Shown here: piece after piece, positions 1 through 32,000 of the stretch
How positions within the stretch are numbered: position 1 is the stretch's first letter
Layout: every line of letters begins with the position of its first letter
Source: Candidatus Saccharimonadota bacterium
Lineage (GTDB): Bacteria > Patescibacteriota > Gracilibacteria > UBA4473
DNA length: 32,000 nucleotides
Direction of reading: 5' to 3'
NCBI GenBank assembly: GCA_020632335.1
Contig: JACKFV010000001.1
Span: 150,001 to 182,000, forward strand
The notes under the pieces: generated by a model
Told to the model about the DNA's origin: nothing
What the model saw: the letters and a program-made list of their open reading frames with translations, nothing else
The model's database searches: none
Program-made: the position numbers and the translations under genes

Positions 1-4
1 ACAC

Positions 5-523
5 ATGAGTATTCTCTTGGGAATCATCAGCGACATCCATGACCACCGGTCGCATCTGCAGGCAGTCCTCGCAGATGCGGCCGCTCGTGATGTGGAGCAT
101 TTGCTCTGCCTGGGGGACATGGGAGCCCCAAAAATACTCTTGATGTGTATAGCTTCTCGTATCCCCTGCACAGCTATCTATGGAAATAACGATGCCGAGA
201 AACATAAAATGGCCCTTGTGGCTCACGAGTCTGAGGGGGCATTTACCCTCATGAATAACACCTACGGTGTGGTGACCATGGGCGGCAGGACGCTCTGTAT
301 GATCCACCACCCCACGCTGGCGCTGTCTCTGGCGCGGTCGGGCGACTACGACGCGGTGTTCTATGGGCATAACCATACCCTGCACCAGGAGTACGTCGGT
401 GACTGCCTGGTGTGTAACCCCGGGGAGATCTGTGGCTACAGCACCGGCACGGTGAGCTACGCCATCTACGACACCGCGAGTAATACCGCAGAGAGCATCA
501 CGCTCTCCTCGTACTCTCTATAG
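5..523 (+). CDS. Metallophosphoesterase, YfcE/MJ0936-like phosphodiesterase (172 aa)
   Basis: Complete ATG ORF. The calcineurin-like phosphoesterase motif series is visible in order: ISDIHDH (DxH), GDMG (GD), GNND (GNxD/E), GHNH (GHxH), NPGE. Confidence 0.8.
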   Translation: MSILLGIISDIHDHRSHLQAVLADAAARDVEHLLCLGDMGAPKILLMCIASRIPCTAIYGNNDAEKHKMALVAHESEGAFTLMNNTYGVVTMGGRTLCMIHHPTLALSLARSGDYDAVFYGHNHTLHQEYVGDCLVCNPGEICGYSTGTVSYAIYDTASNTAESITLSSYSL

Positions 524-536
524 TGCTCCCATAGCG

Positions 537-571
537 CTCCCCCGGCTGCGCGTACTCGCACGCCAGGGGAG
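537..571. terminator. GC-rich imperfect hairpin between convergent genes (possible bidirectional terminator)
   Basis: CTCCCC(537-542) pairs with GGGGAG(566-571). An inner stem GGC-TGCG pairs with CGCA-(C)-GCC around a 6-nt loop. It lies between the stop at 523 and the pnp stop at 589. There is no clear U-tract on either strand. Confidence 0.3.
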
Positions 572-588
572 GTCTCCTCTTGTGTCTC

Positions 589-2703
589 TTAGCCCTGTGG
601 TATGCCCTTCATCGTCAGGCGCATGCGGCCTTTGGGGTCATGGCCTTTGTACTTCACGTTGACTTTTTGGCCCTCGTGCAGGTAGTCGCGCACGTTCTCC
701 ACCCGCTCGTCGGCTATCTCTGAGATGTGCAGCATGGCGTCCTTACCTGGTGCATACTCCACAAAGGCCCCAAACTCCAGTATGGTCTTCACCGTTGCGC
801 CCATGAAGAGATCGCCGACTTCTGGCTCCCACACTATCTGGCGGATGGCTGCCTCGGCCTTGCGGGCGTTCTCCCCATTGGTGCTGGTGATCATCACCAG
901 CCCGTCGTCCTCAATGTCGATAGTCACCTCATAGTCGGCGCACAGCCCCTGGATCGTCTCGCCTCCCTTACCGATGACCGCACCGATGTCCTCTGGCTTG
1001 ATGTAGAAGCTGGTGATGCGCGGCGCGTACGGGCTCATCTCCTTGCGCGGCCCAGGGATGACCGAGAGCATATGCTCCAGGATGTGCGCCCGGGCTTTCT
1101 CCGCCGCCTGGAAGGCCTCCTCCAGCACGCTCATGGGCAGGCCCTTGACCTTCATATCCATCTGCAGTGCGGTGATGGTGTTCTTCGTCCCCACGACTTT
1201 AAAGTCCATATCACCGTCAAAATCCTCGAAACTCTGGATGTCTGTGAGGATGCGGTACTGCCCGTCGCTATTCATCATCAGGCCCATGGCCACCCCGCTG
1301 ATGGGGGCTTTGATCGGTACCCCGGCGTCCATCAGCGCGAGGGTCTGGCCGCACACTGCCGCCATAGAGGTACTCCCATTCCCCGCGAGGATCTCGGTGG
1401 TGGTGCGCACGGTGTAGGGGAAGTTGTCTTCTTTCGTCGGCATGACAGCGGTAAGACCACGCTCCCCCAGGGCTCCGTGGCCTATCTCACGCCGCTTGGA
1501 TGGCCCCAGGCGCCCCACCTCTCCCACGCTATATGGCGGGAAGTTATAGTGGTGGAAGAACTGCTTGTGGTGCTCGGGTCGGTGCGCATCGTCGAGGTAC
1601 TGCTTGTCGCCCGGGCCACCGATGGTAACGGTCGTCAGCGCCTGGGTCTCTCCGCGAGTGAAGAGCCCGGTGCCGTGCACCCGTGATAGCAGATGTACCT
1701 CGCTGTGGAGGGGGCGTACTTCATCGCACGCGCGGTCATCTATCCGCTTGCCGTCGGTGAAGATCCGCTCGCGCATGGCCGCCGCAAAGCCCTTATCCAG
1801 ATAGTAGAGCAGATCTCCCTTTGTAATGGGGTTCTCGGGGTCGTCTATCTCGGTAGCAAATCGCTCCAGTACCCGCTCCTCCAGCGCATGGATGGCGTCC
1901 TTGATCGCAAATTTTGTACGGCCACGCAGCGCGGCAAAGTCTGCCTTGGTGACGAAGGATTCCACCGCTTTCTTGGCTTCTGGAGTGGGCTTGCTGAGGG
2001 TGAGCTCCACCGGGGTGACGGTGTGCTGCGCGAGGAAATCTTGCTGGAAGGCCACAATCTGCTGGATATACCCATGCGCAAACTGCAGCGCGCGCAGCAT
2101 GGTGGCCGAATCTACCTGGTCAGCGCCCGCCTCCACCATGAGGATAGCGTCCGCCGTGCCCGCCACCAGCAGGTCCAGCTTGCCCTTCTCGGACTGCTCG
2201 TAGGTCGGGTCGAGGAAGAACTCACCACTGTCGGTCATGCCCACGCGCACCGCTCCTACAGCGCTCTCCAGCGGCAGGCCCGAGAGCAGCATGGCCATGC
2301 TCGCGGCGTTGATGCCCAGCGCGCCGGGGTTATGCAGCCCGTCGCTCTGCAGCAGCGTCACGATGCACTGCACCTCATTGCGGGTACTTTTCGGGAACAT
2401 GGGGCGCAGCGGCCGGTCTATCATGCGGCTCATCAGCACCTCGTCGTCACTCAGCTTGCCCTCGCGCTTGTTCACCTTGCTGTACTTTATCCGCCCGGTG
2501 GCGTAGAACTTGCCCATGAAGTCCACCGACAGCGGGAAGAAATCAGCGCCCTCACGGCCCGGCGCAATGCCAATGGTGGTGAGCAGATGGGTTTCTCCGT
2601 AGCTGGCGTGCACCGCGCCCTGTGCCAGGCGGGCCATTTTACCGGTCTCAAAGGTAAGGGTTTGCTCCCCGAGGGCGAGCGAGTGGGTACGGATGTCGAA
2701 CAT
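589..2703 (-). CDS. pnp: Polynucleotide phosphorylase / polyribonucleotide nucleotidyltransferase (704 aa)
   Basis: Two RNase PH-like halves are followed by a KH domain (VIGKGGETIQGL) and an S1 domain (VGDLFMGATVKTILEFGAFVEY...MLHISEI). I chose the start at ATG 2703 (MFDIRTHSL...) because the 39 upstream residues of the long ORF are not PNPase-like. Confidence 0.95.
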   Translation of the reverse strand: MFDIRTHSLALGEQTLTFETGKMARLAQGAVHASYGETHLLTTIGIAPGREGADFFPLSVDFMGKFYATGRIKYSKVNKREGKLSDDEVLMSRMIDRPLRPMFPKSTRNEVQCIVTLLQSDGLHNPGALGINAASMAMLLSGLPLESAVGAVRVGMTDSGEFFLDPTYEQSEKGKLDLLVAGTADAILMVEAGADQVDSATMLRALQFAHGYIQQIVAFQQDFLAQHTVTPVELTLSKPTPEAKKAVESFVTKADFAALRGRTKFAIKDAIHALEERVLERFATEIDDPENPITKGDLLYYLDKGFAAAMRERIFTDGKRIDDRACDEVRPLHSEVHLLSRVHGTGLFTRGETQALTTVTIGGPGDKQYLDDAHRPEHHKQFFHHYNFPPYSVGEVGRLGPSKRREIGHGALGERGLTAVMPTKEDNFPYTVRTTTEILAGNGSTSMAAVCGQTLALMDAGVPIKAPISGVAMGLMMNSDGQYRILTDIQSFEDFDGDMDFKVVGTKNTITALQMDMKVKGLPMSVLEEAFQAAEKARAHILEHMLSVIPGPRKEMSPYAPRITSFYIKPEDIGAVIGKGGETIQGLCADYEVTIDIEDDGLVMITSTNGENARKAEAAIRQIVWEPEVGDLFMGATVKTILEFGAFVEYAPGKDAMLHISEIADERVENVRDYLHEGQKVNVKYKGHDPKGRMRLTMKGIPQG

Positions 2704-2902
2704 AAGAAGGGGGTAAGAAAGGAGGATCCTCCCCCAGCCATAGCAGAAAAAACACGAGAAACGCCAAAGTGGTGGCCCCTGCGCAAGAGGCTGACGGCTC
2801 TCGCGTTTGTTCTGTATCACTGGATGGGAAAGATCTCCCCTAGCCTAGTGGAGCCGCCTGGGGAGTCAATGAAAACACCGGGAACCACGCGTCTAGGTCT
2901 TC

Positions 2903-3496
2903 CTAGGCCTTACGGTTTTTCAGGAATTCCATGCCGAGCTCCATCACATCGTCCAGCACGCTGCCGTCGTTATCACGGTCCAGCAGGCTCATGAGGATGT
3001 TTTGCTCGGGGTCTTGCATCGTGGCGGATTCCTTACTGAAATCGCTCAGCTCCTGCAGCACTTCGGCTTTACTCTGCTGCTTGTCGGTCTGCTGCTTACC
3101 CAGTGCCCCCATCACCAGTGGCGCGAGGATCTCCATCACTCCCTTGGTCTGCGCGGTATCTACCCCCACGCTCTTGCCCAGCATGGTCTCGATGGCGCTG
3201 GTCTGCTGGCCGAAGATATGCCCGAGTATCTTATCCCCCTTGGCTGCCTGAGGGTTGGCGATGAGCCCCTCGAGGTTATCGAAGATACTGCCGTCGTGGT
3301 CATCGCGGATGGCGGTATAGAGCGAGTCGGCTGACGCGTCGTCCTTCTTGGCGTTAGTGGCCAGGCCCCCCAGCATCAGCGGCAGTGCCTTACTGGCCAG
3401 GCTCCCCACGGTGGACTGTGGCAGCCCCGTGGCGGTGGCTATCTTGCCCACGAGGGCAGAGACGACGTAACCCTGGACGAGTGATTGGAGGGACAT
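2903..3496 (-). CDS. DUF937-like protein (197 aa) with a C-terminal DxDxDG loop
   Basis: Gly/Ala/Leu-rich repeats (LPLMLGGLATN, LAPLVMGALGKQ) are typical of DUF937 proteins. A C-terminal LLDRDNDGSVLDD resembles an EF-hand-like loop. The assignment rests on memory of the family, not a search. Confidence 0.6.
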   Translation of the reverse strand: MSLQSLVQGYVVSALVGKIATATGLPQSTVGSLASKALPLMLGGLATNAKKDDASADSLYTAIRDDHDGSIFDNLEGLIANPQAAKGDKILGHIFGQQTSAIETMLGKSVGVDTAQTKGVMEILAPLVMGALGKQQTDKQQSKAEVLQELSDFSKESATMQDPEQNILMSLLDRDNDGSVLDDVMELGMEFLKNRKA

Positions 3497-3587
3497 GAGC
3501 GGAGATTATACCCCCATCGTAGCGGAAAACTCCCCTATGGCAAGCCCTTCTCTTGCGGTATCAGCGCCCAGCAGTAGGGTGTAGGGC

Positions 3588-4094
3588 ATGCCCTCTACTC
3601 CGTTGCCGCTCATCACTGTGCTCCTCACGGGGGTGAATCTGCTCGTGTTTGCGCTCAATAGGCTGGTACTCCCCTCTCCCATTGTCTCTACCCCGGGGCG
3701 GCTAGACTGGCGAGCCTTTATGGCGAATTTCTCGCACATGGGGGTAGGGCACCTGGCCATGAATCTCTTTGTGCTGTGGCAGGTACTGCCGGTGCTGGAG
3801 CGCTCCCTCCCCCCGCAGCAGATAGTGGGTATGCTGCTGAGCATCTGGCTGACGGTGGTGGGGCTGGGGTGGCAGTTTGCGAAGAGTCCGGCGCTGGGGT
3901 TCAGCGGTATTGGCCTGGGGATTATTACCTTTATGGCGCTTTTTGCCTGGCATATTCCCTCGCTGCGGAACCAGCTGCTCTTCTGGCTGGCGGTGAATAT
4001 CGCCATCGGATTCCAGCCCGGCATCAGCCTGGAGTACCACGTCTTCGGTGCGATAGGCGGCGTGGTGGCATATGGGCTGTGGCGAGTCTTCTAG
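3588..4094 (+). CDS. Rhomboid family intramembrane serine protease (168 aa)
   Basis: The protein is polytopic and hydrophobic. It carries an HxxxxHxxxN-type motif (FSHMGVGHLAMNLF), the catalytic GxSG (GFSGIGLG) and a downstream His helix (YHVFGAIGGVVAYGL). Confidence 0.8.
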   Translation: MPSTPLPLITVLLTGVNLLVFALNRLVLPSPIVSTPGRLDWRAFMANFSHMGVGHLAMNLFVLWQVLPVLERSLPPQQIVGMLLSIWLTVVGLGWQFAKSPALGFSGIGLGIITFMALFAWHIPSLRNQLLFWLAVNIAIGFQPGISLEYHVFGAIGGVVAYGLWRVF

Positions 4095-4109
4095 CAGACC
4101 ACAGCAGCA

Positions 4110-4913
4110 CTAGCGCCGCTTGAGGTACAGCTCATCTGGGATACGCAGGTCGATGTACTCCAGGCGAGCATCGGTAAGGCTAAACTGCGGAATCTGGTAG
4201 CCCAGCAGCTGCACAGCGGGCGTGGTATCATACTGGATATCGAAAAAAAGTTGCACCCCAGAACTCAGCGTAACGTGGTATTCTAGAGCTCTGGTGTAGT
4301 ACTCCCGATGCGTGATCTGCAAGCCCGTGGTGCGCTCCAGCAGGTCATCGGTCAAGAGTATCCGAGATACATACTCTGGCGGGATGAGCGTGGTGTGGGG
4401 CTCTATAGGCGTGGGGTGCTGCAGGATATCAATCTGCTCCAGTGACTCTTCGGCTGGTATAGGCAGGACAACGCCCTGGTCATCGATAACGTGAAAGCGG
4501 GTGGTGTCGGTATTCCACACCCGTGCCAGAGGCGCTGCCATCTGGATAGTCACCAGGAGTGTATCTGGCCATTGCTCCTGCAGCGTGACCGAGCGAAACG
4601 ACGGGAACTGTTCTTTTAAGAGCTCTTCCACAGTATGGTGATCGAGAAAGACCAGATTCTGCCCGTACACCGTATCCAGCGCTCGCTGCACCTGCAAGAT
4701 ATCCACATACGGCGTATTGCGATTAGGAGTGATTTTTCGGATCGCAAAGTAGGGACTCCACAAGACAAAAGCGATGAAGAGGAGGCCAATGCCAATAATA
4801 GCTGTCAACAGAATATGTCCTCGGAAGAGTACCCGAAAAAGCGACGACAAAAAGCTCCCCTCCCACAAGAGCTGCCATCGCCCCTGTAACCGTCGCCAAG
4901 TGGGGGAAGTCAT
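4110..4913 (-). CDS. FtsQ/DivIB-like cell division protein (POTRA domain, single N-terminal TM)
   Basis: A TM helix (ILLTAIIGIGLLFIAFVLW) is followed by a POTRA-like stretch (FAIRKITPNRNTPYVDILQVQRALDTVYGQNLVFLD...WPDTLLVTIQ). The start is uncertain: I chose ATG 4913, but TTG 4952 opens the longer ORF. Confidence 0.6.
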   Translation of the reverse strand: MTSPTWRRLQGRWQLLWEGSFLSSLFRVLFRGHILLTAIIGIGLLFIAFVLWSPYFAIRKITPNRNTPYVDILQVQRALDTVYGQNLVFLDHHTVEELLKEQFPSFRSVTLQEQWPDTLLVTIQMAAPLARVWNTDTTRFHVIDDQGVVLPIPAEESLEQIDILQHPTPIEPHTTLIPPEYVSRILLTDDLLERTTGLQITHREYYTRALEYHVTLSSGVQLFFDIQYDTTPAVQLLGYQIPQFSLTDARLEYIDLRIPDELYLKRR

Positions 4914-4976
4914 ACAGCAGCAAGTATAGAGATTACGAAGGCCCCTGACCAATAAATAGCGACAAAGCCCGCAGCG

Positions 4977-5528
4977 CTACACCGTCATTACGTCTTGTTC
5001 TTTCTTCTTCATGAGGGTCTGCACTTCTTCATTGGCTTTGTCTACCAATTCCTGGATCTGCTTATCGGCCCGGGATTTCTCGTCCTCTGTGATGGTCTTG
5101 TCATCCAGCTGGCGCTTGAGCACCTTTAGAGCGTCTTGTCTCACGGTGCGAATGGAAATCCTGGCGTTTTCTGCCTCGGTATGCACCAGCTTCACCAAAT
5201 GCTTGCGGCGCTCTTCCGTCATGGGGGGGATAGGCAGCAGGATATAACTCCCCATATTCTGAGGGTTAATGCCCAGGTCTGCCAGCCGCAGTGCACTCTC
5301 TACAGCCCCCAGCTGGCTCCTATCCCAGGGTTCTACTTTCAGGGTATGGGCATCCGGCGCTGAGAGCGTTGCCACTGCCTTCATGGCCATTGTTTGCCCA
5401 TAACTCTCTACCAAGATATTCTCTACCATCACTGTGCTGGCCCGTCCGGTCTGGAATCCCGCATAGGCCTCCCGCAGGTGGTGCATGGCTTTCTCGATAC
5501 CCGTCTCTAAAAGGGAAATGTACTCCAT
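4977..5528 (-). CDS. frr: Ribosome recycling factor (183 aa)
   Basis: Shows RRF-type sequence over its full length (AMHHLREAYAGFQTGRAS...LGINPQNMGSYILLPIPPMTEERRKHLVK...IRTVRQDA). The start at ATG 5528 (MEYISLL) gives the canonical length. The longer ORF N-terminus is not RRF-like. Confidence 0.93.
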   Translation of the reverse strand: MEYISLLETGIEKAMHHLREAYAGFQTGRASTVMVENILVESYGQTMAMKAVATLSAPDAHTLKVEPWDRSQLGAVESALRLADLGINPQNMGSYILLPIPPMTEERRKHLVKLVHTEAENARISIRTVRQDALKVLKRQLDDKTITEDEKSRADKQIQELVDKANEEVQTLMKKKEQDVMTV

Positions 5529-5637
5529 GGCTCCATAGTACCTCTCTCCTCCAACTGTGCAACCCAAAGCAAAAAAAACATCCGCAAACGCCTCCTGCAG
5601 GTTGTTTCTTTTAGCTAGCGGGCTATGCTGCACTGGA

Positions 5638-6783
5638 ATGTATACCCTCCGACTACAAGACTTCCGCAACCATAGCGATACTGAGCTCCAGCTCAGTAGC
5701 ACCCCCACGATCATCTATGGCGCTAATGGCAGTGGAAAAACCAATGTACTGGAGGCTCTCAGTCTGCTCTCTACCGGGCGCAGCTGGCGCAAATCTCCGC
5801 GAGAAAGCCTCATTCGTCATGGAGAGGCCAGTGCGGTGATAACCCTGGAAGCAGAGCACCTGCCCACCACCACACTGCACCTGACCCCCACGGCACTGCG
5901 CCTACGCCACCACCACAAGCCCAGCACCCTCAAAGCACACATCGGGCGCCTCCCTAGCCTAGTATTTGCTCCGGAGCACCTCCACCTCTTTGACGGTGGG
6001 AAGGCAGAACGCCAGCAATTTTTTGACCGCTACCTCTATCAAGTAAGCCCCGCATATCGAGCAGTACTCAGCCCGCTGCTACAAGCGATACAACAGCGCA
6101 ATAGTCTCTTAAAGCAGCACAGCAGCGCCGCCATACTCCACCCGTGGGAGGAGATCATCGCCAGGCTCTATCCCCAATGTGTTGCCCTCCGAGAAGCCGG
6201 TATCACAACGCTCCTCCCGACAATGCAAACGGCGCTCGCGCAACTGCACCCGGCACCAGAGGCCATCACTATGCACCTGCAGACAGCAGAGCCTTCTACC
6301 CACAGTAGCGCTGCTATCCGAGGGTTTTTCACTGCCCATCGCGCTCGAGAATACCATCTCAAGCGTACCCTCATCACCCCTACCCGAGACGATATCGTCT
6401 TTTTCTTTCGAGGAAAACCCCTGAACGATACCGCCAGCAGAGGCGAAAAACGGAGCATCCTGCTGGCCCTGCTCAGCAGTATGCACACCCACATGACCCT
6501 GCAGCTCGGTCGTCCTCCACTCTTATTACTCGATGATGTCTTCTCAGAGCTGGATGATGCCCGGCAAGCCTCGCTCTACCACCTGTGTGGTGCTGGAGCC
6601 ACCTCTGTACTCACCACCACGCACCTCTCGCATTTTTCTCTCTTCCCGGAAGCGAGATCTATCGCTATAGAAACGCTGGTATCCCCCACCCCAAAAAACC
6701 CTCAGCACCACAGAGGAGTAAATCCTGGAGCCGCCACTCGGATTCGAACCGAGGACCTACGGGTTACAAATCCGTTGCTCTAG
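5638..6783 (+). CDS. recF: DNA replication/repair protein RecF (381 aa)
   Basis: N-terminus reads MYTLRLQDFRNH...IIYGANGSGKTNVLEAL (Walker A) and the C-terminal half carries LLLLDDVFSELD (Walker B). The start at ATG 5638 follows the family N-terminus. The last ~58 nt run antisense through tRNA-Thr. Confidence 0.9.
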   Translation: MYTLRLQDFRNHSDTELQLSSTPTIIYGANGSGKTNVLEALSLLSTGRSWRKSPRESLIRHGEASAVITLEAEHLPTTTLHLTPTALRLRHHHKPSTLKAHIGRLPSLVFAPEHLHLFDGGKAERQQFFDRYLYQVSPAYRAVLSPLLQAIQQRNSLLKQHSSAAILHPWEEIIARLYPQCVALREAGITTLLPTMQTALAQLHPAPEAITMHLQTAEPSTHSSAAIRGFFTAHRAREYHLKRTLITPTRDDIVFFFRGKPLNDTASRGEKRSILLALLSSMHTHMTLQLGRPPLLLLDDVFSELDDARQASLYHLCGAGATSVLTTTHLSHFSLFPEARSIAIETLVSPTPKNPQHHRGVNPGAATRIRTEDLRVTNPLL

Positions 6784-6802
6784 CCAGCTGAGCTATGGCG
6801 GC
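6726..6802 (-). tRNA. tRNA-Thr (anticodon UGU), CCA encoded
   Basis: The reverse complement folds by hand into a cloverleaf: acceptor GCCGCCA/TGGCGGC, D arm GCTC..GAGC, anticodon loop TTTGTAA, T arm CTCGG-TTCGAAT-CCGAG, then T-CCA. Length is 77 nt. Confidence 0.9.
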
Positions 6803-6886
6803 GTTGGTCATGCATCGTGCTGAGCAGCACTCTACACGCACACAGAATGTAAAAATATACCGCCCCCTGGCAAGTGAATTTAGTGG

Positions 6887-6925
6887 AAAAAAGCCTCCTT
6901 GGTGTCATATCCATCGGAGGCTTTT
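6887..6925. terminator. Hairpin flanked by A6 and T4 runs (bidirectional intrinsic-terminator-like)
   Basis: GCCTCC(6893-6898) pairs with GGAGGC(6916-6921), and the stem can be extended by A-T pairs. It is preceded by AAAAAA(6887-6892) and followed by TTTT(6922-6925). On the minus strand it sits about 30 nt downstream of the broken gene ending at 6957. Confidence 0.45.
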
Positions 6926-6956
6926 ATTGTGCCAGGATCCCCTGGCGTGGTGTTTC

Positions 6957-7434
6957 TTAGGAATGAGGTTCTGTCTTATTGTACCACTTTTCCCATTTCT
7001 TCTTAGCTTCTTCTTTTCTTATGCCTTTTTCTTTTTCTATTTTGTCGATCTCTCTAAAATGTGGGCCCTTGTACAACGCATAGATGGGTGGTTCATTAAG
7101 CGTAAATAGCGGGAGGCAACACACATGGACTAGAAAAAATGCGATCCCCTGGAGAGTCCCCGGAGGGCATTCACCTACTAGATTCCATTTGTATCCCTCT
7201 TTTAACGCTGTGGTCATATCCCCCCCCATATGTTTCATCCCCAAAAACTTCAGTAAATCCTTTTTCGGGGGTGTAGCTATAGATACTAACGGATTTGATA
7301 TGATCCATCTGTAATTCATTCTTATTAAGGAGATCCCTTAAGAGGAATTCCGAAAGATTTGATTCCATCAATCGAACTTTACTGGGGTCAATTTTGAATT
7401 TCTTTACTATGTCTTTCCATAGCTTTTCTAACAT
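6957..7434 (-). pseudogene. Hypothetical gene in a low-GC islet, split by a frameshift at a G8 (C8 on plus strand) homopolymer
   Basis: ORFs 7171-7536(-) and 6957-7319(-) overlap and switch frame exactly at 7220-7227. Removing one G joins ...FGDETYGG to DMTTALKEGYKWN..., giving one ORF of about 158 aa from ATG 7434. I recognise no family. Confidence 0.5.
7220..7227. repeat. C8/G8 homopolymer tract at the frameshift point
   Basis: Read directly: tggtcatatc cccccccata. Confidence 0.95.
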
Positions 7435-7759
7435 TGTTACTGTATACACTTTTTTTAAATTTTTGCCAATTACCCACCCACCACAACGGGGAGCGTGTAG
7501 CCAGCGGTGAAATAATAAAATTAATTTAAACCTCACGGCGTCTCAAGACGTTTCCTAAGAACACCGTGCGGTCCCACGCGTTGCCGTCAAGCAACCATGA
7601 AACCACTGGTGTTCTCTCTCGGTATGTCAAACATCTCTCTCATCACCACATAAAAACATAACAGCAGCACTTGTCAATATGTTTTGTAGATAAATAGAAC
7701 CTAGCAGAGCTCTGCCGTGTCTTTCCCTTGGCATGTATATCACTGGCAGAGCAGGCTCG

Positions 7760-9460
7760 CTATGCTCCCGTAACCAGGTACTGTACAGCGCGCTGCACCA
7801 GCGGGTCAGCGTCGACTCCCTGGGTCTGGTCATAGCTCTGGCTCTCTACAGTGATGTCTGGCGTGATGCCTACTTTGTTGATCGGGTGGCCGTCAGGGCT
7901 GGCCCACAGCGTGAAGGTGACCTTCAGCATGCCCCCGTCGCTCAGCGTGTGCGTGCGCTGCGCAGACCCCTTCCCAAAGCTCTGCTCGCCCAGGATGGTC
8001 ACCAGGCCCCGGTCACGCAGCATGCCGATGACTACCTCGCTGGCGCTGGCGGTGTACTTATTCTGCAGCACGAGAATCTCCCCCGTGAAGCTGCTCAGTA
8101 CCCCGGTGCCGATCACCTGCCGCGGAGCCTCCCCCTGCTGGGTTAGCAGGCGCATCACCACGGCCTCCTGCCCCCGAGGGATGAACGCCGCGGCCACATC
8201 ATAGGCGGCGTCCAGCGTGCCGCCGGTGTTATTGCGCAGGTCGAGGATGATGGCCCGCGGGCTCTTGGGCAGGACTTCCTCGCGTAGCAGGGCGATGAAC
8301 CGCTCGGCCGTATGCGCGTTGAAGGTATGCAGGCGCACCACCGGTGTGCCATCCTGGGTGTACTTCACCGTCACGGTGGGCACCTCTATCTTGGCGCGAG
8401 TGACGGCGATGTCGTGCTCCTCCCCGTCGCGCTCTATGGTGAGGGTTACGCTGGTCTCCGCCGGGCCCTTAATGCGGTCTACCACCCACTCCAGCGTCTC
8501 GCCCTCCACCGGCTCGCCATTCACGGCTATGATGGTATCGCCGCTCTGCAGGCCCGCCGTAGCTGCCGGACTCCCCTCTATGGGCTCGACGATACGGAGG
8601 ATCCCCGCATCATTAAAGAGATACGCGCCAATACCCTGGAAGTCTCCATTCAGCACCTCCTGACGGAAGCTCTTGGCTTTCTCGGCTGGCATAAAGGTGG
8701 TATAGTCGTCCTCCAGCGCCTCCACCATACCGCGCACGGCTCCGGCCATCATCTTGGCCTTGATATCGTCGGTGATCTCGTTCGACTTATAGTACTCGTA
8801 GAGCACCATCTCATAGGCCTCCTGCAGCACGTCTAGGTCTGGCAGGGTGGTGTCGATGTTGCCCAGGTCGCGCAGTCCGGCGCTATTGGCGTTCCACTCG
8901 CGGTGGGTATCCTCGATGATCGTCTCGATCTCCTCCGGGCTGGGCTGCACCGCACGCAGTGGCTGCGGGTTAGCCGTGGGGCGACGCCGCCGCAGCGACT
9001 CAAGGTAGGTTGCCGCGGGAGCCGTGCTGGGGGGCGTAGCGACGGCGTTCTCGTCGGTGCGGTCATAGCCCTGTGCCCGCCGCCACCAGAGCGACAACTG
9101 GCCATACGTCACCGGTTTGCCGGCTGTATAGGTACGGCACTCCACGGTGGTGAGGATATGCTCGGCGCAGGCGGTATTCCGCACGCTCTCCACCACCGGC
9201 ACACTGCGAGTCGTCAGCACCGCGCTCAGCACGCCTTCCATGGTCGCGTAGGGCTCACCAGCAGGGTTGGGGTAGTAGAGCCCCTTCACCGGCTGCAGAG
9301 GCTGCGGGCCAAAGAGCTGTTCCAGCGCCGGCTGGGTGATGCGCTCTGTGGGGCTAGCGGTATAAGCCGGGAGCGCCTCCACCGCAGCAAAAGTATGCGA
9401 AGTAAGTACCAAGAGCGAGAAAACCGAGACGAGAAGAGAACAGCGTTGCATGCTCAGCAT
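7760..9460 (-). CDS. S41 family C-terminal processing peptidase (Ctp/Prc-like) with PDZ domain and a long N-terminal extension
   Basis: Contains a PDZ domain (FQGIGAYLF...IEGSPAATAGLQSGDTIIAVNGEPVEG), LDLRNNTGG, and a catalytic Ser/Lys region (YTASASEVVIGMLRD...GEQSFGKGSAQ). There is an N-terminal signal-like helix. The start is ATG 9460 or 9451; GTG 9496 opens the longest ORF. Confidence 0.88.
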   Translation of the reverse strand: MLSMQRCSLLVSVFSLLVLTSHTFAAVEALPAYTASPTERITQPALEQLFGPQPLQPVKGLYYPNPAGEPYATMEGVLSAVLTTRSVPVVESVRNTACAEHILTTVECRTYTAGKPVTYGQLSLWWRRAQGYDRTDENAVATPPSTAPAATYLESLRRRRPTANPQPLRAVQPSPEEIETIIEDTHREWNANSAGLRDLGNIDTTLPDLDVLQEAYEMVLYEYYKSNEITDDIKAKMMAGAVRGMVEALEDDYTTFMPAEKAKSFRQEVLNGDFQGIGAYLFNDAGILRIVEPIEGSPAATAGLQSGDTIIAVNGEPVEGETLEWVVDRIKGPAETSVTLTIERDGEEHDIAVTRAKIEVPTVTVKYTQDGTPVVRLHTFNAHTAERFIALLREEVLPKSPRAIILDLRNNTGGTLDAAYDVAAAFIPRGQEAVVMRLLTQQGEAPRQVIGTGVLSSFTGEILVLQNKYTASASEVVIGMLRDRGLVTILGEQSFGKGSAQRTHTLSDGGMLKVTFTLWASPDGHPINKVGITPDITVESQSYDQTQGVDADPLVQRAVQYLVTGA

Positions 9461-9513
9461 GGTATGGAGTTGCGGAGAAAATGCAACCTTTCTCACTCGG
9501 CTACTGTGAGGAC

Positions 9514-9560
9514 TTCATGAATAAAAGCACACCAACGTATTGCTTCATGAAAGTTTCATG
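9514..9560. promoter_or_regulatory. Two TTCATGAA palindromes 30 bp apart in an AT-rich divergent intergenic region (candidate operator/promoter region)
   Basis: TTCATGAA occurs at 9514-9521 and 9544-9551. The second is part of CATGAAA-G-TTTCATG (9546-9560), a 7-bp perfect inverted repeat. TATTTATATT follows at about 9570, before the ATG at 9584. Confidence 0.35.
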
Positions 9561-9583
9561 TTTTTACACTATTTATATTTACC

Positions 9584-10495
9584 ATGATATCTCTTATGAA
9601 GGAAGTGTTTACAAATTTCTTCATGATCCATAGCTCTGGTACCAGTTTCCTCGCTGATAGGCTGGCCGCACAGGGCATCGCCCCCACAGACTGGAGCCTG
9701 CACTGGCCCGGGGGCAACACCACACTGCTCATCGACAACCGGCACGGAGGCACCCCTGAGCAGCGCTACCCGAGCATTGCCCTGCAGGCCATGGAGATGC
9801 TGCCTGCGATAGAGCAGGTGGAGTATATCGTCCCCGGGGAGCACACCGCACTACGCCTGCATATGATGGGTGGCGACGTGTGCTTTAATGGTCTGCGGAG
9901 TCTGGCACACTGGGCAGCCAGGCGCTATGGGTATACGCAGCTGCCCCTGGAGTGTGCGGGCTCGCCGCATCGGTACTCCGCCACTATAGAGGGCCCAGCG
10001 GAGCAGAGCGTCATCACACTGCAGTGCCCGCAGGGCTTCACACAGCGAGACGACCTGCCCTTCCCCGCAGTGGATATGGGAGGCATCATCCACCTGGTGG
10101 CAGCGCAGAGCCACTGGGACGAGCACGAGGCCCGGCAGCAGCTCCAGAGCGTTCTCCGGCAGTGCCCCTGGCTGGCCAGTACTACCGCGGCGGTGGGGCT
10201 GATCACGGTGGTGGGGCAGCGGCTCTACCCGCTGGTGCATGTCTTTGCCACCAATACCACCGTGCTACAGAGCGCCTGCGGCTCGGGTACGGTGGCAGCG
10301 CATCTCATCACGGGGCAGGAGCACTGGTACCCGCCCAGCGGCGTGCTCTTTAGTACCACTCCCAGAGAGAATCAGATACACCTCAGGGCCATAGTGCGGG
10401 GGTATAGCCCCTCAGCAGCACCGGAACCAAACCACTTTTATTATGATCCAGTACAACATCGTGGAGTCGCTCCAGCAGCTGACTCCGTTCTTTGA
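9584..10495 (+). CDS. DapF-fold (diaminopimelate epimerase-like) cofactor-independent racemase/epimerase family protein
   Basis: WPGGNTTLLI near the N-terminus, MMGGDVCFNGLRS (first Cys motif) and LQSACGSGTVAAH (second Cys motif) resemble the two-cysteine DapF/histidine-racemase-type fold. The substrate is unknown. Confidence 0.5.
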   Translation: MISLMKEVFTNFFMIHSSGTSFLADRLAAQGIAPTDWSLHWPGGNTTLLIDNRHGGTPEQRYPSIALQAMEMLPAIEQVEYIVPGEHTALRLHMMGGDVCFNGLRSLAHWAARRYGYTQLPLECAGSPHRYSATIEGPAEQSVITLQCPQGFTQRDDLPFPAVDMGGIIHLVAAQSHWDEHEARQQLQSVLRQCPWLASTTAAVGLITVVGQRLYPLVHVFATNTTVLQSACGSGTVAAHLITGQEHWYPPSGVLFSTTPRENQIHLRAIVRGYSPSAAPEPNHFYYDPVQHRGVAPAADSVL

Positions 10496-11012
10496 CACGC
10501 TCGTAGAGAGCTACAATGCGGCTTTTGGCGCTCCGCCGTATAGGGAGCCCAAGTCTCGGGAGTACCTCCAGCAGCAGTTTGGCCGGAGCTTCCTCACGGA
10601 GGAAGGGCAGGCCGGGGGCGCGTTCATCGTGGCGTGGAACGCAGACGCGCTCTATGCCGTGGGGGCTGCCCAGGCCTATGACGCGGCCAGCTATGGCATC
10701 TTCGCTCCGGCGGCTACGGAGGCCTTCCCGCAGTATGAGCGGCCCATGGCCTACCTAGCCAACCTCTTCCTCCACCCCGCATGGCGACGCCGTGGCATTG
10801 CCAGCGCGCTGGTGCAGGAGCGAGAGCAGCTTCTCCGGCGGCATGGCTACCAGAGCATCGTAGGGCGGACGCTCGCGGTGGGGCCACAGCGGCGCTTCCA
10901 CCAAGAGATGGGGTACGAGTGGAGCGAGAAGCTCTACTTCTTCCCCGGGTCTGAGCACCCCAAGGTACTCTTTGGCAAGGTACTCTCGCCCCGCAAGAGC
11001 ACGAGCAGCTAA
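10443..11012 (+). CDS. GNAT family N-acetyltransferase (189 aa)
   Basis: Acetyl-CoA binding motif A is present (LFLHPAWRRRGIASALVQEREQLLRRHGY). The ATG at 10443 overlaps the upstream gene by 53 nt. Confidence 0.75.
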   Translation: MIQYNIVESLQQLTPFFDTLVESYNAAFGAPPYREPKSREYLQQQFGRSFLTEEGQAGGAFIVAWNADALYAVGAAQAYDAASYGIFAPAATEAFPQYERPMAYLANLFLHPAWRRRGIASALVQEREQLLRRHGYQSIVGRTLAVGPQRRFHQEMGYEWSEKLYFFPGSEHPKVLFGKVLSPRKSTSS

Positions 11013-11102
11013 GTATTTTCTACTCTTTTTCTCAGCAGTATGCCCATGGTGTACTGCTTTTTTCTGCTGGTATTCTCCAGAAGATCGCTCTATACTGGTG
11101 GT

Positions 11103-12983
11103 ATGCGACGTCTTCTCCTTCTCCTACTCGGCGTGGGGTTCCTGCTACCGCTCCTCCCCAGTACAGCCGGGGCGCAGTACGCCAGCCGCTCCACCCCCTG
11201 GACCTGCTATAAAGACGGCAAACAAGACGAAACTGCCGAGAAAAACCTCCAGAATGCCATAGAGGATTTTGACAAAGTAGAGCAGGAGAGGCAAAACCAG
11301 GACAAAGACTACCAGAAGAAAGACGGCTGGGCCACCGTGCCCTACCAGGCGCCCTATGCCAATAGCTGCTTTCAGGTGGTGTGCTATGACAAGAATGGCA
11401 AAATAGACACCAGTGCGTCACAGGGTATTAAGAACCAGATCATCAGTATCCTCCCCTACGACCCGGTGCATAACCAGTGTATGGCGCTCTATGACCTCAT
11501 GGAGCAGGTCAACCAGTGCGTGAAAAACGGGAGTGACACCGCGCAGAAGCGGATAAACGAGATCGGGAATGAGAAGCGTGAGCTCCAAAAGGAGTACAAC
11601 CAGAACCCCGATATGGAGAACTACCGCCAGCACCAGAAGACCGCAAAGCTCATAAACAGCACCGCCGGGAAGGTCACCCTCGGGCTGGTGTGTGTACCAG
11701 AGTACGCCATGGACATCCAGTTTGATAGTGACTGCGTGTTGAAGGACCCGGTACAAATGAAACGGGTGAAGAACTGGGGCAACTGTAGTCCCACCGTCAA
11801 GAGTGGCCCGCCAAGTGCAGTCCATGCCGGGTGCCCCACGGGGGAGCTCGAAGAAGCGCAGCAAACCGCGCTCAATAACTTCCTCTCTAGCCATGGTCTG
11901 GGAGCGCTTACCTGTGCTAGCAAGACTGATCTAGAGAAGGCCTTTGAGGCCGAACAAGCGTACCAACAGGACATGTGTACCCTCAATAAAGAGATGAACG
12001 ACCAGCAGGACAAGCACGACAATGCCGAGAAGGGCACCGATGTCATTGGGGATCTGGTGTCGATCTGCTACCAGACGAATAGAGAGTTTGCCGAGGGCCA
12101 TGCCGAGAAGTGTAATGAGCTCTTAAAGATCCCTCTCGGGGAGGCGGGGGAGAAGCAGCAGCAGTACGACGCAGTCAAAAAGGAGCGCAACCAGCTTATT
12201 AAAGACATCGACGACTACCTGCGCAAGATACAGGCAGACTTTGGGGATCTGGGCAAGCACAGCATCGGCACCGGTTATGAGCAGAACGGCACCCAGCACT
12301 GCTATGAGATACGCATCCCCGGGCGTAGACCCAACAAGGAAGGCACCCTGACCATACGCTATGACAAGCTCGTCTACTGCGAACCTTTCAATCCGCCAAC
12401 CCCAGACCCCAAAAAAAGCACCTACTGGGATGATAACGGTAACCAACAGCAGGGAACGTATGGGGGCCCACTAGTGGATTTCTGCCGTGGGGTGACATCA
12501 CAGTCGACACCGATATGTAATCGGCAAGAGGTACTCGATGAGATCCGCAAGGCCTATGAAGGAGCCAATGGTATCATCGGGAAGGAGAAGCAGCTGGACG
12601 AGATCGGCAATGAGCTGGAAAAGCTTGACGGGGACTCGCTGCGGATAGCCAACATGTGCCCACTGCCCAGTGTACCGCCATGGGTCAGCCACGCGGATAT
12701 CCTCCCCGGCCCACCCAGAGCCAATAACGACCGCGGCATCCACTATGTGCTACAGCTGCTGTTGCCCTCCATTGCTAATGTCCTCCTGGTCTTCATGTGG
12801 GGAGGGGTGGTGCTGGTTATTATTCTGGCCGGCATTTTGCTGCTCTTCTCTGGTACCCCTGCTAGAGAGGGCCTGGTCCAAACCAGTAAAAATATGATAT
12901 ATTGGGCGATTCTGGGCAGTATCATTGCCACCATGGGCTATACGATCGTGAAATTCGTCATTGGTATTAACTTCCTCCAGTAA
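11103..12983 (+). CDS. Secreted Cys-rich protein (626 aa) ending in a TrbC/VirB2-like two-TM hairpin
   Basis: Signal peptide MRRLLLLLLGVGFLLPLLPSTAGA-Q. The ectodomain is about 540 aa with about 20 Cys and coiled-coil-like charged stretches. The C-terminus has TM1 (VLLVFMWGGVVLVIILAGILLLF), a short loop and TM2 (IYWAILGSIIATMGYTIVKFVIG). Confidence 0.6.
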   Translation: MRRLLLLLLGVGFLLPLLPSTAGAQYASRSTPWTCYKDGKQDETAEKNLQNAIEDFDKVEQERQNQDKDYQKKDGWATVPYQAPYANSCFQVVCYDKNGKIDTSASQGIKNQIISILPYDPVHNQCMALYDLMEQVNQCVKNGSDTAQKRINEIGNEKRELQKEYNQNPDMENYRQHQKTAKLINSTAGKVTLGLVCVPEYAMDIQFDSDCVLKDPVQMKRVKNWGNCSPTVKSGPPSAVHAGCPTGELEEAQQTALNNFLSSHGLGALTCASKTDLEKAFEAEQAYQQDMCTLNKEMNDQQDKHDNAEKGTDVIGDLVSICYQTNREFAEGHAEKCNELLKIPLGEAGEKQQQYDAVKKERNQLIKDIDDYLRKIQADFGDLGKHSIGTGYEQNGTQHCYEIRIPGRRPNKEGTLTIRYDKLVYCEPFNPPTPDPKKSTYWDDNGNQQQGTYGGPLVDFCRGVTSQSTPICNRQEVLDEIRKAYEGANGIIGKEKQLDEIGNELEKLDGDSLRIANMCPLPSVPPWVSHADILPGPPRANNDRGIHYVLQLLLPSIANVLLVFMWGGVVLVIILAGILLLFSGTPAREGLVQTSKNMIYWAILGSIIATMGYTIVKFVIGINFLQ

Positions 12984-13537
12984 TGCGCGCTCTTGGTCTG
13001 CTTGGTCTCTCGCTCCTTGTGCTGTGGCTCCCCACGCACCATGCTGGAGCGCAAAATGAGATCTACAACGAAACCTCACTCACCCGGCAGCTGGACCGTG
13101 ATGGCGATGGTACCCTCGACGAAAACCGAGGCCTGGACCCCCGCACGCTCGACGAGATATGGTTTCCCTCATGGCAGTCGGACATCCCGCGGAGCACCGT
13201 GGGCACTGGCGATGCTGTGGTGATAGACCCCTGTAATAATATGACGGGGAGCGGCCTCTCTGGGGGGAATCAATTTGTCTGTGGGGTCATAGGCAAGAAC
13301 TTTGACGGCATGCTGGTGATGAATTTTTTCAACCGATTCGCCGACCTCCTCCTTATGTTTCTGGTGCCTCTGTTACTCTTTTTTGTCATCCAGTCTGGGG
13401 TGCGGCTTATCACCGTAGAGGAACCCACAGAAAGGGCTCGTACCCGCAAAGCACTCATACGAGGCATCATAGGCCTGCTGATAACCGTCGTTGCCTACTC
13501 TGTAGTGAAGACTCTCTACTTCTTCCTGACACAATAA
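12983..13537 (+). CDS. TrbC/VirB2-like pilin-topology protein (184 aa)
   Basis: The ATG overlaps the previous stop (TAATG). Signal peptide ends ...PTHHAGA-Q. A DRDGDGTLDE loop is present. The C-terminal hairpin is LLLMFLVPLLLFFVI - basic loop (ERARTRKALIR) - GIIGLLITVVAYSVV. Confidence 0.6.
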   Translation: MRALGLLGLSLLVLWLPTHHAGAQNEIYNETSLTRQLDRDGDGTLDENRGLDPRTLDEIWFPSWQSDIPRSTVGTGDAVVIDPCNNMTGSGLSGGNQFVCGVIGKNFDGMLVMNFFNRFADLLLMFLVPLLLFFVIQSGVRLITVEEPTERARTRKALIRGIIGLLITVVAYSVVKTLYFFLTQ

Positions 13538-13543
13538 GTACTC

Positions 13544-14083
13544 ATGAATACTTTTATTACTCGTACATATAGACTCGGTTTACTCTCGCTCTGCCTGCTG
13601 AGTGGGAGCGTACTGGCGCAGGTATCTCCAGAGAATTCCTTTCCCGGGGAGGATAAGGGCACCCCCGGCTATAGCCTGGACGAGGGCTTGAGCCGCATCC
13701 TGCCCGAGGGGGCTAGTAACATCCGCCCGGCCTACCTGGTGGGCGCGGGTAAAGTAGCCCGGCCCATGCGCGCAGACGTCGCGGAGATCACTAACCAGAT
13801 ACAAAAGCTCACCAATGGTCTCACGCTGGGGGCTGCCACCATCGCGGTGGTGTTCATTGTCTTCTATGGGGTGCAGATAGCGCTGGGCAGTGGGGGTAAT
13901 GACACCGAAGCACAGAAGCACCTGCAGAAGCTCCTCCTGGCGGTGGCGGGGCTCGTGCTCATCATCTTCGCGTATATCATCGTGCGGACCATTGTGGCCA
14001 TCACCTACAGCGGCGAGGGCCTGCAGGGCGAGATAAACCAGGGGAACTTCAACGCGCCGCTACAAGACGCGGAGCTCCAGTAG
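13544..14083 (+). CDS. TrbC/VirB2-like pilin-topology protein (179 aa)
   Basis: Lies 6 nt after the previous stop. Signal peptide ends ...LLSGSVLA-Q. The hairpin is LGAATIAVVFIVFYGVQIAL - loop (GSGGNDTEAQKHLQK) - LLLAVAGLVLIIFAYIIV. Confidence 0.6.
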   Translation: MNTFITRTYRLGLLSLCLLSGSVLAQVSPENSFPGEDKGTPGYSLDEGLSRILPEGASNIRPAYLVGAGKVARPMRADVAEITNQIQKLTNGLTLGAATIAVVFIVFYGVQIALGSGGNDTEAQKHLQKLLLAVAGLVLIIFAYIIVRTIVAITYSGEGLQGEINQGNFNAPLQDAELQ

Positions 14084-14162
14084 TAGTACTTTTCACTAAG
14101 TAGCACGCCGCAGCAAGCCACTCTGGCAGACAATAGCGGGCAAGTATTGGTATGATGAGCGT

Positions 14163-16496
14163 ATGTATCGCCTCCTGCTCATCACGCTTCTGTTTCCCTC
14201 TCTGGCCGCGGCGCAGTCGGTGCTGGTGGAGTCCCCTGGGGTGGTGATTGCCCCACTGGAGATGCTCTGGGATGCGCCCCCCAGCAGTACAGCACTCCCC
14301 GTACGGCTGCAGTTCTCTACGCCTCTCAGCCTGGGGAGTAGTGTGCACTTCACGCTATCAGACAGCCACGGCGCCAGCATATTGGAGGAAACAACGCCCG
14401 TGCAAGACAGCGGCAATAACACCCTGGGGAGTGACGGCCGCCTGCCCAAGCAGTACGCGCTGCTCATCCCAGCGCCGGCCCTGAGTGGCGACACCTACAC
14501 CCTGCAGGCCACGCTGGAGGACCAAAATGGCCAGCCCCTGGCGCGAGGATCACGTCGCTTCACCATAGACGCGCCCGTACAGCTGCGCTATACCGAGAAC
14601 TTCACCCTGGTGGCCGCGGAGGCCAGCCCCACCGCACAGGTACAGTTCAGCTATCAGAATGACAGCGCTCCGCGCACCATCACACCCGTCATCAGCTGGT
14701 ATCCACGGGAGGGCGGACAGGCCGTGCTCAGCACTCCCCTGCCGGAAAAATCTGTAGCTGCTGATGGCGCTGTGGCTTATCAGGAGGCTATACCCACCCC
14801 CACGGTACCGGGGCACTACTACGCCACTCTGCGGGTAGAGGGCAGCGCTGGCAGTGCCATCACGGGGCAGATACGCGTACCGGTGACCATCCAGGGTGAA
14901 TTTGCGAGCATAGAGAACGTCGCTCACTCCCCCGAGCGCGCCTGGCAGCAGGGTGAGGAAGTGACGCTCACAGCGGATATATACACGCGAGATACCGGGC
15001 TGCCGGTCTTCCTCCGCACCAGCGTAGCCGAGTCCAGCGCCGGTCAGCAGACTCACACCGGGCAGATAGAGGACCGCGTGAGTAGAGGATTTGGCGTACG
15101 AATACCCCTGCAGCAGCGCTACACCGTGCAGGGCCAGCGTACCGAGCAGCTCCAGATGGAGACAGAGGTCATCCGTGACGGGGTGGTTATCGGCAGCCGC
15201 AGCTGGCGAACCCCCGTCTACCCCCAGCCAGAGAGCGCTGTGAACCCCACAGACCCCAGTACTCCAACGCCAGCAACCACCGCCTCCCCCGATAATACCC
15301 CCACGGAGGCCACGCCAGACACCCCAGAAGCCCCCAGTCTGCTCACCCAGCCGGGCTACTGGGCGATGGTGGGGTTGCTGCTGGTGGCTATAGGGCTTGG
15401 CATCTGGTACGCGCTGCGTAAAAAAAAAGTCCTGTCGCTCCTCATAACGATCCTCAGCGCTAGCCTCCTGGGGCAGAGCGCCCACGCGCAAATACCCGAC
15501 ATGACCCCCTACGCGTGGACATTTGAGACGCAGGTGAGCGAGACCTACCTCAACCCCAGCGATCCCTTTTTCGCGGAGGCGAGGCTGCAGGTGACTGCCC
15601 TCAATATGATGAACACCAGTCTGGAGTTCTTTGCTGACTATACCCTCATCGGTACGGTGGTGTACTTCACGGCGGCGCCGGGGGCTCCCCTCGTGCAGGA
15701 GTCCCTCCTCATAGACCCGATGGACGAGAACCGCTTTGCCATGAGCTTTAGCATCCCTCCCAGTACGGCCGGCATGCTGAGCGACGGCAGCTATACGCTC
15801 TATCTGCAGCTGGATATGGACGTACCCGGCACGGGCCTGCGGAGCTACGGGCTGACCATCAGCCCCTACCACCTGGATACCACCCCCCCCACGGTGCAGT
15901 ACCAGTACACCGACCAGGCTATGAAAGATGCCTATGGCCCCAGCGCCAGCACCCCCCAGGCCCCTCCGCTGCCATACACCACCGCCAACCCCATTGGCAT
16001 AGAGCGGCTCTGCACTGACCCCGACAGCAGTGGCGTGATAGGAAGCGGCTGCAGTAGCGTGGGAGGCGAGGAGACCTTCAGCCTGGAGACCGCCTATGCG
16101 CCGATCACCCTGAATGCCTGTGATAGGGTCAATAACTGCCTGTGTAGTGGGAGTGCCTGCTCCCCGAGTGCCGCGGTGTATACGCAGATGTACAGCACCG
16201 GTGGCGAGACGTTGGGGGATTTTAGCCTCTCTACCGAGGGGTATAGCGTGCAGGGCACTCCGGGAGAGACCATCCGCGCGAGTGAGAATATGCCCGTCTC
16301 TATCACTACGGTAGTGAGTGGCGCTGCTCCTGTTCTCCCCGCTGAGCCCTGCGCCCCTGCCGGCATGGTGGAGAACGGTGGCGGTTGCCAGCCGGCGCGT
16401 CTGCACTGCCTGGTGATAGACGAGTCTGGGCCGCTGCCCCTCATCACCCGGGGGACCTATGACCCGTATGACTACCAGGGGTGCACGGGGCTCTAG
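14163..16496 (+). CDS. Large surface protein (777 aa): signal peptide, ectodomain 1, Pro/Thr linker, central TM-RKKK-TM hairpin, Cys-rich ectodomain 2
   Basis: Signal peptide MYRLLLITLLFPSLAAA-Q. A P/T-rich linker (PTDPSTPTPATTASPDNTPTEATPDTPEAP) precedes WAMVGLLLVAIGLGIWYAL-RKKK-VLSLLITILSASLL. The C-terminal region is Cys-rich. The coding strand was chosen over the 618-aa antisense ORF. Confidence 0.7.
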   Translation: MYRLLLITLLFPSLAAAQSVLVESPGVVIAPLEMLWDAPPSSTALPVRLQFSTPLSLGSSVHFTLSDSHGASILEETTPVQDSGNNTLGSDGRLPKQYALLIPAPALSGDTYTLQATLEDQNGQPLARGSRRFTIDAPVQLRYTENFTLVAAEASPTAQVQFSYQNDSAPRTITPVISWYPREGGQAVLSTPLPEKSVAADGAVAYQEAIPTPTVPGHYYATLRVEGSAGSAITGQIRVPVTIQGEFASIENVAHSPERAWQQGEEVTLTADIYTRDTGLPVFLRTSVAESSAGQQTHTGQIEDRVSRGFGVRIPLQQRYTVQGQRTEQLQMETEVIRDGVVIGSRSWRTPVYPQPESAVNPTDPSTPTPATTASPDNTPTEATPDTPEAPSLLTQPGYWAMVGLLLVAIGLGIWYALRKKKVLSLLITILSASLLGQSAHAQIPDMTPYAWTFETQVSETYLNPSDPFFAEARLQVTALNMMNTSLEFFADYTLIGTVVYFTAAPGAPLVQESLLIDPMDENRFAMSFSIPPSTAGMLSDGSYTLYLQLDMDVPGTGLRSYGLTISPYHLDTTPPTVQYQYTDQAMKDAYGPSASTPQAPPLPYTTANPIGIERLCTDPDSSGVIGSGCSSVGGEETFSLETAYAPITLNACDRVNNCLCSGSACSPSAAVYTQMYSTGGETLGDFSLSTEGYSVQGTPGETIRASENMPVSITTVVSGAAPVLPAEPCAPAGMVENGGGCQPARLHCLVIDESGPLPLITRGTYDPYDYQGCTGL
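15420..15428. repeat. A9 homopolymer encoding the KKK of the central hairpin loop
   Basis: Read directly: cgt aaa aaa aaa gtc. Either +1 or -1 slippage reaches a stop within 6-12 codons after the tract. Confidence 0.95.
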
Positions 16497-17725
16497 GACG
16501 CCGGAGAATGCCCCAAATGGAGCATCTTCCGCCCCAGAAGCGCATTCACCACCAGGAGTACCCCTCCAATACTCAGCAGAGCAACGCCTACCGGGAGAAG
16601 CCCTAGGAGCTGCTTGCCGAGTGTGGTGTATAGCGCAAAGACACTGAAGATAATCGAGCGTGTCGTTGCTATGGAGGCCCCTTGTGTGTGCTCTACGAGG
16701 GTGTGGTTCCAGGCCGGCTGCCAGACTCCATCACACCCGCTAAAGAGAAGGAAGAGCCCTGCCACTACCCACCAATGCCCAAGCCAACACCCCGCTAGCA
16801 CGCACAATAGCCCCTGGAGGGTCGTCGCATACACCCATGCACGACTATACCCATAGCGTTCTCCGAAGCGGTAGACGTACTTATTAGCCAGCATGGTAGC
16901 TATGCTCGCCCCTGCCATGAGGACCCCCGCGTACCACACGGGCATACCCTGCGCCTCTAGCGTGGGGAGGAGAATAATGGGGAAATACGCTACATGGTTC
17001 CCCAGACTCCGGTAGAAGAGGAGCAAGCGGAGCTTGGCGTCACGCCCTATATGCCGGAGGGCAGTGCGGGCAGTCTGTACGTTGGCCTGCCACGCGGAGC
17101 GCAGCGTCGTGAAGTGCTGGCGCCCGGGGAGTTCCCGGAGCTGCAGCGTGAGCACCACCAACGCCAGCCCCACCACAGCATCGAACCACAGCAGTACCTG
17201 GTACCCTGTGTCGGGGAAGTTCTTTAAGAGCCATGATGCCAGAAGTGGTGTCAAGAAAGATGCCAGATTCTCGAGGAACATGAGATGTCCTATCGCCCGG
17301 CCAAAGGTCTGCTCTTCTCCCAGGACTCGGAGGTTTTCTTCGAGGAAAGCCTGCCCCGTGCCACTCCAGAAGCTATAGTACAGTGCCCCCAGCACCGCCG
17401 ACGCCACAAACCCCCACCACTGTGGAGAGAGAAGCAGCACCAACACGGCCATAAAATGCGCACTGACCGAAAACACCAGCGACCGCTTACGGCCAGTAGT
17501 GTCTGCGAGAACGGAGGTTGGTAGCTCGAGCAGCCACACACAGAGTGTCCCGATATTAGACAGGAGAATAATCTGGTAAAGGCTGAGCCCCATGTGAGTA
17601 TAGAACAGCTGCACCACCGGAGATAAAAACGCCAGCCCCGCTAAGAAATTTATCCACCGGTAGCGACGGAGGTTCCGTCTGGCCTGTAGAGGAGTGACTG
17701 GCAGCATGGGAGTGCAAGAGAGCAT
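16493..17725 (-). CDS. MFS transporter (about 410 aa)
   Basis: About 12 hydrophobic helices with MFS-like loop motifs (LADTTGRKRSL after TM2). ATG 17725 lies 1 nt after the upstream PBP stop. The stop overlaps the convergent gene's stop (CTAG at 16493-16496). Confidence 0.75.
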   Translation of the reverse strand: MLSCTPMLPVTPLQARRNLRRYRWINFLAGLAFLSPVVQLFYTHMGLSLYQIILLSNIGTLCVWLLELPTSVLADTTGRKRSLVFSVSAHFMAVLVLLLSPQWWGFVASAVLGALYYSFWSGTGQAFLEENLRVLGEEQTFGRAIGHLMFLENLASFLTPLLASWLLKNFPDTGYQVLLWFDAVVGLALVVLTLQLRELPGRQHFTTLRSAWQANVQTARTALRHIGRDAKLRLLLFYRSLGNHVAYFPIILLPTLEAQGMPVWYAGVLMAGASIATMLANKYVYRFGERYGYSRAWVYATTLQGLLCVLAGCWLGHWWVVAGLFLLFSGCDGVWQPAWNHTLVEHTQGASIATTRSIIFSVFALYTTLGKQLLGLLPVGVALLSIGGVLLVVNALLGRKMLHLGHSPAS

Positions 17726-17726
17726 A

Positions 17727-19925
17727 CTAGCGGTCTGGTGGGATGTCAAGATACTCCACGAGGAACTCTCCAATGCGTTTAAAGGTCACCGCAGCGGTCT
17801 CAGACCCCCACTGACTGGCCTTGGGGAAGTCCATCTTTACCAGCACCACAAAGGCCGGGTTCTCATACGGCGCATACCCCGCAAAGGTGGCTATCGTCGT
17901 CCCGATTTCCTCTTGCGCGCGGCCAGCCGCGTCGTAGGTCTGGCTGGTGCCCGTCTTCCCCATGACCGTATGGTGGGGCAGCTTGGCGGCGCTGGCATAG
18001 CCCTTGGCCACGCTCTCGGCCAGCATGGCTTTGATCATCTCATACGACTCCTTGCGGATGACCCGGTGGCGCAGCACGGGCGGGAAGTCCTCCTCCGTGC
18101 CATCGCTGTGGATAATGCGCTCCACAATGCGCGGCTCCACAAGGTAGCCCCCATTCGCCAGCGCGGCAAAGGCCGTCAGCATCTGTATGGGCGTCACGGC
18201 TATCCCCTGGCCAAACCCACGCGTAACGAGCTCTGAGGCCGTCCAGTCATGCCAGATCTCTAGTTTGCTGGGGTTCTCCCCCGGGAGCGCGATGTCGGTA
18301 TACTCGCCAAAGCCAAAGGATTTGAAGTACTCGTAGAGCACCTGGCGGCCCATCTTCTGCGTGACGAAGGCAATGCCGGTATTCAGCGAGCGGTTAATAA
18401 CGCTGATCATACTCGTGCGCCCGGCATAGACTCCGTCGGCATTCCGGATGGTGAATTCGTCCACCTCCACTGGCCCCGTGTCGTCATAGGTAGTGGTGGG
18501 GATGCCCTCATCAGCGTCCAGCGCAGAGGCCATTGTGACGGCCTTCATCACTGAACCCGGCTCGTAGATGTCGGCCACGGTACGGTTCCGGAAGACCTGC
18601 GGCCCCCAGGTATTGACATAGCGGTAGTAGAGCCCGTCGTCTGTGACGGTAGGGATAGCCTGGTTGAAGAGGGGATTCTCGCGGTCAGTATCCTCCTGCT
18701 CAGCTGTGATGGGATAGGTAAGGAAGGCATCACCGAAGCTATTGGGGTCAAAGAGCGGGGCATTCACCATGGCGAGGATATCGCCCGTCTGTGGGTCCAT
18801 GACGATGGCCTGCGCACTATCCGCGTCAAAGCGCTTGCGGTCCTCCTCCAGGAGCTTCTCCACCGTGCCCTGTATGACCCGGTCTATCGTGACCACAATG
18901 TCGCTACCGTCCTGCGCCTGTACCATGCCCGTGCCCTCCAAGCGGTTGCCCAGCAGGTGCTGCCCTGAGACATTCGTGGCGCCGAGGATCTGCCCGTCCT
19001 TCCCCCGGAGGATGGCGTCAAAGCGCTCTTCTATCCCGTAGCGGCCCGTCCCCTCCTTGTCGACGAAGCCCAGCACCTGCCCGGCCAGCTTCTTCTCGGG
19101 GTAGTAGCGCCAGTGCTCGTCTTGCAGGACAATCCCCCGCAGCAGCGTGCGGTACTCGGGGTCTTGCTTCAGCAGCTCTATGCGCTCGCTCACCTCGGGG
19201 ACTATCTGCCGCATCAGCACCTCATAGCGCTTACTGCGGCGGCGCATCATGTACTGCAGCTCGTCCTCCTCTACCCCAATGATGGGTGAGAGCTGCTGCG
19301 CCAGGCGCTCGGGGTTCTGGAGGTAGGTGGGGTCTACCACCACATTCCGCCCCTCTATGTACACCCCCTGCAGCCCCATCTGCTGGATGTCCGCTAGCCG
19401 AGACGGCGCCAGGTCGAGCGCCACCACGCTGCGCACCACCTCTACCTCGCGGAATTTCGCCTCCAGTTCACGCTGGTAGAGGGCAATGCGCTCGGCGGTG
19501 GGGCTATCCCAGTCATCGGGCGAGGTGGTGATGTTACAGCCCTCCGCGGCCTCACAGTGCGCGTGGATGAGCAGCGGCGCCAGCAACTTGGCCACCAGAG
19601 CTATGTCGCTGCGCTCTTGCTGGTCGAGTGGTTTGCGCGCGTCATAGGCGGGGTAGTTCAAGATCAGCGGGTCTATGGTGAGCATCTGCAGCGTGTTGTT
19701 GGTCGCCAGTGGGGTGAGCTCACTACTGGTGCGGCTCTTACGCGTGAGGATCTGCCCCCGCACCGCCGGGAGGACAAAGCGCCGCTCGTGCTGCGCGTCT
19801 GCTTTGGCCGCGTAGGCATCATGTTGCAGCACCTGCAGCTGCCACAGCCGCCCCACCATCAGGAGAAACAGCACTATAAACCCACCCATCAGCACCTGTA
19901 CCCGACGCGTAAAGGAGTACCACAT
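17727..19925 (-). CDS. Class B penicillin-binding protein (PBP2/FtsI-type transpeptidase, 732 aa)
   Basis: An N-terminal TM anchor (VLMGGFIVLFLLMVG) is followed by the transpeptidase motifs SVMK (SxxK), SLN (SxN) and KTGT (KTG) in order. I chose the start at ATG 19925 (MWYSFTRR). Confidence 0.9.
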   Translation of the reverse strand: MWYSFTRRVQVLMGGFIVLFLLMVGRLWQLQVLQHDAYAAKADAQHERRFVLPAVRGQILTRKSRTSSELTPLATNNTLQMLTIDPLILNYPAYDARKPLDQQERSDIALVAKLLAPLLIHAHCEAAEGCNITTSPDDWDSPTAERIALYQRELEAKFREVEVVRSVVALDLAPSRLADIQQMGLQGVYIEGRNVVVDPTYLQNPERLAQQLSPIIGVEEDELQYMMRRRSKRYEVLMRQIVPEVSERIELLKQDPEYRTLLRGIVLQDEHWRYYPEKKLAGQVLGFVDKEGTGRYGIEERFDAILRGKDGQILGATNVSGQHLLGNRLEGTGMVQAQDGSDIVVTIDRVIQGTVEKLLEEDRKRFDADSAQAIVMDPQTGDILAMVNAPLFDPNSFGDAFLTYPITAEQEDTDRENPLFNQAIPTVTDDGLYYRYVNTWGPQVFRNRTVADIYEPGSVMKAVTMASALDADEGIPTTTYDDTGPVEVDEFTIRNADGVYAGRTSMISVINRSLNTGIAFVTQKMGRQVLYEYFKSFGFGEYTDIALPGENPSKLEIWHDWTASELVTRGFGQGIAVTPIQMLTAFAALANGGYLVEPRIVERIIHSDGTEEDFPPVLRHRVIRKESYEMIKAMLAESVAKGYASAAKLPHHTVMGKTGTSQTYDAAGRAQEEIGTTIATFAGYAPYENPAFVVLVKMDFPKASQWGSETAAVTFKRIGEFLVEYLDIPPDR

Positions 19926-20003
19926 AGCCCCATGGTAGCGAAAAATCCCCGGTATGCTAGTGGATTCTATTGCTCTGAAGAGGCATATCACTAGCATAAG
20001 TGC

Positions 20004-20783
20004 ATGCGACGCCTTGGCGTATTTGACTCGGGTGTGGGCGGGCTGACCCTCCTGCGGGCGCTCCAGCAGGTCATGCCGGCCTGTCCCTTCCTCTACCTAG
20101 CTGACACCGCTGCCCTCCCCTATGGCGAGAAATCTCCGGCCGAAATCATCCACCGCACAGAACTCGTCACCCAGTACCTGGAGCACGCGGGCTGCAGTAT
20201 TATCGTCTACGCGTGTAATACCGCCTGTACAGTGGCCCACCAGACCGTACAAGCCCAGGGGGAGGTCCCGCACTTTGAGATCATCAGCCCGCTCAGGGAG
20301 CAGTTGCTGCTCAGCCGTGCGCGTCCGCTGGGGGTGCTGTGTACCCGGGCTACGGCGGAGAGTGGGGTCTTCCAGCAGCTGGGGGAGGAGCGTGGCAGCC
20401 CCTACCGAGTGCTCGCCTGCCCGGACCTCGTGCCGCTCATAGAGGGGAATGCCCCGCTAGAACAGCTGCAACGCGCGGTGAAGCGCTACTGCCGGGAGCT
20501 CTGCACCGGCTTCCTCCCGGAGATAGTGGTGCTGGGCTGCACGCATTATGAGGCGCTGCGGGGGCTCTTCCAGCAGTATCTGCCGCCCTGTACCCACATT
20601 ATCTCTCAGCCAGCGCTCCTGACCGTGGCCTTCCAGCGCTATGTACGGAACCACGAGGTGCTCATAGACACCATTGACACCACCCCCCGTACAGAGTACT
20701 GCTGTACTGCGCCGGTAGAGGTCCCCCAGGCCTTTACTCCCTATATCTCCCCCTCTACCCCTTGGCATGGCATCTCCCTCTAG
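20004..20783 (+). CDS. murI: Glutamate racemase (259 aa)
   Basis: VFDSGVGGLT is present, along with the two catalytic Cys motifs YACNTA and LGCTHY. Confidence 0.9.
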   Translation: MRRLGVFDSGVGGLTLLRALQQVMPACPFLYLADTAALPYGEKSPAEIIHRTELVTQYLEHAGCSIIVYACNTACTVAHQTVQAQGEVPHFEIISPLREQLLLSRARPLGVLCTRATAESGVFQQLGEERGSPYRVLACPDLVPLIEGNAPLEQLQRAVKRYCRELCTGFLPEIVVLGCTHYEALRGLFQQYLPPCTHIISQPALLTVAFQRYVRNHEVLIDTIDTTPRTEYCCTAPVEVPQAFTPYISPSTPWHGISL

Positions 20784-21975
20784 CCTCCCCGGTACTTACC
20801 TGGCTGTCCTCGGCCGCAACGCTGTGCTGAGCCGCACTGAGCTCAGCCGCTCTGCCCGGGAGCTCTGGACTGATGACGAAATAAGCCTGCTCACAGACCT
20901 GCAGGTGGAGAATCCTCGCTCCCTGCCCAAGGCCCCTGCGCAGCTCTTTCTCGACCGCCTGGGCGGCACCCAGCGCCTGGCCGTGCAGCTGCAGGTGGCT
21001 GCTACGGTGGAACAGAGCGTTAGCGTCATTGTGGACCACATAGCGCTGCACTACCCTGAGCTCTTTCCTCAGGGGGATCATAAATACCTCCTGGGCCTCT
21101 CCAGCTATGGCATGGGGAAATCTTTGAACAAAAAATATATGCAATCTATCACCCACGCCCTGGGGGAGCTGCCGCACAAGTGGGTCAATGAGGGCACGCA
21201 AAATATGACCTCGGGACGGTACTTCCACGAGAAAGTGGGACACAAGGGCGCCGAGTACATCGTGCACCAGACGACCGAGGGGATAGGGGTCTACCACACG
21301 GTGGCCAACCAGAACCTGCGCAATTACACCCTGCGTGACCGGCATAAAGAGGGCGACAGCACCATGGGTATGCTGCCGCCCAAGCTGGCGCAGATCCTCA
21401 TAAACCTCGCCCAGCCAGCCCCCGGCACCACCATCGTGGACCCTTTTTGTGGCTCGGGTACTGTGAATACCGAGGCGGCGATCATGGGCTACCCCACCCT
21501 GGGCAGTGACCAGAGCAAAGAGCACATCAAGATGGCGCAGCGCAACTGGAACTTCCTCAGTGAAAAATTTCGCTTCAGTACGGATTCTGGGCGCTTCACC
21601 ATCGCCGATGCCACGGAGCGGGACTACCCCCAGGGCGTCATGGTAACCGAGGGCTGGCTGGGGCAGAACTTCACCAGCAGACCCTCTAAAGACGCCGCAG
21701 CGCGAGAAGCCGAGCAAGTGGTGGCCCTCTGGCAGCGACTCTTCCTCACCCTCGAGAAGGCGCCTATAGACCGCATCGTCTGCTGCTGGCCCGTGTGGTA
21801 CTGCCGTGATGGCGCGGTAAAAGTCGACAAAAAAATACTTGCGCTCGCAAAGCGCTCTCACTACACTCCAGTGGCTTTTTGCGATGGGAGCCTGGGGCAA
21901 GTGTACGCGCGTGAGGGGGCCTATGTAGGGCGATGGGTGCAGGTACTGCAGAGAGCACAGGATCTTCCCGGGTAG
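20767..21975 (+). CDS. SAM-dependent methyltransferase, UPF0020/Trm11-like (putative RNA or DNA N-methylase, 402 aa)
   Basis: Motif I region reads LPPKLAQILINLAQPAPGTTIVDPFCGSGT...GSD. A degenerate motif IV-like VTEGWLGQ follows. The gene overlaps murI by 17 nt, and its stop lies 10 nt inside tRNA-Asn. Confidence 0.65.
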   Translation: MASPSSLPGTYLAVLGRNAVLSRTELSRSARELWTDDEISLLTDLQVENPRSLPKAPAQLFLDRLGGTQRLAVQLQVAATVEQSVSVIVDHIALHYPELFPQGDHKYLLGLSSYGMGKSLNKKYMQSITHALGELPHKWVNEGTQNMTSGRYFHEKVGHKGAEYIVHQTTEGIGVYHTVANQNLRNYTLRDRHKEGDSTMGMLPPKLAQILINLAQPAPGTTIVDPFCGSGTVNTEAAIMGYPTLGSDQSKEHIKMAQRNWNFLSEKFRFSTDSGRFTIADATERDYPQGVMVTEGWLGQNFTSRPSKDAAAREAEQVVALWQRLFLTLEKAPIDRIVCCWPVWYCRDGAVKVDKKILALAKRSHYTPVAFCDGSLGQVYAREGAYVGRWVQVLQRAQDLPG

Positions 21976-22040
21976 CTCAGCGGTAGAGCAATTGGCTGTT
22001 AACCAATTGGTCGTCGGTTCGAATCCGACCCCGGGAGCCA
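21966..22040 (+). tRNA. tRNA-Asn (anticodon GUU), CCA encoded
   Basis: Folds by hand into a cloverleaf: TCCCGGG/CCCGGGA acceptor, GCTC..GAGC D arm, ATTGG-CTGTTAA-CCAAT anticodon arm, GTCGG-TTCGAAT-CCGAC T arm, then G-CCA. Length is 75 nt. Confidence 0.9.
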
Positions 22041-22443
22041 GTAGAATTTATTGACGAAGAATCGCCCTTAGCAGCGGTCTTTTGTTCATGCGGATAATTC
22101 GTCAAAGCTATTATGTGAGAAGGCTCCCGCCATTCTATCGCTACGCCATCTCCGTATAAAAACACGGTTCAGACTCAGGGATAAGAGCCGTTCAATTCTT
22201 GGTTCAGACCTAGCGTCTTTCCTGGAAGGCAACTTCCGCCTCAAGGCGTCAGGTTCTGTGCGCTGCTAGTAGTAGGGAGCATCCCTAAAGGATTGCAGCG
22301 ACTTTAATTACTGTAAAATCCCTCTTAGCTTATCTTGCCCCATACTGTGGGAGTGACTCTCCTGCAACGCCATGGGTGGCATAATGGTGTGGGATTCAGA
22401 CTATTCCCCTTGCGGGATGGACAGCGGTCTGTATGCTCTTGGC

Positions 22444-24093
22444 ATGGAATCACGCGTCTGTAGCGTCTCAGGAGAATCCTTCACGGTGAGCGAGCTGGAG
22501 CGGGGTCTACGGCAGAAGTTTGGGTTGGAGGGGCTCCCCACTACGGCTCCGTGGGTGCGGTTGCGGCACTTGGGGACGTTCTGGCAGCACTTCCATCTGC
22601 ATAAGCGGGGCTGCGATAAGACGGGGCAGAGCATTATTTCGCCTTTTCGTGCAGACTGCCCGTATAAGGTGTATCACAAGGACGTCTGGCTGGAGCATGA
22701 CGACACCGTGGGCGCGGACGTAAATTTTGAGGAGCCAGTGTTTCAGCAGCTCTGGCAGTTTTTTCCGGAGAATCCGATACCAGATAGATTTGGGGCTAAT
22801 ACAGAAAACTGCGAATATACCGATAATATATGGAATGCAAAAAATTGTTATCTTTCCTTTAACGCTGACACCATAGAAAATTGTAGCTATAGTGTGCATC
22901 TCGCATTTAGTCGAGATATATATCATTGTTACTTTGTAGTAAATAGTGAGGTTGTATATGAGTCTGCCAATTGTATGCATGTTTATAATGTCGTGTATTG
23001 CGTACAGAGCCAGCAGTGCCATGACAGCGCCTTTCTCTATGACTGCCGGAACTGTAAAGACTGTATGTTCTGTTGTAACCTCCGGAACAAGCAGTACTGC
23101 TTTGGGAATCAGCAGCTGACGCAGGAGCAGTACGAGCAGAAGAAAGCGGAGTGGGATCTCTCCTCACGAGCGGTGTATGAACGCGCAAAAGGGTTTTTTG
23201 CAGAGATGATGCTGACTATGGCCTGGCATAGAGCGCTAGAACAGCAGCAGACAGAAGACGTACACGGCAACTATATAACGGAGTCTAAGAGTGTAGAGAA
23301 TGGATATTTTGTTGATAAAGTACACACTGCCGTTAACGTCTTGCGAGGGTATGACTTCCAGGATACCCTTGATTGTGTATCTCCAGGATTAAGTCAGCTG
23401 ACTTATCTGTGCTGTTTTGTGGGCTTACAGGCTTATGAAGTTCGCTTTTCTTTCTCGTGCTATGAATCGCATGACCTGGAGTACTGTGCCTTTTGCCAAA
23501 ACTGCGAGAACTGCTTTGGGTGCGTGGGGCTGCGGGGGAAGCAGTACTATATTTTCAATAAACCGTATAGCGAGGAGGCCTACCACGCGCTGAAGGCTCA
23601 GCTGGTGGAGTACATGAAGAGCACGGGCGAATACGGACAATTCTTCCCCGGGTACTTCAGCCCCGCGCCGTATGACGAGACGATCAGCGGGTATTACTGG
23701 CCACTGGATAAGTCGCAGCAGGAGCAGCTGGGGTTCCGCTATGCCGCGCCGGTAGAGAAGCACAATGCCGGCTACCGGAGCGTAGAGGAAATCCCCGATA
23801 CTCCCGAGGGCTGGACAGACAGCATGTACCAGCACGTCTACTGGGACGAGGTAGCTGGCAAGCCTTTCCAGATAACCAAGCAAGACGTCGCCTTTGCCAA
23901 GAAAATGGGCGTCCCACTGCCAGACAGCCACTATATGCGACGCATACAAGAGAACCTCCGCTGGATGCCCTTTGACGGTAAGTTGCGCACCACCACCTGC
24001 GCCCAGAGCGGCAAAACGATAGAGACCAGCTGGCCGGCAGCGTATGACGGGCGCATCTTGAGCGAGGAAGCCTACAACCAGATGGTGGTGTAG
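22444..24093 (+). CDS. Cysteine-ladder protein, paralog A (549 aa), uncharacterised family
   Basis: Homologous over its full length to paralogs B and C. The start at ATG 22444 (MESRVCSVSGESF) was chosen by alignment with MEVRHCSISGKAF. It has two Cys-rich modules, each ending C(K/E)(D/N)C(M/F)(F/G)C..LR.KQY(C/Y).., and a C-terminal FAKKMGVPLP motif. Confidence 0.75.
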   Translation: MESRVCSVSGESFTVSELERGLRQKFGLEGLPTTAPWVRLRHLGTFWQHFHLHKRGCDKTGQSIISPFRADCPYKVYHKDVWLEHDDTVGADVNFEEPVFQQLWQFFPENPIPDRFGANTENCEYTDNIWNAKNCYLSFNADTIENCSYSVHLAFSRDIYHCYFVVNSEVVYESANCMHVYNVVYCVQSQQCHDSAFLYDCRNCKDCMFCCNLRNKQYCFGNQQLTQEQYEQKKAEWDLSSRAVYERAKGFFAEMMLTMAWHRALEQQQTEDVHGNYITESKSVENGYFVDKVHTAVNVLRGYDFQDTLDCVSPGLSQLTYLCCFVGLQAYEVRFSFSCYESHDLEYCAFCQNCENCFGCVGLRGKQYYIFNKPYSEEAYHALKAQLVEYMKSTGEYGQFFPGYFSPAPYDETISGYYWPLDKSQQEQLGFRYAAPVEKHNAGYRSVEEIPDTPEGWTDSMYQHVYWDEVAGKPFQITKQDVAFAKKMGVPLPDSHYMRRIQENLRWMPFDGKLRTTTCAQSGKTIETSWPAAYDGRILSEEAYNQMVV

Positions 24094-24680
24094 TGCTCTG
24101 GGACTGCACCAGGAGCGGTCTGTGGGGGATTACCTCCTAGAATACGAGGGCCTGGTAGCACGTCTCACAGAGGATTTGCTCGGGTCTGTCGGGGGCGTAA
24201 GTGGTGGAGATAGGGGCCCCACACTGGCCGCACTCCCGGTCATACAGCCGCCGAGGATTCCGCAGTGCCATGCGTTCTTTATGCCGTTGGTCCGGGTGTT
24301 TGCGCGGGATGGGCAGCCCCATTTTTTTGTAGAACTGGAGTTCTGCCGGCTGTATGCGGTAGTTTTTTCCGGTGACCTCGCAGGCCAGTATCTCCTTCGT
24401 GATGCTCTCAGGCACGTCCGCTATGGCCTCGGGGATCACGTAGGTCTGCGGCTGGTAGTCTTTTTTGTCCTCCTCGCGCCAGGTGTAGCCCCGTGCCAGA
24501 GCCTCTTCCCGCGTGAGCGGATAGTACTCCTGCGCGATGGTTTCGTTGTAGGCAAAGGGGCTCATCCCGGGCGGGAAGAACTCGCCCCACTCGCCGGTGC
24601 GCTTCATGTGCGCTATTATCTGGTCTCGTAGCGTGTAGTATTCTTCTTTGCTGTACTGCTTATTCAGGATGCAGTACTGT
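24061..24680. repeat. Outer inverted repeat, left arm (about 620 bp)
   Basis: Its reverse complement matches 29200-29819 with no indels (p+q=53880). Positions 24133-24631 are identical to 29249-29747 in my base-by-base comparison. The arm covers the 3-prime third of paralog B, the intergenic spacer and the last 33 nt of paralog A. Confidence 0.9.
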
Positions 24681-25801
24681 GCTTTATTGAGGCCATAACA
24701 ACCGAATGCATGTTCGGTCCCTCTGAGACAAAATTGGGAATACCATACATTTGAAGAGCCATCGTACAGTTGTGCACAGAACGCAGTATCAGCAGTATTG
24801 AGTCCTATACATACTCCTTCATAGCAGTTTTGTATTCCCATACCGCCGATATTAATATCCATACAATTGTAGTTTTCTCCGTCTCCTGCAAAGAGGTCAG
24901 CGCAGTAGGTAAGATTGTCTGCTCTGTGACAGTTATAGCAGTGTGAAAGATCCCGAGAATAAGAAAGCATATCCCCCGTGCAGTTTTCACATTGTATTTG
25001 TCGCGTACACTTATAAGAGAGATTTTGCTTGAACGTAGTGAAGAATTGTGCTAGCTGAGGGAGCGTATGAGTAGCTAATAGAACTTTCAATTTCTGTTCA
25101 TATACTTCTTTTGTGAGTTGTTCGTTATTAAAACAATATTTCTTATTTCGTAGGTTACTACAGCCAAAGCAATCACGGCAACCTATACAATCTGTGCAAA
25201 AATAACAGGTATTACAATTGTCAGAGTGTAGGGTATACACACATGTATGGCACTGTGTACAGTCAATACATTCATAACACAACTCACAGTTTCTCGTATC
25301 TTGCACATCTACAGAATCAAAACAATGGAAGACATTATTCCCATAGAGACACTTTTCATTGTAATCAGCACAGGTAATGAGATAACAATCTTTCATATAC
25401 CCGCAGTTATTGCAGTAGTCACAGTTTTCTAGTGTGTCTGCCACCACTTCTCTCATAATGTGGGGGACACGTTTCTCGAGCGACGCAAATTGCTCAAAAA
25501 ATGGCACGTTAAAGTCATATGCTTGACAATAATCTCGTGCGTCCCACGCATCACTATACCAGTATTTCGGTTCATAAAGTGTGTAGCCCTTATCTTCTGG
25601 GAACATACTCAGTCCTCGTTGTTTCGTTATGTTACATTCTGCCCAATAGAGCTTTCTCTCATTTCTATACGTCAGTCTTCTTCGGGCCCGCTCCTCCGGG
25701 CACAGGGTGGGCAGTGGCACGCCCATTTTCTCGTAGAACTGTATGTCTTGGTCTGTGATAGTAAATGCTTTGCCGGAGATGGAGCAGTGGCGTACTTCCA
25801 T
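24137..25801 (-). CDS. Cysteine-ladder protein, paralog B (554 aa), uncharacterised family
   Basis: ATG ORF with about 43 Cys by my count. An N-terminal CSISGKAFTITDQDIQFYEKMGVPLPTLCPEER motif and a related C-terminal CEVTGKNYRIQPAELQFYKKMGLPIP...RECGQCG...CETC motif flank two Cys modules. It lies 36 nt downstream of the ATPase on the same strand. Confidence 0.8.
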   Translation of the reverse strand: MEVRHCSISGKAFTITDQDIQFYEKMGVPLPTLCPEERARRRLTYRNERKLYWAECNITKQRGLSMFPEDKGYTLYEPKYWYSDAWDARDYCQAYDFNVPFFEQFASLEKRVPHIMREVVADTLENCDYCNNCGYMKDCYLITCADYNEKCLYGNNVFHCFDSVDVQDTRNCELCYECIDCTQCHTCVYTLHSDNCNTCYFCTDCIGCRDCFGCSNLRNKKYCFNNEQLTKEVYEQKLKVLLATHTLPQLAQFFTTFKQNLSYKCTRQIQCENCTGDMLSYSRDLSHCYNCHRADNLTYCADLFAGDGENYNCMDINIGGMGIQNCYEGVCIGLNTADTAFCAQLYDGSSNVWYSQFCLRGTEHAFGCYGLNKAQYCILNKQYSKEEYYTLRDQIIAHMKRTGEWGEFFPPGMSPFAYNETIAQEYYPLTREEALARGYTWREEDKKDYQPQTYVIPEAIADVPESITKEILACEVTGKNYRIQPAELQFYKKMGLPIPRKHPDQRHKERMALRNPRRLYDRECGQCGAPISTTYAPDRPEQILCETCYQALVF

Positions 25802-25802
25802 A
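25686..25802. repeat. Inner inverted repeat, left arm (117 bp)
   Basis: Its reverse complement matches 28081-28197 with one mismatch (G versus A in gcgtRccact). It starts 1 nt upstream of the paralog B ATG and covers codons 1-39. Confidence 0.9.
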
Positions 25803-25837
25803 CTCTGAATGTACAGGACTTACGAGAAGACACAACC

Positions 25838-28027
25838 CTAAATAATCGGCTCGTGGAAGTTCTCGTCCTGCTGCTCTAGGCTGCCGTCTTCCCAGGCTTT
25901 TATCTGTGCTTCGGCGTCGCGTTTGGGCATTGCGTAGGTCTTGCGGCTGTGCTCTCGTATCTCTTTGGCGCAGTTCTTCTCGGGGTAATGTATGGTGAGC
26001 GTCCGCCCACTGAAGGCCTCTTTGAGGTCGCCTTCTATGCTCATTTTGGTGTAGAAGTCTCGTACCCCCAGGTTGATAATGTCCCGCGCGGTGAACTTGG
26101 GCTGCAGCTCCTTCTCGAGAATCTGCGCGTCGTCGCCCCCTACCCGGAAGGTAATCATAGACCCCACATTCCCAAACACCGTCTTGAGGATCTGCGGGGT
26201 GAGCTGCCCCAGGAACTGGTGCGCTATGGTCAGGCACAGCCGGTACTTACGCGCTTCGCTCATGATCTCATCGAAGGTATCAGTGGCAAAGTTCTGGAAC
26301 TCATCCACATAGAAGTAAAAGTCTCTCCGGTTTTCTTCCAGGGTGTCGGCGCGTTCCATGGCGGCTTGGTATATTTTGGTCACGATAATGGCGCCCAGCA
26401 GCTGCGCATTTTCTTCCCCGAGGATCCCCTTACTGACCTTCACCAGCAGTATCTTCTGCCCGTCCATTACCTCCCGTATGTTGAATTTATTATGCGGCTG
26501 GCCCACAATATTCCGTATCATATTCGAGGCCAAGAACTGCCCTACTTTATTGAGGAGTGGTGTGATGGCCTGGTTATCGAATTTCTCACTCCAGCCGGCA
26601 AATTCATTCACCCAGAAGCTCTTGACCGTGTCGTCTTGTATATTCCGCACGATGTCCTGGCGGTAGTTTTTATCCGTCAGCATGCGCATGATGCTCAGCA
26701 CAGTGGTGCCGTCACTGTCCAGCAGCGCCAGCGTTGTCATCCGCAGCACGTGCTCCAGGCGGTCATTCCACCCCGCGCCAAAGAGTTTTTCGAATATCTC
26801 GAGGAAGCCGGTGGTGACCCGTATCTTCAGCTCTGGCTTGACATTCTCTATCGGGTTGAACGCTATCGGGAAGGCAATATCTGTGGGGTCTATCAGCACT
26901 ACGTCTTTCTGGCGGTGCTCGGGCACCATCCGGAGGACATTATCTACCAAGTCCCCATGGGGGTCCAGCACGCCTACGCCTTTGCCCGCCTGCAGGTCTG
27001 CCTGTATCAGCAGCTCAATGAGCTTACTCTTCCCGCTCCCGCTCTTCCCCACCACGTACAGGTGTCGCCGACGGTCACTACGCTTGATACCAAATGGCAC
27101 GCTACTCCCGTGGAAGTTCGTCTTCCCGAAGAAACTAATGTCACTGTCGTGGGTGTCTGTAGGGAGGCCTGGGGGGGCTTCTCCTTTGCGGCTGATGACC
27201 TGGATAATATTGCTCACCTCTCGTTCATTGGGCAGGTGGTAGAGGGTGGCTATCTCATCAGACGATAGCAGCAGACTGGGGTGGCTGCGCTTAGCAAAAG
27301 CCTGCACTGCCGCTGCTCCTTTATACTTTTGTGCTGGTTTTATGCTATTGAGGTCAAGCGTGTTGTAGTTCTTCAGTGTTGAGAGCATAGCGCTCAGTCG
27401 GGTAGCCGCTCCCCCCATAGTAGGGCCAAAGGCCGCCACCCGCAGCGACACCCTATACAGCCGACTCTGGAGCTTACTCGTGATGCTCTGGCTGAAGAGA
27501 TTTCGGTCTTGCTTCTTGAACCAGTACTTTATCCGGAACTTATGCCGGAAGGTATCCAGCATGCGCACAATACCCATCTTCCAGTGGAAGAACCCCGAGT
27601 CTGGCACCGGCGTACAGACCAGCTGGAACCACACGCCCTCCTCTGGTTTGGTCTTGCTCATCACACTCAGCAGCCCCGCCAGGCTATCCCCGTCAAAGTT
27701 CTGGTGGGTGTTGATGGGGTAAATGGCATTCCGCGTGAGGGTTACATCGGCTCCGGCTATGGGCATCCCCTGTGGCAAGAGTGTGGTATAGTCAGGTATC
27801 TGGAGGATTTCCGCTGCGGGAAACACCGCGTAGAACTGCCCCATGAGTACCTGGCACGTGCCGGGGTCCGCCGTGAAGACAAACCCCAGATTACCACTCA
27901 TCGTCACGATTTCCAGGCTGAATGTCTGGCCCACAAGGGTCTCGTGCAACTGGTTAAGGATCTCTGCAAAGGCAACCTCCTTCTTCTGATTATTGGGGGG
28001 CACTTGTATGAGGTAGGTCTCGCGCAT
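25838..28027 (-). CDS. Soluble VirD4/TraD/TraG-superfamily (type IV coupling-protein-like) P-loop ATPase with a ~320-aa N-terminal domain of unknown function (729 aa)
   Basis: Walker A is VVGKSGSGKS (about residues 325-334), Walker B is FYFYVDEFQNF, followed by LTIAHQFLGQL, as in TraG/TraD-type NTPases. No TM helix is present. The start at ATG 28027 (MRETYLIQV) was chosen because the upstream 68 codons of the long ORF are just the antisense of the paralog C 5-prime repeat. Confidence 0.7.
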   Translation of the reverse strand: MRETYLIQVPPNNQKKEVAFAEILNQLHETLVGQTFSLEIVTMSGNLGFVFTADPGTCQVLMGQFYAVFPAAEILQIPDYTTLLPQGMPIAGADVTLTRNAIYPINTHQNFDGDSLAGLLSVMSKTKPEEGVWFQLVCTPVPDSGFFHWKMGIVRMLDTFRHKFRIKYWFKKQDRNLFSQSITSKLQSRLYRVSLRVAAFGPTMGGAATRLSAMLSTLKNYNTLDLNSIKPAQKYKGAAAVQAFAKRSHPSLLLSSDEIATLYHLPNEREVSNIIQVISRKGEAPPGLPTDTHDSDISFFGKTNFHGSSVPFGIKRSDRRRHLYVVGKSGSGKSKLIELLIQADLQAGKGVGVLDPHGDLVDNVLRMVPEHRQKDVVLIDPTDIAFPIAFNPIENVKPELKIRVTTGFLEIFEKLFGAGWNDRLEHVLRMTTLALLDSDGTTVLSIMRMLTDKNYRQDIVRNIQDDTVKSFWVNEFAGWSEKFDNQAITPLLNKVGQFLASNMIRNIVGQPHNKFNIREVMDGQKILLVKVSKGILGEENAQLLGAIIVTKIYQAAMERADTLEENRRDFYFYVDEFQNFATDTFDEIMSEARKYRLCLTIAHQFLGQLTPQILKTVFGNVGSMITFRVGGDDAQILEKELQPKFTARDIINLGVRDFYTKMSIEGDLKEAFSGRTLTIHYPEKNCAKEIREHSRKTYAMPKRDAEAQIKAWEDGSLEQQDENFHEPII

Positions 28028-28080
28028 CACTATGAGTATAGAGTTGCTTGCATCATGTGGCAATGCCAGTATGGTCGAAA

Positions 28081-28197
28081 TATGGAAGTACGCCACTGCT
28101 CCATCTCCGGCAAAGCATTTACTATCACAGACCAAGACATACAGTTCTACGAGAAAATGGGCGTACCACTGCCCACCCTGTGCCCGGAGGAGCGGGC
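28081..28197. repeat. Inner inverted repeat, right arm (117 bp)
   Basis: Partner of 25686-25802 (p+q=53883). It starts 1 nt upstream of the paralog C ATG at 28082. Confidence 0.9.
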
Positions 28198-29743
28198 TAT
28201 GAGGAGGATGGTCTGGAGGAATGAACGACACTTATATAAGAGGAAATGCGATGCCACCGGTAAAGATATTCTGTCTGTAATGGCTCCGACTTACCCCGGG
28301 CAAGTGTACACCCCAGATGCCTGGTGGAGCGATGCGTTTGATGCTCGTGAATATGGTCGTGATTATGACAACACACGCCCTTTCTTAGAGCAATTTGCAG
28401 CCCTTAATGTAGCAGTCCCAGCAGTAGGGAGAGCCGTAGTGGCCACTACTCTGGAGAACTCCGAATACTGTAATGGCTGTGATCGTCTTAAGGACTGCTA
28501 TCTTCTCTTTGAAGCGAATAATGATGAGAAATGTCTCTATGGGAGAGGTGTCTACTACAGCTTTGATACCCTTGACAGTCTACACATAAATCACTGTGAG
28601 GCCTGCTACCAAGTGGTGGACTGTCAGCAGTGTAGCTTCAGCACCTACCTCATGGATGCCACCCAGTGCACGGACTGCCACTACTGCGCCGACTGCATAG
28701 GCTGCTCCCACTGCTTTGGGTGTGTGAATCTCCGCCAAAAGCGCTACTGTTTTAATAACCAACAGTTGACTCCAGAACAGTACACAGAAAAAGTAGCCGA
28801 GTTACGAGCACGCTACACTCCTCATGAACTACACGATTTTTTCTTGGCATTCAGAAAAACCCAACCCGCGCGAGCAAACCACTCTCTCCGTGCAGAAAAT
28901 TCTACCGGAGATTTTCTCTATAACACCCAGAACTGCACCAACTGCTATGACTGCCACGCAAGCCAAGACTGCAGCTATTGCACCAATCTGGCTGAAAAGG
29001 GAACGAATCATACTAACTACGATATTTCCCTCTTTGGGAATGGCACCACCAACTCCTATGAGTGCAATGCTGTAGGAGTTGCTGTAGATAGCCTCTTGTT
29101 CTGTAGTCATTGTATTATCAATAATTATAATCTGGCATACTGTAGCTGGTGCGTCAACGGCACCCACGACTGCTTTGGCTGCGTGGGGCTGAAAAAGCAA
29201 CAGTACTGCATCCTGAATAAGCAGTACAGCAAAGAGGAATACTTCACACTACGAGACCAGATAATAGCGCACATGAAGCGCACCGGCGAGTGGGGCGAGT
29301 TCTTCCCGCCCGGGATGAGCCCCTTTGCCTACAACGAAACCATCGCGCAGGAGTACTATCCGCTCACGCGGGAAGAGGCTCTGGCACGGGGCTACACCTG
29401 GCGCGAGGAGGACAAAAAAGACTACCAGCCGCAGACCTACGTGATCCCCGAGGCCATAGCGGACGTGCCTGAGAGCATCACGAAGGAGATACTGGCCTGC
29501 GAGGTCACCGGAAAAAACTACCGCATACAGCCGGCAGAACTCCAGTTCTACAAAAAAATGGGGCTGCCCATCCCGCGCAAACACCCGGACCAACGGCATA
29601 AAGAACGCATGGCACTGCGGAATCCTCGGCGGCTGTATGACCGGGAGTGCGGCCAGTGTGGGGCCCCTATCTCCACCACTTACGCCCCCGACAGACCCGA
29701 GCAAATCCTCTGTGAGACGTGCTACCAGGCCCTCGTATTCTAG
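28082..29743 (+). CDS. Cysteine-ladder protein, paralog C (553 aa), uncharacterised family
   Basis: The start at ATG 28082 (MEVRHCSISGKAF...) was chosen by identity with paralog B. The first 39 and last ~180 residues are essentially identical to B, and the central ~335 residues are only loosely similar. It is divergent from the ATPase, with a 54-nt spacer. Confidence 0.8.
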   Translation: MEVRHCSISGKAFTITDQDIQFYEKMGVPLPTLCPEERAMRRMVWRNERHLYKRKCDATGKDILSVMAPTYPGQVYTPDAWWSDAFDAREYGRDYDNTRPFLEQFAALNVAVPAVGRAVVATTLENSEYCNGCDRLKDCYLLFEANNDEKCLYGRGVYYSFDTLDSLHINHCEACYQVVDCQQCSFSTYLMDATQCTDCHYCADCIGCSHCFGCVNLRQKRYCFNNQQLTPEQYTEKVAELRARYTPHELHDFFLAFRKTQPARANHSLRAENSTGDFLYNTQNCTNCYDCHASQDCSYCTNLAEKGTNHTNYDISLFGNGTTNSYECNAVGVAVDSLLFCSHCIINNYNLAYCSWCVNGTHDCFGCVGLKKQQYCILNKQYSKEEYFTLRDQIIAHMKRTGEWGEFFPPGMSPFAYNETIAQEYYPLTREEALARGYTWREEDKKDYQPQTYVIPEAIADVPESITKEILACEVTGKNYRIQPAELQFYKKMGLPIPRKHPDQRHKERMALRNPRRLYDRECGQCGAPISTTYAPDRPEQILCETCYQALVF

Positions 29744-29819
29744 GAGGCAATCCTCCGCAGGCTGCTCCTGTAGCAGCTCCAGAGCACTACACCACCATCT
29801 GGTTGTAGGCCTCCTCGCT
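29200..29819. repeat. Outer inverted repeat, right arm (about 620 bp)
   Basis: Partner of 24061-24680. There are three mismatches at 29235, 29244 and 29248, then a 499-bp perfect block, then scattered mismatches from 29748 to 29819. Confidence 0.9.
29787..29819 (-). pseudogene. 33-nt relic of the 3-prime end of a paralog-A-like gene
   Basis: The minus strand reads AGC GAG GAG GCC TAC AAC CAG ATG GTG GTG TAG (SEEAYNQMVV-stop). This is the same peptide and stop as the end of paralog A at 24061-24093. Similarity ends abruptly at 29819. Confidence 0.7.
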
Positions 29820-29855
29820 ATAGACCCTCGATAAAATTCCCGCTATACTAAAGGG

Positions 29856-31139
29856 ATGACGCTCCCCTTCCTCGCTATACAAGATGCCTTCCCGCTCGCA
29901 CTGGCTATAGGACTGGGAGGATTTTTCGGGCTCCAGAGGGATATCCGGCAGCTACACCGCACTCAGCGCTATATGGGGGTACGCACGATGGGCCTGATGA
30001 GCCTTATGGGCTATCTCAGTTTTCAGCTAGGAGAGGCGTGGGCCATGCTAACCTTTGGGGTCCTCGGGCTGCTGCTCATCACCAGTCATATCCTCAAGGC
30101 GATGAAGATAGCCGACCTGGGGATTACCGGTGTCATAGCGGCGCTCCTGCTCTTCTTGGTAGGGATGCTCTGTGCCCAGGGGTCGCTCTTGATTGCCTTC
30201 TTGGCAACGATGCTGCTCTCGCTTTTAGACGGTTACCGGAAAGAAGTCTATCATTTTGCAGACACCCTCACCATCACAGAGTGGCAGTCTGCACTGCACC
30301 TGCTGTTGCTCTCTGGGGTTTTGTTGCCCTTCCTTCCCATAGAACCCCTAGACCCCTGGGGGGTTGTGAGTTTGCGGTCGCTCTGGCTTTTGGTGCTGTT
30401 CATACTGGGTATTGATTTTATTGGCTACTTTTTGGCCAAGTACATCGGCAACAGCAAGAGCATTTTTATGGTATCCCTCTTGGGTGCTATGGTGAGTAGT
30501 ACCGCGGTAACCACGAGCCTCTCCCTCCAGTCGCAGCTTGCCCCAGTGGGGACTGAGCGGCTCTTTGCCGGAGGGATACTCCTGGGAACTATGGTCATGC
30601 AGCTACGAGTCATGGCAGAAATACTGGTCCTCGCTCCAGAAGCACAAAAGCTCTCTCTAGCGCTTATCCCGCTCTGTATGGCTGTGGGGAGTGCTCTGGC
30701 GGTACTCTGGATTACCTATGGGAAGCATAATACCTCCCCCCCTATAGACGAAGAATCCCTGACCCCCACGGTCTCGGTACAGTCTCCCTTTCGTATCCTG
30801 CCGGCGCTGCTCTTTGGCGGTATCTTTGCGGGCATACTGCTCGCACTGTATTTTGCACAACGCTTCTTTGGAGAGCAAGGGGTATATGCAACCGCTTTTC
30901 TCTCCGGGATGGTAGATATTGACGCTATTGTCCTCTCTGCCCTGGAGCAATTGCGTAATGGGATTATGTCTCCGCACATCGCCTCCTCCTCTGTACTCAT
31001 TGCTCTTGCCGTCAATACCGGGATAAAAGTGGTCTATACCTTCCTCTTAGGCCACCGGCGCACAGCGCTTTGGGTACTCAGTGGCATCGGTATGAGTCTG
31101 GTAGCTGGGGGCATCGGCTATGGGCTGTTTATGCTGTAG
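29856..31139 (+). CDS. MgtC/SapB-DUF4010 family integral membrane protein (427 aa)
   Basis: The protein is polytopic. The N-terminal AFPLALAIGLGGFFGLQRD matches the MgtC-type first helix motif, and the length and architecture resemble MgtC plus DUF4010 proteins. AAGGG lies upstream of the ATG. Confidence 0.65.
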   Translation: MTLPFLAIQDAFPLALAIGLGGFFGLQRDIRQLHRTQRYMGVRTMGLMSLMGYLSFQLGEAWAMLTFGVLGLLLITSHILKAMKIADLGITGVIAALLLFLVGMLCAQGSLLIAFLATMLLSLLDGYRKEVYHFADTLTITEWQSALHLLLLSGVLLPFLPIEPLDPWGVVSLRSLWLLVLFILGIDFIGYFLAKYIGNSKSIFMVSLLGAMVSSTAVTTSLSLQSQLAPVGTERLFAGGILLGTMVMQLRVMAEILVLAPEAQKLSLALIPLCMAVGSALAVLWITYGKHNTSPPIDEESLTPTVSVQSPFRILPALLFGGIFAGILLALYFAQRFFGEQGVYATAFLSGMVDIDAIVLSALEQLRNGIMSPHIASSSVLIALAVNTGIKVVYTFLLGHRRTALWVLSGIGMSLVAGGIGYGLFML

Positions 31140-31147
31140 TGATGCCG

Positions 31148-32000
31148 CTACACCCCCTGCACCTGGTAGTCAGGCGCCTGGCCATGCTGCCACTGGTGCA
31201 GCAGTCGCGCAGACTGCTCATAGAGCTGGTGGAGCGAATCATCAGCATAGAAGGCAATATGCGGCGTGGTGATGACCTGCGGGAAGGCAATGAGCGCTCT
31301 CTCCTCCGCCAGATTCGCCTCGTGCTCCAGTACGTCCAGCCCTGCGCCCCCCACCTGCCCAGACCGGAGTGCCGCCACCAGAGACGGGGTATCTATGAGC
31401 CCTCCGCGCGCGGTGTTGATGAGGATGACCCCGCGTTTCATCTGCTGGAGGGTCTGGGCGTTGATCATATGCCCGGTAGCTGGCAGCAGCGGCACATGCA
31501 GTGACAGCACATCACACTGGGGGTAGAGCTCCTCCAGACGCTCTGCGTAGGTGAAATGATAGGCCTTAGACTTCTCCTGCTGCGGCGAGACATCATAGGC
31601 CAGCACGCGCATCTGGAACCCCAGCGACGCTATACGGCACACCTGCAGGCCGATATTCCCCGTGCCCACCACCCCCAGCGTCTTGCCCCGCAGCGCCATC
31701 CCCTGCAGCCCCTGCCACGCGAACTGCCCCGCCTCCACCCGGGTATCCCCCTCACGGATATGCCGCACCAGGCTGAGCAGCAGTGCAAAGACATGCTCGG
31801 CGATGACGTAGCTGCCGTACTCGGGTATATGGCAGACCGTGATGCCCCGTGCCCTGGCGGCGGAGAGGTCGATGTGGTCATACCCCACTGAACGAGTGAC
31901 AATAAGCTCCAGATGCGGCAACTGTGCCATCACCTCGGCCGAGAGGCAGGAACTGACAAAAATGCACACCGCACGAGCAGCGCTATACCGCGGTGCCGTC
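31148..32000 (-). CDS. D-isomer-specific 2-hydroxyacid dehydrogenase family protein (5-prime end outside window)
   Basis: The NAD-binding motif GKTLGVVGTGNIGLQV is present, with catalytic-domain residues (NTARGGLID, LDVLEHE, TPHIAFY). The frame stays open upstream of GTG 31969 to the window edge, so the gene is probably truncated by the window. Confidence 0.8.
   Translation of the reverse strand, partial: TAPRYSAARAVCIFVSSCLSAEVMAQLPHLELIVTRSVGYDHIDLSAARARGITVCHIPEYGSYVIAEHVFALLLSLVRHIREGDTRVEAGQFAWQGLQGMALRGKTLGVVGTGNIGLQVCRIASLGFQMRVLAYDVSPQQEKSKAYHFTYAERLEELYPQCDVLSLHVPLLPATGHMINAQTLQQMKRGVILINTARGGLIDTPSLVAALRSGQVGGAGLDVLEHEANLAEERALIAFPQVITTPHIAFYADDSLHQLYEQSARLLHQWQHGQAPDYQVQGV

Follow-up and report, generated by a model that had tools for sequence, protein, structure and literature searches.

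The flexible C-terminal tail of the coupling protein TraD (Asp710-Phe717) docks on a DNA-binding adaptor, TraM (PMC7555446). In Patescibacteria, just 148 of 5,713 homologues of type IV coupling proteins (T4CPs) have virB4 nearby, and exaptation away from type IV secretion has been suggested for these orphan homologues; the same study reports that the Saccharibacteria homologue of the ATPase described below is non-essential (PMC12102498). Here we describe a locus in which such an ATPase is surrounded by three Cys-rich paralogs, within a window (the whole 32,000-nt stretch of DNA that was analysed) from a Candidatus Peribacteria genome, that of a small candidate phyla radiation bacterium.

The locus starts at a tRNA-Asn gene (GTT; 21966..22040, plus strand; ARAGORN, 74 bits with Rfam), followed by a non-coding gap of 403 nt (22041..22443) with no Rfam match, which a previous sequence-only reading had put at 400 nt. 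All four genes proposed in that reading are present: paralog A (22444..24093, plus strand, 549 aa, 26 Cys), paralog B (24137..25801, minus strand, 554 aa, 43 Cys), a soluble ATPase of the FtsK/HerA/VirD4 superfamily (25838..28027, minus strand, 729 aa, 100% identical to NCBI protein P0121) and paralog C (28082..29743, plus strand, 553 aa, 37 Cys), which is divergent from the ATPase gene. B lies 36 nt downstream of the ATPase gene and is co-directional with it, as had been proposed. The open reading frame of A reaches to 22372, and homology favours the start at 22444; the ORF-finder lengths of 797 aa for the ATPase, 744 aa for C and 573 aa for A were rejected as artefacts of upstream in-frame sequence. 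The 54-nt divergent spacer separating the ATPase and C holds a sigma-70-like promoter match on the minus strand (TTGCCA-17-TATACT, 28035..28063), a consensus match alone, at 10/12 positions. GC content is 47-55% across the module versus 58-59% in the flanks, in line with the low GC noted before.

The ATPase has an intact, TrwB-like motor. The Walker A (GKSGSGKS at 327), Walker B (FYFYVDE at 570) and TraG/TraD-type AHQ..GQL (AHQFLGQL at 602) motifs attributed to it were all found, and its N-terminal ~300 aa, previously left as an unrecognised domain, match Pfam DUF8128 (PF26449) in precomputed annotation. After DUF8128 comes the P-loop motor, which contains an all-alpha insertion; a disordered linker then leads to the invariant peptide at the C-terminus. 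Pfam matches of the motor comprise DUF87, TrwB_AAD_bind and TraG-D_C, with the DUF87/HerA central domain scoring 40.3 bits against a cutoff of 23.2, and Foldseek aligned the ATPase with TrwB at a target-normalised TM of 0.62-0.66, VirB4 and HerA matching too. The description as a VirD4/TraD-like ATPase without membrane anchor agrees with these similarities and with the lack of any TM-grade hydrophobic stretch; neither such a stretch nor an N-terminal signal was found in A, B, C or the ATPase (maximum 19-residue Kyte-Doolittle value 0.8-1.6), so that the paralogs likewise have no signal peptide or TM helix, as claimed. The ATPase family has at least 596 confirmed matches in species genomes.

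The locus represents a rearranged version of a module conserved in Peribacteria, Peregrinibacteria, Abawacabacteria and Gracilibacteria; the adjacency of Cys-ladder genes and ATPase, whose confinement to this genome would have spoken against a functional link, recurs across genomes. The usual module consists of a divergent TrmB-like regulator, 1-9 tandem Cys-ladder genes and the DUF8128-ATPase (canonical order T< C> C> C> A>; shortest spacers 7-19 nt, in L013 and L006). Of the 13 closest ATPase loci (L001, L002 and, from GTDB species genomes, L004-L013 and L021), 11 have the ATPase flanked by Cys-ladder genes, L001 and L002 among them. Across 94 loci, which together hold 292 Cys-ladder genes, direct Cys-ladder adjacency was found for 20/23 ATPases and 23/28 TrmB-like genes, and no other recurring gene family occurred in more than 5 loci. 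In other genomes the TrmB-like regulator usually sits at the position of the 403-nt gap; tblastn with eight TrmB-like proteins detected none in the window. Numerous Cys-ladder genes have no ATPase nearby: the copies in L084 and L085 are solitary, L086 has TrmB and four copies with no ATPase, and of the Cys-anchored loci that span 12 kb or more just 8 of 35 have an ATPase within reach, partly because the arrays are long.

The module is a class-wide chromosomal feature with a highly conserved ATPase. An accessory character had been proposed from the position at tRNA-Asn, the low GC, the paralog expansion and the repeats; a tRNA-borne accessory island is not supported, as the flanks are housekeeping genes and neither an integrase nor att repeats were found in the window, where the 3' 25 nt of the tRNA occur once, with no duplicated 3' end. 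The accompanying label of fast evolution holds for the central Cys-ladder region alone and fails for the ATPase (61% mean column identity within the clade). Since the gene pairing recurs across a bacterial class, the Cys-ladder proteins are probably the missing partners of the ATPase, and we give a probability of roughly 45% to their being trans-acting adaptor or specificity subunits of a translocase.

The C-terminal peptide of the ATPase, N-F-H-E-P-I-I (25841..25861, minus strand), is a candidate site for docking of the Cys-ladder proteins. Across 51 homologues F727 and P730 are invariant, xEP[ILMV][ILV] forms the C-terminal end in 120/120 close homologues, the last 12 residues are predicted to be disordered (pLDDT < 50) and the tail is acidic, at -4.3 over the C-terminal 25 aa. 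EPII-type tails occur in 13 loci, 12 of which have Cys-ladder genes, and no such genes were found at ~67 complete ATPases with other tail types, a correlation that phylogeny confounds, since tail and genes are each clade traits. In other Patescibacteria, all five split-type ATPases (L102, L073, L081, L065 and L083) carry a C-terminal zf_Tbcl_2 zinc finger (32-49 bits, over the Pfam cutoff of 27), and their motif LYDxxCxxCG...PD..RP.yCxxC corresponds to the C-terminus of the Cys-ladder family, of which 25/42 members match the same Pfam model. The C-terminal fingers of the window paralogs score 16.4 bits, under that cutoff, and A has lost most zinc ligands of its terminal fingers. A literature search returned no paper naming zf_Tbcl_2 and no studied function. 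In Saccharibacteria-type and split-type loci (51 loci) the ATPase is paired with a Sigma70_r4 + HARE-HTH protein, which is again a DNA-binding partner. The finger common to ATPases of other lineages and the docking-type peptide lend indirect support to the earlier idea of specificity or adaptor subunits.

A coupling-protein-like ATPase might instead recruit the Cys-ladder proteins as effector cargo, to be delivered through a channel of type IV or another kind into the cells that host these epibiotic or predatory bacteria. The T4CP-type domains including TraG-D_C, paralogs that lack Sec signals like T4SS substrates, conserved termini around a variable and horizontally exchanged centre, and arrays of 1-9 or more copies that look like effector repertoires would all fit, and so would VirB2-like T4SS pilin genes, two of which lie 8 kb upstream within the window and another 4 kb from the L086 array. 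We nevertheless consider this unlikely: linkage to pilin genes does not recur, neither VirB4 nor a relaxase was identified among the window genes scanned, virB4 is as rare near patescibacterial T4CP homologues as cited above, and the ATPase has no membrane anchor. Moreover, other lineages carry the zinc finger in cis, fused to the motor, which argues that it belongs to the machine rather than being cargo, and proteins with ~40 Cys, probably tightly folded metal-bound domains, would make poor channel substrates.

The three paralogs share one architecture, as had been recognised, with 33% identity of A to B and C and 65% between B and C. Their Cys ladder is real, with Cys accounting for 5-8% of residues in a CxxC-periodic pattern and family Cys columns that keep a strict i+3 spacing between residues 160 and 214 and do so again in the second half. 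B runs from a basic X-domain through two Cys-ladder solenoid repeats and a conserved alpha/beta core to a further basic X-domain with a treble-clef zinc finger (AF2 model with pLDDT 86 and pTM 0.90; internal duplications by hhalign at E 1.5e-31 and 3e-29). The X-domains are both basic (+4.9 and +6.8) within an otherwise acidic protein, and the information profile of the family has conserved ends and a variable centre. A is a divergent, rare subtype: A-like members make up 5/240 of the family, and its nearest relative, an Abawacabacteria gene (L005 12438-14078), is 42% identical, versus 31% in the same comparison with its own paralogs.

So Cys-rich a composition, together with a TrmB adjacency at least as tight as that of the ATPase, the solitary copies and ATPase-less arrays, and a weak similarity in profile searches to Rds3/PHF5A, a triple-zinc-knot protein (E 0.02), could also mean that these are metal-binding (Zn or Fe-S), redox or storage proteins under the TrmB-like regulator, linked by co-regulation alone and making no contact with the ATPase. 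That is improbable given that a family member adjoins 20/23 ATPases, that the zinc finger is common to ATPases of other lineages and that the ATPase tail specific to the clade is found together with the family; besides, most ladder Cys positions are just 30-85% conserved, unlike obligate metal ligands.

B and C have a mosaic structure, and the repeats pointed out earlier resolve into two inverted pairs. The arms of the first, 639 nt long and 97% identical, comprise the last 558 nt of B together with 81 nt past its stop (24056..24694, overlapping the 3' end of A) and the 3' end of C with the 81 nt that follow it (29186..29824); B and C are 100% identical in nucleotide sequence over gene positions ~1173-1652. 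The second, of 190 nt (82% identical overall, 98% in a 60-nt core), pairs the 5' end of B and 34 nt upstream (25646..25835) with the 34 nt upstream of C and the C 5' end (28048..28237). Across the central cassette of B (24695..25708, minus strand, GC 40.8%) the B/C identity falls to 40-60%, and GC3 is 38.5% versus 75.7% in the B 3' end and 77-80% in host genes, which marks the centre of B as a low-GC cassette of foreign composition.

At large, the Cys-ladder family numbers at least 6,100 clusters at 50% identity, and profile and Foldseek searches agree that it belongs to no characterised family: apart from the terminal treble-clef finger there is no Pfam or NCBIfam model, and Foldseek against PDB gave no match. 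The foreign cassette, gene conversion and paralog diversification, along with ORF6N/KilA-N-like mobile-element genes interspersed in some arrays, phage-encoded relatives of the ATPase (phrog_5156 at 7e-66; 14 viral contigs) and partial PADLOC matches of the ATPase domain to MADS mad8 (3e-13) and HerA models, would fit an anti-phage or anti-plasmid conflict system built from a HerA/FtsK-like ATPase and variable sensor proteins. We doubt such a role. For the defence function that had been suggested, those partial matches come with no nuclease, Sir2, TIR or other effector domain and with no other MADS genes; the Cys-ladder family has no PADLOC match and is essentially absent from viral contigs, and the ATPase is widespread and strongly conserved across Patescibacteria, its synteny with dprA-topA and the dcw cluster being kept in Saccharibacteria. 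Paralogs within one genome are as old as those between genomes, and therefore no recent arms-race expansion has taken place.

The conserved module thus combines a tandem array of genes for cytoplasmic Cys-ladder proteins with the gene for a soluble P-loop translocase of hexameric type, in most cases controlled by a divergent winged-helix regulator like TrmB. Under the adaptor reading, the two basic terminal domains of the Cys-ladder proteins, the second ending in the zf_Tbcl_2 treble-clef finger, would form the substrate-binding module, the substrate most likely being nucleic acid; other Patescibacteria have this module fused to the ATPase C-terminus or, in its place, a basic low-complexity tail. 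By analogy with TraD-TraM, the acidic F-x-E-P-I-I peptide on the disordered linker may serve as docking handle, variable solenoids may diversify recognition, and paralog arrays with cassette exchange could supply alternative specificities. The linkage of the genes, the sharing of domains, the co-distribution of the tail, the intact ATPase motifs and the mosaic B/C structure are direct observations, and physical docking, nucleic acid as the substrate and a role in specificity are inferred from them; the solitary copies, the lost ligands of A, the sub-cutoff fingers in the window and the non-essential Saccharibacteria homologue (PMC12102498) count against this reading.

Compared with known systems, the ATPase shares with the T4CPs TrwB, TraD and VirD4 a P-loop motor with an all-alpha insertion, and partner genes are encoded next to it as with a T4CP and its relaxosome adaptor; unlike T4CPs, it has the ~300-aa DUF8128 in place of an N-terminal transmembrane anchor, is accompanied by no relaxase or VirB4 in the window and scores far under every NCBIfam TraD/TraG/VirD4 cutoff. 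Its flexible acidic tail with a hydrophobic end resembles that of F-plasmid TraD, whereas its partners are 550-aa Cys-ladder/zinc-finger proteins in multi-copy arrays and TraM-type adaptors are small RHH proteins. VirB4/TrwK likewise join a soluble N-terminal domain to a C-terminal motor and gave the best Foldseek E-values (6e-17, whole-length alignment), but with TM-scores of ~0.3 and an rmsd of ~16 Å; the motor signatures are VirD4-type, and the NCBIfam VirB4 model scores 12.9 bits against a cutoff of 643. HerA complexes (HerA-NurA, HerA-Sir2, HerA-DUF4297, MADS mad8) are also hexameric motors decorated by co-encoded partners, and the DUF87/HerA domain and Foldseek matches agree with that kinship; here, however, no nuclease or NADase partner occurs, NCBIfam HerA models reach 12-17 bits against cutoffs of 800-970, and the PADLOC matches cover the motor in part. 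The ladder itself resembles the Tenebrio molitor antifreeze protein, a Cys-ladder beta-solenoid with short-period repeats and a core lined by stacked cysteines; there is no sequence or Foldseek relationship, and the proteins here differ in being cytoplasmic, in a Cys period of 3 residues (four per 12) and in a duplicated ladder with zinc-finger domains at both sides. The DUF8128-ATPases of Saccharibacteria and other Patescibacteria, themselves uncharacterised, belong to the same family, with 34-39% full-length identity; those of other Patescibacteria differ in having Cys-ladder genes in 0/~70 loci, a preceding gene for the Sigma70_r4 + HARE-HTH protein, a basic low-complexity tail or fused zf_Tbcl_2 and, sometimes, separate genes for DUF8128 and the motor.

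In the window, which belongs to a Candidatus Peribacteria genome, four large genes make up the module bordered by tRNA-Asn (21966-22040). Beyond a 403-nt gap that gave no Rfam match lie paralog A (22444-24093, + strand, 549 aa), paralog B (24137-25801, - strand, 554 aa), the ATPase (25838-28027, - strand, 729 aa) and paralog C (28082-29743, + strand, 553 aa); the ORF of A reaches back to 22372, with homology beginning at M25. The ATPase stop and the start of B are separated by 36 nt, and the starts of the ATPase and C by 54 nt, in a spacer that holds a sigma-70-like match. A hydropathy scan revealed no segment of transmembrane grade in A, B, C or the ATPase. Longer versions of C (744 aa, 27509-29743, +) and of the ATPase (797 aa, 25838-28231, -) were discarded as artefacts, each reading through the antisense of its neighbour's 5' end, and the ORFs at 24122-24631 (+) and 29249-29704 (-) proved to be ORF-finder artefacts, being identical antisense ORFs made by an inverted repeat. 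The public protein collection contains the ATPase at 100% identity and lacks A, B and C, the best match to B being 50% identical.

The sequence-only reading had taken the position at the tRNA as one of several marks of an accessory region; we do not uphold an island at this tRNA. Housekeeping genes lie on both sides of the module (MurI, a methyltransferase, PBP2, an MFS transporter, RRF, FtsQ, PNPase, an MgtC/DUF4010 protein and a 2-hydroxyacid dehydrogenase), the window ORFs scanned included no integrase, no direct repeats were detected in the window, and the 3' 25-mer of tRNA-Asn has no second copy there with 3 mismatches allowed. A tRNA-integrated genomic island was rejected, given that the window shows no att repeat and the ORFs scanned no integrase. 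Two observations were made at tRNA genes of the window: a 402-aa UPF0020/N6_N4 methyltransferase-like ORF (20767-21975, +) overlaps the first 10 nt of tRNA-Asn, and a low-GC patch (46.8%) at 7001-8000, by tRNA-Thr (6726-6802, -), holds only ORFs of 45-121 aa and no obvious gene.

At 100% identity the ATPase matches an NCBI protein that is encoded on a 630-kb contig and bears the annotation 'type IV secretory system conjugative DNA transfer family protein'. It has the P-loop of type IV coupling proteins (T4CPs; FtsK/HerA superfamily), with Walker A GKSGSGKS at residue 327 and Walker B FYFYVDE at 570, as well as their all-alpha insertion in the motor (TrwB_AAD_bind, 29.3 bits, cutoff 20.5, residues 318-630), the helices of which span 401-525 in the AF2 model (pLDDT 86). 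Pfam assigned DUF87, TrwB_AAD_bind and TraG-D_C to residues 310-640, and the Walker A, Walker B and AHQ..GQL motifs are invariant in 51 homologues (mean column identity 61% over the 51 sequences). In Foldseek searches the motor superposed on TrwB (target-normalised TM 0.62-0.66) and the model also matched HerA; VirB4/TrwK gave the best E-values, with full-length alignments at E 6e-17, but a TM of only ~0.3. A search of the ATPase profile against PDB sequences returned nothing. The N-terminal transmembrane anchor of T4CPs is absent (maximum 19-residue hydropathy 1.18), the N-terminus being instead a folded alpha/beta domain, with the first ~300 residues assigned to DUF8128 by precomputed annotation. 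No curated T4CP model was passed: the best NCBIfam match was conju_CD1115 (50.6 bits, cutoff 250), and the TraD and TraG models scored 20-35 bits (cutoffs 366-686). For VirB4, the NCBIfam model VirB4_CagE scored 12.9 bits (cutoff 643). As to HerA, the DUF87 domain passes (40.3 bits, cutoff 23.2) but the HerA equivalogs score 12-17 bits against cutoffs of 800-970, so the protein does not qualify as a HerA helicase, and no gene for a NurA-like nuclease partner is present. Since it fails every curated NCBIfam TraD, TraG, VirD4, VirB4 and HerA model by a wide margin, the ATPase is a relative of the coupling proteins and not a member of that family. Its own family is widespread in Patescibacteria, with at least 596 confirmed matches in species-representative genomes. 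A 2025 survey counted 5,713 'T4CP homologues' in 2,918 patescibacterial genomes, 148 of them near virB4; the Saccharibacteria homologue was reported to be non-essential, and exaptation was raised (PMC12102498).

Kinship with coupling proteins would be in keeping with a secretion route of which the Cys-ladder proteins are cargo or effectors. Neither VirB4 nor a relaxase, one or both of which are encoded with a T4CP, was identified among the window genes scanned, and BLAST clustering of the loci found no recurrent linkage to T4SS pilins; we regard the cargo explanation as improbable. An explanation as a defence system, to which we give slightly less credence, draws on PADLOC matches of the ATPase motor, which are partial only (mad8 of MADS, 3e-13; HerA, 1e-6); A, B and C had no PADLOC match, and the full gene set of a described anti-phage system was not found.

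An envelope gene cluster occupies 11040-16496 (+), 6-9 kb upstream of the module. Its products include a 647-aa protein that has three C-terminal transmembrane helices as well as a signal peptide, and a 777-aa signal-peptide protein that matched neither Pfam nor NCBIfam. Two VirB2/T4SS_pilin-like genes belong to the same cluster, at 12983-13537 and 13544-14083 (+), ~8 kb from the module, and in another locus (L086) a T4SS_pilin gene stands 4 kb from a Cys-ladder array.

A, B and C can be aligned end to end with more than 100 homologues and score 536-817 bits against the profile of the family defined here, placing all three within it. Its members are ~550 aa long and run from a basic X-domain through a pair of homologous Cys-ladder solenoid repeats and a conserved GEWGEFFP...YNET core to a second basic X-domain with a zinc finger. 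Paralog B has at least 7,991 homologues of ~550 aa (41-50% identity across 98-100% of the length) from Gracilibacteria, Peregrinibacteria and unclassified Patescibacteria, annotated as 'hypothetical' or 'zinc-ribbon domain containing', and an exhaustive profile search recovered 6,114 clusters (50% identity) at E<=1e-3 and 2,512 at E<=1e-30. The family was essentially absent from viral contigs. Pfam, NCBIfam and PADLOC contain no family covering the paralogs beyond the terminal finger, and in PHROGs they matched only phrog_15341, whose function is not known. Foldseek of the paralog B model gave no PDB match below E=5 and only small zinc-ribbon matches in BFVD, and the paralog sequence profiles met only marginal LIM and Rds3 matches in PDB.

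The architecture is internally repetitive. By hhalign, the first ~65 residues share homology with the C-terminal domain (E 1.5e-31), as do residues ~118-240 with ~262-395 (E 3e-29). In each central half cysteines recur strictly at i+3, as in columns 160 to 214, and form a ladder closed by a conserved FGC-x-(N/G)L-x3-Y-C-x-x-N-K...EEY helix. The terminal domains are basic (+4.9 and +6.8) and the remainder of the protein is acidic; conservation peaks at both ends of the protein and in its core at 377-470 (GEWGEFFP...SPFAYNET) and is lowest in the inter-repeat helix and second ladder. The terminal 37 residues make up a putative treble-clef finger that matches zf_Tbcl_2 (PF23477/TIGR04272, a CxxC-x17-CxxC finger) in 25 of 42 members (E<=0.1, best 1.9e-6) and zf_Tbcl in 11 of 42. 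Within the window C scores 16.4 bits for zf_Tbcl_2 against the Pfam cutoff of 27, and A and B have no match. The four cysteines of the finger are 91-100% conserved across the family and are lost in A, which shares 33% identity with B and C (B and C share 65%) and represents a rare, old subtype devoid of most finger ligands (A-like members, 5 of 240); the nearest relative of A is a gene in an Abawacabacteria genome. The suggestion that the gene directly 3' of the ATPase is always a specialised A-type subunit was rejected, as only one of eight such genes is A-like. Cysteines number 43 in B, 37 in C and 26 in A (family median 38). Two proteins of the public collection (P0116 and P0248, 729-731 aa) have an N-terminal GNAT acetyltransferase domain fused to a full Cys-ladder protein; a stand-alone GNAT gene is found in the window at 10443-11012.

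Linkage of the family to the ATPase is conserved. In two loci anchored on homologues (L001 and L002), a divergent TrmB-like gene is followed by 2-3 Cys-ladder genes, the DUF8128-ATPase and further Cys-ladder genes. Among the 13 closest ATPase loci (L001, L002 and, from GTDB genomes, L004-L013 and L021; the lineages include Peribacteria, Peregrinibacteria and Abawacabacteria), Cys-ladder genes adjoin the ATPase in 11, in 1 to 9 copies; none occurs in the ~70 loci of Saccharibacteria-type ATPases. The pooled set of 94 loci, 80 of them anchored on the Cys-ladder family in metagenomes, contains 292 Cys-ladder genes, with TrmB-like genes in 25 loci and the ATPase in 23. A Cys-ladder gene is the direct neighbour of 20 of the 23 ATPases and of 23 of the 28 TrmB-like genes, and any further gene family is shared by five of the 94 loci at most. 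The canonical order is a divergent TrmB-like gene, three co-directional Cys-ladder genes and the ATPase (T< C> C> C> A>). A search of the window for a TrmB-like gene was negative, the module there being a rearranged version of this order without TrmB. Cys-ladder genes also occur singly or in arrays with no ATPase nearby, indicating that the family is multi-copy and dispersed while the ATPase almost always sits within an array. In five loci small genes lie between the Cys-ladder genes (L005, 15805-18936; L113, L133, L151 and L156), which by their sequence motif probably encode DNA-binding proteins of ORF6N/KilA-N-like (Bro-N) type.

B and C are mosaic at the nucleotide level, with 98% identity over nt 34-93, 40-60% in the middle and 100% from ~nt 1173 to the stop, the similarity running ~80 nt past it. 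The middle of B (24695-25708, -) has a GC content of 40.8% and a GC3 of 38.5%, against a GC3 of 75.7% at its 3' end and 77-80% in host genes. This compositional break, together with the pattern of B/C identity, suggests that the middle of B is a foreign, low-GC cassette, probably acquired horizontally and recombined into a resident scaffold, with recent gene conversion of the 3' end. General concerted evolution of paralog C-termini was rejected, as C-terminal identity within genomes equals that between genomes at equal central divergence, and the identical 3' end of B and C is accordingly a local and recent event. The ATPase is bracketed by an inner inverted-repeat pair of 190 nt (25646-25835 and 28048-28237), nested inside an outer pair of 639 nt (24056-24694 and 29186-29824). 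Speculatively, recombination between the arms of the 190-nt pair would change the paralog (B or C) that follows the ATPase in the same direction; the surroundings of the repeats have no recombinase gene, and the inverted repeat may be an assembly artefact.

How the two families might meet is suggested by the ATPase C-terminus. In several other Patescibacteria lineages the ATPase is encoded by two genes, one for DUF8128 and one for the motor, and these split-type motors carry a C-terminal zf_Tbcl_2 above the Pfam cutoff in all five examined, with a motif (LYDxxCxxCG...PD..RP.yCxxC) that matches the final 37 residues of the Cys-ladder family. Saccharibacteria-type ATPases finish with a basic low-complexity tail. 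Those of the Cys-ladder clade lack both this tail and the finger; their C-terminus is an invariant acidic peptide, F-x-(E/A)-P-[ILV]-[ILV]-COOH, preceded by a linker predicted to be disordered; xEP[ILMV][ILV] ends all 120 close homologues. Cys-ladder genes are present in 12 of 13 loci with the F-x-(E/A)-P-[ILV]-[ILV] tail versus none of ~67 complete ATPases with other tails. Lineages without Cys-ladder genes have, in 51 loci, a gene for a 340-376-aa Sigma70_r4 + HARE-HTH protein directly upstream of the ATPase (loci among L015-L083 and L102, from Saccharibacteria and other Patescibacteria), which is another DNA-binding partner. In Saccharibacteria this pair lies between dprA-topA and a convergent dcw (FtsQ...PBP) cluster, and the 'small DUF8128-like gene' upstream of the ATPases there was a clustering artefact, being in fact the Sigma70_r4 + HARE-HTH gene.

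We favour, at a little under even odds (roughly 0.45), a reading of the Cys-ladder proteins as trans-acting adaptor or specificity subunits of a soluble translocase. They would dock through the C-terminal peptide of the ATPase and bring with them the basic zinc-finger modules found fused to the motor in other lineages; through their variable ladders they would vary which substrate, most likely nucleic acid, is recognised. Their many cysteines would also suit proteins for metal or redox chemistry that are merely co-regulated with the ATPase, an explanation that we hold to be about as doubtful as defence. A bolder form of the adaptor reading, which we consider possible though rather unlikely, is a previously unrecognised class-wide machine of reduced-genome epibiotic bacteria in which arrays of interchangeable Cys-ladder/zinc-finger proteins, varied by swapping of cassettes among genomes and by gene conversion inside each, would dock on the acidic tail and program the nucleic acid (or protein) pumped. 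The module is real, conserved and abundant, a putative coupling-protein/HerA-type translocase with an undescribed candidate adaptor family.

Much of bacterial diversity belongs to Patescibacteria, and what most of the genes specific to their lineages do is not known. Should the bolder form of the adaptor reading hold, thousands of 'orphan T4CP' genes of Patescibacteria would gain their first function and set of partners, and a new solenoid fold, stacked by metal or cysteine, would come to light. The linkage gives the orphan motor candidate partners in one class, a family of at least 6,100 clusters that reaches nine copies or more at a locus in ~1-Mb genomes and has no relative among solved structures. 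The searchable papers make no mention of the Cys-ladder family, its arrays, its linkage to the motor and TrmB-like regulator or the cis/trans zinc-finger relation, and the literature searched contained nothing on DUF8128, zf_Tbcl or Cys-rich patescibacterial families. The kind of motor and its orphan status were already known: the 2025 survey found VirD4-like ATPases almost all away from type IV secretion genes and only suggested exaptation (PMC12102498). The docking hypothesis (C-terminal peptide, fused finger or trans-acting finger protein) is directly testable, and a precedent for docking by an ATPase's C-terminal tail is TraD, which engages the DNA-binding adaptor TraM through a flexible acidic tail (PMC7555446).

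Follow-up and report, generated by a model that had tools for sequence, protein, structure and literature searches.

Why would two opposed genes be nearly identical at both ends and so different in between? The question was raised by a 5.8-kb quasi-palindrome within a 32-kb stretch of DNA (the window) from a Candidatus Peribacteria genome, in which the genes B and C, full-length and oppositely oriented paralogs, lie on either side of a VirD4/HerA-like ATPase gene (Table 1). An earlier note, made from the sequence alone, read the structure as the outcome of gene conversion that homogenizes the ends of opposed paralogs while their middles diversify, with a geometry that would also support DNA inversion, as in phase-variable hsdS loci or shufflons. 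The comparisons presented here indicate that RecA-type homologous recombination (gene conversion) between the gene copies is probably the best explanation of the homogenized ends.

Table 1. Positions of genes, repeat arms, and other features in the window
Feature	Position	Strand	Description
Gene A	22372..24093	+	Most divergent of the three paralogs; converges with B
Left outer arm	24056..24694		3' ~181 codons of B, 43-nt A-B spacer, last 12 codons and stop of A
Perfect 499-nt block, left copy	24133..24631		Ends 4 nt past the B stop codon
Gene B, 554 aa	24137..25801	-	Member of an uncharacterized cysteine-rich family
B core, codons 40-374	24681..25685	-	Contiguous low-GC3 block (0.37)
Left inner arm	25686..25802		B codons 1-39 and 1 nt before ATG
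ATPase, 729 aa	25838..28027	-	DUF87/HerA central domain, TrwB/TraD-like
Sigma-70-like promoter match	28035..28063	-	TTGCCA-17-TATACT, 10/12; consensus match only
Right inner arm	28081..28197		C codons 1-39 and 1 nt before ATG
Gene C, 553 aa	28082..29743	+	Paralog of B
C core	28198..29199	+	GC3 0.53, patchy; central conserved motif has resident-like GC3
Right outer arm	29186..29824		3' ~181 codons of C, then 81 nt of flank downstream
Perfect 499-nt block, right copy	29249..29747		From base-by-base comparison
13-codon remnant of gene A 3' end	29787..29824	-	12 codons and stop; 3 mismatches in 38 nt to 24056-24093

Inverted repeats at the ends of one gene pair

Base-by-base comparison of the outer pair (24061-24680 versus 29200-29819) showed that 13 of the 620 nt differ and that there are no indels. 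An inverted-repeat search gave longer outer arms (pair I1; 639 nt, 97% complementary), with 21 mismatches arranged in strata, and the left copy of the perfect 499-nt block is the exact reverse complement of the right copy. The inner pair (I2) was returned by the search as arms of 190 nt at 82% (25646-25835 and 28048-28237), within which the 117-nt inner arms differed by a single mismatch (25718/28165) in a synonymous Val codon. The runner-up inverted pair within 10 kb measured just 44 nt at 75%; both repeats far exceed it, and chance is therefore excluded. The outer-arm coordinates and absence of indels, the 499-nt identical block, and the inner pair of the earlier note were thus all reproduced. 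The common symmetry centre that it placed near position 26940 is real but trivial: each repeat pair corresponds to one end of the same two genes (of 554 and 553 codons), which makes the pairs concentric by construction. Between the arms, nucleotide identity dropped to 0.30 to 0.70 (30-nt windows), and upstream of the inner arms similarity ended at the start codon (20 of 38 positions differ).

Genes B and C and their surroundings

B and C belong to a large, uncharacterized family of cysteine-rich proteins of ~550 aa found in Gracilibacteria, Peribacteria, and Peregrinibacteria, where its members are arrayed next to a DUF8128/HerA/VirD4-like ATPase. A homologue search with B returned 7991 matches, the best at 50% identity. 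No Pfam, NCBIfam, or PADLOC model matched the family, which also lacks a solved structure; in B and C, neither PF13451 (zf-trcl) nor PF23477 (zf_Tbcl_2) reached the gathering threshold, and only C matched PF23477 (16.4 bits versus a cutoff of 27). Precomputed matches to PF13451 or PF23477 were present for some of the homologues. The structure predicted for B (AF2) had a pLDDT of 87.4 and a pTM of 0.90. Both products are apparently cytoplasmic, as judged by eye from the lack of a signal peptide or transmembrane segment. Public annotation covers only the last 156 codons of B (H6771_00820) and the last 186 codons of C (H6771_00835), and the full-length proteins are missing from the protein collection searched because just these 3' modules were called.

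The ATPase gene sits between the inner arms, on the same strand as B and upstream of it, with B beginning 36 nt after the ATPase stop, and is divergent from C. Its start codon is supported by 80 related loci, which align from ATPase residues 1-3 through 729. The true start of gene A is likely at 22444, and the final 38 nt of this gene fall within the left outer arm. The corresponding remnant of its 3' end, beside C, has no gene attached. A RecF/SMC_N-type ATPase at 5557-6783 was the sole recombination-related match among the ~30 ORFs of the window that were scanned against Pfam and NCBIfam.

Homogenized ends and divergent cores

Protein identity between B and C was 100% in the start, 42% in the core, and 99% in the tail, the core value lying close to the ~40% estimated by eye in the earlier note. 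At residues identical in the two proteins, codon identity was 0.95, 0.45, and 0.98 for start, core, and tail, versus medians of 0.47, 0.50, and 0.49 in 115 within-locus paralog pairs and 0.38, 0.42, and 0.42 in between-genome pairs. The longest exact run was 492 aligned nt, versus a median of 16 in the 115 within-locus pairs, and the 499-nt perfect run was reproduced in none of 200,000 permutations. Synonymous sites are included in the homogenization, which is therefore not explained by protein-level constraint.

Divergence along the tail arm was stratified. No mismatch occurred in the 495 nt of the coding block, compared with 3 of 49 positions at the inner edge and 9 of 43 and 3 of 38 in the flank (0%, 6%, and about 15 to 21%, respectively). 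None of the 164 third-codon positions of the perfect block differed, versus 9 of 43 positions in the intergenic sequence that adjoins it within the repeat (p = 3.5e-7, Fisher test; 3.5e-7 to 1e-6 for the flank strata against third-codon positions). The tail repeat consequently has at least two age strata and probably records more than one recombination event.

The best relatives outside this locus matched the tail at 67 to 69% and the cores at 42 to 48%. At 42% identity, the B and C cores are as distant from each other as from homologues in other genomes. The nearest core to that of C was P0001 (48%), which was closer to it than the B core was in 496 of 500 bootstraps; four-point analysis fits either topology and does not separate a sister from a non-sister relation of the two cores. 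No relative of the B core above 42% identity, and thus no donor, was found among 5.8e9 proteins, and exact-DNA scans and protein look-ups gave no matches to a sister genome of this strain. A diversity-generating retroelement was rejected as the source of core differences: no reverse transcriptase occurred among the scanned ORFs, no further repeats of the cores were present, and the cores, ~50% identical, differ at all base types.

Base composition

GC3 in B was 0.72 in the start, 0.37 in the core, and 0.77 in the tail. Maximum-likelihood change points, computed without reference to C, coincided with the arm limits, after codons 39 and 374 (log-likelihood ratio [LLR] of 41.6 versus a maximum of 11.6 in 40 permutations). 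Neighboring genes had GC3 values of 0.64 to 0.80, and the B arms are resident-like in this respect. The amino acid composition of the B core was only mildly shifted toward low GC. When 118 family genes were ranked by tail-minus-core GC3 difference, the three paralogs of the window took the top three places. Judging from composition, B, or its core, was most likely derived from a lower-GC relative, with ends that are now of the resident type.

Explanations for the quasi-palindrome

Under gene conversion, B and C would be long-diverged members of a multicopy family, opposed across the partner ATPase gene of that family. Nonreciprocal conversion would repeatedly transfer the conserved end modules (the first 39 codons, and the final ~181 together with part of the 3' flank) from one gene to the other. 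Tracts would end at the start codon, after codon 39 in the conserved PTLCP..R..RR motif, and just before YCILNKQY, the most conserved motif of the family, each at a point beyond which the two genes are too diverged for pairing. The ~1.0-kb cores would stay distinct because ~50% nucleotide identity prevents pairing, so that diversifying selection is not needed, and the 5.8-kb quasi-palindrome would be a geometric by-product of these events. The conversion reading of the earlier note thus stands insofar as the ends of opposed paralogs were homogenized, probably repeatedly, as the unchanged third-codon positions and the codon identities indicate. Its account of middles that diversified after duplication does not, given the distance between the cores and the foreign composition of the B core. 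Evidence on the direction of transfer is mixed: the GC3 pattern points to B as the recipient, and the gene A remnant beside C points to either copying from left to right or the loss of an A-like gene. Directly observed are the repeat, the mosaic identity, the homogenized synonymous sites, the age strata, and the compositional joints; the recombination pathway, the direction of transfer, and a foreign origin of the B core are inferred.

A single recent inverted duplication across the ATPase gene, of a resident gene together with 81 nt of 3' flank, could also have produced the arms, if one or both copies then had their cores replaced by DNA imported from other family members through crossovers in conserved motifs; the ends would be identical because they are young and not because they are maintained. 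Such an event would account for a 3' arm that continues 81 nt beyond the stop and carries a functionless copy of the last 12 codons and stop of A, as well as for the contiguous low-GC3 insert in B with joints at the arm limits. It is, however, a rather unlikely origin. The flank is ~15% diverged beside 164 unchanged synonymous positions, so that later homogenization is required even after a duplication, and a 5' arm beginning at the start codon would be a coincidence for a duplication end point but is natural for homology-limited conversion. No donor was found, and crossovers at motifs whose conservation is restricted to the protein level would be mechanistically difficult with a donor low and a recipient high in GC.

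It is very improbable that the pattern is an artifact of assembly or polishing, in which the true sequences of the copies are less alike, or mis-resolved repeats in the metagenome gave rise to one copy or to the assignment of cores to loci. The source is a contig (630,865 nt) of a metagenome-assembled genome, the 499-nt perfect repeat exceeds typical short-read length, and polishing with multimapping reads can erase small differences between copies; short-read polishing of this contig, if it took place, may have made the arms look more alike than they are. A fold-back (palindromic) assembly or amplification chimera was nevertheless rejected, since the 2.2-kb ATPase centre is unique, as is each core, and the outer flanks have diverged. 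These flanks differ at 12 of 81 positions, and two distinct loci with such ends must therefore exist. A chimera with a low-GC organism would require k-mers in common at both joints. An analogous mosaic is present in an unrelated assembly (described below), and independent Logan contigs were 100% identical over 6.4 kb of neighboring sequence. The runs SRR12358675 and SRR12358676 contain this population.

Inversion at the repeats was also considered. The geometry of an invertible segment is present, with inverted repeats flanking a segment and both reading frames surviving inversion. Each gene has one variable core between the repeat pairs, and inversion at either pair would therefore yield the same proteins B and C; at most, it could place the other core downstream of the ATPase gene. 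Inversion of the RecA type may occur as a by-product. We consider it improbable that the structure acts as a recombinase-free expression switch, in which the inner 117-nt (or outer 620-nt) arms choose core B or core C. In a second version, equally improbable, RecA or a distant invertase would act at the inner arms and flip the ATPase gene together with a candidate promoter, so that the ATPase would be cotranscribed with one core or the other, a phase variation loosely like that of expressed and silent hsdS copies. The candidate promoter, the sole promoter-like site near the centre, lies in the 54-nt spacer directly upstream of the ATPase start, inside the segment that inner-arm inversion would flip, and the short distance from the ATPase stop to B is compatible with cotranscription. 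Related loci vary in how their paralogs are oriented with respect to the ATPase gene, and some hsdS invertons lack a local invertase, "spontaneous" inversions being known (PMC7672463). Against a switch, no site-specific tyrosine or serine recombinase was present among the ~30 ORFs scanned against Pfam and NCBIfam across the 32-kb window, as the earlier note had stated, although a distant invertase is possible. Inversion would create no coding diversity, B and C are both complete with their own start codons, and the arms are whole conserved protein modules, as conversion predicts. No inverted repeats of at least 60 nt and at least 90% identity surrounded the ATPase gene at any of 83 other loci (L001-L083), which argues against such repeats as a design feature of the system. 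The analogy to hsdS loci and shufflons drawn earlier is therefore not supported, given the lack of a recombinase among the scanned ORFs, arms that are long coding modules instead of short recombination sites, and the unchanged products. If a switch did exist, the end modules would be maintained both as recombination substrates and for docking of the two variants to the same ATPase, and imported low-GC cores would be a route to new specificities for an ATPase-plus-paralog-array system of the reduced-genome Peribacteria.

A second case and comparison with known systems

At a Peribacteria locus (L012), two tandem paralogs shared a 3' segment of 631 nt at 95% identity, including a perfect block of ~360 nt. 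Its inner boundary fell in the FGCxGL...Y(C/H)I(L/F)NK motif block, the same as the tail joint of B and C. This locus is a second, independent case of homogenized 3' ends.

The B/C pair is probably a case of concerted evolution like that of babA and babB. In Helicobacter pylori, conversion among babA, babB, and babC in short 5' and long 3' regions is described as producing chimeric genes (PMC4552749, citing Pride and Blaser 2002), and B and C are likewise homogenized in a short 5' and a long 3' region. The bab genes, however, occupy dispersed loci, encode surface adhesins on which the selective pressure is known, and have a CT-repeat phase switch, whereas B and C are adjacent, inverted around an ATPase gene, uncharacterized, and apparently cytoplasmic, and one core of the pair (that of B) is compositionally foreign. 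The tufA and tufB genes of Salmonella and Escherichia coli share the inverted orientation of B and C. In Salmonella, their recA-dependent nonreciprocal conversion proceeds in contiguous tracts, aborting once homology runs out, and mismatch repair restricts exchange between diverged DNA (PMC5485169). The tuf genes, 762 kb apart, are homogenized over their full length, unlike B and C, which are homogenized only at their ends because their cores are ~50% diverged. In hsdS invertons (Streptococcus pneumoniae cod/ivr, Bacteroides fragilis, and Mycoplasma pulmonis) and shufflons, conserved repeats flank the variable segments of opposed paralogs (PMC7672463, PMC4948785); B and C are also opposed paralogs with shared repeats, in which inversion keeps the frames. 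Those systems rely on a tyrosine or serine invertase, in most cases encoded within ~10 kb, that acts on repeats between two variable domains, and they combine one expressed gene with silent partial copies to yield new specificities, in contrast to the single variable segment per gene, the two complete genes, and the absence of new proteins here. Large genomic palindromes, such as the ampliconic palindromes of primate Y chromosomes, are described as having near-identical inverted arms, maintained by intrachromosomal conversion, around a unique spacer (PMC4772468). They differ in scale and organism, and their arms are homogenized throughout, whereas those of B and C are interrupted by a nonhomologous core.

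Significance

To our knowledge, intragenomic recombination is little documented in bacteria of the candidate phyla radiation, and B and C appear to represent a clean case of partial concerted evolution in such a bacterium. Within this one gene pair, conversion tracts limited by homology occur together with age strata and a compositional chimera. As a practical consequence, the public annotation of B and C is confined to their resident-like 3' modules. The case also points to a very large, uncharacterized cysteine-rich family beside a HerA/VirD4-like ATPase.

Repeat structure and gene content of the locus

Two inverted repeat pairs were recovered by repeat search around the ATPase gene that separates the cysteine-rich paralogs B and C (table); the runner-up inverted pair in the 10-kb region was only 44 nt long, at 75% identity. 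Base-by-base comparison bore out the repeat structure described in the earlier note. Over the 620 nt that it had assigned to each outer arm there were 13 mismatches and no indels, with a 499-nt perfect block (24133 to 24631, identical to 29249 to 29747), and the 117-nt inner pair contained a single mismatch, which was synonymous. Between the arms, nucleotide identity dropped to 0.3 to 0.7 (30-nt windows). Similarity in the inner (5') arms, which span codons 1 to 39 of B and C, started at the start codon, with 20 of 38 positions upstream of it differing, and similarity in the outer (3') arms extended 81 nt past the stop codon, so that the left 3' arm includes the last 12 codons and the stop codon of the third paralog, gene A. 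Because the two repeat pairs are the ends of one gene pair, their concentric symmetry is a consequence of this arrangement and not an independent feature. Antisense ORFs were also found inside the outer arms (24122 to 24631, plus strand, 169 aa; 29249 to 29704, minus strand, 151 aa), and both have their stop codon exactly where the perfect block ends on its inner side; high GC content is the probable reason for these ORFs.

Features of the ATPase-paralog locus and of the L012 comparison locus (L012 coordinates count along that locus)
Feature	Coordinates	Strand	Description
Gene A	22372-24093	+	third paralog, more divergent, convergent with B
Gene B	24137-25801	-	554 aa, full-length
ATPase gene	25838-28027	-	729 aa; DUF87/HerA central domain; TrwB/TraD-type matches
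Gene C	28082-29743	+	553 aa, full-length
Outer inverted pair	24056-24694 / 29186-29824		639 nt, 97% identity (repeat search)
Inner inverted pair	centred on 25686-25802 / 28081-28197		repeat search
Functionless 13-codon copy of gene A tail	29787-29824	-	in right 3' arm
L012 direct repeat	146-776 and 1794-2424		631 nt, ~360-nt perfect block

The start codon of the ATPase gene was supported by 80 homologous loci aligning from residues 1 to 3. The annotated ORF of gene A probably begins 24 codons upstream of the true start: alignment with the family N-terminus sets in at the ATG at 22444. Gene A lacks several near-invariant family cysteines (equivalents of C34, C474, C527, C545, and C548), its frame being intact, and a tRNA-Asn gene (21966 to 22040) lies directly upstream of it. 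The AlphaFold model of B was confident (pLDDT, 87.4; pTM, 0.90), definition being very good for residues 1 to 130 and 380 to 554 and lower in the cysteine-rich middle. Residues 2 to 57 and 471 to 526 of B are copies of one another (41% identity, E = 4e-17), and each of the cysteine-rich proteins has this internal duplication, in which the N-terminal module C..SG..F.I...D..FY.KMG.P.P..CP..R..R...RN.R.LY recurs near the C terminus. Each repeat arm thus encodes one copy of the same module, which accounts for the weak matches that the repeat search gave between inner and outer arms.

In the public annotation of this “Candidatus Peribacteria” MAG (630,865-nt contig), B is present only as its last 156 codons (H6771_00820, MCB9809503.1) and C only as its last 186 codons (H6771_00835, MCB9809506.1), pieces that are essentially the arms with third-position GC content (GC3) like that of neighbouring genes (resident GC3). 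The full-length proteins of 554 and 553 aa were missing from the protein collection searched. Rejection of the low-GC3 cores by the gene caller is probably the reason for this partial annotation.

Distribution of the gene family

Searches with B returned 7991 significant homologues among 8000 candidates scored (best, 50% identity), almost all of them unnamed proteins of Gracilibacteria, Peribacteria, Peregrinibacteria, and other Patescibacteria. In related genomes, arrays of 1 to 6 or more cysteine-rich paralogs of ~550 aa lie beside an orthologous ATPase gene (DUF8128 plus DUF87/T4SS-DNA_transf), mostly upstream of it on the same strand and in some cases oppositely oriented. This array type is conserved in Gracilibacteria, Peribacteria, and Peregrinibacteria (83 other loci, L001 to L083, and positions 22372 to 29743 of the window). 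In loci L001 and L002/L003, a divergent regulator of the TrmB family lies ahead of the array. The cysteine-rich family had no above-threshold match in Pfam, NCBIfam, or PADLOC; PDB sequence searches found no relative for the family profile or for the ATPase, and Foldseek comparison of the B model with the PDB gave only insignificant matches of the middle part to left-handed beta-helices. Nothing relevant to DUF8128 or the cysteine-rich family was found in the literature. A phage association was ruled out, the family being practically absent from viral contigs (one marginal IMG/VR match).

Elsewhere in the window, two T4SS-pilin-like genes (12983 to 13537 and 13544 to 14083) lie between large ORFs without family matches (11040 to 12983 and 14163 to 16496), and a functional link between these genes and the VirD4/HerA-like ATPase ~10 kb away is possible. 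In a separate low-GC patch (~0.47) at 7.0 to 7.8 kb, all ORFs are short and lack Pfam matches.

Recombination between the ends of B and C

Protein identity between B and C was 100% in the start, 42% in the core, and 99% in the tail, and the closest outside relatives shared 67 to 69% identity with the tail, 42% with the B core, and 48% with the C core. At identical residues, codon identity between B and C was 0.95, 0.45, and 0.98 (start, core, and tail), compared with medians of 0.47, 0.50, and 0.49 for paralogs sharing a locus (115 pairs, 84 loci) and of 0.38, 0.42, and 0.42 between genomes. The longest exact run shared by B and C was 492 nt, versus a median of 16 nt among the 115 pairs; B/C was the sole outlier pair of the family on both synonymous-site identity and exact run. 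Mismatches were unequally distributed along the tail arm (coding block, 0/495; inner edge, 3/49; intergenic spacer, 9/43; A tail, 3/38; spacer versus 164 third-codon positions, Fisher P = 3.5e-7), which excludes a single event followed by uniform decay and indicates that the coding part was re-homogenised later. Four-point analysis of the cores gave no resolved topology at their level of saturation.

Base composition followed the same boundaries. GC3 was 0.64 to 0.80 in neighbouring genes, 0.72 to 0.77 in the arms, 0.37 in the B core, 0.53 in the C core, and 0.55 in the A core. In B alone, maximum-likelihood GC3 change points fell after codons 39 and 374, the exact arm limits (log-likelihood ratio, 41.6 versus ≤11.6 in permutations). 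The tail-minus-core difference in GC3 was -0.01 ± 0.08 across the family, and those of the window genes (+0.39, +0.24, and +0.23) were the three largest of 118. B has its low GC3 in one unbroken block that takes in the central conserved motif, which is GC3 high in A and C. All three paralogs have variable regions with AT-rich third positions and conserved regions with resident-like GC3; the pattern is patchy in A and C, and for A, conversion from B or C cannot account for the patchiness. The contrast across the three paralogs could possibly reflect import on several occasions or the absence of GC-biased recombination from the variable parts. A test of the amino acid composition of the B core for foreign origin showed only a mild, mildly suggestive shift, and no relative above 42% identity was found as a donor in the database search.

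Identity discordance, synonymous sites, age strata, and composition together argue that the ends of B and C were shaped by recombination. A second, independent case is the Peribacteria MAG locus L012 (GC content, 36%), the tandem counterpart of the window. There, a segment of 631 nt taking in the 3' ~190 codons, the spacer, and the beginning of the following gene is 95% identical between two adjacent A-type paralogs in direct orientation, and the inner limit of this segment falls within the motif block that also holds the inner limit in the window (CFGCxGL...YHIFNKPY, equivalent to YCILNKQY). The joint between the variable middle and the conserved C-terminal domain is thus a recurrent recombination boundary, as expected for exchanges that begin or terminate in the stretch where nucleotides are best conserved.

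Inversion, assembly, and other explanations

The earlier note had read the repeats both as gene conversion that homogenises the ends of paralogs with diversifying middles and as a possible shufflon-like inversion system. Its gene conversion reading is well supported by the evidence from B and C; its diversifying middles are not. The cores, at ~50% identity, cannot pair, and their divergence therefore needs no special explanation. Nor is the shufflon-like half well supported. As the note had stated, the window carries no recombinase gene: none of the ORFs scanned across the 32 kb codes for a tyrosine or serine recombinase, and the only recombination-related match was a RecF-like ATPase (5557 to 6783). 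In hsdS invertons, repeats lie between two variable domains and an expressed gene is combined with silent copies (PMC7672463), whereas B and C are both complete genes, each with one variable core between the repeat pairs, so an inversion at either pair would give back proteins B and C. Inverted repeats of at least 90% identity and 60 nt around the ATPase gene were absent from all 83 other loci compared. An invertible switch is unlikely on these grounds. Homologous inversion at near-identical repeats of 117 or 620 nt probably occurs at some low frequency. Its only conceivable effect would be on the choice of core downstream of the ATPase gene and its promoter-like site at 28063 to 28035.

A fold-back artefact was ruled out by the unique centre and cores and by outer arm flanks that differ at 12 of 81 positions; short-read polishing could have inflated the perfect identity of the arms, and the core-to-locus assignment is taken as assembled. 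Exact scans with the inner arm found no match in genome contigs (63-mer) or metagenome contigs (27-mer), and exact-protein look-ups gave no record for B, C, the ATPase, A (two alternative starts), or the downstream MgtC-like protein. MurI alone was found, on two short Logan contigs (L084 and L085; runs SRR12358675 and SRR12358676) that are 100% identical to positions 14784 to 21215 and end before the locus. The two contigs break off at an identical base, 21215, within the methyltransferase gene, which suggests a graph branch or strain variation there. The population of the window is thus present in both runs. A genomic island at the tRNA-Asn gene was rejected as the explanation on the resident-like GC3 of the ATPase gene and the arms, and a diversity-generating retroelement was rejected on the lack of a reverse transcriptase among the scanned ORFs and of further repeats of the cores.

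Proposed mechanism

The arms would be explained by gene conversion that depends on homology and acts between the conserved end modules of B and C, inverted paralogs that diverged long ago, with conversion tracts ending where sequence identity collapses. Composition suggests that B, or its core, may have been imported from a lower-GC relative and acquired its resident ends afterwards. The remnant of the A tail points either to an original event in which a block was copied from the A-B side or to a formerly larger palindrome, A-B-ATPase-C-A'. In the inversely oriented tuf genes, conversion is recA dependent, proceeds in contiguous tracts that are aborted at homology ends, and is curtailed by mismatch repair (PMC5485169); B and C are likewise inverted, and their proposed tracts likewise end where homology ends. 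Conversion of this kind is a known phenomenon, here in a poorly known lineage and in an uncharacterised gene family.

Follow-up and report, generated by a model that had tools for sequence, protein, structure and literature searches.

A cysteine-rich protein family of Gracilibacteria-class Patescibacteria is predicted to join two 12-residue-coil solenoids to zinc-ribbon ends

The Cys-rich protein encoded by paralog B, a gene in the 32,000-nucleotide stretch of DNA that was analysed (the window; Table 1), is best explained, with reasonable likelihood, as a member of a cytoplasmic, Gracilibacteria-class family of double-solenoid proteins with basic zinc-ribbon ends, and as a probable partner of the ATPase encoded beside it. 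An earlier sequence-only reading of this DNA had proposed a new family with related elements at both ends, two duplicated modules in between, and a ladder of Cys residues that would form either a narrow beta-solenoid or an array of metal-binding knuckles. Its count of about 43 Cys in B proved exact, as the protein holds 43 (7.8% of its residues).

Table 1. Features of the window and segments of protein B, with positions numbered from the first letter of the window
Feature	Position	Strand	Description
Paralog A	22372..24093	plus	573 aa, 27 Cys; architecture as in B
Paralog B, gene of the finding	24137..25801	minus	554 aa; stop codon 24137-24139
C-terminal unit, basic, B residues 471-554	24140..24391	minus	degenerate treble clef and intact Cys4 ribbon
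Helix and acidic, largely non-regular segment, B residues 385-470	24392..24649	minus	GEWGEFFPxxxSPFAYNETxAQEYxPL
Solenoid module 2 (predicted), B residues 261-384	24650..25021	minus	homologous to module 1; coils of 12-13 residues
Helical hairpin between modules, B residues 230-260	25022..25114	minus	DSSP helices 230-243 and 246-257 in the model
Solenoid module 1 (predicted), B residues 114-229	25115..25462	minus	about 8-9 coils of 12 residues
Linker, conserved aromatic/acidic, B residues 77-113	25463..25573	minus	YWWSDxWDxxDYGxDFDFxxPFFEQF
N-terminal unit, basic, B residues 1-76	25574..25801	minus	degenerate zf_Tbcl-like treble clef and ribbon
VirD4/TraD/HerA-like P-loop ATPase, soluble	25838..28027	minus	729 aa; 36 nt upstream of B, same strand
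Paralog C	28082..29743	plus	553 aa, 37 Cys
Inverted repeat, left arm	24056..24694		639 nt, 97% complementary to 29186-29824
Inverted repeat, right arm	29186..29824		639 nt

The internal duplication was confirmed by hhalign, which aligned module 1 with module 2 at a probability of 99.85% (E 1.1e-30, 125 columns; residues 113-245 against 258-400), and all three paralogs carry two copies of the motif [FM][GF]C..L....Y[CY][FI].N..[LY][ST].E.Y. The two Cys-rich modules with a shared end motif thus stand as proposed, except that module 2 of B deviates, its end motif lacking the first two Cys (TEHAFGC). The ends read CxxCFGCxNLRNKxYCFxN in module 1 and FGCxGLxxxQYCILNKQY in module 2. Between successive Cys of B, 25 of the 42 gaps are 3, 6, 9 or 12 residues long, against 8.1 on average in 20,000 shuffles of the protein, none of which exceeded 19, bearing out the suggested period of 3, 6 or 12; the Cys gaps of A and C follow the same pattern. 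Within module 1 of B (residues 127-223), 20 of 21 Cys fall in one frame modulo 3, and rows of 12 line up as [ND]-C-x / x-[CS]-x / [ND]-[CA]-x / x-C-x. In a set of 120 family members, Cys pairs spaced by a multiple of 3 were enriched 2.2-5.3x, and every other spacing up to 18 was depleted to 0.08-0.5x.

AlphaFold2 (AF2) predicted full-length B with confidence (pLDDT 89.2, pTM 0.90) and with short regular strands, and module 1 modelled alone (pLDDT 88.4) showed eight successive EEE--- hexads. The profile autocorrelation had maxima at 12, 24 and 36, and at 13 in module 2, and none at 18. In MI-APC analyses of 470 sequences, 24 of the 40 strongest pairs of module 1 were 12 residues apart and 16 of the 40 strongest of module 2 were 12-13 apart, with no peak at 18 or 20 in either module, the co-variation at 12 being possibly inflated in part by repeat-register effects. 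Since the co-evolving pairs lie at 12, or 12-13, and not at 18, the modules are read as solenoids with 12-residue coils and not as hexapeptide or pentapeptide helices. The narrow 12-mer beta-solenoid of the sequence-only reading is supported by the structure prediction, the repeat analysis and the co-evolution data. Every third position of a coil (2, 5, 8 and 11) would point inward into a very narrow core, where Cys may be exchanged for Ser, Ala, Val, Ile or Leu, and Asn or Asp would form the corners; the ladder columns do hold C/S/A/V/I/L, with N or D just before each. Such use of Cys as an interchangeable core residue could be of value in the classification and design of repeat proteins.

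Foldseek searches of the PDB with the full-length and module models retrieved beta-solenoids alone, all of them weak. The full-length model matched only left-handed beta-helix (LbH) proteins (best E 8e-3, probability <=0.2, TM <=0.11) and the module model assorted solenoids (best E 0.17), among them the pentapeptide-repeat proteins MfpA, AlbG and QnrB1 at E >=0.5 and TM <=0.26. The family core has no PDB neighbour and no significant Foldseek match.

The repeat of the Tenebrio molitor antifreeze protein (TmAFP, PDB 1EZG) is TCTxSxxCxxAx, and the modules share with TmAFP and other beetle antifreeze proteins the 12 residues per coil and, at one position in three, a small residue that faces inward. 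Because no Foldseek neighbour was significant, the TmAFP-like geometry is a likeness of period and residue pattern, without superposition. TmAFP was absent from the top 50 Foldseek matches of the module model, and homology to it was rejected at an hhalign probability of 11%, obtained with a hand-entered TmAFP query sequence. The modules differ from TmAFP in having no TxT ice-binding ladder, their outward rows consisting of N/D corners and one aromatic row, and in forming two units of about nine coils each inside a multi-domain protein of 550 aa. Moreover, the family has no signal peptide or hydrophobic leader, and its zinc-ribbon ends point to a cytoplasmic protein. Solenoids of the beetle antifreeze type have one obligate cross-core disulfide per coil, between Cys i and i+6, whereas the ladder Cys columns do not co-vary in the manner expected of obligate partners. 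TmAFP itself is a right-handed, disulfide-dependent solenoid (bioRxiv 10.1101/2025.03.18.644030). A rare 12-residue-coil geometry so far tied to disulfide-bonded insect antifreeze proteins would be extended to a cytoplasmic bacterial protein.

The segments around the modules are conserved to differing degrees. The linker is conserved and was predicted with high confidence (pLDDT 93-98), the hairpin between the modules is the most variable segment (median pairwise identity 0.22-0.23), and residues 385-470 are the most conserved of the protein, with near-invariant columns and with a pLDDT of 94-98 for model residues 371-440, which then dips to 78 in one block and returns to 92-96 up to residue 470. 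Family median charges were +5 for the N-terminal end (+3 in B itself) and +7 for the C-terminal end, against -4 (the linker), -4, -4 and -7 in the segments of the core, the last value belonging to residues 404-470.

The two terminal units are homologous, as hhalign of the family sub-alignments (residues 1-78 against 468-553) gave a probability of 99.9% and E 1.2e-32 over 75 columns. The proposal of related ends in all three paralogs accordingly holds in general but only in part for A, which has no FYxKMG at its N-terminus and has lost nearly all zinc ligands at both ends. In B, the N-terminal unit keeps only C6 and C34 of the treble clef and C56 of the ribbon, and the N-terminal ribbons of B and C have one Cys left per CxxC knuckle. 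The C-terminal unit of B, on the other hand, has a treble clef with C474...H502 and a complete Cys4 ribbon (C524, C527, C545 and C548). The columns of the partner Cys that B lacks (9/37 and 59/77/80) co-vary across the family with phi 0.93-0.98. Canonical relatives exceed the Pfam gathering thresholds for zf_Tbcl (PF13451; 28.8 bits, cut-off 24) and zf_Tbcl_2 (PF23477; 30.9 bits, cut-off 27), both described as probable treble clefs of unknown function, whereas B has no Pfam match at E <=1 and C reaches only 15.9 bits for zf_Tbcl_2, below the cut-off of 27. The units of B are thus degenerate homologues, tied in through the family alignment, as are those of A and C, and the Pfam domains are silent on the core of about 400 aa. 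Obligate metal sites are limited to the terminal ribbons, of which only the last is complete in B. By Foldseek, the ends superposed on viral proteins labelled as zinc-ribbon domain (BFVD, rmsd 0.5-1.0 Å), and such small zinc-ribbon matches were all that the full-length model retrieved from BFVD. In sequence searches of the PDB with the profile and with single units, the last ribbon alone gave matches, all of them LIM or C2H2 look-alikes.

At least 7,991 homologues of B were found, the best 120 of which cover 89-100% of the query. The family comprises 6,098 representatives at 50% identity and E <=1e-3, and these come almost wholly from Gracilibacteria-class Patescibacteria (Peribacteria, Peregrinibacteria, Gracilibacteria and Abawacabacteria), with further members in Bdellovibrionota or Oligoflexia MAGs. 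No Pfam, NCBIfam or PADLOC model covers the core, and PHROGs gave one weak match to a family of unknown function (phrog_15341, E 1.3e-5). A family description was not found in the literature searched on the domain names, on Cys-rich CPR proteins and on solenoid Cys ladders; the Cys-rich proteins listed in the Peribacter paper are other proteins, large and extracellular. The family is therefore new as regards its core and its description, but not as regards its members, thousands of which databases already list as "hypothetical" or "zinc-ribbon domain containing", nor its ends, which in canonical members are the two Pfam domains named above. With about 6,100 representatives, it ranks among the larger CPR protein families that lack all annotation. 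A phage or plasmid origin was rejected, as neither INPHARED phages nor PLSDB plasmids yielded a match and IMG/VR gave a single partial one. Paralogs of one locus have diverged as much as pairs from different genomes, and cassette-like recent diversification was dismissed as a general feature on this ground.

In a context survey of about 85 loci, in which the family itself formed a cluster of 254 members, its genes stood in same-strand arrays of one to nine anciently diverged paralogs. With up to nine tandem copies per locus in genomes of about 1 Mb, these reduced organisms invest heavily in the family. Besides it, only two clusters occurred at more than 5 of the 85 loci, a TrmB-like protein and the ATPase. 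The TrmB-like regulator, present at 37 loci and with 42 of its 49 copies within 600 bp (41 of the 42 on the opposite strand), typically adjoins the array and is divergently transcribed; the window has no TrmB-like gene. The ATPase was found at 20 of the 84 loci scanned, 11 of its 21 copies following directly downstream on the same strand and about three quarters of the family loci having no ATPase within 10 kb. The arrangement of array, TrmB-like gene and ATPase was seen independently at loci L005 and L003. Some loci suggested a link to sugar or cell-wall genes, but it did not recur over the 85. The window and locus L002 contain T4SS-pilin-like genes.

The ATPase, which resembles hexameric translocases, has a DUF8128 N-terminal domain (PF26449, precomputed for the protein), a Walker A motif, GKSGSGKS, at residue 327, and Pfam matches to DUF87 (40.3 bits, cut-off 23.2), TrwB_AAD_bind (29.3, cut-off 20.5), TraG-D_C (22.6, cut-off 22) and T4SS-DNA_transf. 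The Walker A motif and coupling-type domains are shared with the type IV coupling proteins (VirD4, TraD and TrwB) and with HerA/FtsK. It differs from coupling proteins in lacking a membrane anchor (a crude scan found no TM-like segment), in its DUF8128 domain, in having no conserved T4SS channel genes nearby (neither a VirB4 nor a channel cluster was conserved at the 85 loci), and in being chromosomal, with orthologues 53-62% identical among the listed Gracilibacteria-class and Bdellovibrionota or Oligoflexia sources. These orthologues occur in the same taxa as the family, often on the same contigs, and one Bdellovibrionota assembly carries both genes.

The function of the family is inferred, and its link to the ATPase is one of guilt by association. 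The protein may act as a rigid and acidic scaffold of two solenoids that bears two basic zinc-ribbon "hands", and it would probably bind to the DUF8128 ATPase as its client, adaptor or specificity factor, in a task that most likely involves the handling of nucleic acid or protein substrates and in which separate paralogs would provide separate specificities. That the family recurs beside a soluble VirD4/HerA-like ATPase and a TrmB-like regulator offers a testable handle on two "dark matter" families. In a more far-reaching and fairly unlikely version, the arrays, the ATPase and the TrmB-like regulator would constitute a new functional module common to lineages that live as epibionts or predators (Gracilibacteria-class CPR and some Bdellovibrionota/Oligoflexia), in which a soluble hexameric translocase acts on or through the solenoid repertoire; the solenoid proteins could then be translocated clients, or adaptors that lend specificity to DNA or protein handling during contact with host or prey.

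We regard it as unlikely that the arrays form a repertoire of effector-like substrates, recognised through their basic C-terminal unit by a VirD4-like ATPase that passes them to a machine for export or cell-to-cell transfer in epibiotic or predatory lineages. The coupling-protein affinities of the ATPase (TrwB_AAD_bind, TraG-D_C and T4SS-DNA_transf), the diverged paralog arrays adjoining it, the basic and conserved C-terminal unit, the occurrence of both families in Gracilibacteria-class CPR and in Bdellovibrionota or Oligoflexia MAGs, and the T4SS-pilin-like genes in the window and at L002 would all fit. However, a TM-like segment is missing from the ATPase, genes of VirB4 type or for a channel are not conserved in the surroundings (apart from the clusters named above, none exceeded 5 of the 85 loci), the proteins have no signal peptide and form compact zinc-containing folds, and their divergence within loci equals that between genomes, unlike that of fast-evolving effectors.

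The second alternative of the sequence-only reading, an array of metal knuckles, or multi-metal or Fe-S binding by the Cys ladder, is not supported. In such a protein the CxxCxxC ladders would coordinate Zn, Fe or Cu ions, or Fe-S clusters, in a row, or form reversible disulfides that turn the scaffold into a redox switch or metal store, which we consider quite unlikely. It would account for the Cys content (6.8% at the family median, 7.8% in B), for two whole coils of B with four inward Cys each (172/175/178/181 and 196/199/202/205), for the 98-99% conservation of C208 and C211 as a CxxC, and for the many ladder columns that clearly favour Cys over Ser or Ala. Against this, within the same proteins the zinc-ribbon columns are kept or lost all-or-none (phi 0.93-0.98) while ladder Cys vary singly (phi <=0.39), being replaced most commonly by Ser, then by Ala, Val or Leu, and by Ile as well. 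The fold signature survives with 27-30 Cys in paralog A and many homologues. At a separation of 6, where disulfide partners would be expected in 12-residue coils, just 3 of the 40 strongest MI-APC pairs of module 1 were found (mean coupling 0.012, against 0.071 at 12), and no pair was among the top 30 Cys-presence correlations. Ferredoxin- or radical-SAM-type Cys motifs and Pfam Fe-S matches were likewise absent. With ladder positions pointing inward and interchangeable among C/S/A/V/I/L, the ladder is read as core packing and not as a string of metal sites, and co-variation of Cys presence can thus tell real metal sites from Cys-rich packing without biochemistry. The thiols may have a redox-sensitive role, and in a bolder variant the stacked core thiols could carry a linear chain of metal ions. 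Five ladder Cys are near-invariant (C139, C208, C211, C368 and C377); they could form one conserved site, which would be beyond the reach of co-variation.

Very unlikely is a regulator in which the acidic solenoid imitates duplex DNA, as MfpA and Qnr do, and modulates a DNA translocase or other DNA enzymes. Like the pentapeptide-repeat proteins (MfpA, Qnr and AlbG), the modules are cytoplasmic bacterial solenoids with an acidic surface (core medians -4, -4, -4 and -7) and have MfpA, AlbG and QnrB1 among their weak Foldseek matches, and the adjoining ATPase is of DNA-translocase type. These matches are nevertheless insignificant (E >=0.5, TM <=0.26), the net charge is modest, and the basic ends favour nucleic-acid binding over mimicry. 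There is no Pentapeptide Pfam match either, and since the coil has 12 residues, instead of 20 in four sides of five, the rod would be far thinner than B-DNA. A divergent hexapeptide-repeat LbH enzyme of acyltransferase type is hardly credible and largely refuted by coil length: it would draw on the hexad register with short strands every six residues, on full-length Foldseek matches that were all LbH (LpxD, GlmU, LpxA and gamma-carbonic anhydrase), on rare GNAT fusions at the N-terminus and on sugar-transferase genes near some members, but those matches are weak (E >=8e-3, probability <=0.2, TM <=0.11) and drop out of the module-only search, neither co-evolution nor autocorrelation peaks at 18, Pfam Hexapep is absent at E <=1, sugar and acyl genes are not conserved next to the family at the 85 loci, and membership of the LbH fold, with its coils of 18 residues, was dropped on the coil length of 12.

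Among the three paralogs of the window, B and C are 65% identical and A is about 33% identical to either. The N- and C-terminal ends of B and C are near-identical, and the arms of an inverted repeat (Table 1) span the 3' ends of both genes plus 81 nt past the stop codon; the conserved ends of B and C are a local gene-conversion tract.

Paralog B, the gene studied here, encodes two internal Cys-rich modules enclosed by Zn-ribbon-like terminal units, and lies with the related paralogs A and C and a P-loop ATPase in the gene order A(+), B(-), ATPase(-), C(+). B and C are 65% identical, and A shares ~33% identity with either of them. The sequence-only reading had estimated about 43 Cys for B, which proved exact, and its proposals that the two terminal elements are related and that the Cys-rich modules are duplicated were both borne out by hhalign (terminal elements: probability 99.9%, E 1.2e-32, 75 columns; modules: probability 99.85%, E 1.1e-30, 125 columns). 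The motif said to close each module was found twice in A, in B and in C. All four sequence observations on the three paralogs hold, although FYxKMG and nearly all Zn ligands have been lost in A, where almost every ligand is gone at both ends, and the Zn ribbon proposed for the N-terminus is reduced in B and C to one Cys per knuckle. Relatives with Zn-less C-terminal ribbons like that of A occur in other genomes (e.g., 4437-6089 of homologue locus L002, and family protein P0001), hence A seems to represent a subfamily and not a gene in decay.

Table. Paralogs and ATPase in the window (nucleotide positions) and segments of the B protein (residues), with median charge in the family.
Feature	Position	Strand	Description	Family median charge
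Paralog A	22372-24093	+	573 aa, 27 Cys	
Paralog B	24137-25801	-	single ORF, 554 aa, exactly 43 Cys	
P-loop ATPase	25838-28027	-	729 aa, between B and C	
Paralog C	start 28082, within over-long ORF 27509-29743	+	553 aa, 37 Cys	
B, N-terminal unit	1-76		basic, Zn-ribbon-like	+5
B, linker	77-113		aromatic/acidic	-4
B, module 1	114-229		solenoid	-4
B, hairpin	230-260		variable, helical	+1
B, module 2	261-384		solenoid	-4
B, helix	385-403			0
B, acidic segment	404-470		mostly irregular, most conserved, GEWGEFFP...SPFAYNET...	-7
B, C-terminal unit	471-554		basic Zn-ribbon unit	+7

The proposed Cys register was recovered, as 25 of the 42 gaps between consecutive Cys of B measure 3, 6, 9 or 12 residues (20,000 shuffles: mean 8.1, maximum 19), and 20 of the 21 Cys in module 1 share one frame. 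Across 120 family members, Cys-Cys lags that are multiples of 3 were enriched 2.2-5.3-fold and every other lag up to 18 was depleted (0.08-0.5). The coil length was derived from the sequences alone and not from model coordinates. In module 1, profile autocorrelation follows a base period of 3 and is maximal at lags of 12, 24 and 36, a pattern surviving the masking of Cys and Ser, and MI-APC on 470 sequences placed 24 of the 40 strongest pairs at a separation of exactly 12 (mean coupling 0.071, against ≤0.021 at every other separation). Module 2 peaked at separations 13 and 12, neither module gave an MI-APC peak at 18 or 20, and the family consensus falls into ~9 rows of 12 residues, [ND]-C-x / x-[CS]-x / [ND]-[CA]-x / x-C-x. 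Autocorrelation, MI-APC and these rows thus identify the modules as solenoids of 12-residue coils, with each coil predicted to comprise two hexads, two short strands and four inward positions.

The narrow, insect-antifreeze-like beta-solenoid suggested earlier was thereby supported, and the AF2 model of B built from a 120-sequence alignment is confident (pLDDT 89.2, pTM 0.90; numbered as real residue minus 1 because the initiator Met is omitted). Modelled alone, module 1 reached a pLDDT of 88.4 and displayed eight consecutive three-residue strands, one per six residues. Links between modules 1 and 2 make up 59 of the top 100 long-range co-varying pairs, which together with the pTM is consistent with two solenoids packed side by side, a count to which subfamily signal may contribute. 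A Foldseek search with the module returned mixed solenoids (pentapeptide-repeat, CAP/RP2, pectate-lyase-like; E ≥0.17, TM ≤0.31), none of them significant; the model is solenoid-like, yet belongs to no solved class. To our knowledge, the Tenebrio molitor antifreeze protein (TmAFP), with the repeat TCTxSxxCxxAx, is the sole well-known solenoid with a 12-residue coil and four inward positions. TmAFP and the modules have this 12-residue coil geometry in common, and no sequence homology was found between TmAFP and the family. The TmAFP solenoid is right-handed and disulfide-dependent (bioRxiv 10.1101/2025.03.18.644030).

The family alignment provides an internal control for the role of the ladder, i.e., the Cys columns of the modules. 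At the terminal Zn sites, Cys columns are gained and lost together (9/37, phi 0.93; 59/77/80, phi 0.95-0.98; 477/505, phi 0.98), whereas pairs of ladder columns never exceed phi 0.39, the best being a stacking pair at separation 12. Ladder columns are typically mixtures of Cys and Ser (e.g., C43/S42, C54/S40, S64/C30) or of Cys with Ala, Val, Ile or Leu, and A keeps its modules with fewer Cys than B. Given this independent variation, the substitutions and the retention in A, the ladder behaves as small core residues, and the reading of the ladder as a multi-metal or metal-knuckle array was not supported. As judged from substitution and co-variation, ladder Cys serve core packing and behave neither as metal ligands nor as obligate disulfide partners, with the predicted obligate Zn sites being confined to the terminal units. 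A single conserved site could conceivably be formed by the near-invariant C208/C211 (CxxC) and C368/C377, and opportunistic disulfides or metal binding might occur in four-Cys coils, e.g., 172-181 and 196-205 of B. Overall, we consider the structural description, comprising the domain architecture, the 12-residue solenoids and the packing ladder, to be highly probable.

The family is large and taxonomically restricted. A word-indexed search with B gave at least 7,991 matches, the best 120 of which span 89-100% of the query, and when 1.84 billion cluster representatives were searched exhaustively with a profile, 6,098 proteins scored E ≤1e-3, of which 2,510 reached E ≤1e-30. Among the 150 best profile matches, nearly all are ~530-600 aa long and align end to end. 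The sources named are Candidatus Gracilibacteria, Peregrinibacteria, Peribacteria, Abawacabacteria and unclassified Patescibacteria, together with one Bdellovibrionota MAG and one Oligoflexia record. Source annotations read solely "hypothetical" or "zinc-ribbon domain containing". The claim of a new family calls for a qualification: no Pfam or NCBIfam model covers the core, but canonical members with full CxxC...CxxC sets exceed the thresholds of Pfam zf_Tbcl (28.8 bits, N-terminal unit) and zf_Tbcl_2 (30.9 bits, last ribbon), so that the bracketing element consists of two already known domains of unknown function, which are degenerate in the window. Phage and plasmid collections contained no family members and IMG/VR essentially none; B matched the phage family phrog_15341, of unknown function, weakly (E 1.3e-5, residues 120-346). 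In the rare members P0116 (729 aa) and P0129 (731 aa), a GNAT acetyltransferase domain is fused to the N-terminus of the complete architecture, and P0259 (808 aa) has a ~250-aa C-terminal extension without annotation. Literature searches found no paper describing the family, and the Cys-rich proteins of the Peribacter genome paper are different, large and extracellular (PMC4736985). Both the fold class, a solenoid, and the domains at the termini are of known kinds. As far as we could find, there is no earlier description of a cytoplasmic bacterial protein with a duplicated 12-residue Cys/Ser-ladder solenoid, of how large and taxonomically restricted the family is, or of its pairing with a coupling-protein-like ATPase.

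The family has a conserved neighbourhood. ORF clustering over 85 loci (84 fetched plus the window) gave the family as the largest cluster (254 members, 1-9 copies per locus, on one strand in 82 loci), and just two other clusters occurred in more than five loci. One is a TrmB-type winged-helix regulator (254 aa; Pfam TrmB, 50.8 bits), found in 37 loci. Of its 49 copies, 42 are no more than 600 bp away from a family gene, 41 of them on the opposite strand; positions 12000-32000 of the window contain no TrmB-like gene. The other, in 20 loci, is the DUF8128/DUF87/T4SS-DNA_transf ATPase, usually the next gene downstream in the same orientation (at a distance of 55-140 nt in L007, L014, L031, L033, L075, L076 and L082). 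The estimated chance for a single-copy gene of a ~1-Mb genome to fall inside a 20-kb window is ~2%. ATPase orthologues are 53-62% identical and occur in the same taxa, often on the same contigs, as family members. One Bdellovibrionota MAG carries a family gene and a DUF8128 ATPase on separate contigs (L029, JAXLVP010000001.1; L086, JAXLVP010000002.1), and Oligoflexia and "Deltaproteobacteria" records exist for one or both families, which suggests joint transfer of both between CPR and predatory proteobacterial-type lineages. The ATPase also matched phrog_5156, of unknown function, strongly (E 7e-66), with relatives at ~21-25% identity in large Bacillus phages, e.g., phage G gp156. Paralogs within a locus have diverged as much as cross-genome pairs (median identity 0.36-0.55 by region), indicating that the arrays are ancient and that their members have probably differentiated in function. 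In L028 (10001-21626), L059 (924-11304), L037, L039 and L073, roughly 6-9 family genes follow one another without interruption on one strand over at least 10 kb, a large share of a ~1-Mb genome.

We tentatively propose that each family protein is a rigid acidic scaffold, basic at its two Zn-ribbon ends, which would act together with the soluble VirD4/HerA-like ATPase as a client, adaptor or specificity factor in handling a substrate, plausibly nucleic acid or protein, under control of the TrmB-like regulator; this functional reading is possible rather than likely. That the family instead constitutes a repertoire of exported substrates is doubtful, and a metal or redox array, against which the behaviour of the ladder argues, is improbable. 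A role as a DNA mimic is quite unlikely. An LbH-type enzyme is hardly credible, as Foldseek with the full-length model gave nothing significant and returned left-handed beta-helix enzymes alone, at E ≥8e-3 and TM ≤0.11.

The remainder of the window is ordinary chromosome (PNPase, RRF, FtsQ-like, RecF-like, S41 protease, PBP2, racemase and T4SS-pilin-like genes), a set typical of CPR bacteria. On either side of two T4SS_pilin/TrbC-like ORFs (12983-13537 and 13544-14083) lie genes for proteins of 647 and 777 aa, both with hydrophobic, signal-peptide-like N-termini and no Pfam match. This region (11040-16496), at a distance of ~10 kb from the paralogs, may represent a surface or pilus locus of the CPR type. 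GC content is ~0.6 in the flanks versus 0.44-0.55 across the paralog/ATPase block (22000-31000), which could reflect the amino-acid composition of the genes or an island inserted at tRNA-Asn; a tRNA-Asn(GTT) gene lies at 21966-22040, ~330 nt upstream of A. The mechanical ATPase ORF (25838-28231) is over-extended at its 5' end into an inverted copy of the C start. Since homologues begin at MRETYLIQ, the start is placed at 28027, making ATPase and C divergent and 54 nt apart, and a sigma-70-like site is located between them (28063-28035, minus strand). B and C are mosaics (24056-24694 with 29186-29824; 25646-25835 with 28048-28237). Their nucleotide identity is ~82% in the initial 180 nt, of which 34 nt lie upstream, drops to 37-66% in the central part and rises to 97-100% in the final ~600 nt and a further 81 nt beyond the stop codon. 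These nearly identical 3' tracts form inverted repeats and look like the product of recent gene conversion; inversion of the ~4.5-kb segment that they enclose could leave both proteins unchanged.

Follow-up and report, generated by a model that had tools for sequence, protein, structure and literature searches.

Genes B and C are inverted paralogs that flank the gene of a soluble P-loop ATPase, and their constant ends have probably been homogenised by repeated gene conversion after an inversion specific to this lineage. Two nested inverted repeats, one at the 5′ ends and one at the 3′ ends of the pair, are near-perfect in sequence, and the cysteine-rich gene middles that lie between them are only about half identical. 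The window, meaning the whole 32-kb stretch of DNA that was analysed, also contains a third, more divergent member of the same family, gene A. Coordinates are collected in Table 1.

Nested inverted repeats at the ends of genes B and C

The inner repeat pairs the 5′ ends of B and C over 117 nt, with 116 identical positions (99.1%) in both an in-register comparison and a blastn self-comparison. It extends from base −1 of each ATG through codon 39, as the preliminary description had stated. The sole mismatch is synonymous (codon 28, GTG/GTA; B 25719, C 28164), and the translations of both genes begin with the same 39 residues, MEVRHCSISGKAFTITDQDIQFYEKMGVPLPTLCPEERA. Identity ends with the wobble base of codon 39 (GCC/GCT), beyond which it falls to 58% and then to 32%. 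At the other margin, base −1 is T in both genes and position −2 already differs; a match at −1 alone is expected by chance about one time in four, which makes the ATG the effective start of the repeat. The −1 boundary should not be read as a design feature: B/C identity begins there because homology between the paralogs begins at the start codon, and the similarity of two tandem paralogs in related locus L001 likewise begins one base before the ATG. In 148 intra-locus paralog pairs from 53 related loci, identity over the first 117 nt is 0.62 at the median and never higher than 0.86, and the identity of the B/C arms exceeds chance. The segment enclosed by the inner arms (25803-28080, 2278 nt) consists only of the ATPase gene and two short spacers, and the geometry first given for it, with 36 nt between the ATPase and B and 54 nt between the ATPase and the divergent C, is correct.

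A second, outer inverted repeat spans the 3′ ends of B and C and was absent from the preliminary description. Its arms enclose 24695-29185 and measure 639 nt at 97% identity in a repeat search, or 626 nt at 97.8% by blastn. They share a perfect core of 499/499 nt (24133-24631 versus 29249-29747) with zero differences, synonymous sites included, and this perfect synonymous identity indicates that B and C recombine with each other. The inner margin of the core is graded in identity. Beyond the stop codons, the arms differ at 12 of 81 nt (85% identity; tail 29744-29824). This tail, which lies 3′ of C, corresponds in decayed antisense form to the A/B spacer and the last 12 codons of A; it matches the genuine C-terminal codons of A (LSEEAYNQMVV), which are homologous to LCETCYQALVF in B and C. 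Because antisense codons of A stand after C, sequence from the A/B junction has been copied non-reciprocally to the 3′ side of C. The outer arms carry two ages of identity, which points to several transfers or to tracts of different age. A 100% core beside an 85% flank, together with the graded margin, is more than a single duplication can explain, and recurrent conversion can account for it.

Table 1. Genes, spacers and repeat arms of the locus (positions within the window)
Feature	Positions	Strand	Description
Gene A	22372-24093	+	573 aa, 4.7% Cys; divergent third Cys-rich paralog, convergent with B
Left outer arm	24056-24694		Last 558 nt of B, 43-nt A/B spacer, last 38 nt of A
Gene B	24137-25801	-	554-aa multi-zinc-ribbon protein, 7.8% Cys
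Left inner arm	25686-25802		B from base −1 to codon 39; 116/117 match with 28197-28081
ATPase-B spacer	25803-25837 (36 nt counting 25802)	-	Weak promoter-like TTGTGT(25835-25830)-16-TACATT(25813-25808)
ATPase gene	25838-28027	-	729 aa, TAG stop; start backed by homologue alignment; sole gene between the inner arms
Divergent spacer	28028-28081 (54 nt)		Candidate promoters on both strands
Right inner arm	28081-28197		C from base −1 to codon 39
Gene C	28082-29743	+	553-aa multi-zinc-ribbon protein, 6.7% Cys
Right outer arm	29186-29824		Last 558 nt of C and 81 nt downstream

A large family with constant ends and a variable middle

A, B and C are members of a very large, uncharacterised Patescibacteria family of multi-zinc-ribbon proteins of about 550 amino acids. 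A family search returned 7978 matches at E ≤ 0.001 among 8000 scored candidates. The 120 best listed matches are 42-53% identical and cover at least 98% of C in all cases except one (95%). A Pfam scan found no family that reaches its cut-off in A, B or C, and neither a structural match nor literature was found for the module. B contains no transmembrane segment or signal peptide. A shares about 30% amino acid identity with B/C-type members, and its best match (45%) is L007_729.

The AF2 model of C predicts confident domains at residues 1-125 (N-terminal) and 380-553 (C-terminal), both with pLDDT > 90, and a Cys-rich middle that is mostly coil. Identity to relatives is 61-66% in the C-terminal domain and about 40-45% in the middle. 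This higher C-terminal identity and the pLDDT at both ends mark the homogenised ends as the conserved parts of the gene. The middles of B and C (codon 40 to about codon 372) are about 50% identical at the nucleotide level and 42% at the protein level. Across the 5′ end, middle and 3′ end, B and C score 0.98/0.58/1.00, against medians of 0.62/0.57/0.61 among the 148 paralog pairs from elsewhere. The pair is an extreme outlier, since other full-length pairs reach at most 0.86 at the 5′ end and 0.90 at the 3′ end, and something lineage-specific therefore appears to keep recombination frequent at this locus.

The associated ATPase and its related loci

The ATPase combines a P-loop domain of the T4CP (VirD4/TraD/TrwB)-HerA type with an N-terminal domain of about 300 amino acids. 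It matches the Pfam families TrwB_AAD_bind (29.3 bits, cut-off 20.5), TraG-D_C (22.6, cut-off 22) and DUF87 (40.3, cut-off 23.2), and contains the Walker A motif GKSGSGKS and the motif DEFQNF. Homologues that bear DUF8128 and T4SS-DNA_transf are 62% identical to it; no mention of DUF8128 was found in the literature searched. NCBIfam matches to T4CP, CedD and HerA all fall far under their cut-offs, leaving no curated T4CP equivalog, and the PDB holds no sequence match at E ≤ 0.01. The N-terminal membrane anchor of T4CPs is absent, with a maximum KD19 hydropathy of 1.18 and no hydrophobic window as high as 1.6. The genome and metagenome collections searched contain no close relatives of the locus, the best ATPase matches being 62-65% identical, and no record of its exact proteins was found.

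A total of 5,713 T4CP (VirD4-like) homologues have been reported in Patescibacteria, only 148 of them near virB4, and exaptation has been suggested (PMC12102498). The present ATPase resembles these proteins: it is a P-loop protein of VirD4/TraD/TrwB-like type, comes from a Patescibacteria genome and is encoded away from virB4. However, it lacks a transmembrane segment and has the ~300-aa N-terminal domain that is DUF8128 in homologues, and linkage to arrays of Cys-rich paralogs is not described in that paper.

This linkage is common among relatives: family genes lie 6-8 kb or closer to the ATPase in 115 of 164 loci. Those 115 loci contain 308 family genes, of which 94% share the strand of the ATPase and only 6% are on the opposite strand. 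Arrays in the 163 related loci nearly always run in the same direction as the ATPase, a divergent neighbour of the ATPase occurs once (L090), and none of the 163 brackets the ATPase with inverted repeats that are 60 nt or longer and 88% or more identical. One ATPase can be accompanied by up to eight or more co-directional paralogs. L005, which is among the closest ATPase relatives (62%), has the gene order Cys-ATPase-Cys-Cys, which is proposed here as ancestral. Tandem arrays also show homogenised direct-repeat blocks that comprise the last ~270-580 nt of one gene, a further 1-2 nt and the first ~41-48 nt of the next gene, with identities of 95% in L007 and 99.4% in L043. Shorter homogenised 3′-end blocks are found in L064, L065, L072 and L059.

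Candidate start signals in the two spacers

All candidate promoters of B, C and the ATPase, as inferred from sequence, sit in the spacers, inside the bracketed segment and outside the arms. The proposal that all upstream signals of B and C lie within this segment is borne out, as both 5′ ends point inward. The ATPase candidate on the minus strand, TTGCCA(28063-28058)-17-TATACT(28040-28035), ends 7 nt from the ATG and scores 10/12 in a promoter scan. The plus-strand candidate for C, TTGCAT(28048-28053)-16-TATGGT(28070-28075), ends 6 nt from its ATG and scores 7/12 as read from the sequence. The TACATT box of B, 6 nt ahead of the ATG, belongs to a candidate that also scores 7/12 and falls under the scan threshold. 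A TANNNT box precedes 9 of 20 starts by 5-9 nt, those of B, C and the ATPase included, compared with 5% of all ATGs (p = 3e-7). The −10-like box of B suggests that this gene probably has a leaderless-type start of its own and is not simply the operon partner of the ATPase. A Shine-Dalgarno sequence is indeed missing from the ATPase-B spacer, and the earlier remark that neither spacer has a clear one is true but not special to them, as such sequences are missing for nearly all genes of the window.

Origin of the repeats

The features that point to gene conversion are the abutment of the 116/117 and 499/499 tracts on a middle of about 50% nucleotide identity, with a sharp break at codon 39/40; the presence of several tract ages, in the 499-nt core, the 85% tail and the graded inner margin; and the occurrence behind C of sequence that is meaningful only at its donor, the antisense A codons and A/B spacer. 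B and C would be anciently diverged, cytoplasmic paralogs that are genetically linked to a soluble T4CP/HerA-like ATPase. A rearrangement in this lineage would have inverted them relative to each other, with their 5′ ends toward the ATPase. The most economical history would be one inversion of the ATPase-B block in an ancestral co-directional array, A-ATPase-B-C. Repeated non-reciprocal homologous recombination would then have evened out the parts that were already most alike, a 39-codon zinc-ribbon motif at the N-terminus and a C-terminal domain of ~185 codons, while the ~330-codon variable middles would have been too divergent for conversion. At the 5′ ends, identity would halt at the ATG where homology ends, with no further branch migration or heteroduplex. 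The inner arms would thus be a by-product of concerted evolution and not a dedicated switch. An occasional crossover in either arm pair would invert the enclosed DNA, presumably at low frequency and incidentally, swapping the similarly weak leaderless-type promoters of B and C and the recipient of ATPase read-through, with the proteins unchanged. Several considerations weigh against conversion as the whole explanation: the B/C pair is an extreme outlier even within its family; tracts that reach the edge of homology would be mechanistically awkward unless they arose with crossovers, which would imply that inversions occur; and nested inverted repeats at conserved ends around variable domains match the known anatomy of inversion shufflons.

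The tufA and tufB genes of Salmonella and E. coli are inverted paralogs whose synonymous-site identity is kept by recombination and whose intervening chromosome segment is invertible, with no dedicated recombinase. The present locus is similar in that inverted paralogs are probably homogenised by recombination that could also invert the DNA between them. However, only the gene ends are homogenised here, the ~1-kb middles remaining about 50% identical, and the intervening segment measures just 2.3 kb and includes a gene with a functional link to the paralogs.

The mosaic could also have arisen from a recent full-length inverted duplication, after which crossovers within the conserved ends exchanged the middle of B for foreign DNA or for part of a distant paralog. 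The sharp codon 39/40 transition fits this history, as does the GC3 of the B middle (0.37), which is far below that of the C middle (0.53), the A middle (0.54), the termini (0.72-0.78) and housekeeping genes (~0.79). However, the C middle is atypical in GC3 too, and no donor was found, since no match to the B middle in 5.8 billion clusters exceeds 43% identity. The two middles are no closer to each other than to foreign members, a single duplication leaves the 85% flank beside the 100% core unexplained, and end identity between members, typically 60-86%, is low if foreign DNA is to integrate by homologous recombination. Such a cassette replacement is considered unlikely. A chimeric or fold-back assembly join, or an arbitrary orientation at a repeat, is a very improbable source of the arrangement. 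Short reads cannot span a 499-nt perfect repeat, so the orientation of 24695-29185 would be unfixed in a short-read assembly, and inverted end artefacts are known in such data (L063, 1-140 and 1465-1604 at 100%). Nevertheless, the arm margins are not identical, the central 2.3 kb is unique and encodes an intact, conserved ATPase, B and C are intact and in frame with the invariant residues of the family, and ordinary read pairs could span the 117-bp arms.

A functional flip-flop appears doubtful. In this scenario, homologous or replication-linked recombination over the 117-bp arms, the 639-bp arms or both would turn the ATPase segment around and back at a useful frequency and trade the upstream signals between B and C, thereby altering which variable paralog is produced more strongly or jointly with the ATPase. 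Flipping of the segment is physically possible and could in principle act as a switch. The geometry is right and no protein would be altered, the candidate promoters all lie where inversion would move them, and near-perfect arms imply that recombination between B and C is ongoing. As in invertons and shufflons, inverted repeats bracket the segment (117-nt arms at 99.1%; 639-nt arms). However, Pfam and NCBIfam scans found no recombinase or integrase domains in the main ORFs of the 32-kb window, the architecture is conserved in none of the 163 related loci, and only a small effect is predicted, because the boxes of B and C are similarly weak and equally far from the ATG. It had been proposed that a crossover in the arms would toggle the partner of the ATPase. 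Such a crossover would exchange the B and C signals with the proteins unchanged, but B probably has its own start, and relatives that co-orient many paralogs with one ATPase argue against a one-partner-at-a-time logic.

Known inversion systems offer partial parallels. The hsdS inversion loci (spnIII/cod/ivr; PMC4948785, PMC6620402, PMC7672463) share inverted paralogs, conserved segments around variable domains and coding inverted repeats, which are similar in size (85 and 333 bp, compared with 117 and ~560 bp here). Inversion at these longer repeats, of 85 and 333 bp in Streptococcus pneumoniae spnIII, is documented to proceed with neither the locus invertase or another dedicated recombinase nor RecA (PMC6620402), and switching is therefore compatible with the lack of an invertase. 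When hsdS loci invert, new chimeric HsdS proteins result, and just one of the copies has a promoter. In contrast, the present arms lie at the extreme gene ends and encode identical residues, B and C are full-length genes, each with a candidate start signal of its own, and neither protein would change after a crossover in either pair; the locus also has no 15-bp invertase site or invertase gene, and the proteins are unrelated. Invertible promoter switches (fimS, Bacteroides-type invertons) likewise have inverted repeats around a segment with promoters, and the orientation of that segment determines which of the neighbouring genes is transcribed. However, known invertons have ~10-40 bp repeats, a tyrosine or serine invertase nearby and ON/OFF states, and recombinase annotations are the most enriched among the neighbours of gene-altering programmed inversions (PMC9881135). 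Here, the arms are long and coding, no invertase was found, and transcription of both flanking genes is expected whichever way the segment lies. A fuller version, in which a Peregrinibacteria-like CPR bacterium uses coding repeats maintained as perfect by conversion to exchange, reversibly and independently of a recombinase, the promoter and read-through context of the paralogs, and in which the constant ends serve as both ATPase docking modules and recombination substrates, is rather unlikely.

Implications for the family

If both orientations are real, this would be the first inversion-type heterogeneity described for the module and the lineage, arising without an invertase, and a functional flip-flop would create population heterogeneity in the variable protein made with the ATPase. 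If a single orientation exists, the locus represents no more than one rearranged example of a gene array that evolves fast. Under the favoured gene-conversion reading, it is a clean case of domain-limited concerted evolution in a CPR genome, with constant paralog ends kept identical and cysteine-rich middles about 50% diverged. The locus also highlights an uncharacterised and very widespread Patescibacteria module that pairs a soluble T4CP-like ATPase with variable ~550-aa zinc-ribbon arrays, with more than 8000 family members. The design of constant ends and a variable middle suggests a common docking surface combined with diversified specificity.

Inverted ends of B and C around the ATPase gene

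B and C, two of three paralogous genes for cysteine-rich multi-zinc-ribbon proteins of about 550 residues (A, B and C), flank a gene for a soluble P-loop ATPase. The 117-nt inner repeat at their 5' ends is real, and its anatomy matches the preliminary description. Placed in register, the 5' regions match at 116 of 117 positions, starting at base -1 and ending with the second base of codon 39; the sole difference is a synonymous G/A in codon 28. An independent blastn self-comparison returns agreeing coordinates. Position -2 differs and the single upstream match at -1 is within chance, so the repeat effectively begins at the ATG. Past codon 39, identity falls to 58% and then to 32%. The ATPase-B spacer (36 nt), the ATPase/C spacer (54 nt) and the length of the enclosed segment are likewise as first given.

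Features of the region and of related loci (L numbers, loci around ATPase homologues)
Feature	Sequence	Position	Strand	Remark
Gene A	window	22372-24093	+	
Gene B	window	24137-25801	-	
ATPase gene	window	25838-28027	-	start confirmed by alignment with homologues
Gene C	window	28082-29743	+	
Inner arms	window	25686-25802 vs 28197-28081		99.1% (blastn)
Inner segment	window	25803-28080		2278 nt
Outer inverted repeat, 3' ends of B and C	window	24056-24694 vs 29186-29824		
Outer-repeat core	window	C 29249-29747 vs B 24631-24133		499 nt, zero differences
Outer segment	window	24695-29185		
Middle of B	window	24695-25685		GC3 0.37
A-B-ATPase-C module	window	22372-29824		GC 0.47-0.55
T4SS-like cluster	window	11040-16496		9 kb upstream of ATPase
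VirB2/T4SS_pilin-like genes	window	12983-13537, 13544-14083		adjacent
tRNA-Thr	window	6726-6802		
AT-rich patch	window	6800-7700		GC 0.40 at 7001-7500
120-aa ORF	window	6957-7319	-	
Tandem junction block	L007	146-776 / 1794-2424		95%
Tandem junction block	L043	4288-4604 / 5979-6295		99.4%
Inverted repeat, Cys genes	L019	7330-7508 / 10604-10780		180 nt, 83%
Inverted repeat, intergenic	L120	7483-7609 / 10052-10175		127 nt, 93%
Direct repeat	L044	1393-1542 / 3967-4116		150 nt, perfect
Direct repeat	L123	1159-1308 / 3733-3882		150 nt, perfect

Because the 39 shared codons of B and C translate identically, a crossover between the inner arms would alter neither protein, as had been proposed. One predicted inverted junction joins the end of the 54-nt spacer (...GCCAGTATGGTCGAAAT) to ATG...GAGCGGGC(C) and then to B-specific CGAAGAAGACTGACG; the other joins the end of the 36-nt spacer (...GTACATTCAGAGT) to ATG...GAGCGGGC(T) and then to C-specific ATGAGGAGGATGGTC.

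Expression signals

The upstream signals of B and C had been placed entirely inside the inner segment, and the putative boxes are indeed found there, within the spacers, so that an inner-arm crossover would swap them. A promoter scan assigns the ATPase TTGCCA-17-TATACT, ending 7 nt before the ATG. By eye, weaker promoter-like matches of 7/12 are located 6 nt before the ATG of both C (TTGCAT-16-TATGGT) and B (TTGTGT-16-TACATT). Since these putative promoters are similarly weak, the predicted effect of inversion is quantitative and modest. B probably also starts from a signal of its own, besides any read-through from the ATPase. The reported absence of a Shine-Dalgarno sequence at B and C stands but is not peculiar to them, such motifs being missing from nearly all of the 20 gene starts in the window. 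Of these 20 starts, 9 have a TANNNT hexamer whose end lies 5-9 nt upstream, compared with 5.2% of all ATGs (p = 3e-7), and this spacing is thus meaningful in the genome. The start regions suggest that leaderless-type starts or transcripts are common in this organism.

The zinc-ribbon family

Gene C as query yields 7978 matches at E <= 0.001 among 8000 scored candidates. The 120 best listed matches share 42-53% identity with C, its nearest relatives standing at 53%, and all but one cover at least 98% of it (the exception, 95%). Source names, where given, are Gracilibacteria, Peregrinibacteria, Peribacteria and other Patescibacteria, and most matches are annotated as 'hypothetical' or 'zinc-ribbon domain containing protein'. 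Family proteins contain 5-8% cysteine and have neither a transmembrane segment nor a signal peptide, and no Pfam family attains its cut-off for A, B or C. They differ in class from the cysteine-rich proteins of Peribacteria genomes, which are large and secreted (PMC4736985).

In a confident AlphaFold model from a 55-sequence alignment (pLDDT 83.7, pTM 0.87), the N-terminal (1-125) and C-terminal (380-553) domains are well defined and the cysteine-rich middle is mostly coil. Searches with this model against PDB and BFVD recover zinc-ribbon fragments only, and the family profile against PDB sequences a LIM-like zinc-finger fragment only. Family proteins also contain an internal duplication, seen in gene C, in family alignment A2 and in the L002 array: the N-terminal motif C-x2-SG-x-F-x-IT-x5-FY-x-KMGVP-x-P-x-LCP-x-ER is repeated near the C-terminus (…CEVTGKNYRIQPAELQFYKKMGLPIPRKHPDQRH…), giving two copies per gene in L002 (repeat family D6).

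The ATPase

The P-loop domain of the ATPase belongs to the T4CP/HerA kind: TrwB_AAD_bind, TraG-D_C and DUF87 all score over their Pfam cut-offs. The protein has no transmembrane segment. It falls far under the cut-off of every curated NCBIfam T4CP, CedD or HerA model and finds no match among PDB sequences. Its homologues carry DUF8128, of which the literature searched makes no mention, and T4SS-DNA_transf. For the ATPase, PADLOC returns only weak HerA/mad8 P-loop matches, and A, B and C draw none, leaving a known defence system unsupported. A 2025 survey described thousands of VirD4-like genes away from virB4 in Patescibacteria and suggested exaptation (PMC12102498). The 32-kb window contains no virB4. 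It does contain a T4SS-like cluster, in which the VirB2-like pair is flanked by membrane proteins of 647 and 777 aa that carry no annotation.

Related loci

The survey covered 163 loci around ATPase homologues, of which 3 came from protein look-ups, 80 from GTDB genomes and 80 from JGI metagenomes. The closest ATPase relatives in the GTDB genomes and JGI metagenomes share 62-65% identity. The exact sequences of the ATPase, B and C have no record in 153 billion gene positions, and metagenome contigs give 0 matches to a degenerate DNA pattern built on the N-terminal peptide that B and C share. With the window counted, family genes lie at most 6-8 kb from the ATPase in 115 of 164 loci, amounting to 308 genes, with as many as eight or more in one locus. 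Only 19 of the 308 (6%) are on the strand opposite the ATPase, the other 94% being co-directional. Genes adjacent to the ATPase are upstream and co-directional (71), downstream and co-directional (16), convergent (3) or divergent (1, in L090).

Outside the window, none of the 163 loci brackets its ATPase with inverted repeats that reach 60 nt and 88% identity; the best inverted pair among them is the 83% repeat of L019. Opposite-strand loci were searched at low stringency (L015, L017, L019 and L025) or at no less than 78% identity over at least 60 nt (L090, L103, L114, L138, L141, L142 and L151), and the sole paralog-paralog inverted repeat among them is in L019. With no other bracketing repeats and opposite-strand genes rare, the arrangement in the window is lineage-specific. 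It would derive, by a single inversion of the block formed by the ATPase and B, from the common order Cys-ATPase-Cys-Cys, which is that of L005; the ATPase of this locus is one of the closest (62%).

L019, a Gracilibacteria MAG (OY760935.1), has one Cys gene upstream of the ATPase and another convergent downstream, which share only this repeat, in their C-terminal parts. The L120 inverted repeat beside the ATPase was rejected as a parallel, being intergenic and unrelated to family genes; it is AT-rich, begins 24 nt past the ATPase stop and encloses 2.4 kb with unrelated ORFs. The direct repeat in L044 and L123, two records apparently from the same organism, falls at a break in the ATPase match and may reflect either an insertion or faulty assembly.

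Homogenised ends and probable gene conversion

DNA identity between B and C was compared with that of 148 intra-locus pairs of full-length paralogs. At both ends it exceeds the maximum of these pairs, making B/C an extreme outlier.

DNA identity of paralog pairs by gene region
Region	Median	Maximum	Window B/C
First 117 nt	0.62	0.86	0.98
Middle	0.57	0.77	0.58
Last 498 nt	0.61	0.90	1.00

Several tandem arrays carry high-identity direct repeats over the same two regions as the B/C arms. The tandem block spans the 3'-terminal ~270-580 nt of a gene, 1-2 nt of spacer and the opening ~41-48 nt of the gene that follows; the L007 and L043 blocks are suited to unequal crossing-over and to expansion of the array, while L064, L065, L072 and L059 have shorter blocks, at 3' ends. 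Homogenised ends thus characterise the family, but their inverted arrangement does not. Nor is the onset of identity at the start codon a sign of design: in L001, two tandem paralogs in differing upstream contexts likewise become similar from ATG-1, as expected of ordinary paralog homology. The homogenised parts are also the most conserved parts of the protein (C-terminal domain 61-66% to relatives, middle 40-45%), which fits the need of conversion for prior similarity.

At the outer repeat, the 81 nt past the B and C stop codons are 85% identical (12 mismatches), and identity is graded at the inner margin. The tail 3' of C copies, in antisense, the A/B intergenic spacer and the last 12 codons of A. 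These codons are genuine, LSEEAYNQMVV of A aligning with LCETCYQALVF of B and C, and the copying was therefore non-reciprocal, with the A/B junction as source and the DNA 3' of C as recipient. No single event can produce an 85% flank beside a perfect core; one or more recent conversions came after an older transfer. In their middles of ~330 codons, B and C share about 50% DNA and 42% protein identity, and these middles are no nearer each other than to foreign family members.

Main reading and alternatives

In the best-supported reading, which we consider fairly probable, B and C, as inverted paralogs, undergo recurrent gene conversion limited to the constant N-terminal motif and C-terminal domain, after a lineage-specific rearrangement. 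A maintained switch of the ATPase 'partner', as first proposed, is improbable: the architecture is not conserved, the expression signals of B and C show no clear difference, relatives lack a one-partner logic, and Pfam and NCBIfam scans of the main window ORFs detect no recombinase domain. A systematic survey of programmed inversions found recombinases to be the most enriched neighbours (PMC9881135). A missing recombinase does not exclude inversion, since the pneumococcal spnIII locus still inverts at 85- and 333-bp repeats in the absence of the locus invertase and of RecA (PMC6620402). As the arms are evidently recombining, occasional low-level inversion of the inner and outer segments is likely.

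Replacement of the middle of B by foreign DNA is less likely than conversion. Its GC3 suggests such an origin when set against housekeeping genes (about 0.79), the shared termini (0.72-0.78) and the A and C middles (0.53-0.54), but a donor search turned up none (best database identity 43%), so horizontal cassette replacement is not demonstrable. An assembly artefact is also unlikely, the genes being intact and the repeat margins non-identical, features that together with the unique centre led to the rejection of an assembly palindrome. The perfect core exceeds the short-read span, and a short-read assembly may therefore not fix the orientation of the outer segment relative to its flanks. Strand skew at four-fold sites, used in an attempt to date an inversion of the ATPase/B block, gives no consistent strand signal in any window gene.

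The A-B-ATPase-C module, which the stretch 21966-22371 precedes, begins 330 nt after tRNA-Asn, and its GC lies below that of its flanks (0.58-0.65). No integrase or duplicated tRNA end was seen, so that an island origin is no more than hinted at. Rfam reports only two tRNAs in the window. A separate AT-rich patch lies beside tRNA-Thr and includes a 120-aa ORF with no Pfam or NCBIfam match.

Gene conversion would, following the rearrangement, act only on the constant ends of B and C. More broadly, a soluble DUF8128 and T4CP-like ATPase accompanied by one to eight or more zinc-ribbon paralogs constitutes a conserved, seemingly undescribed module, found in 115 of the 164 loci.
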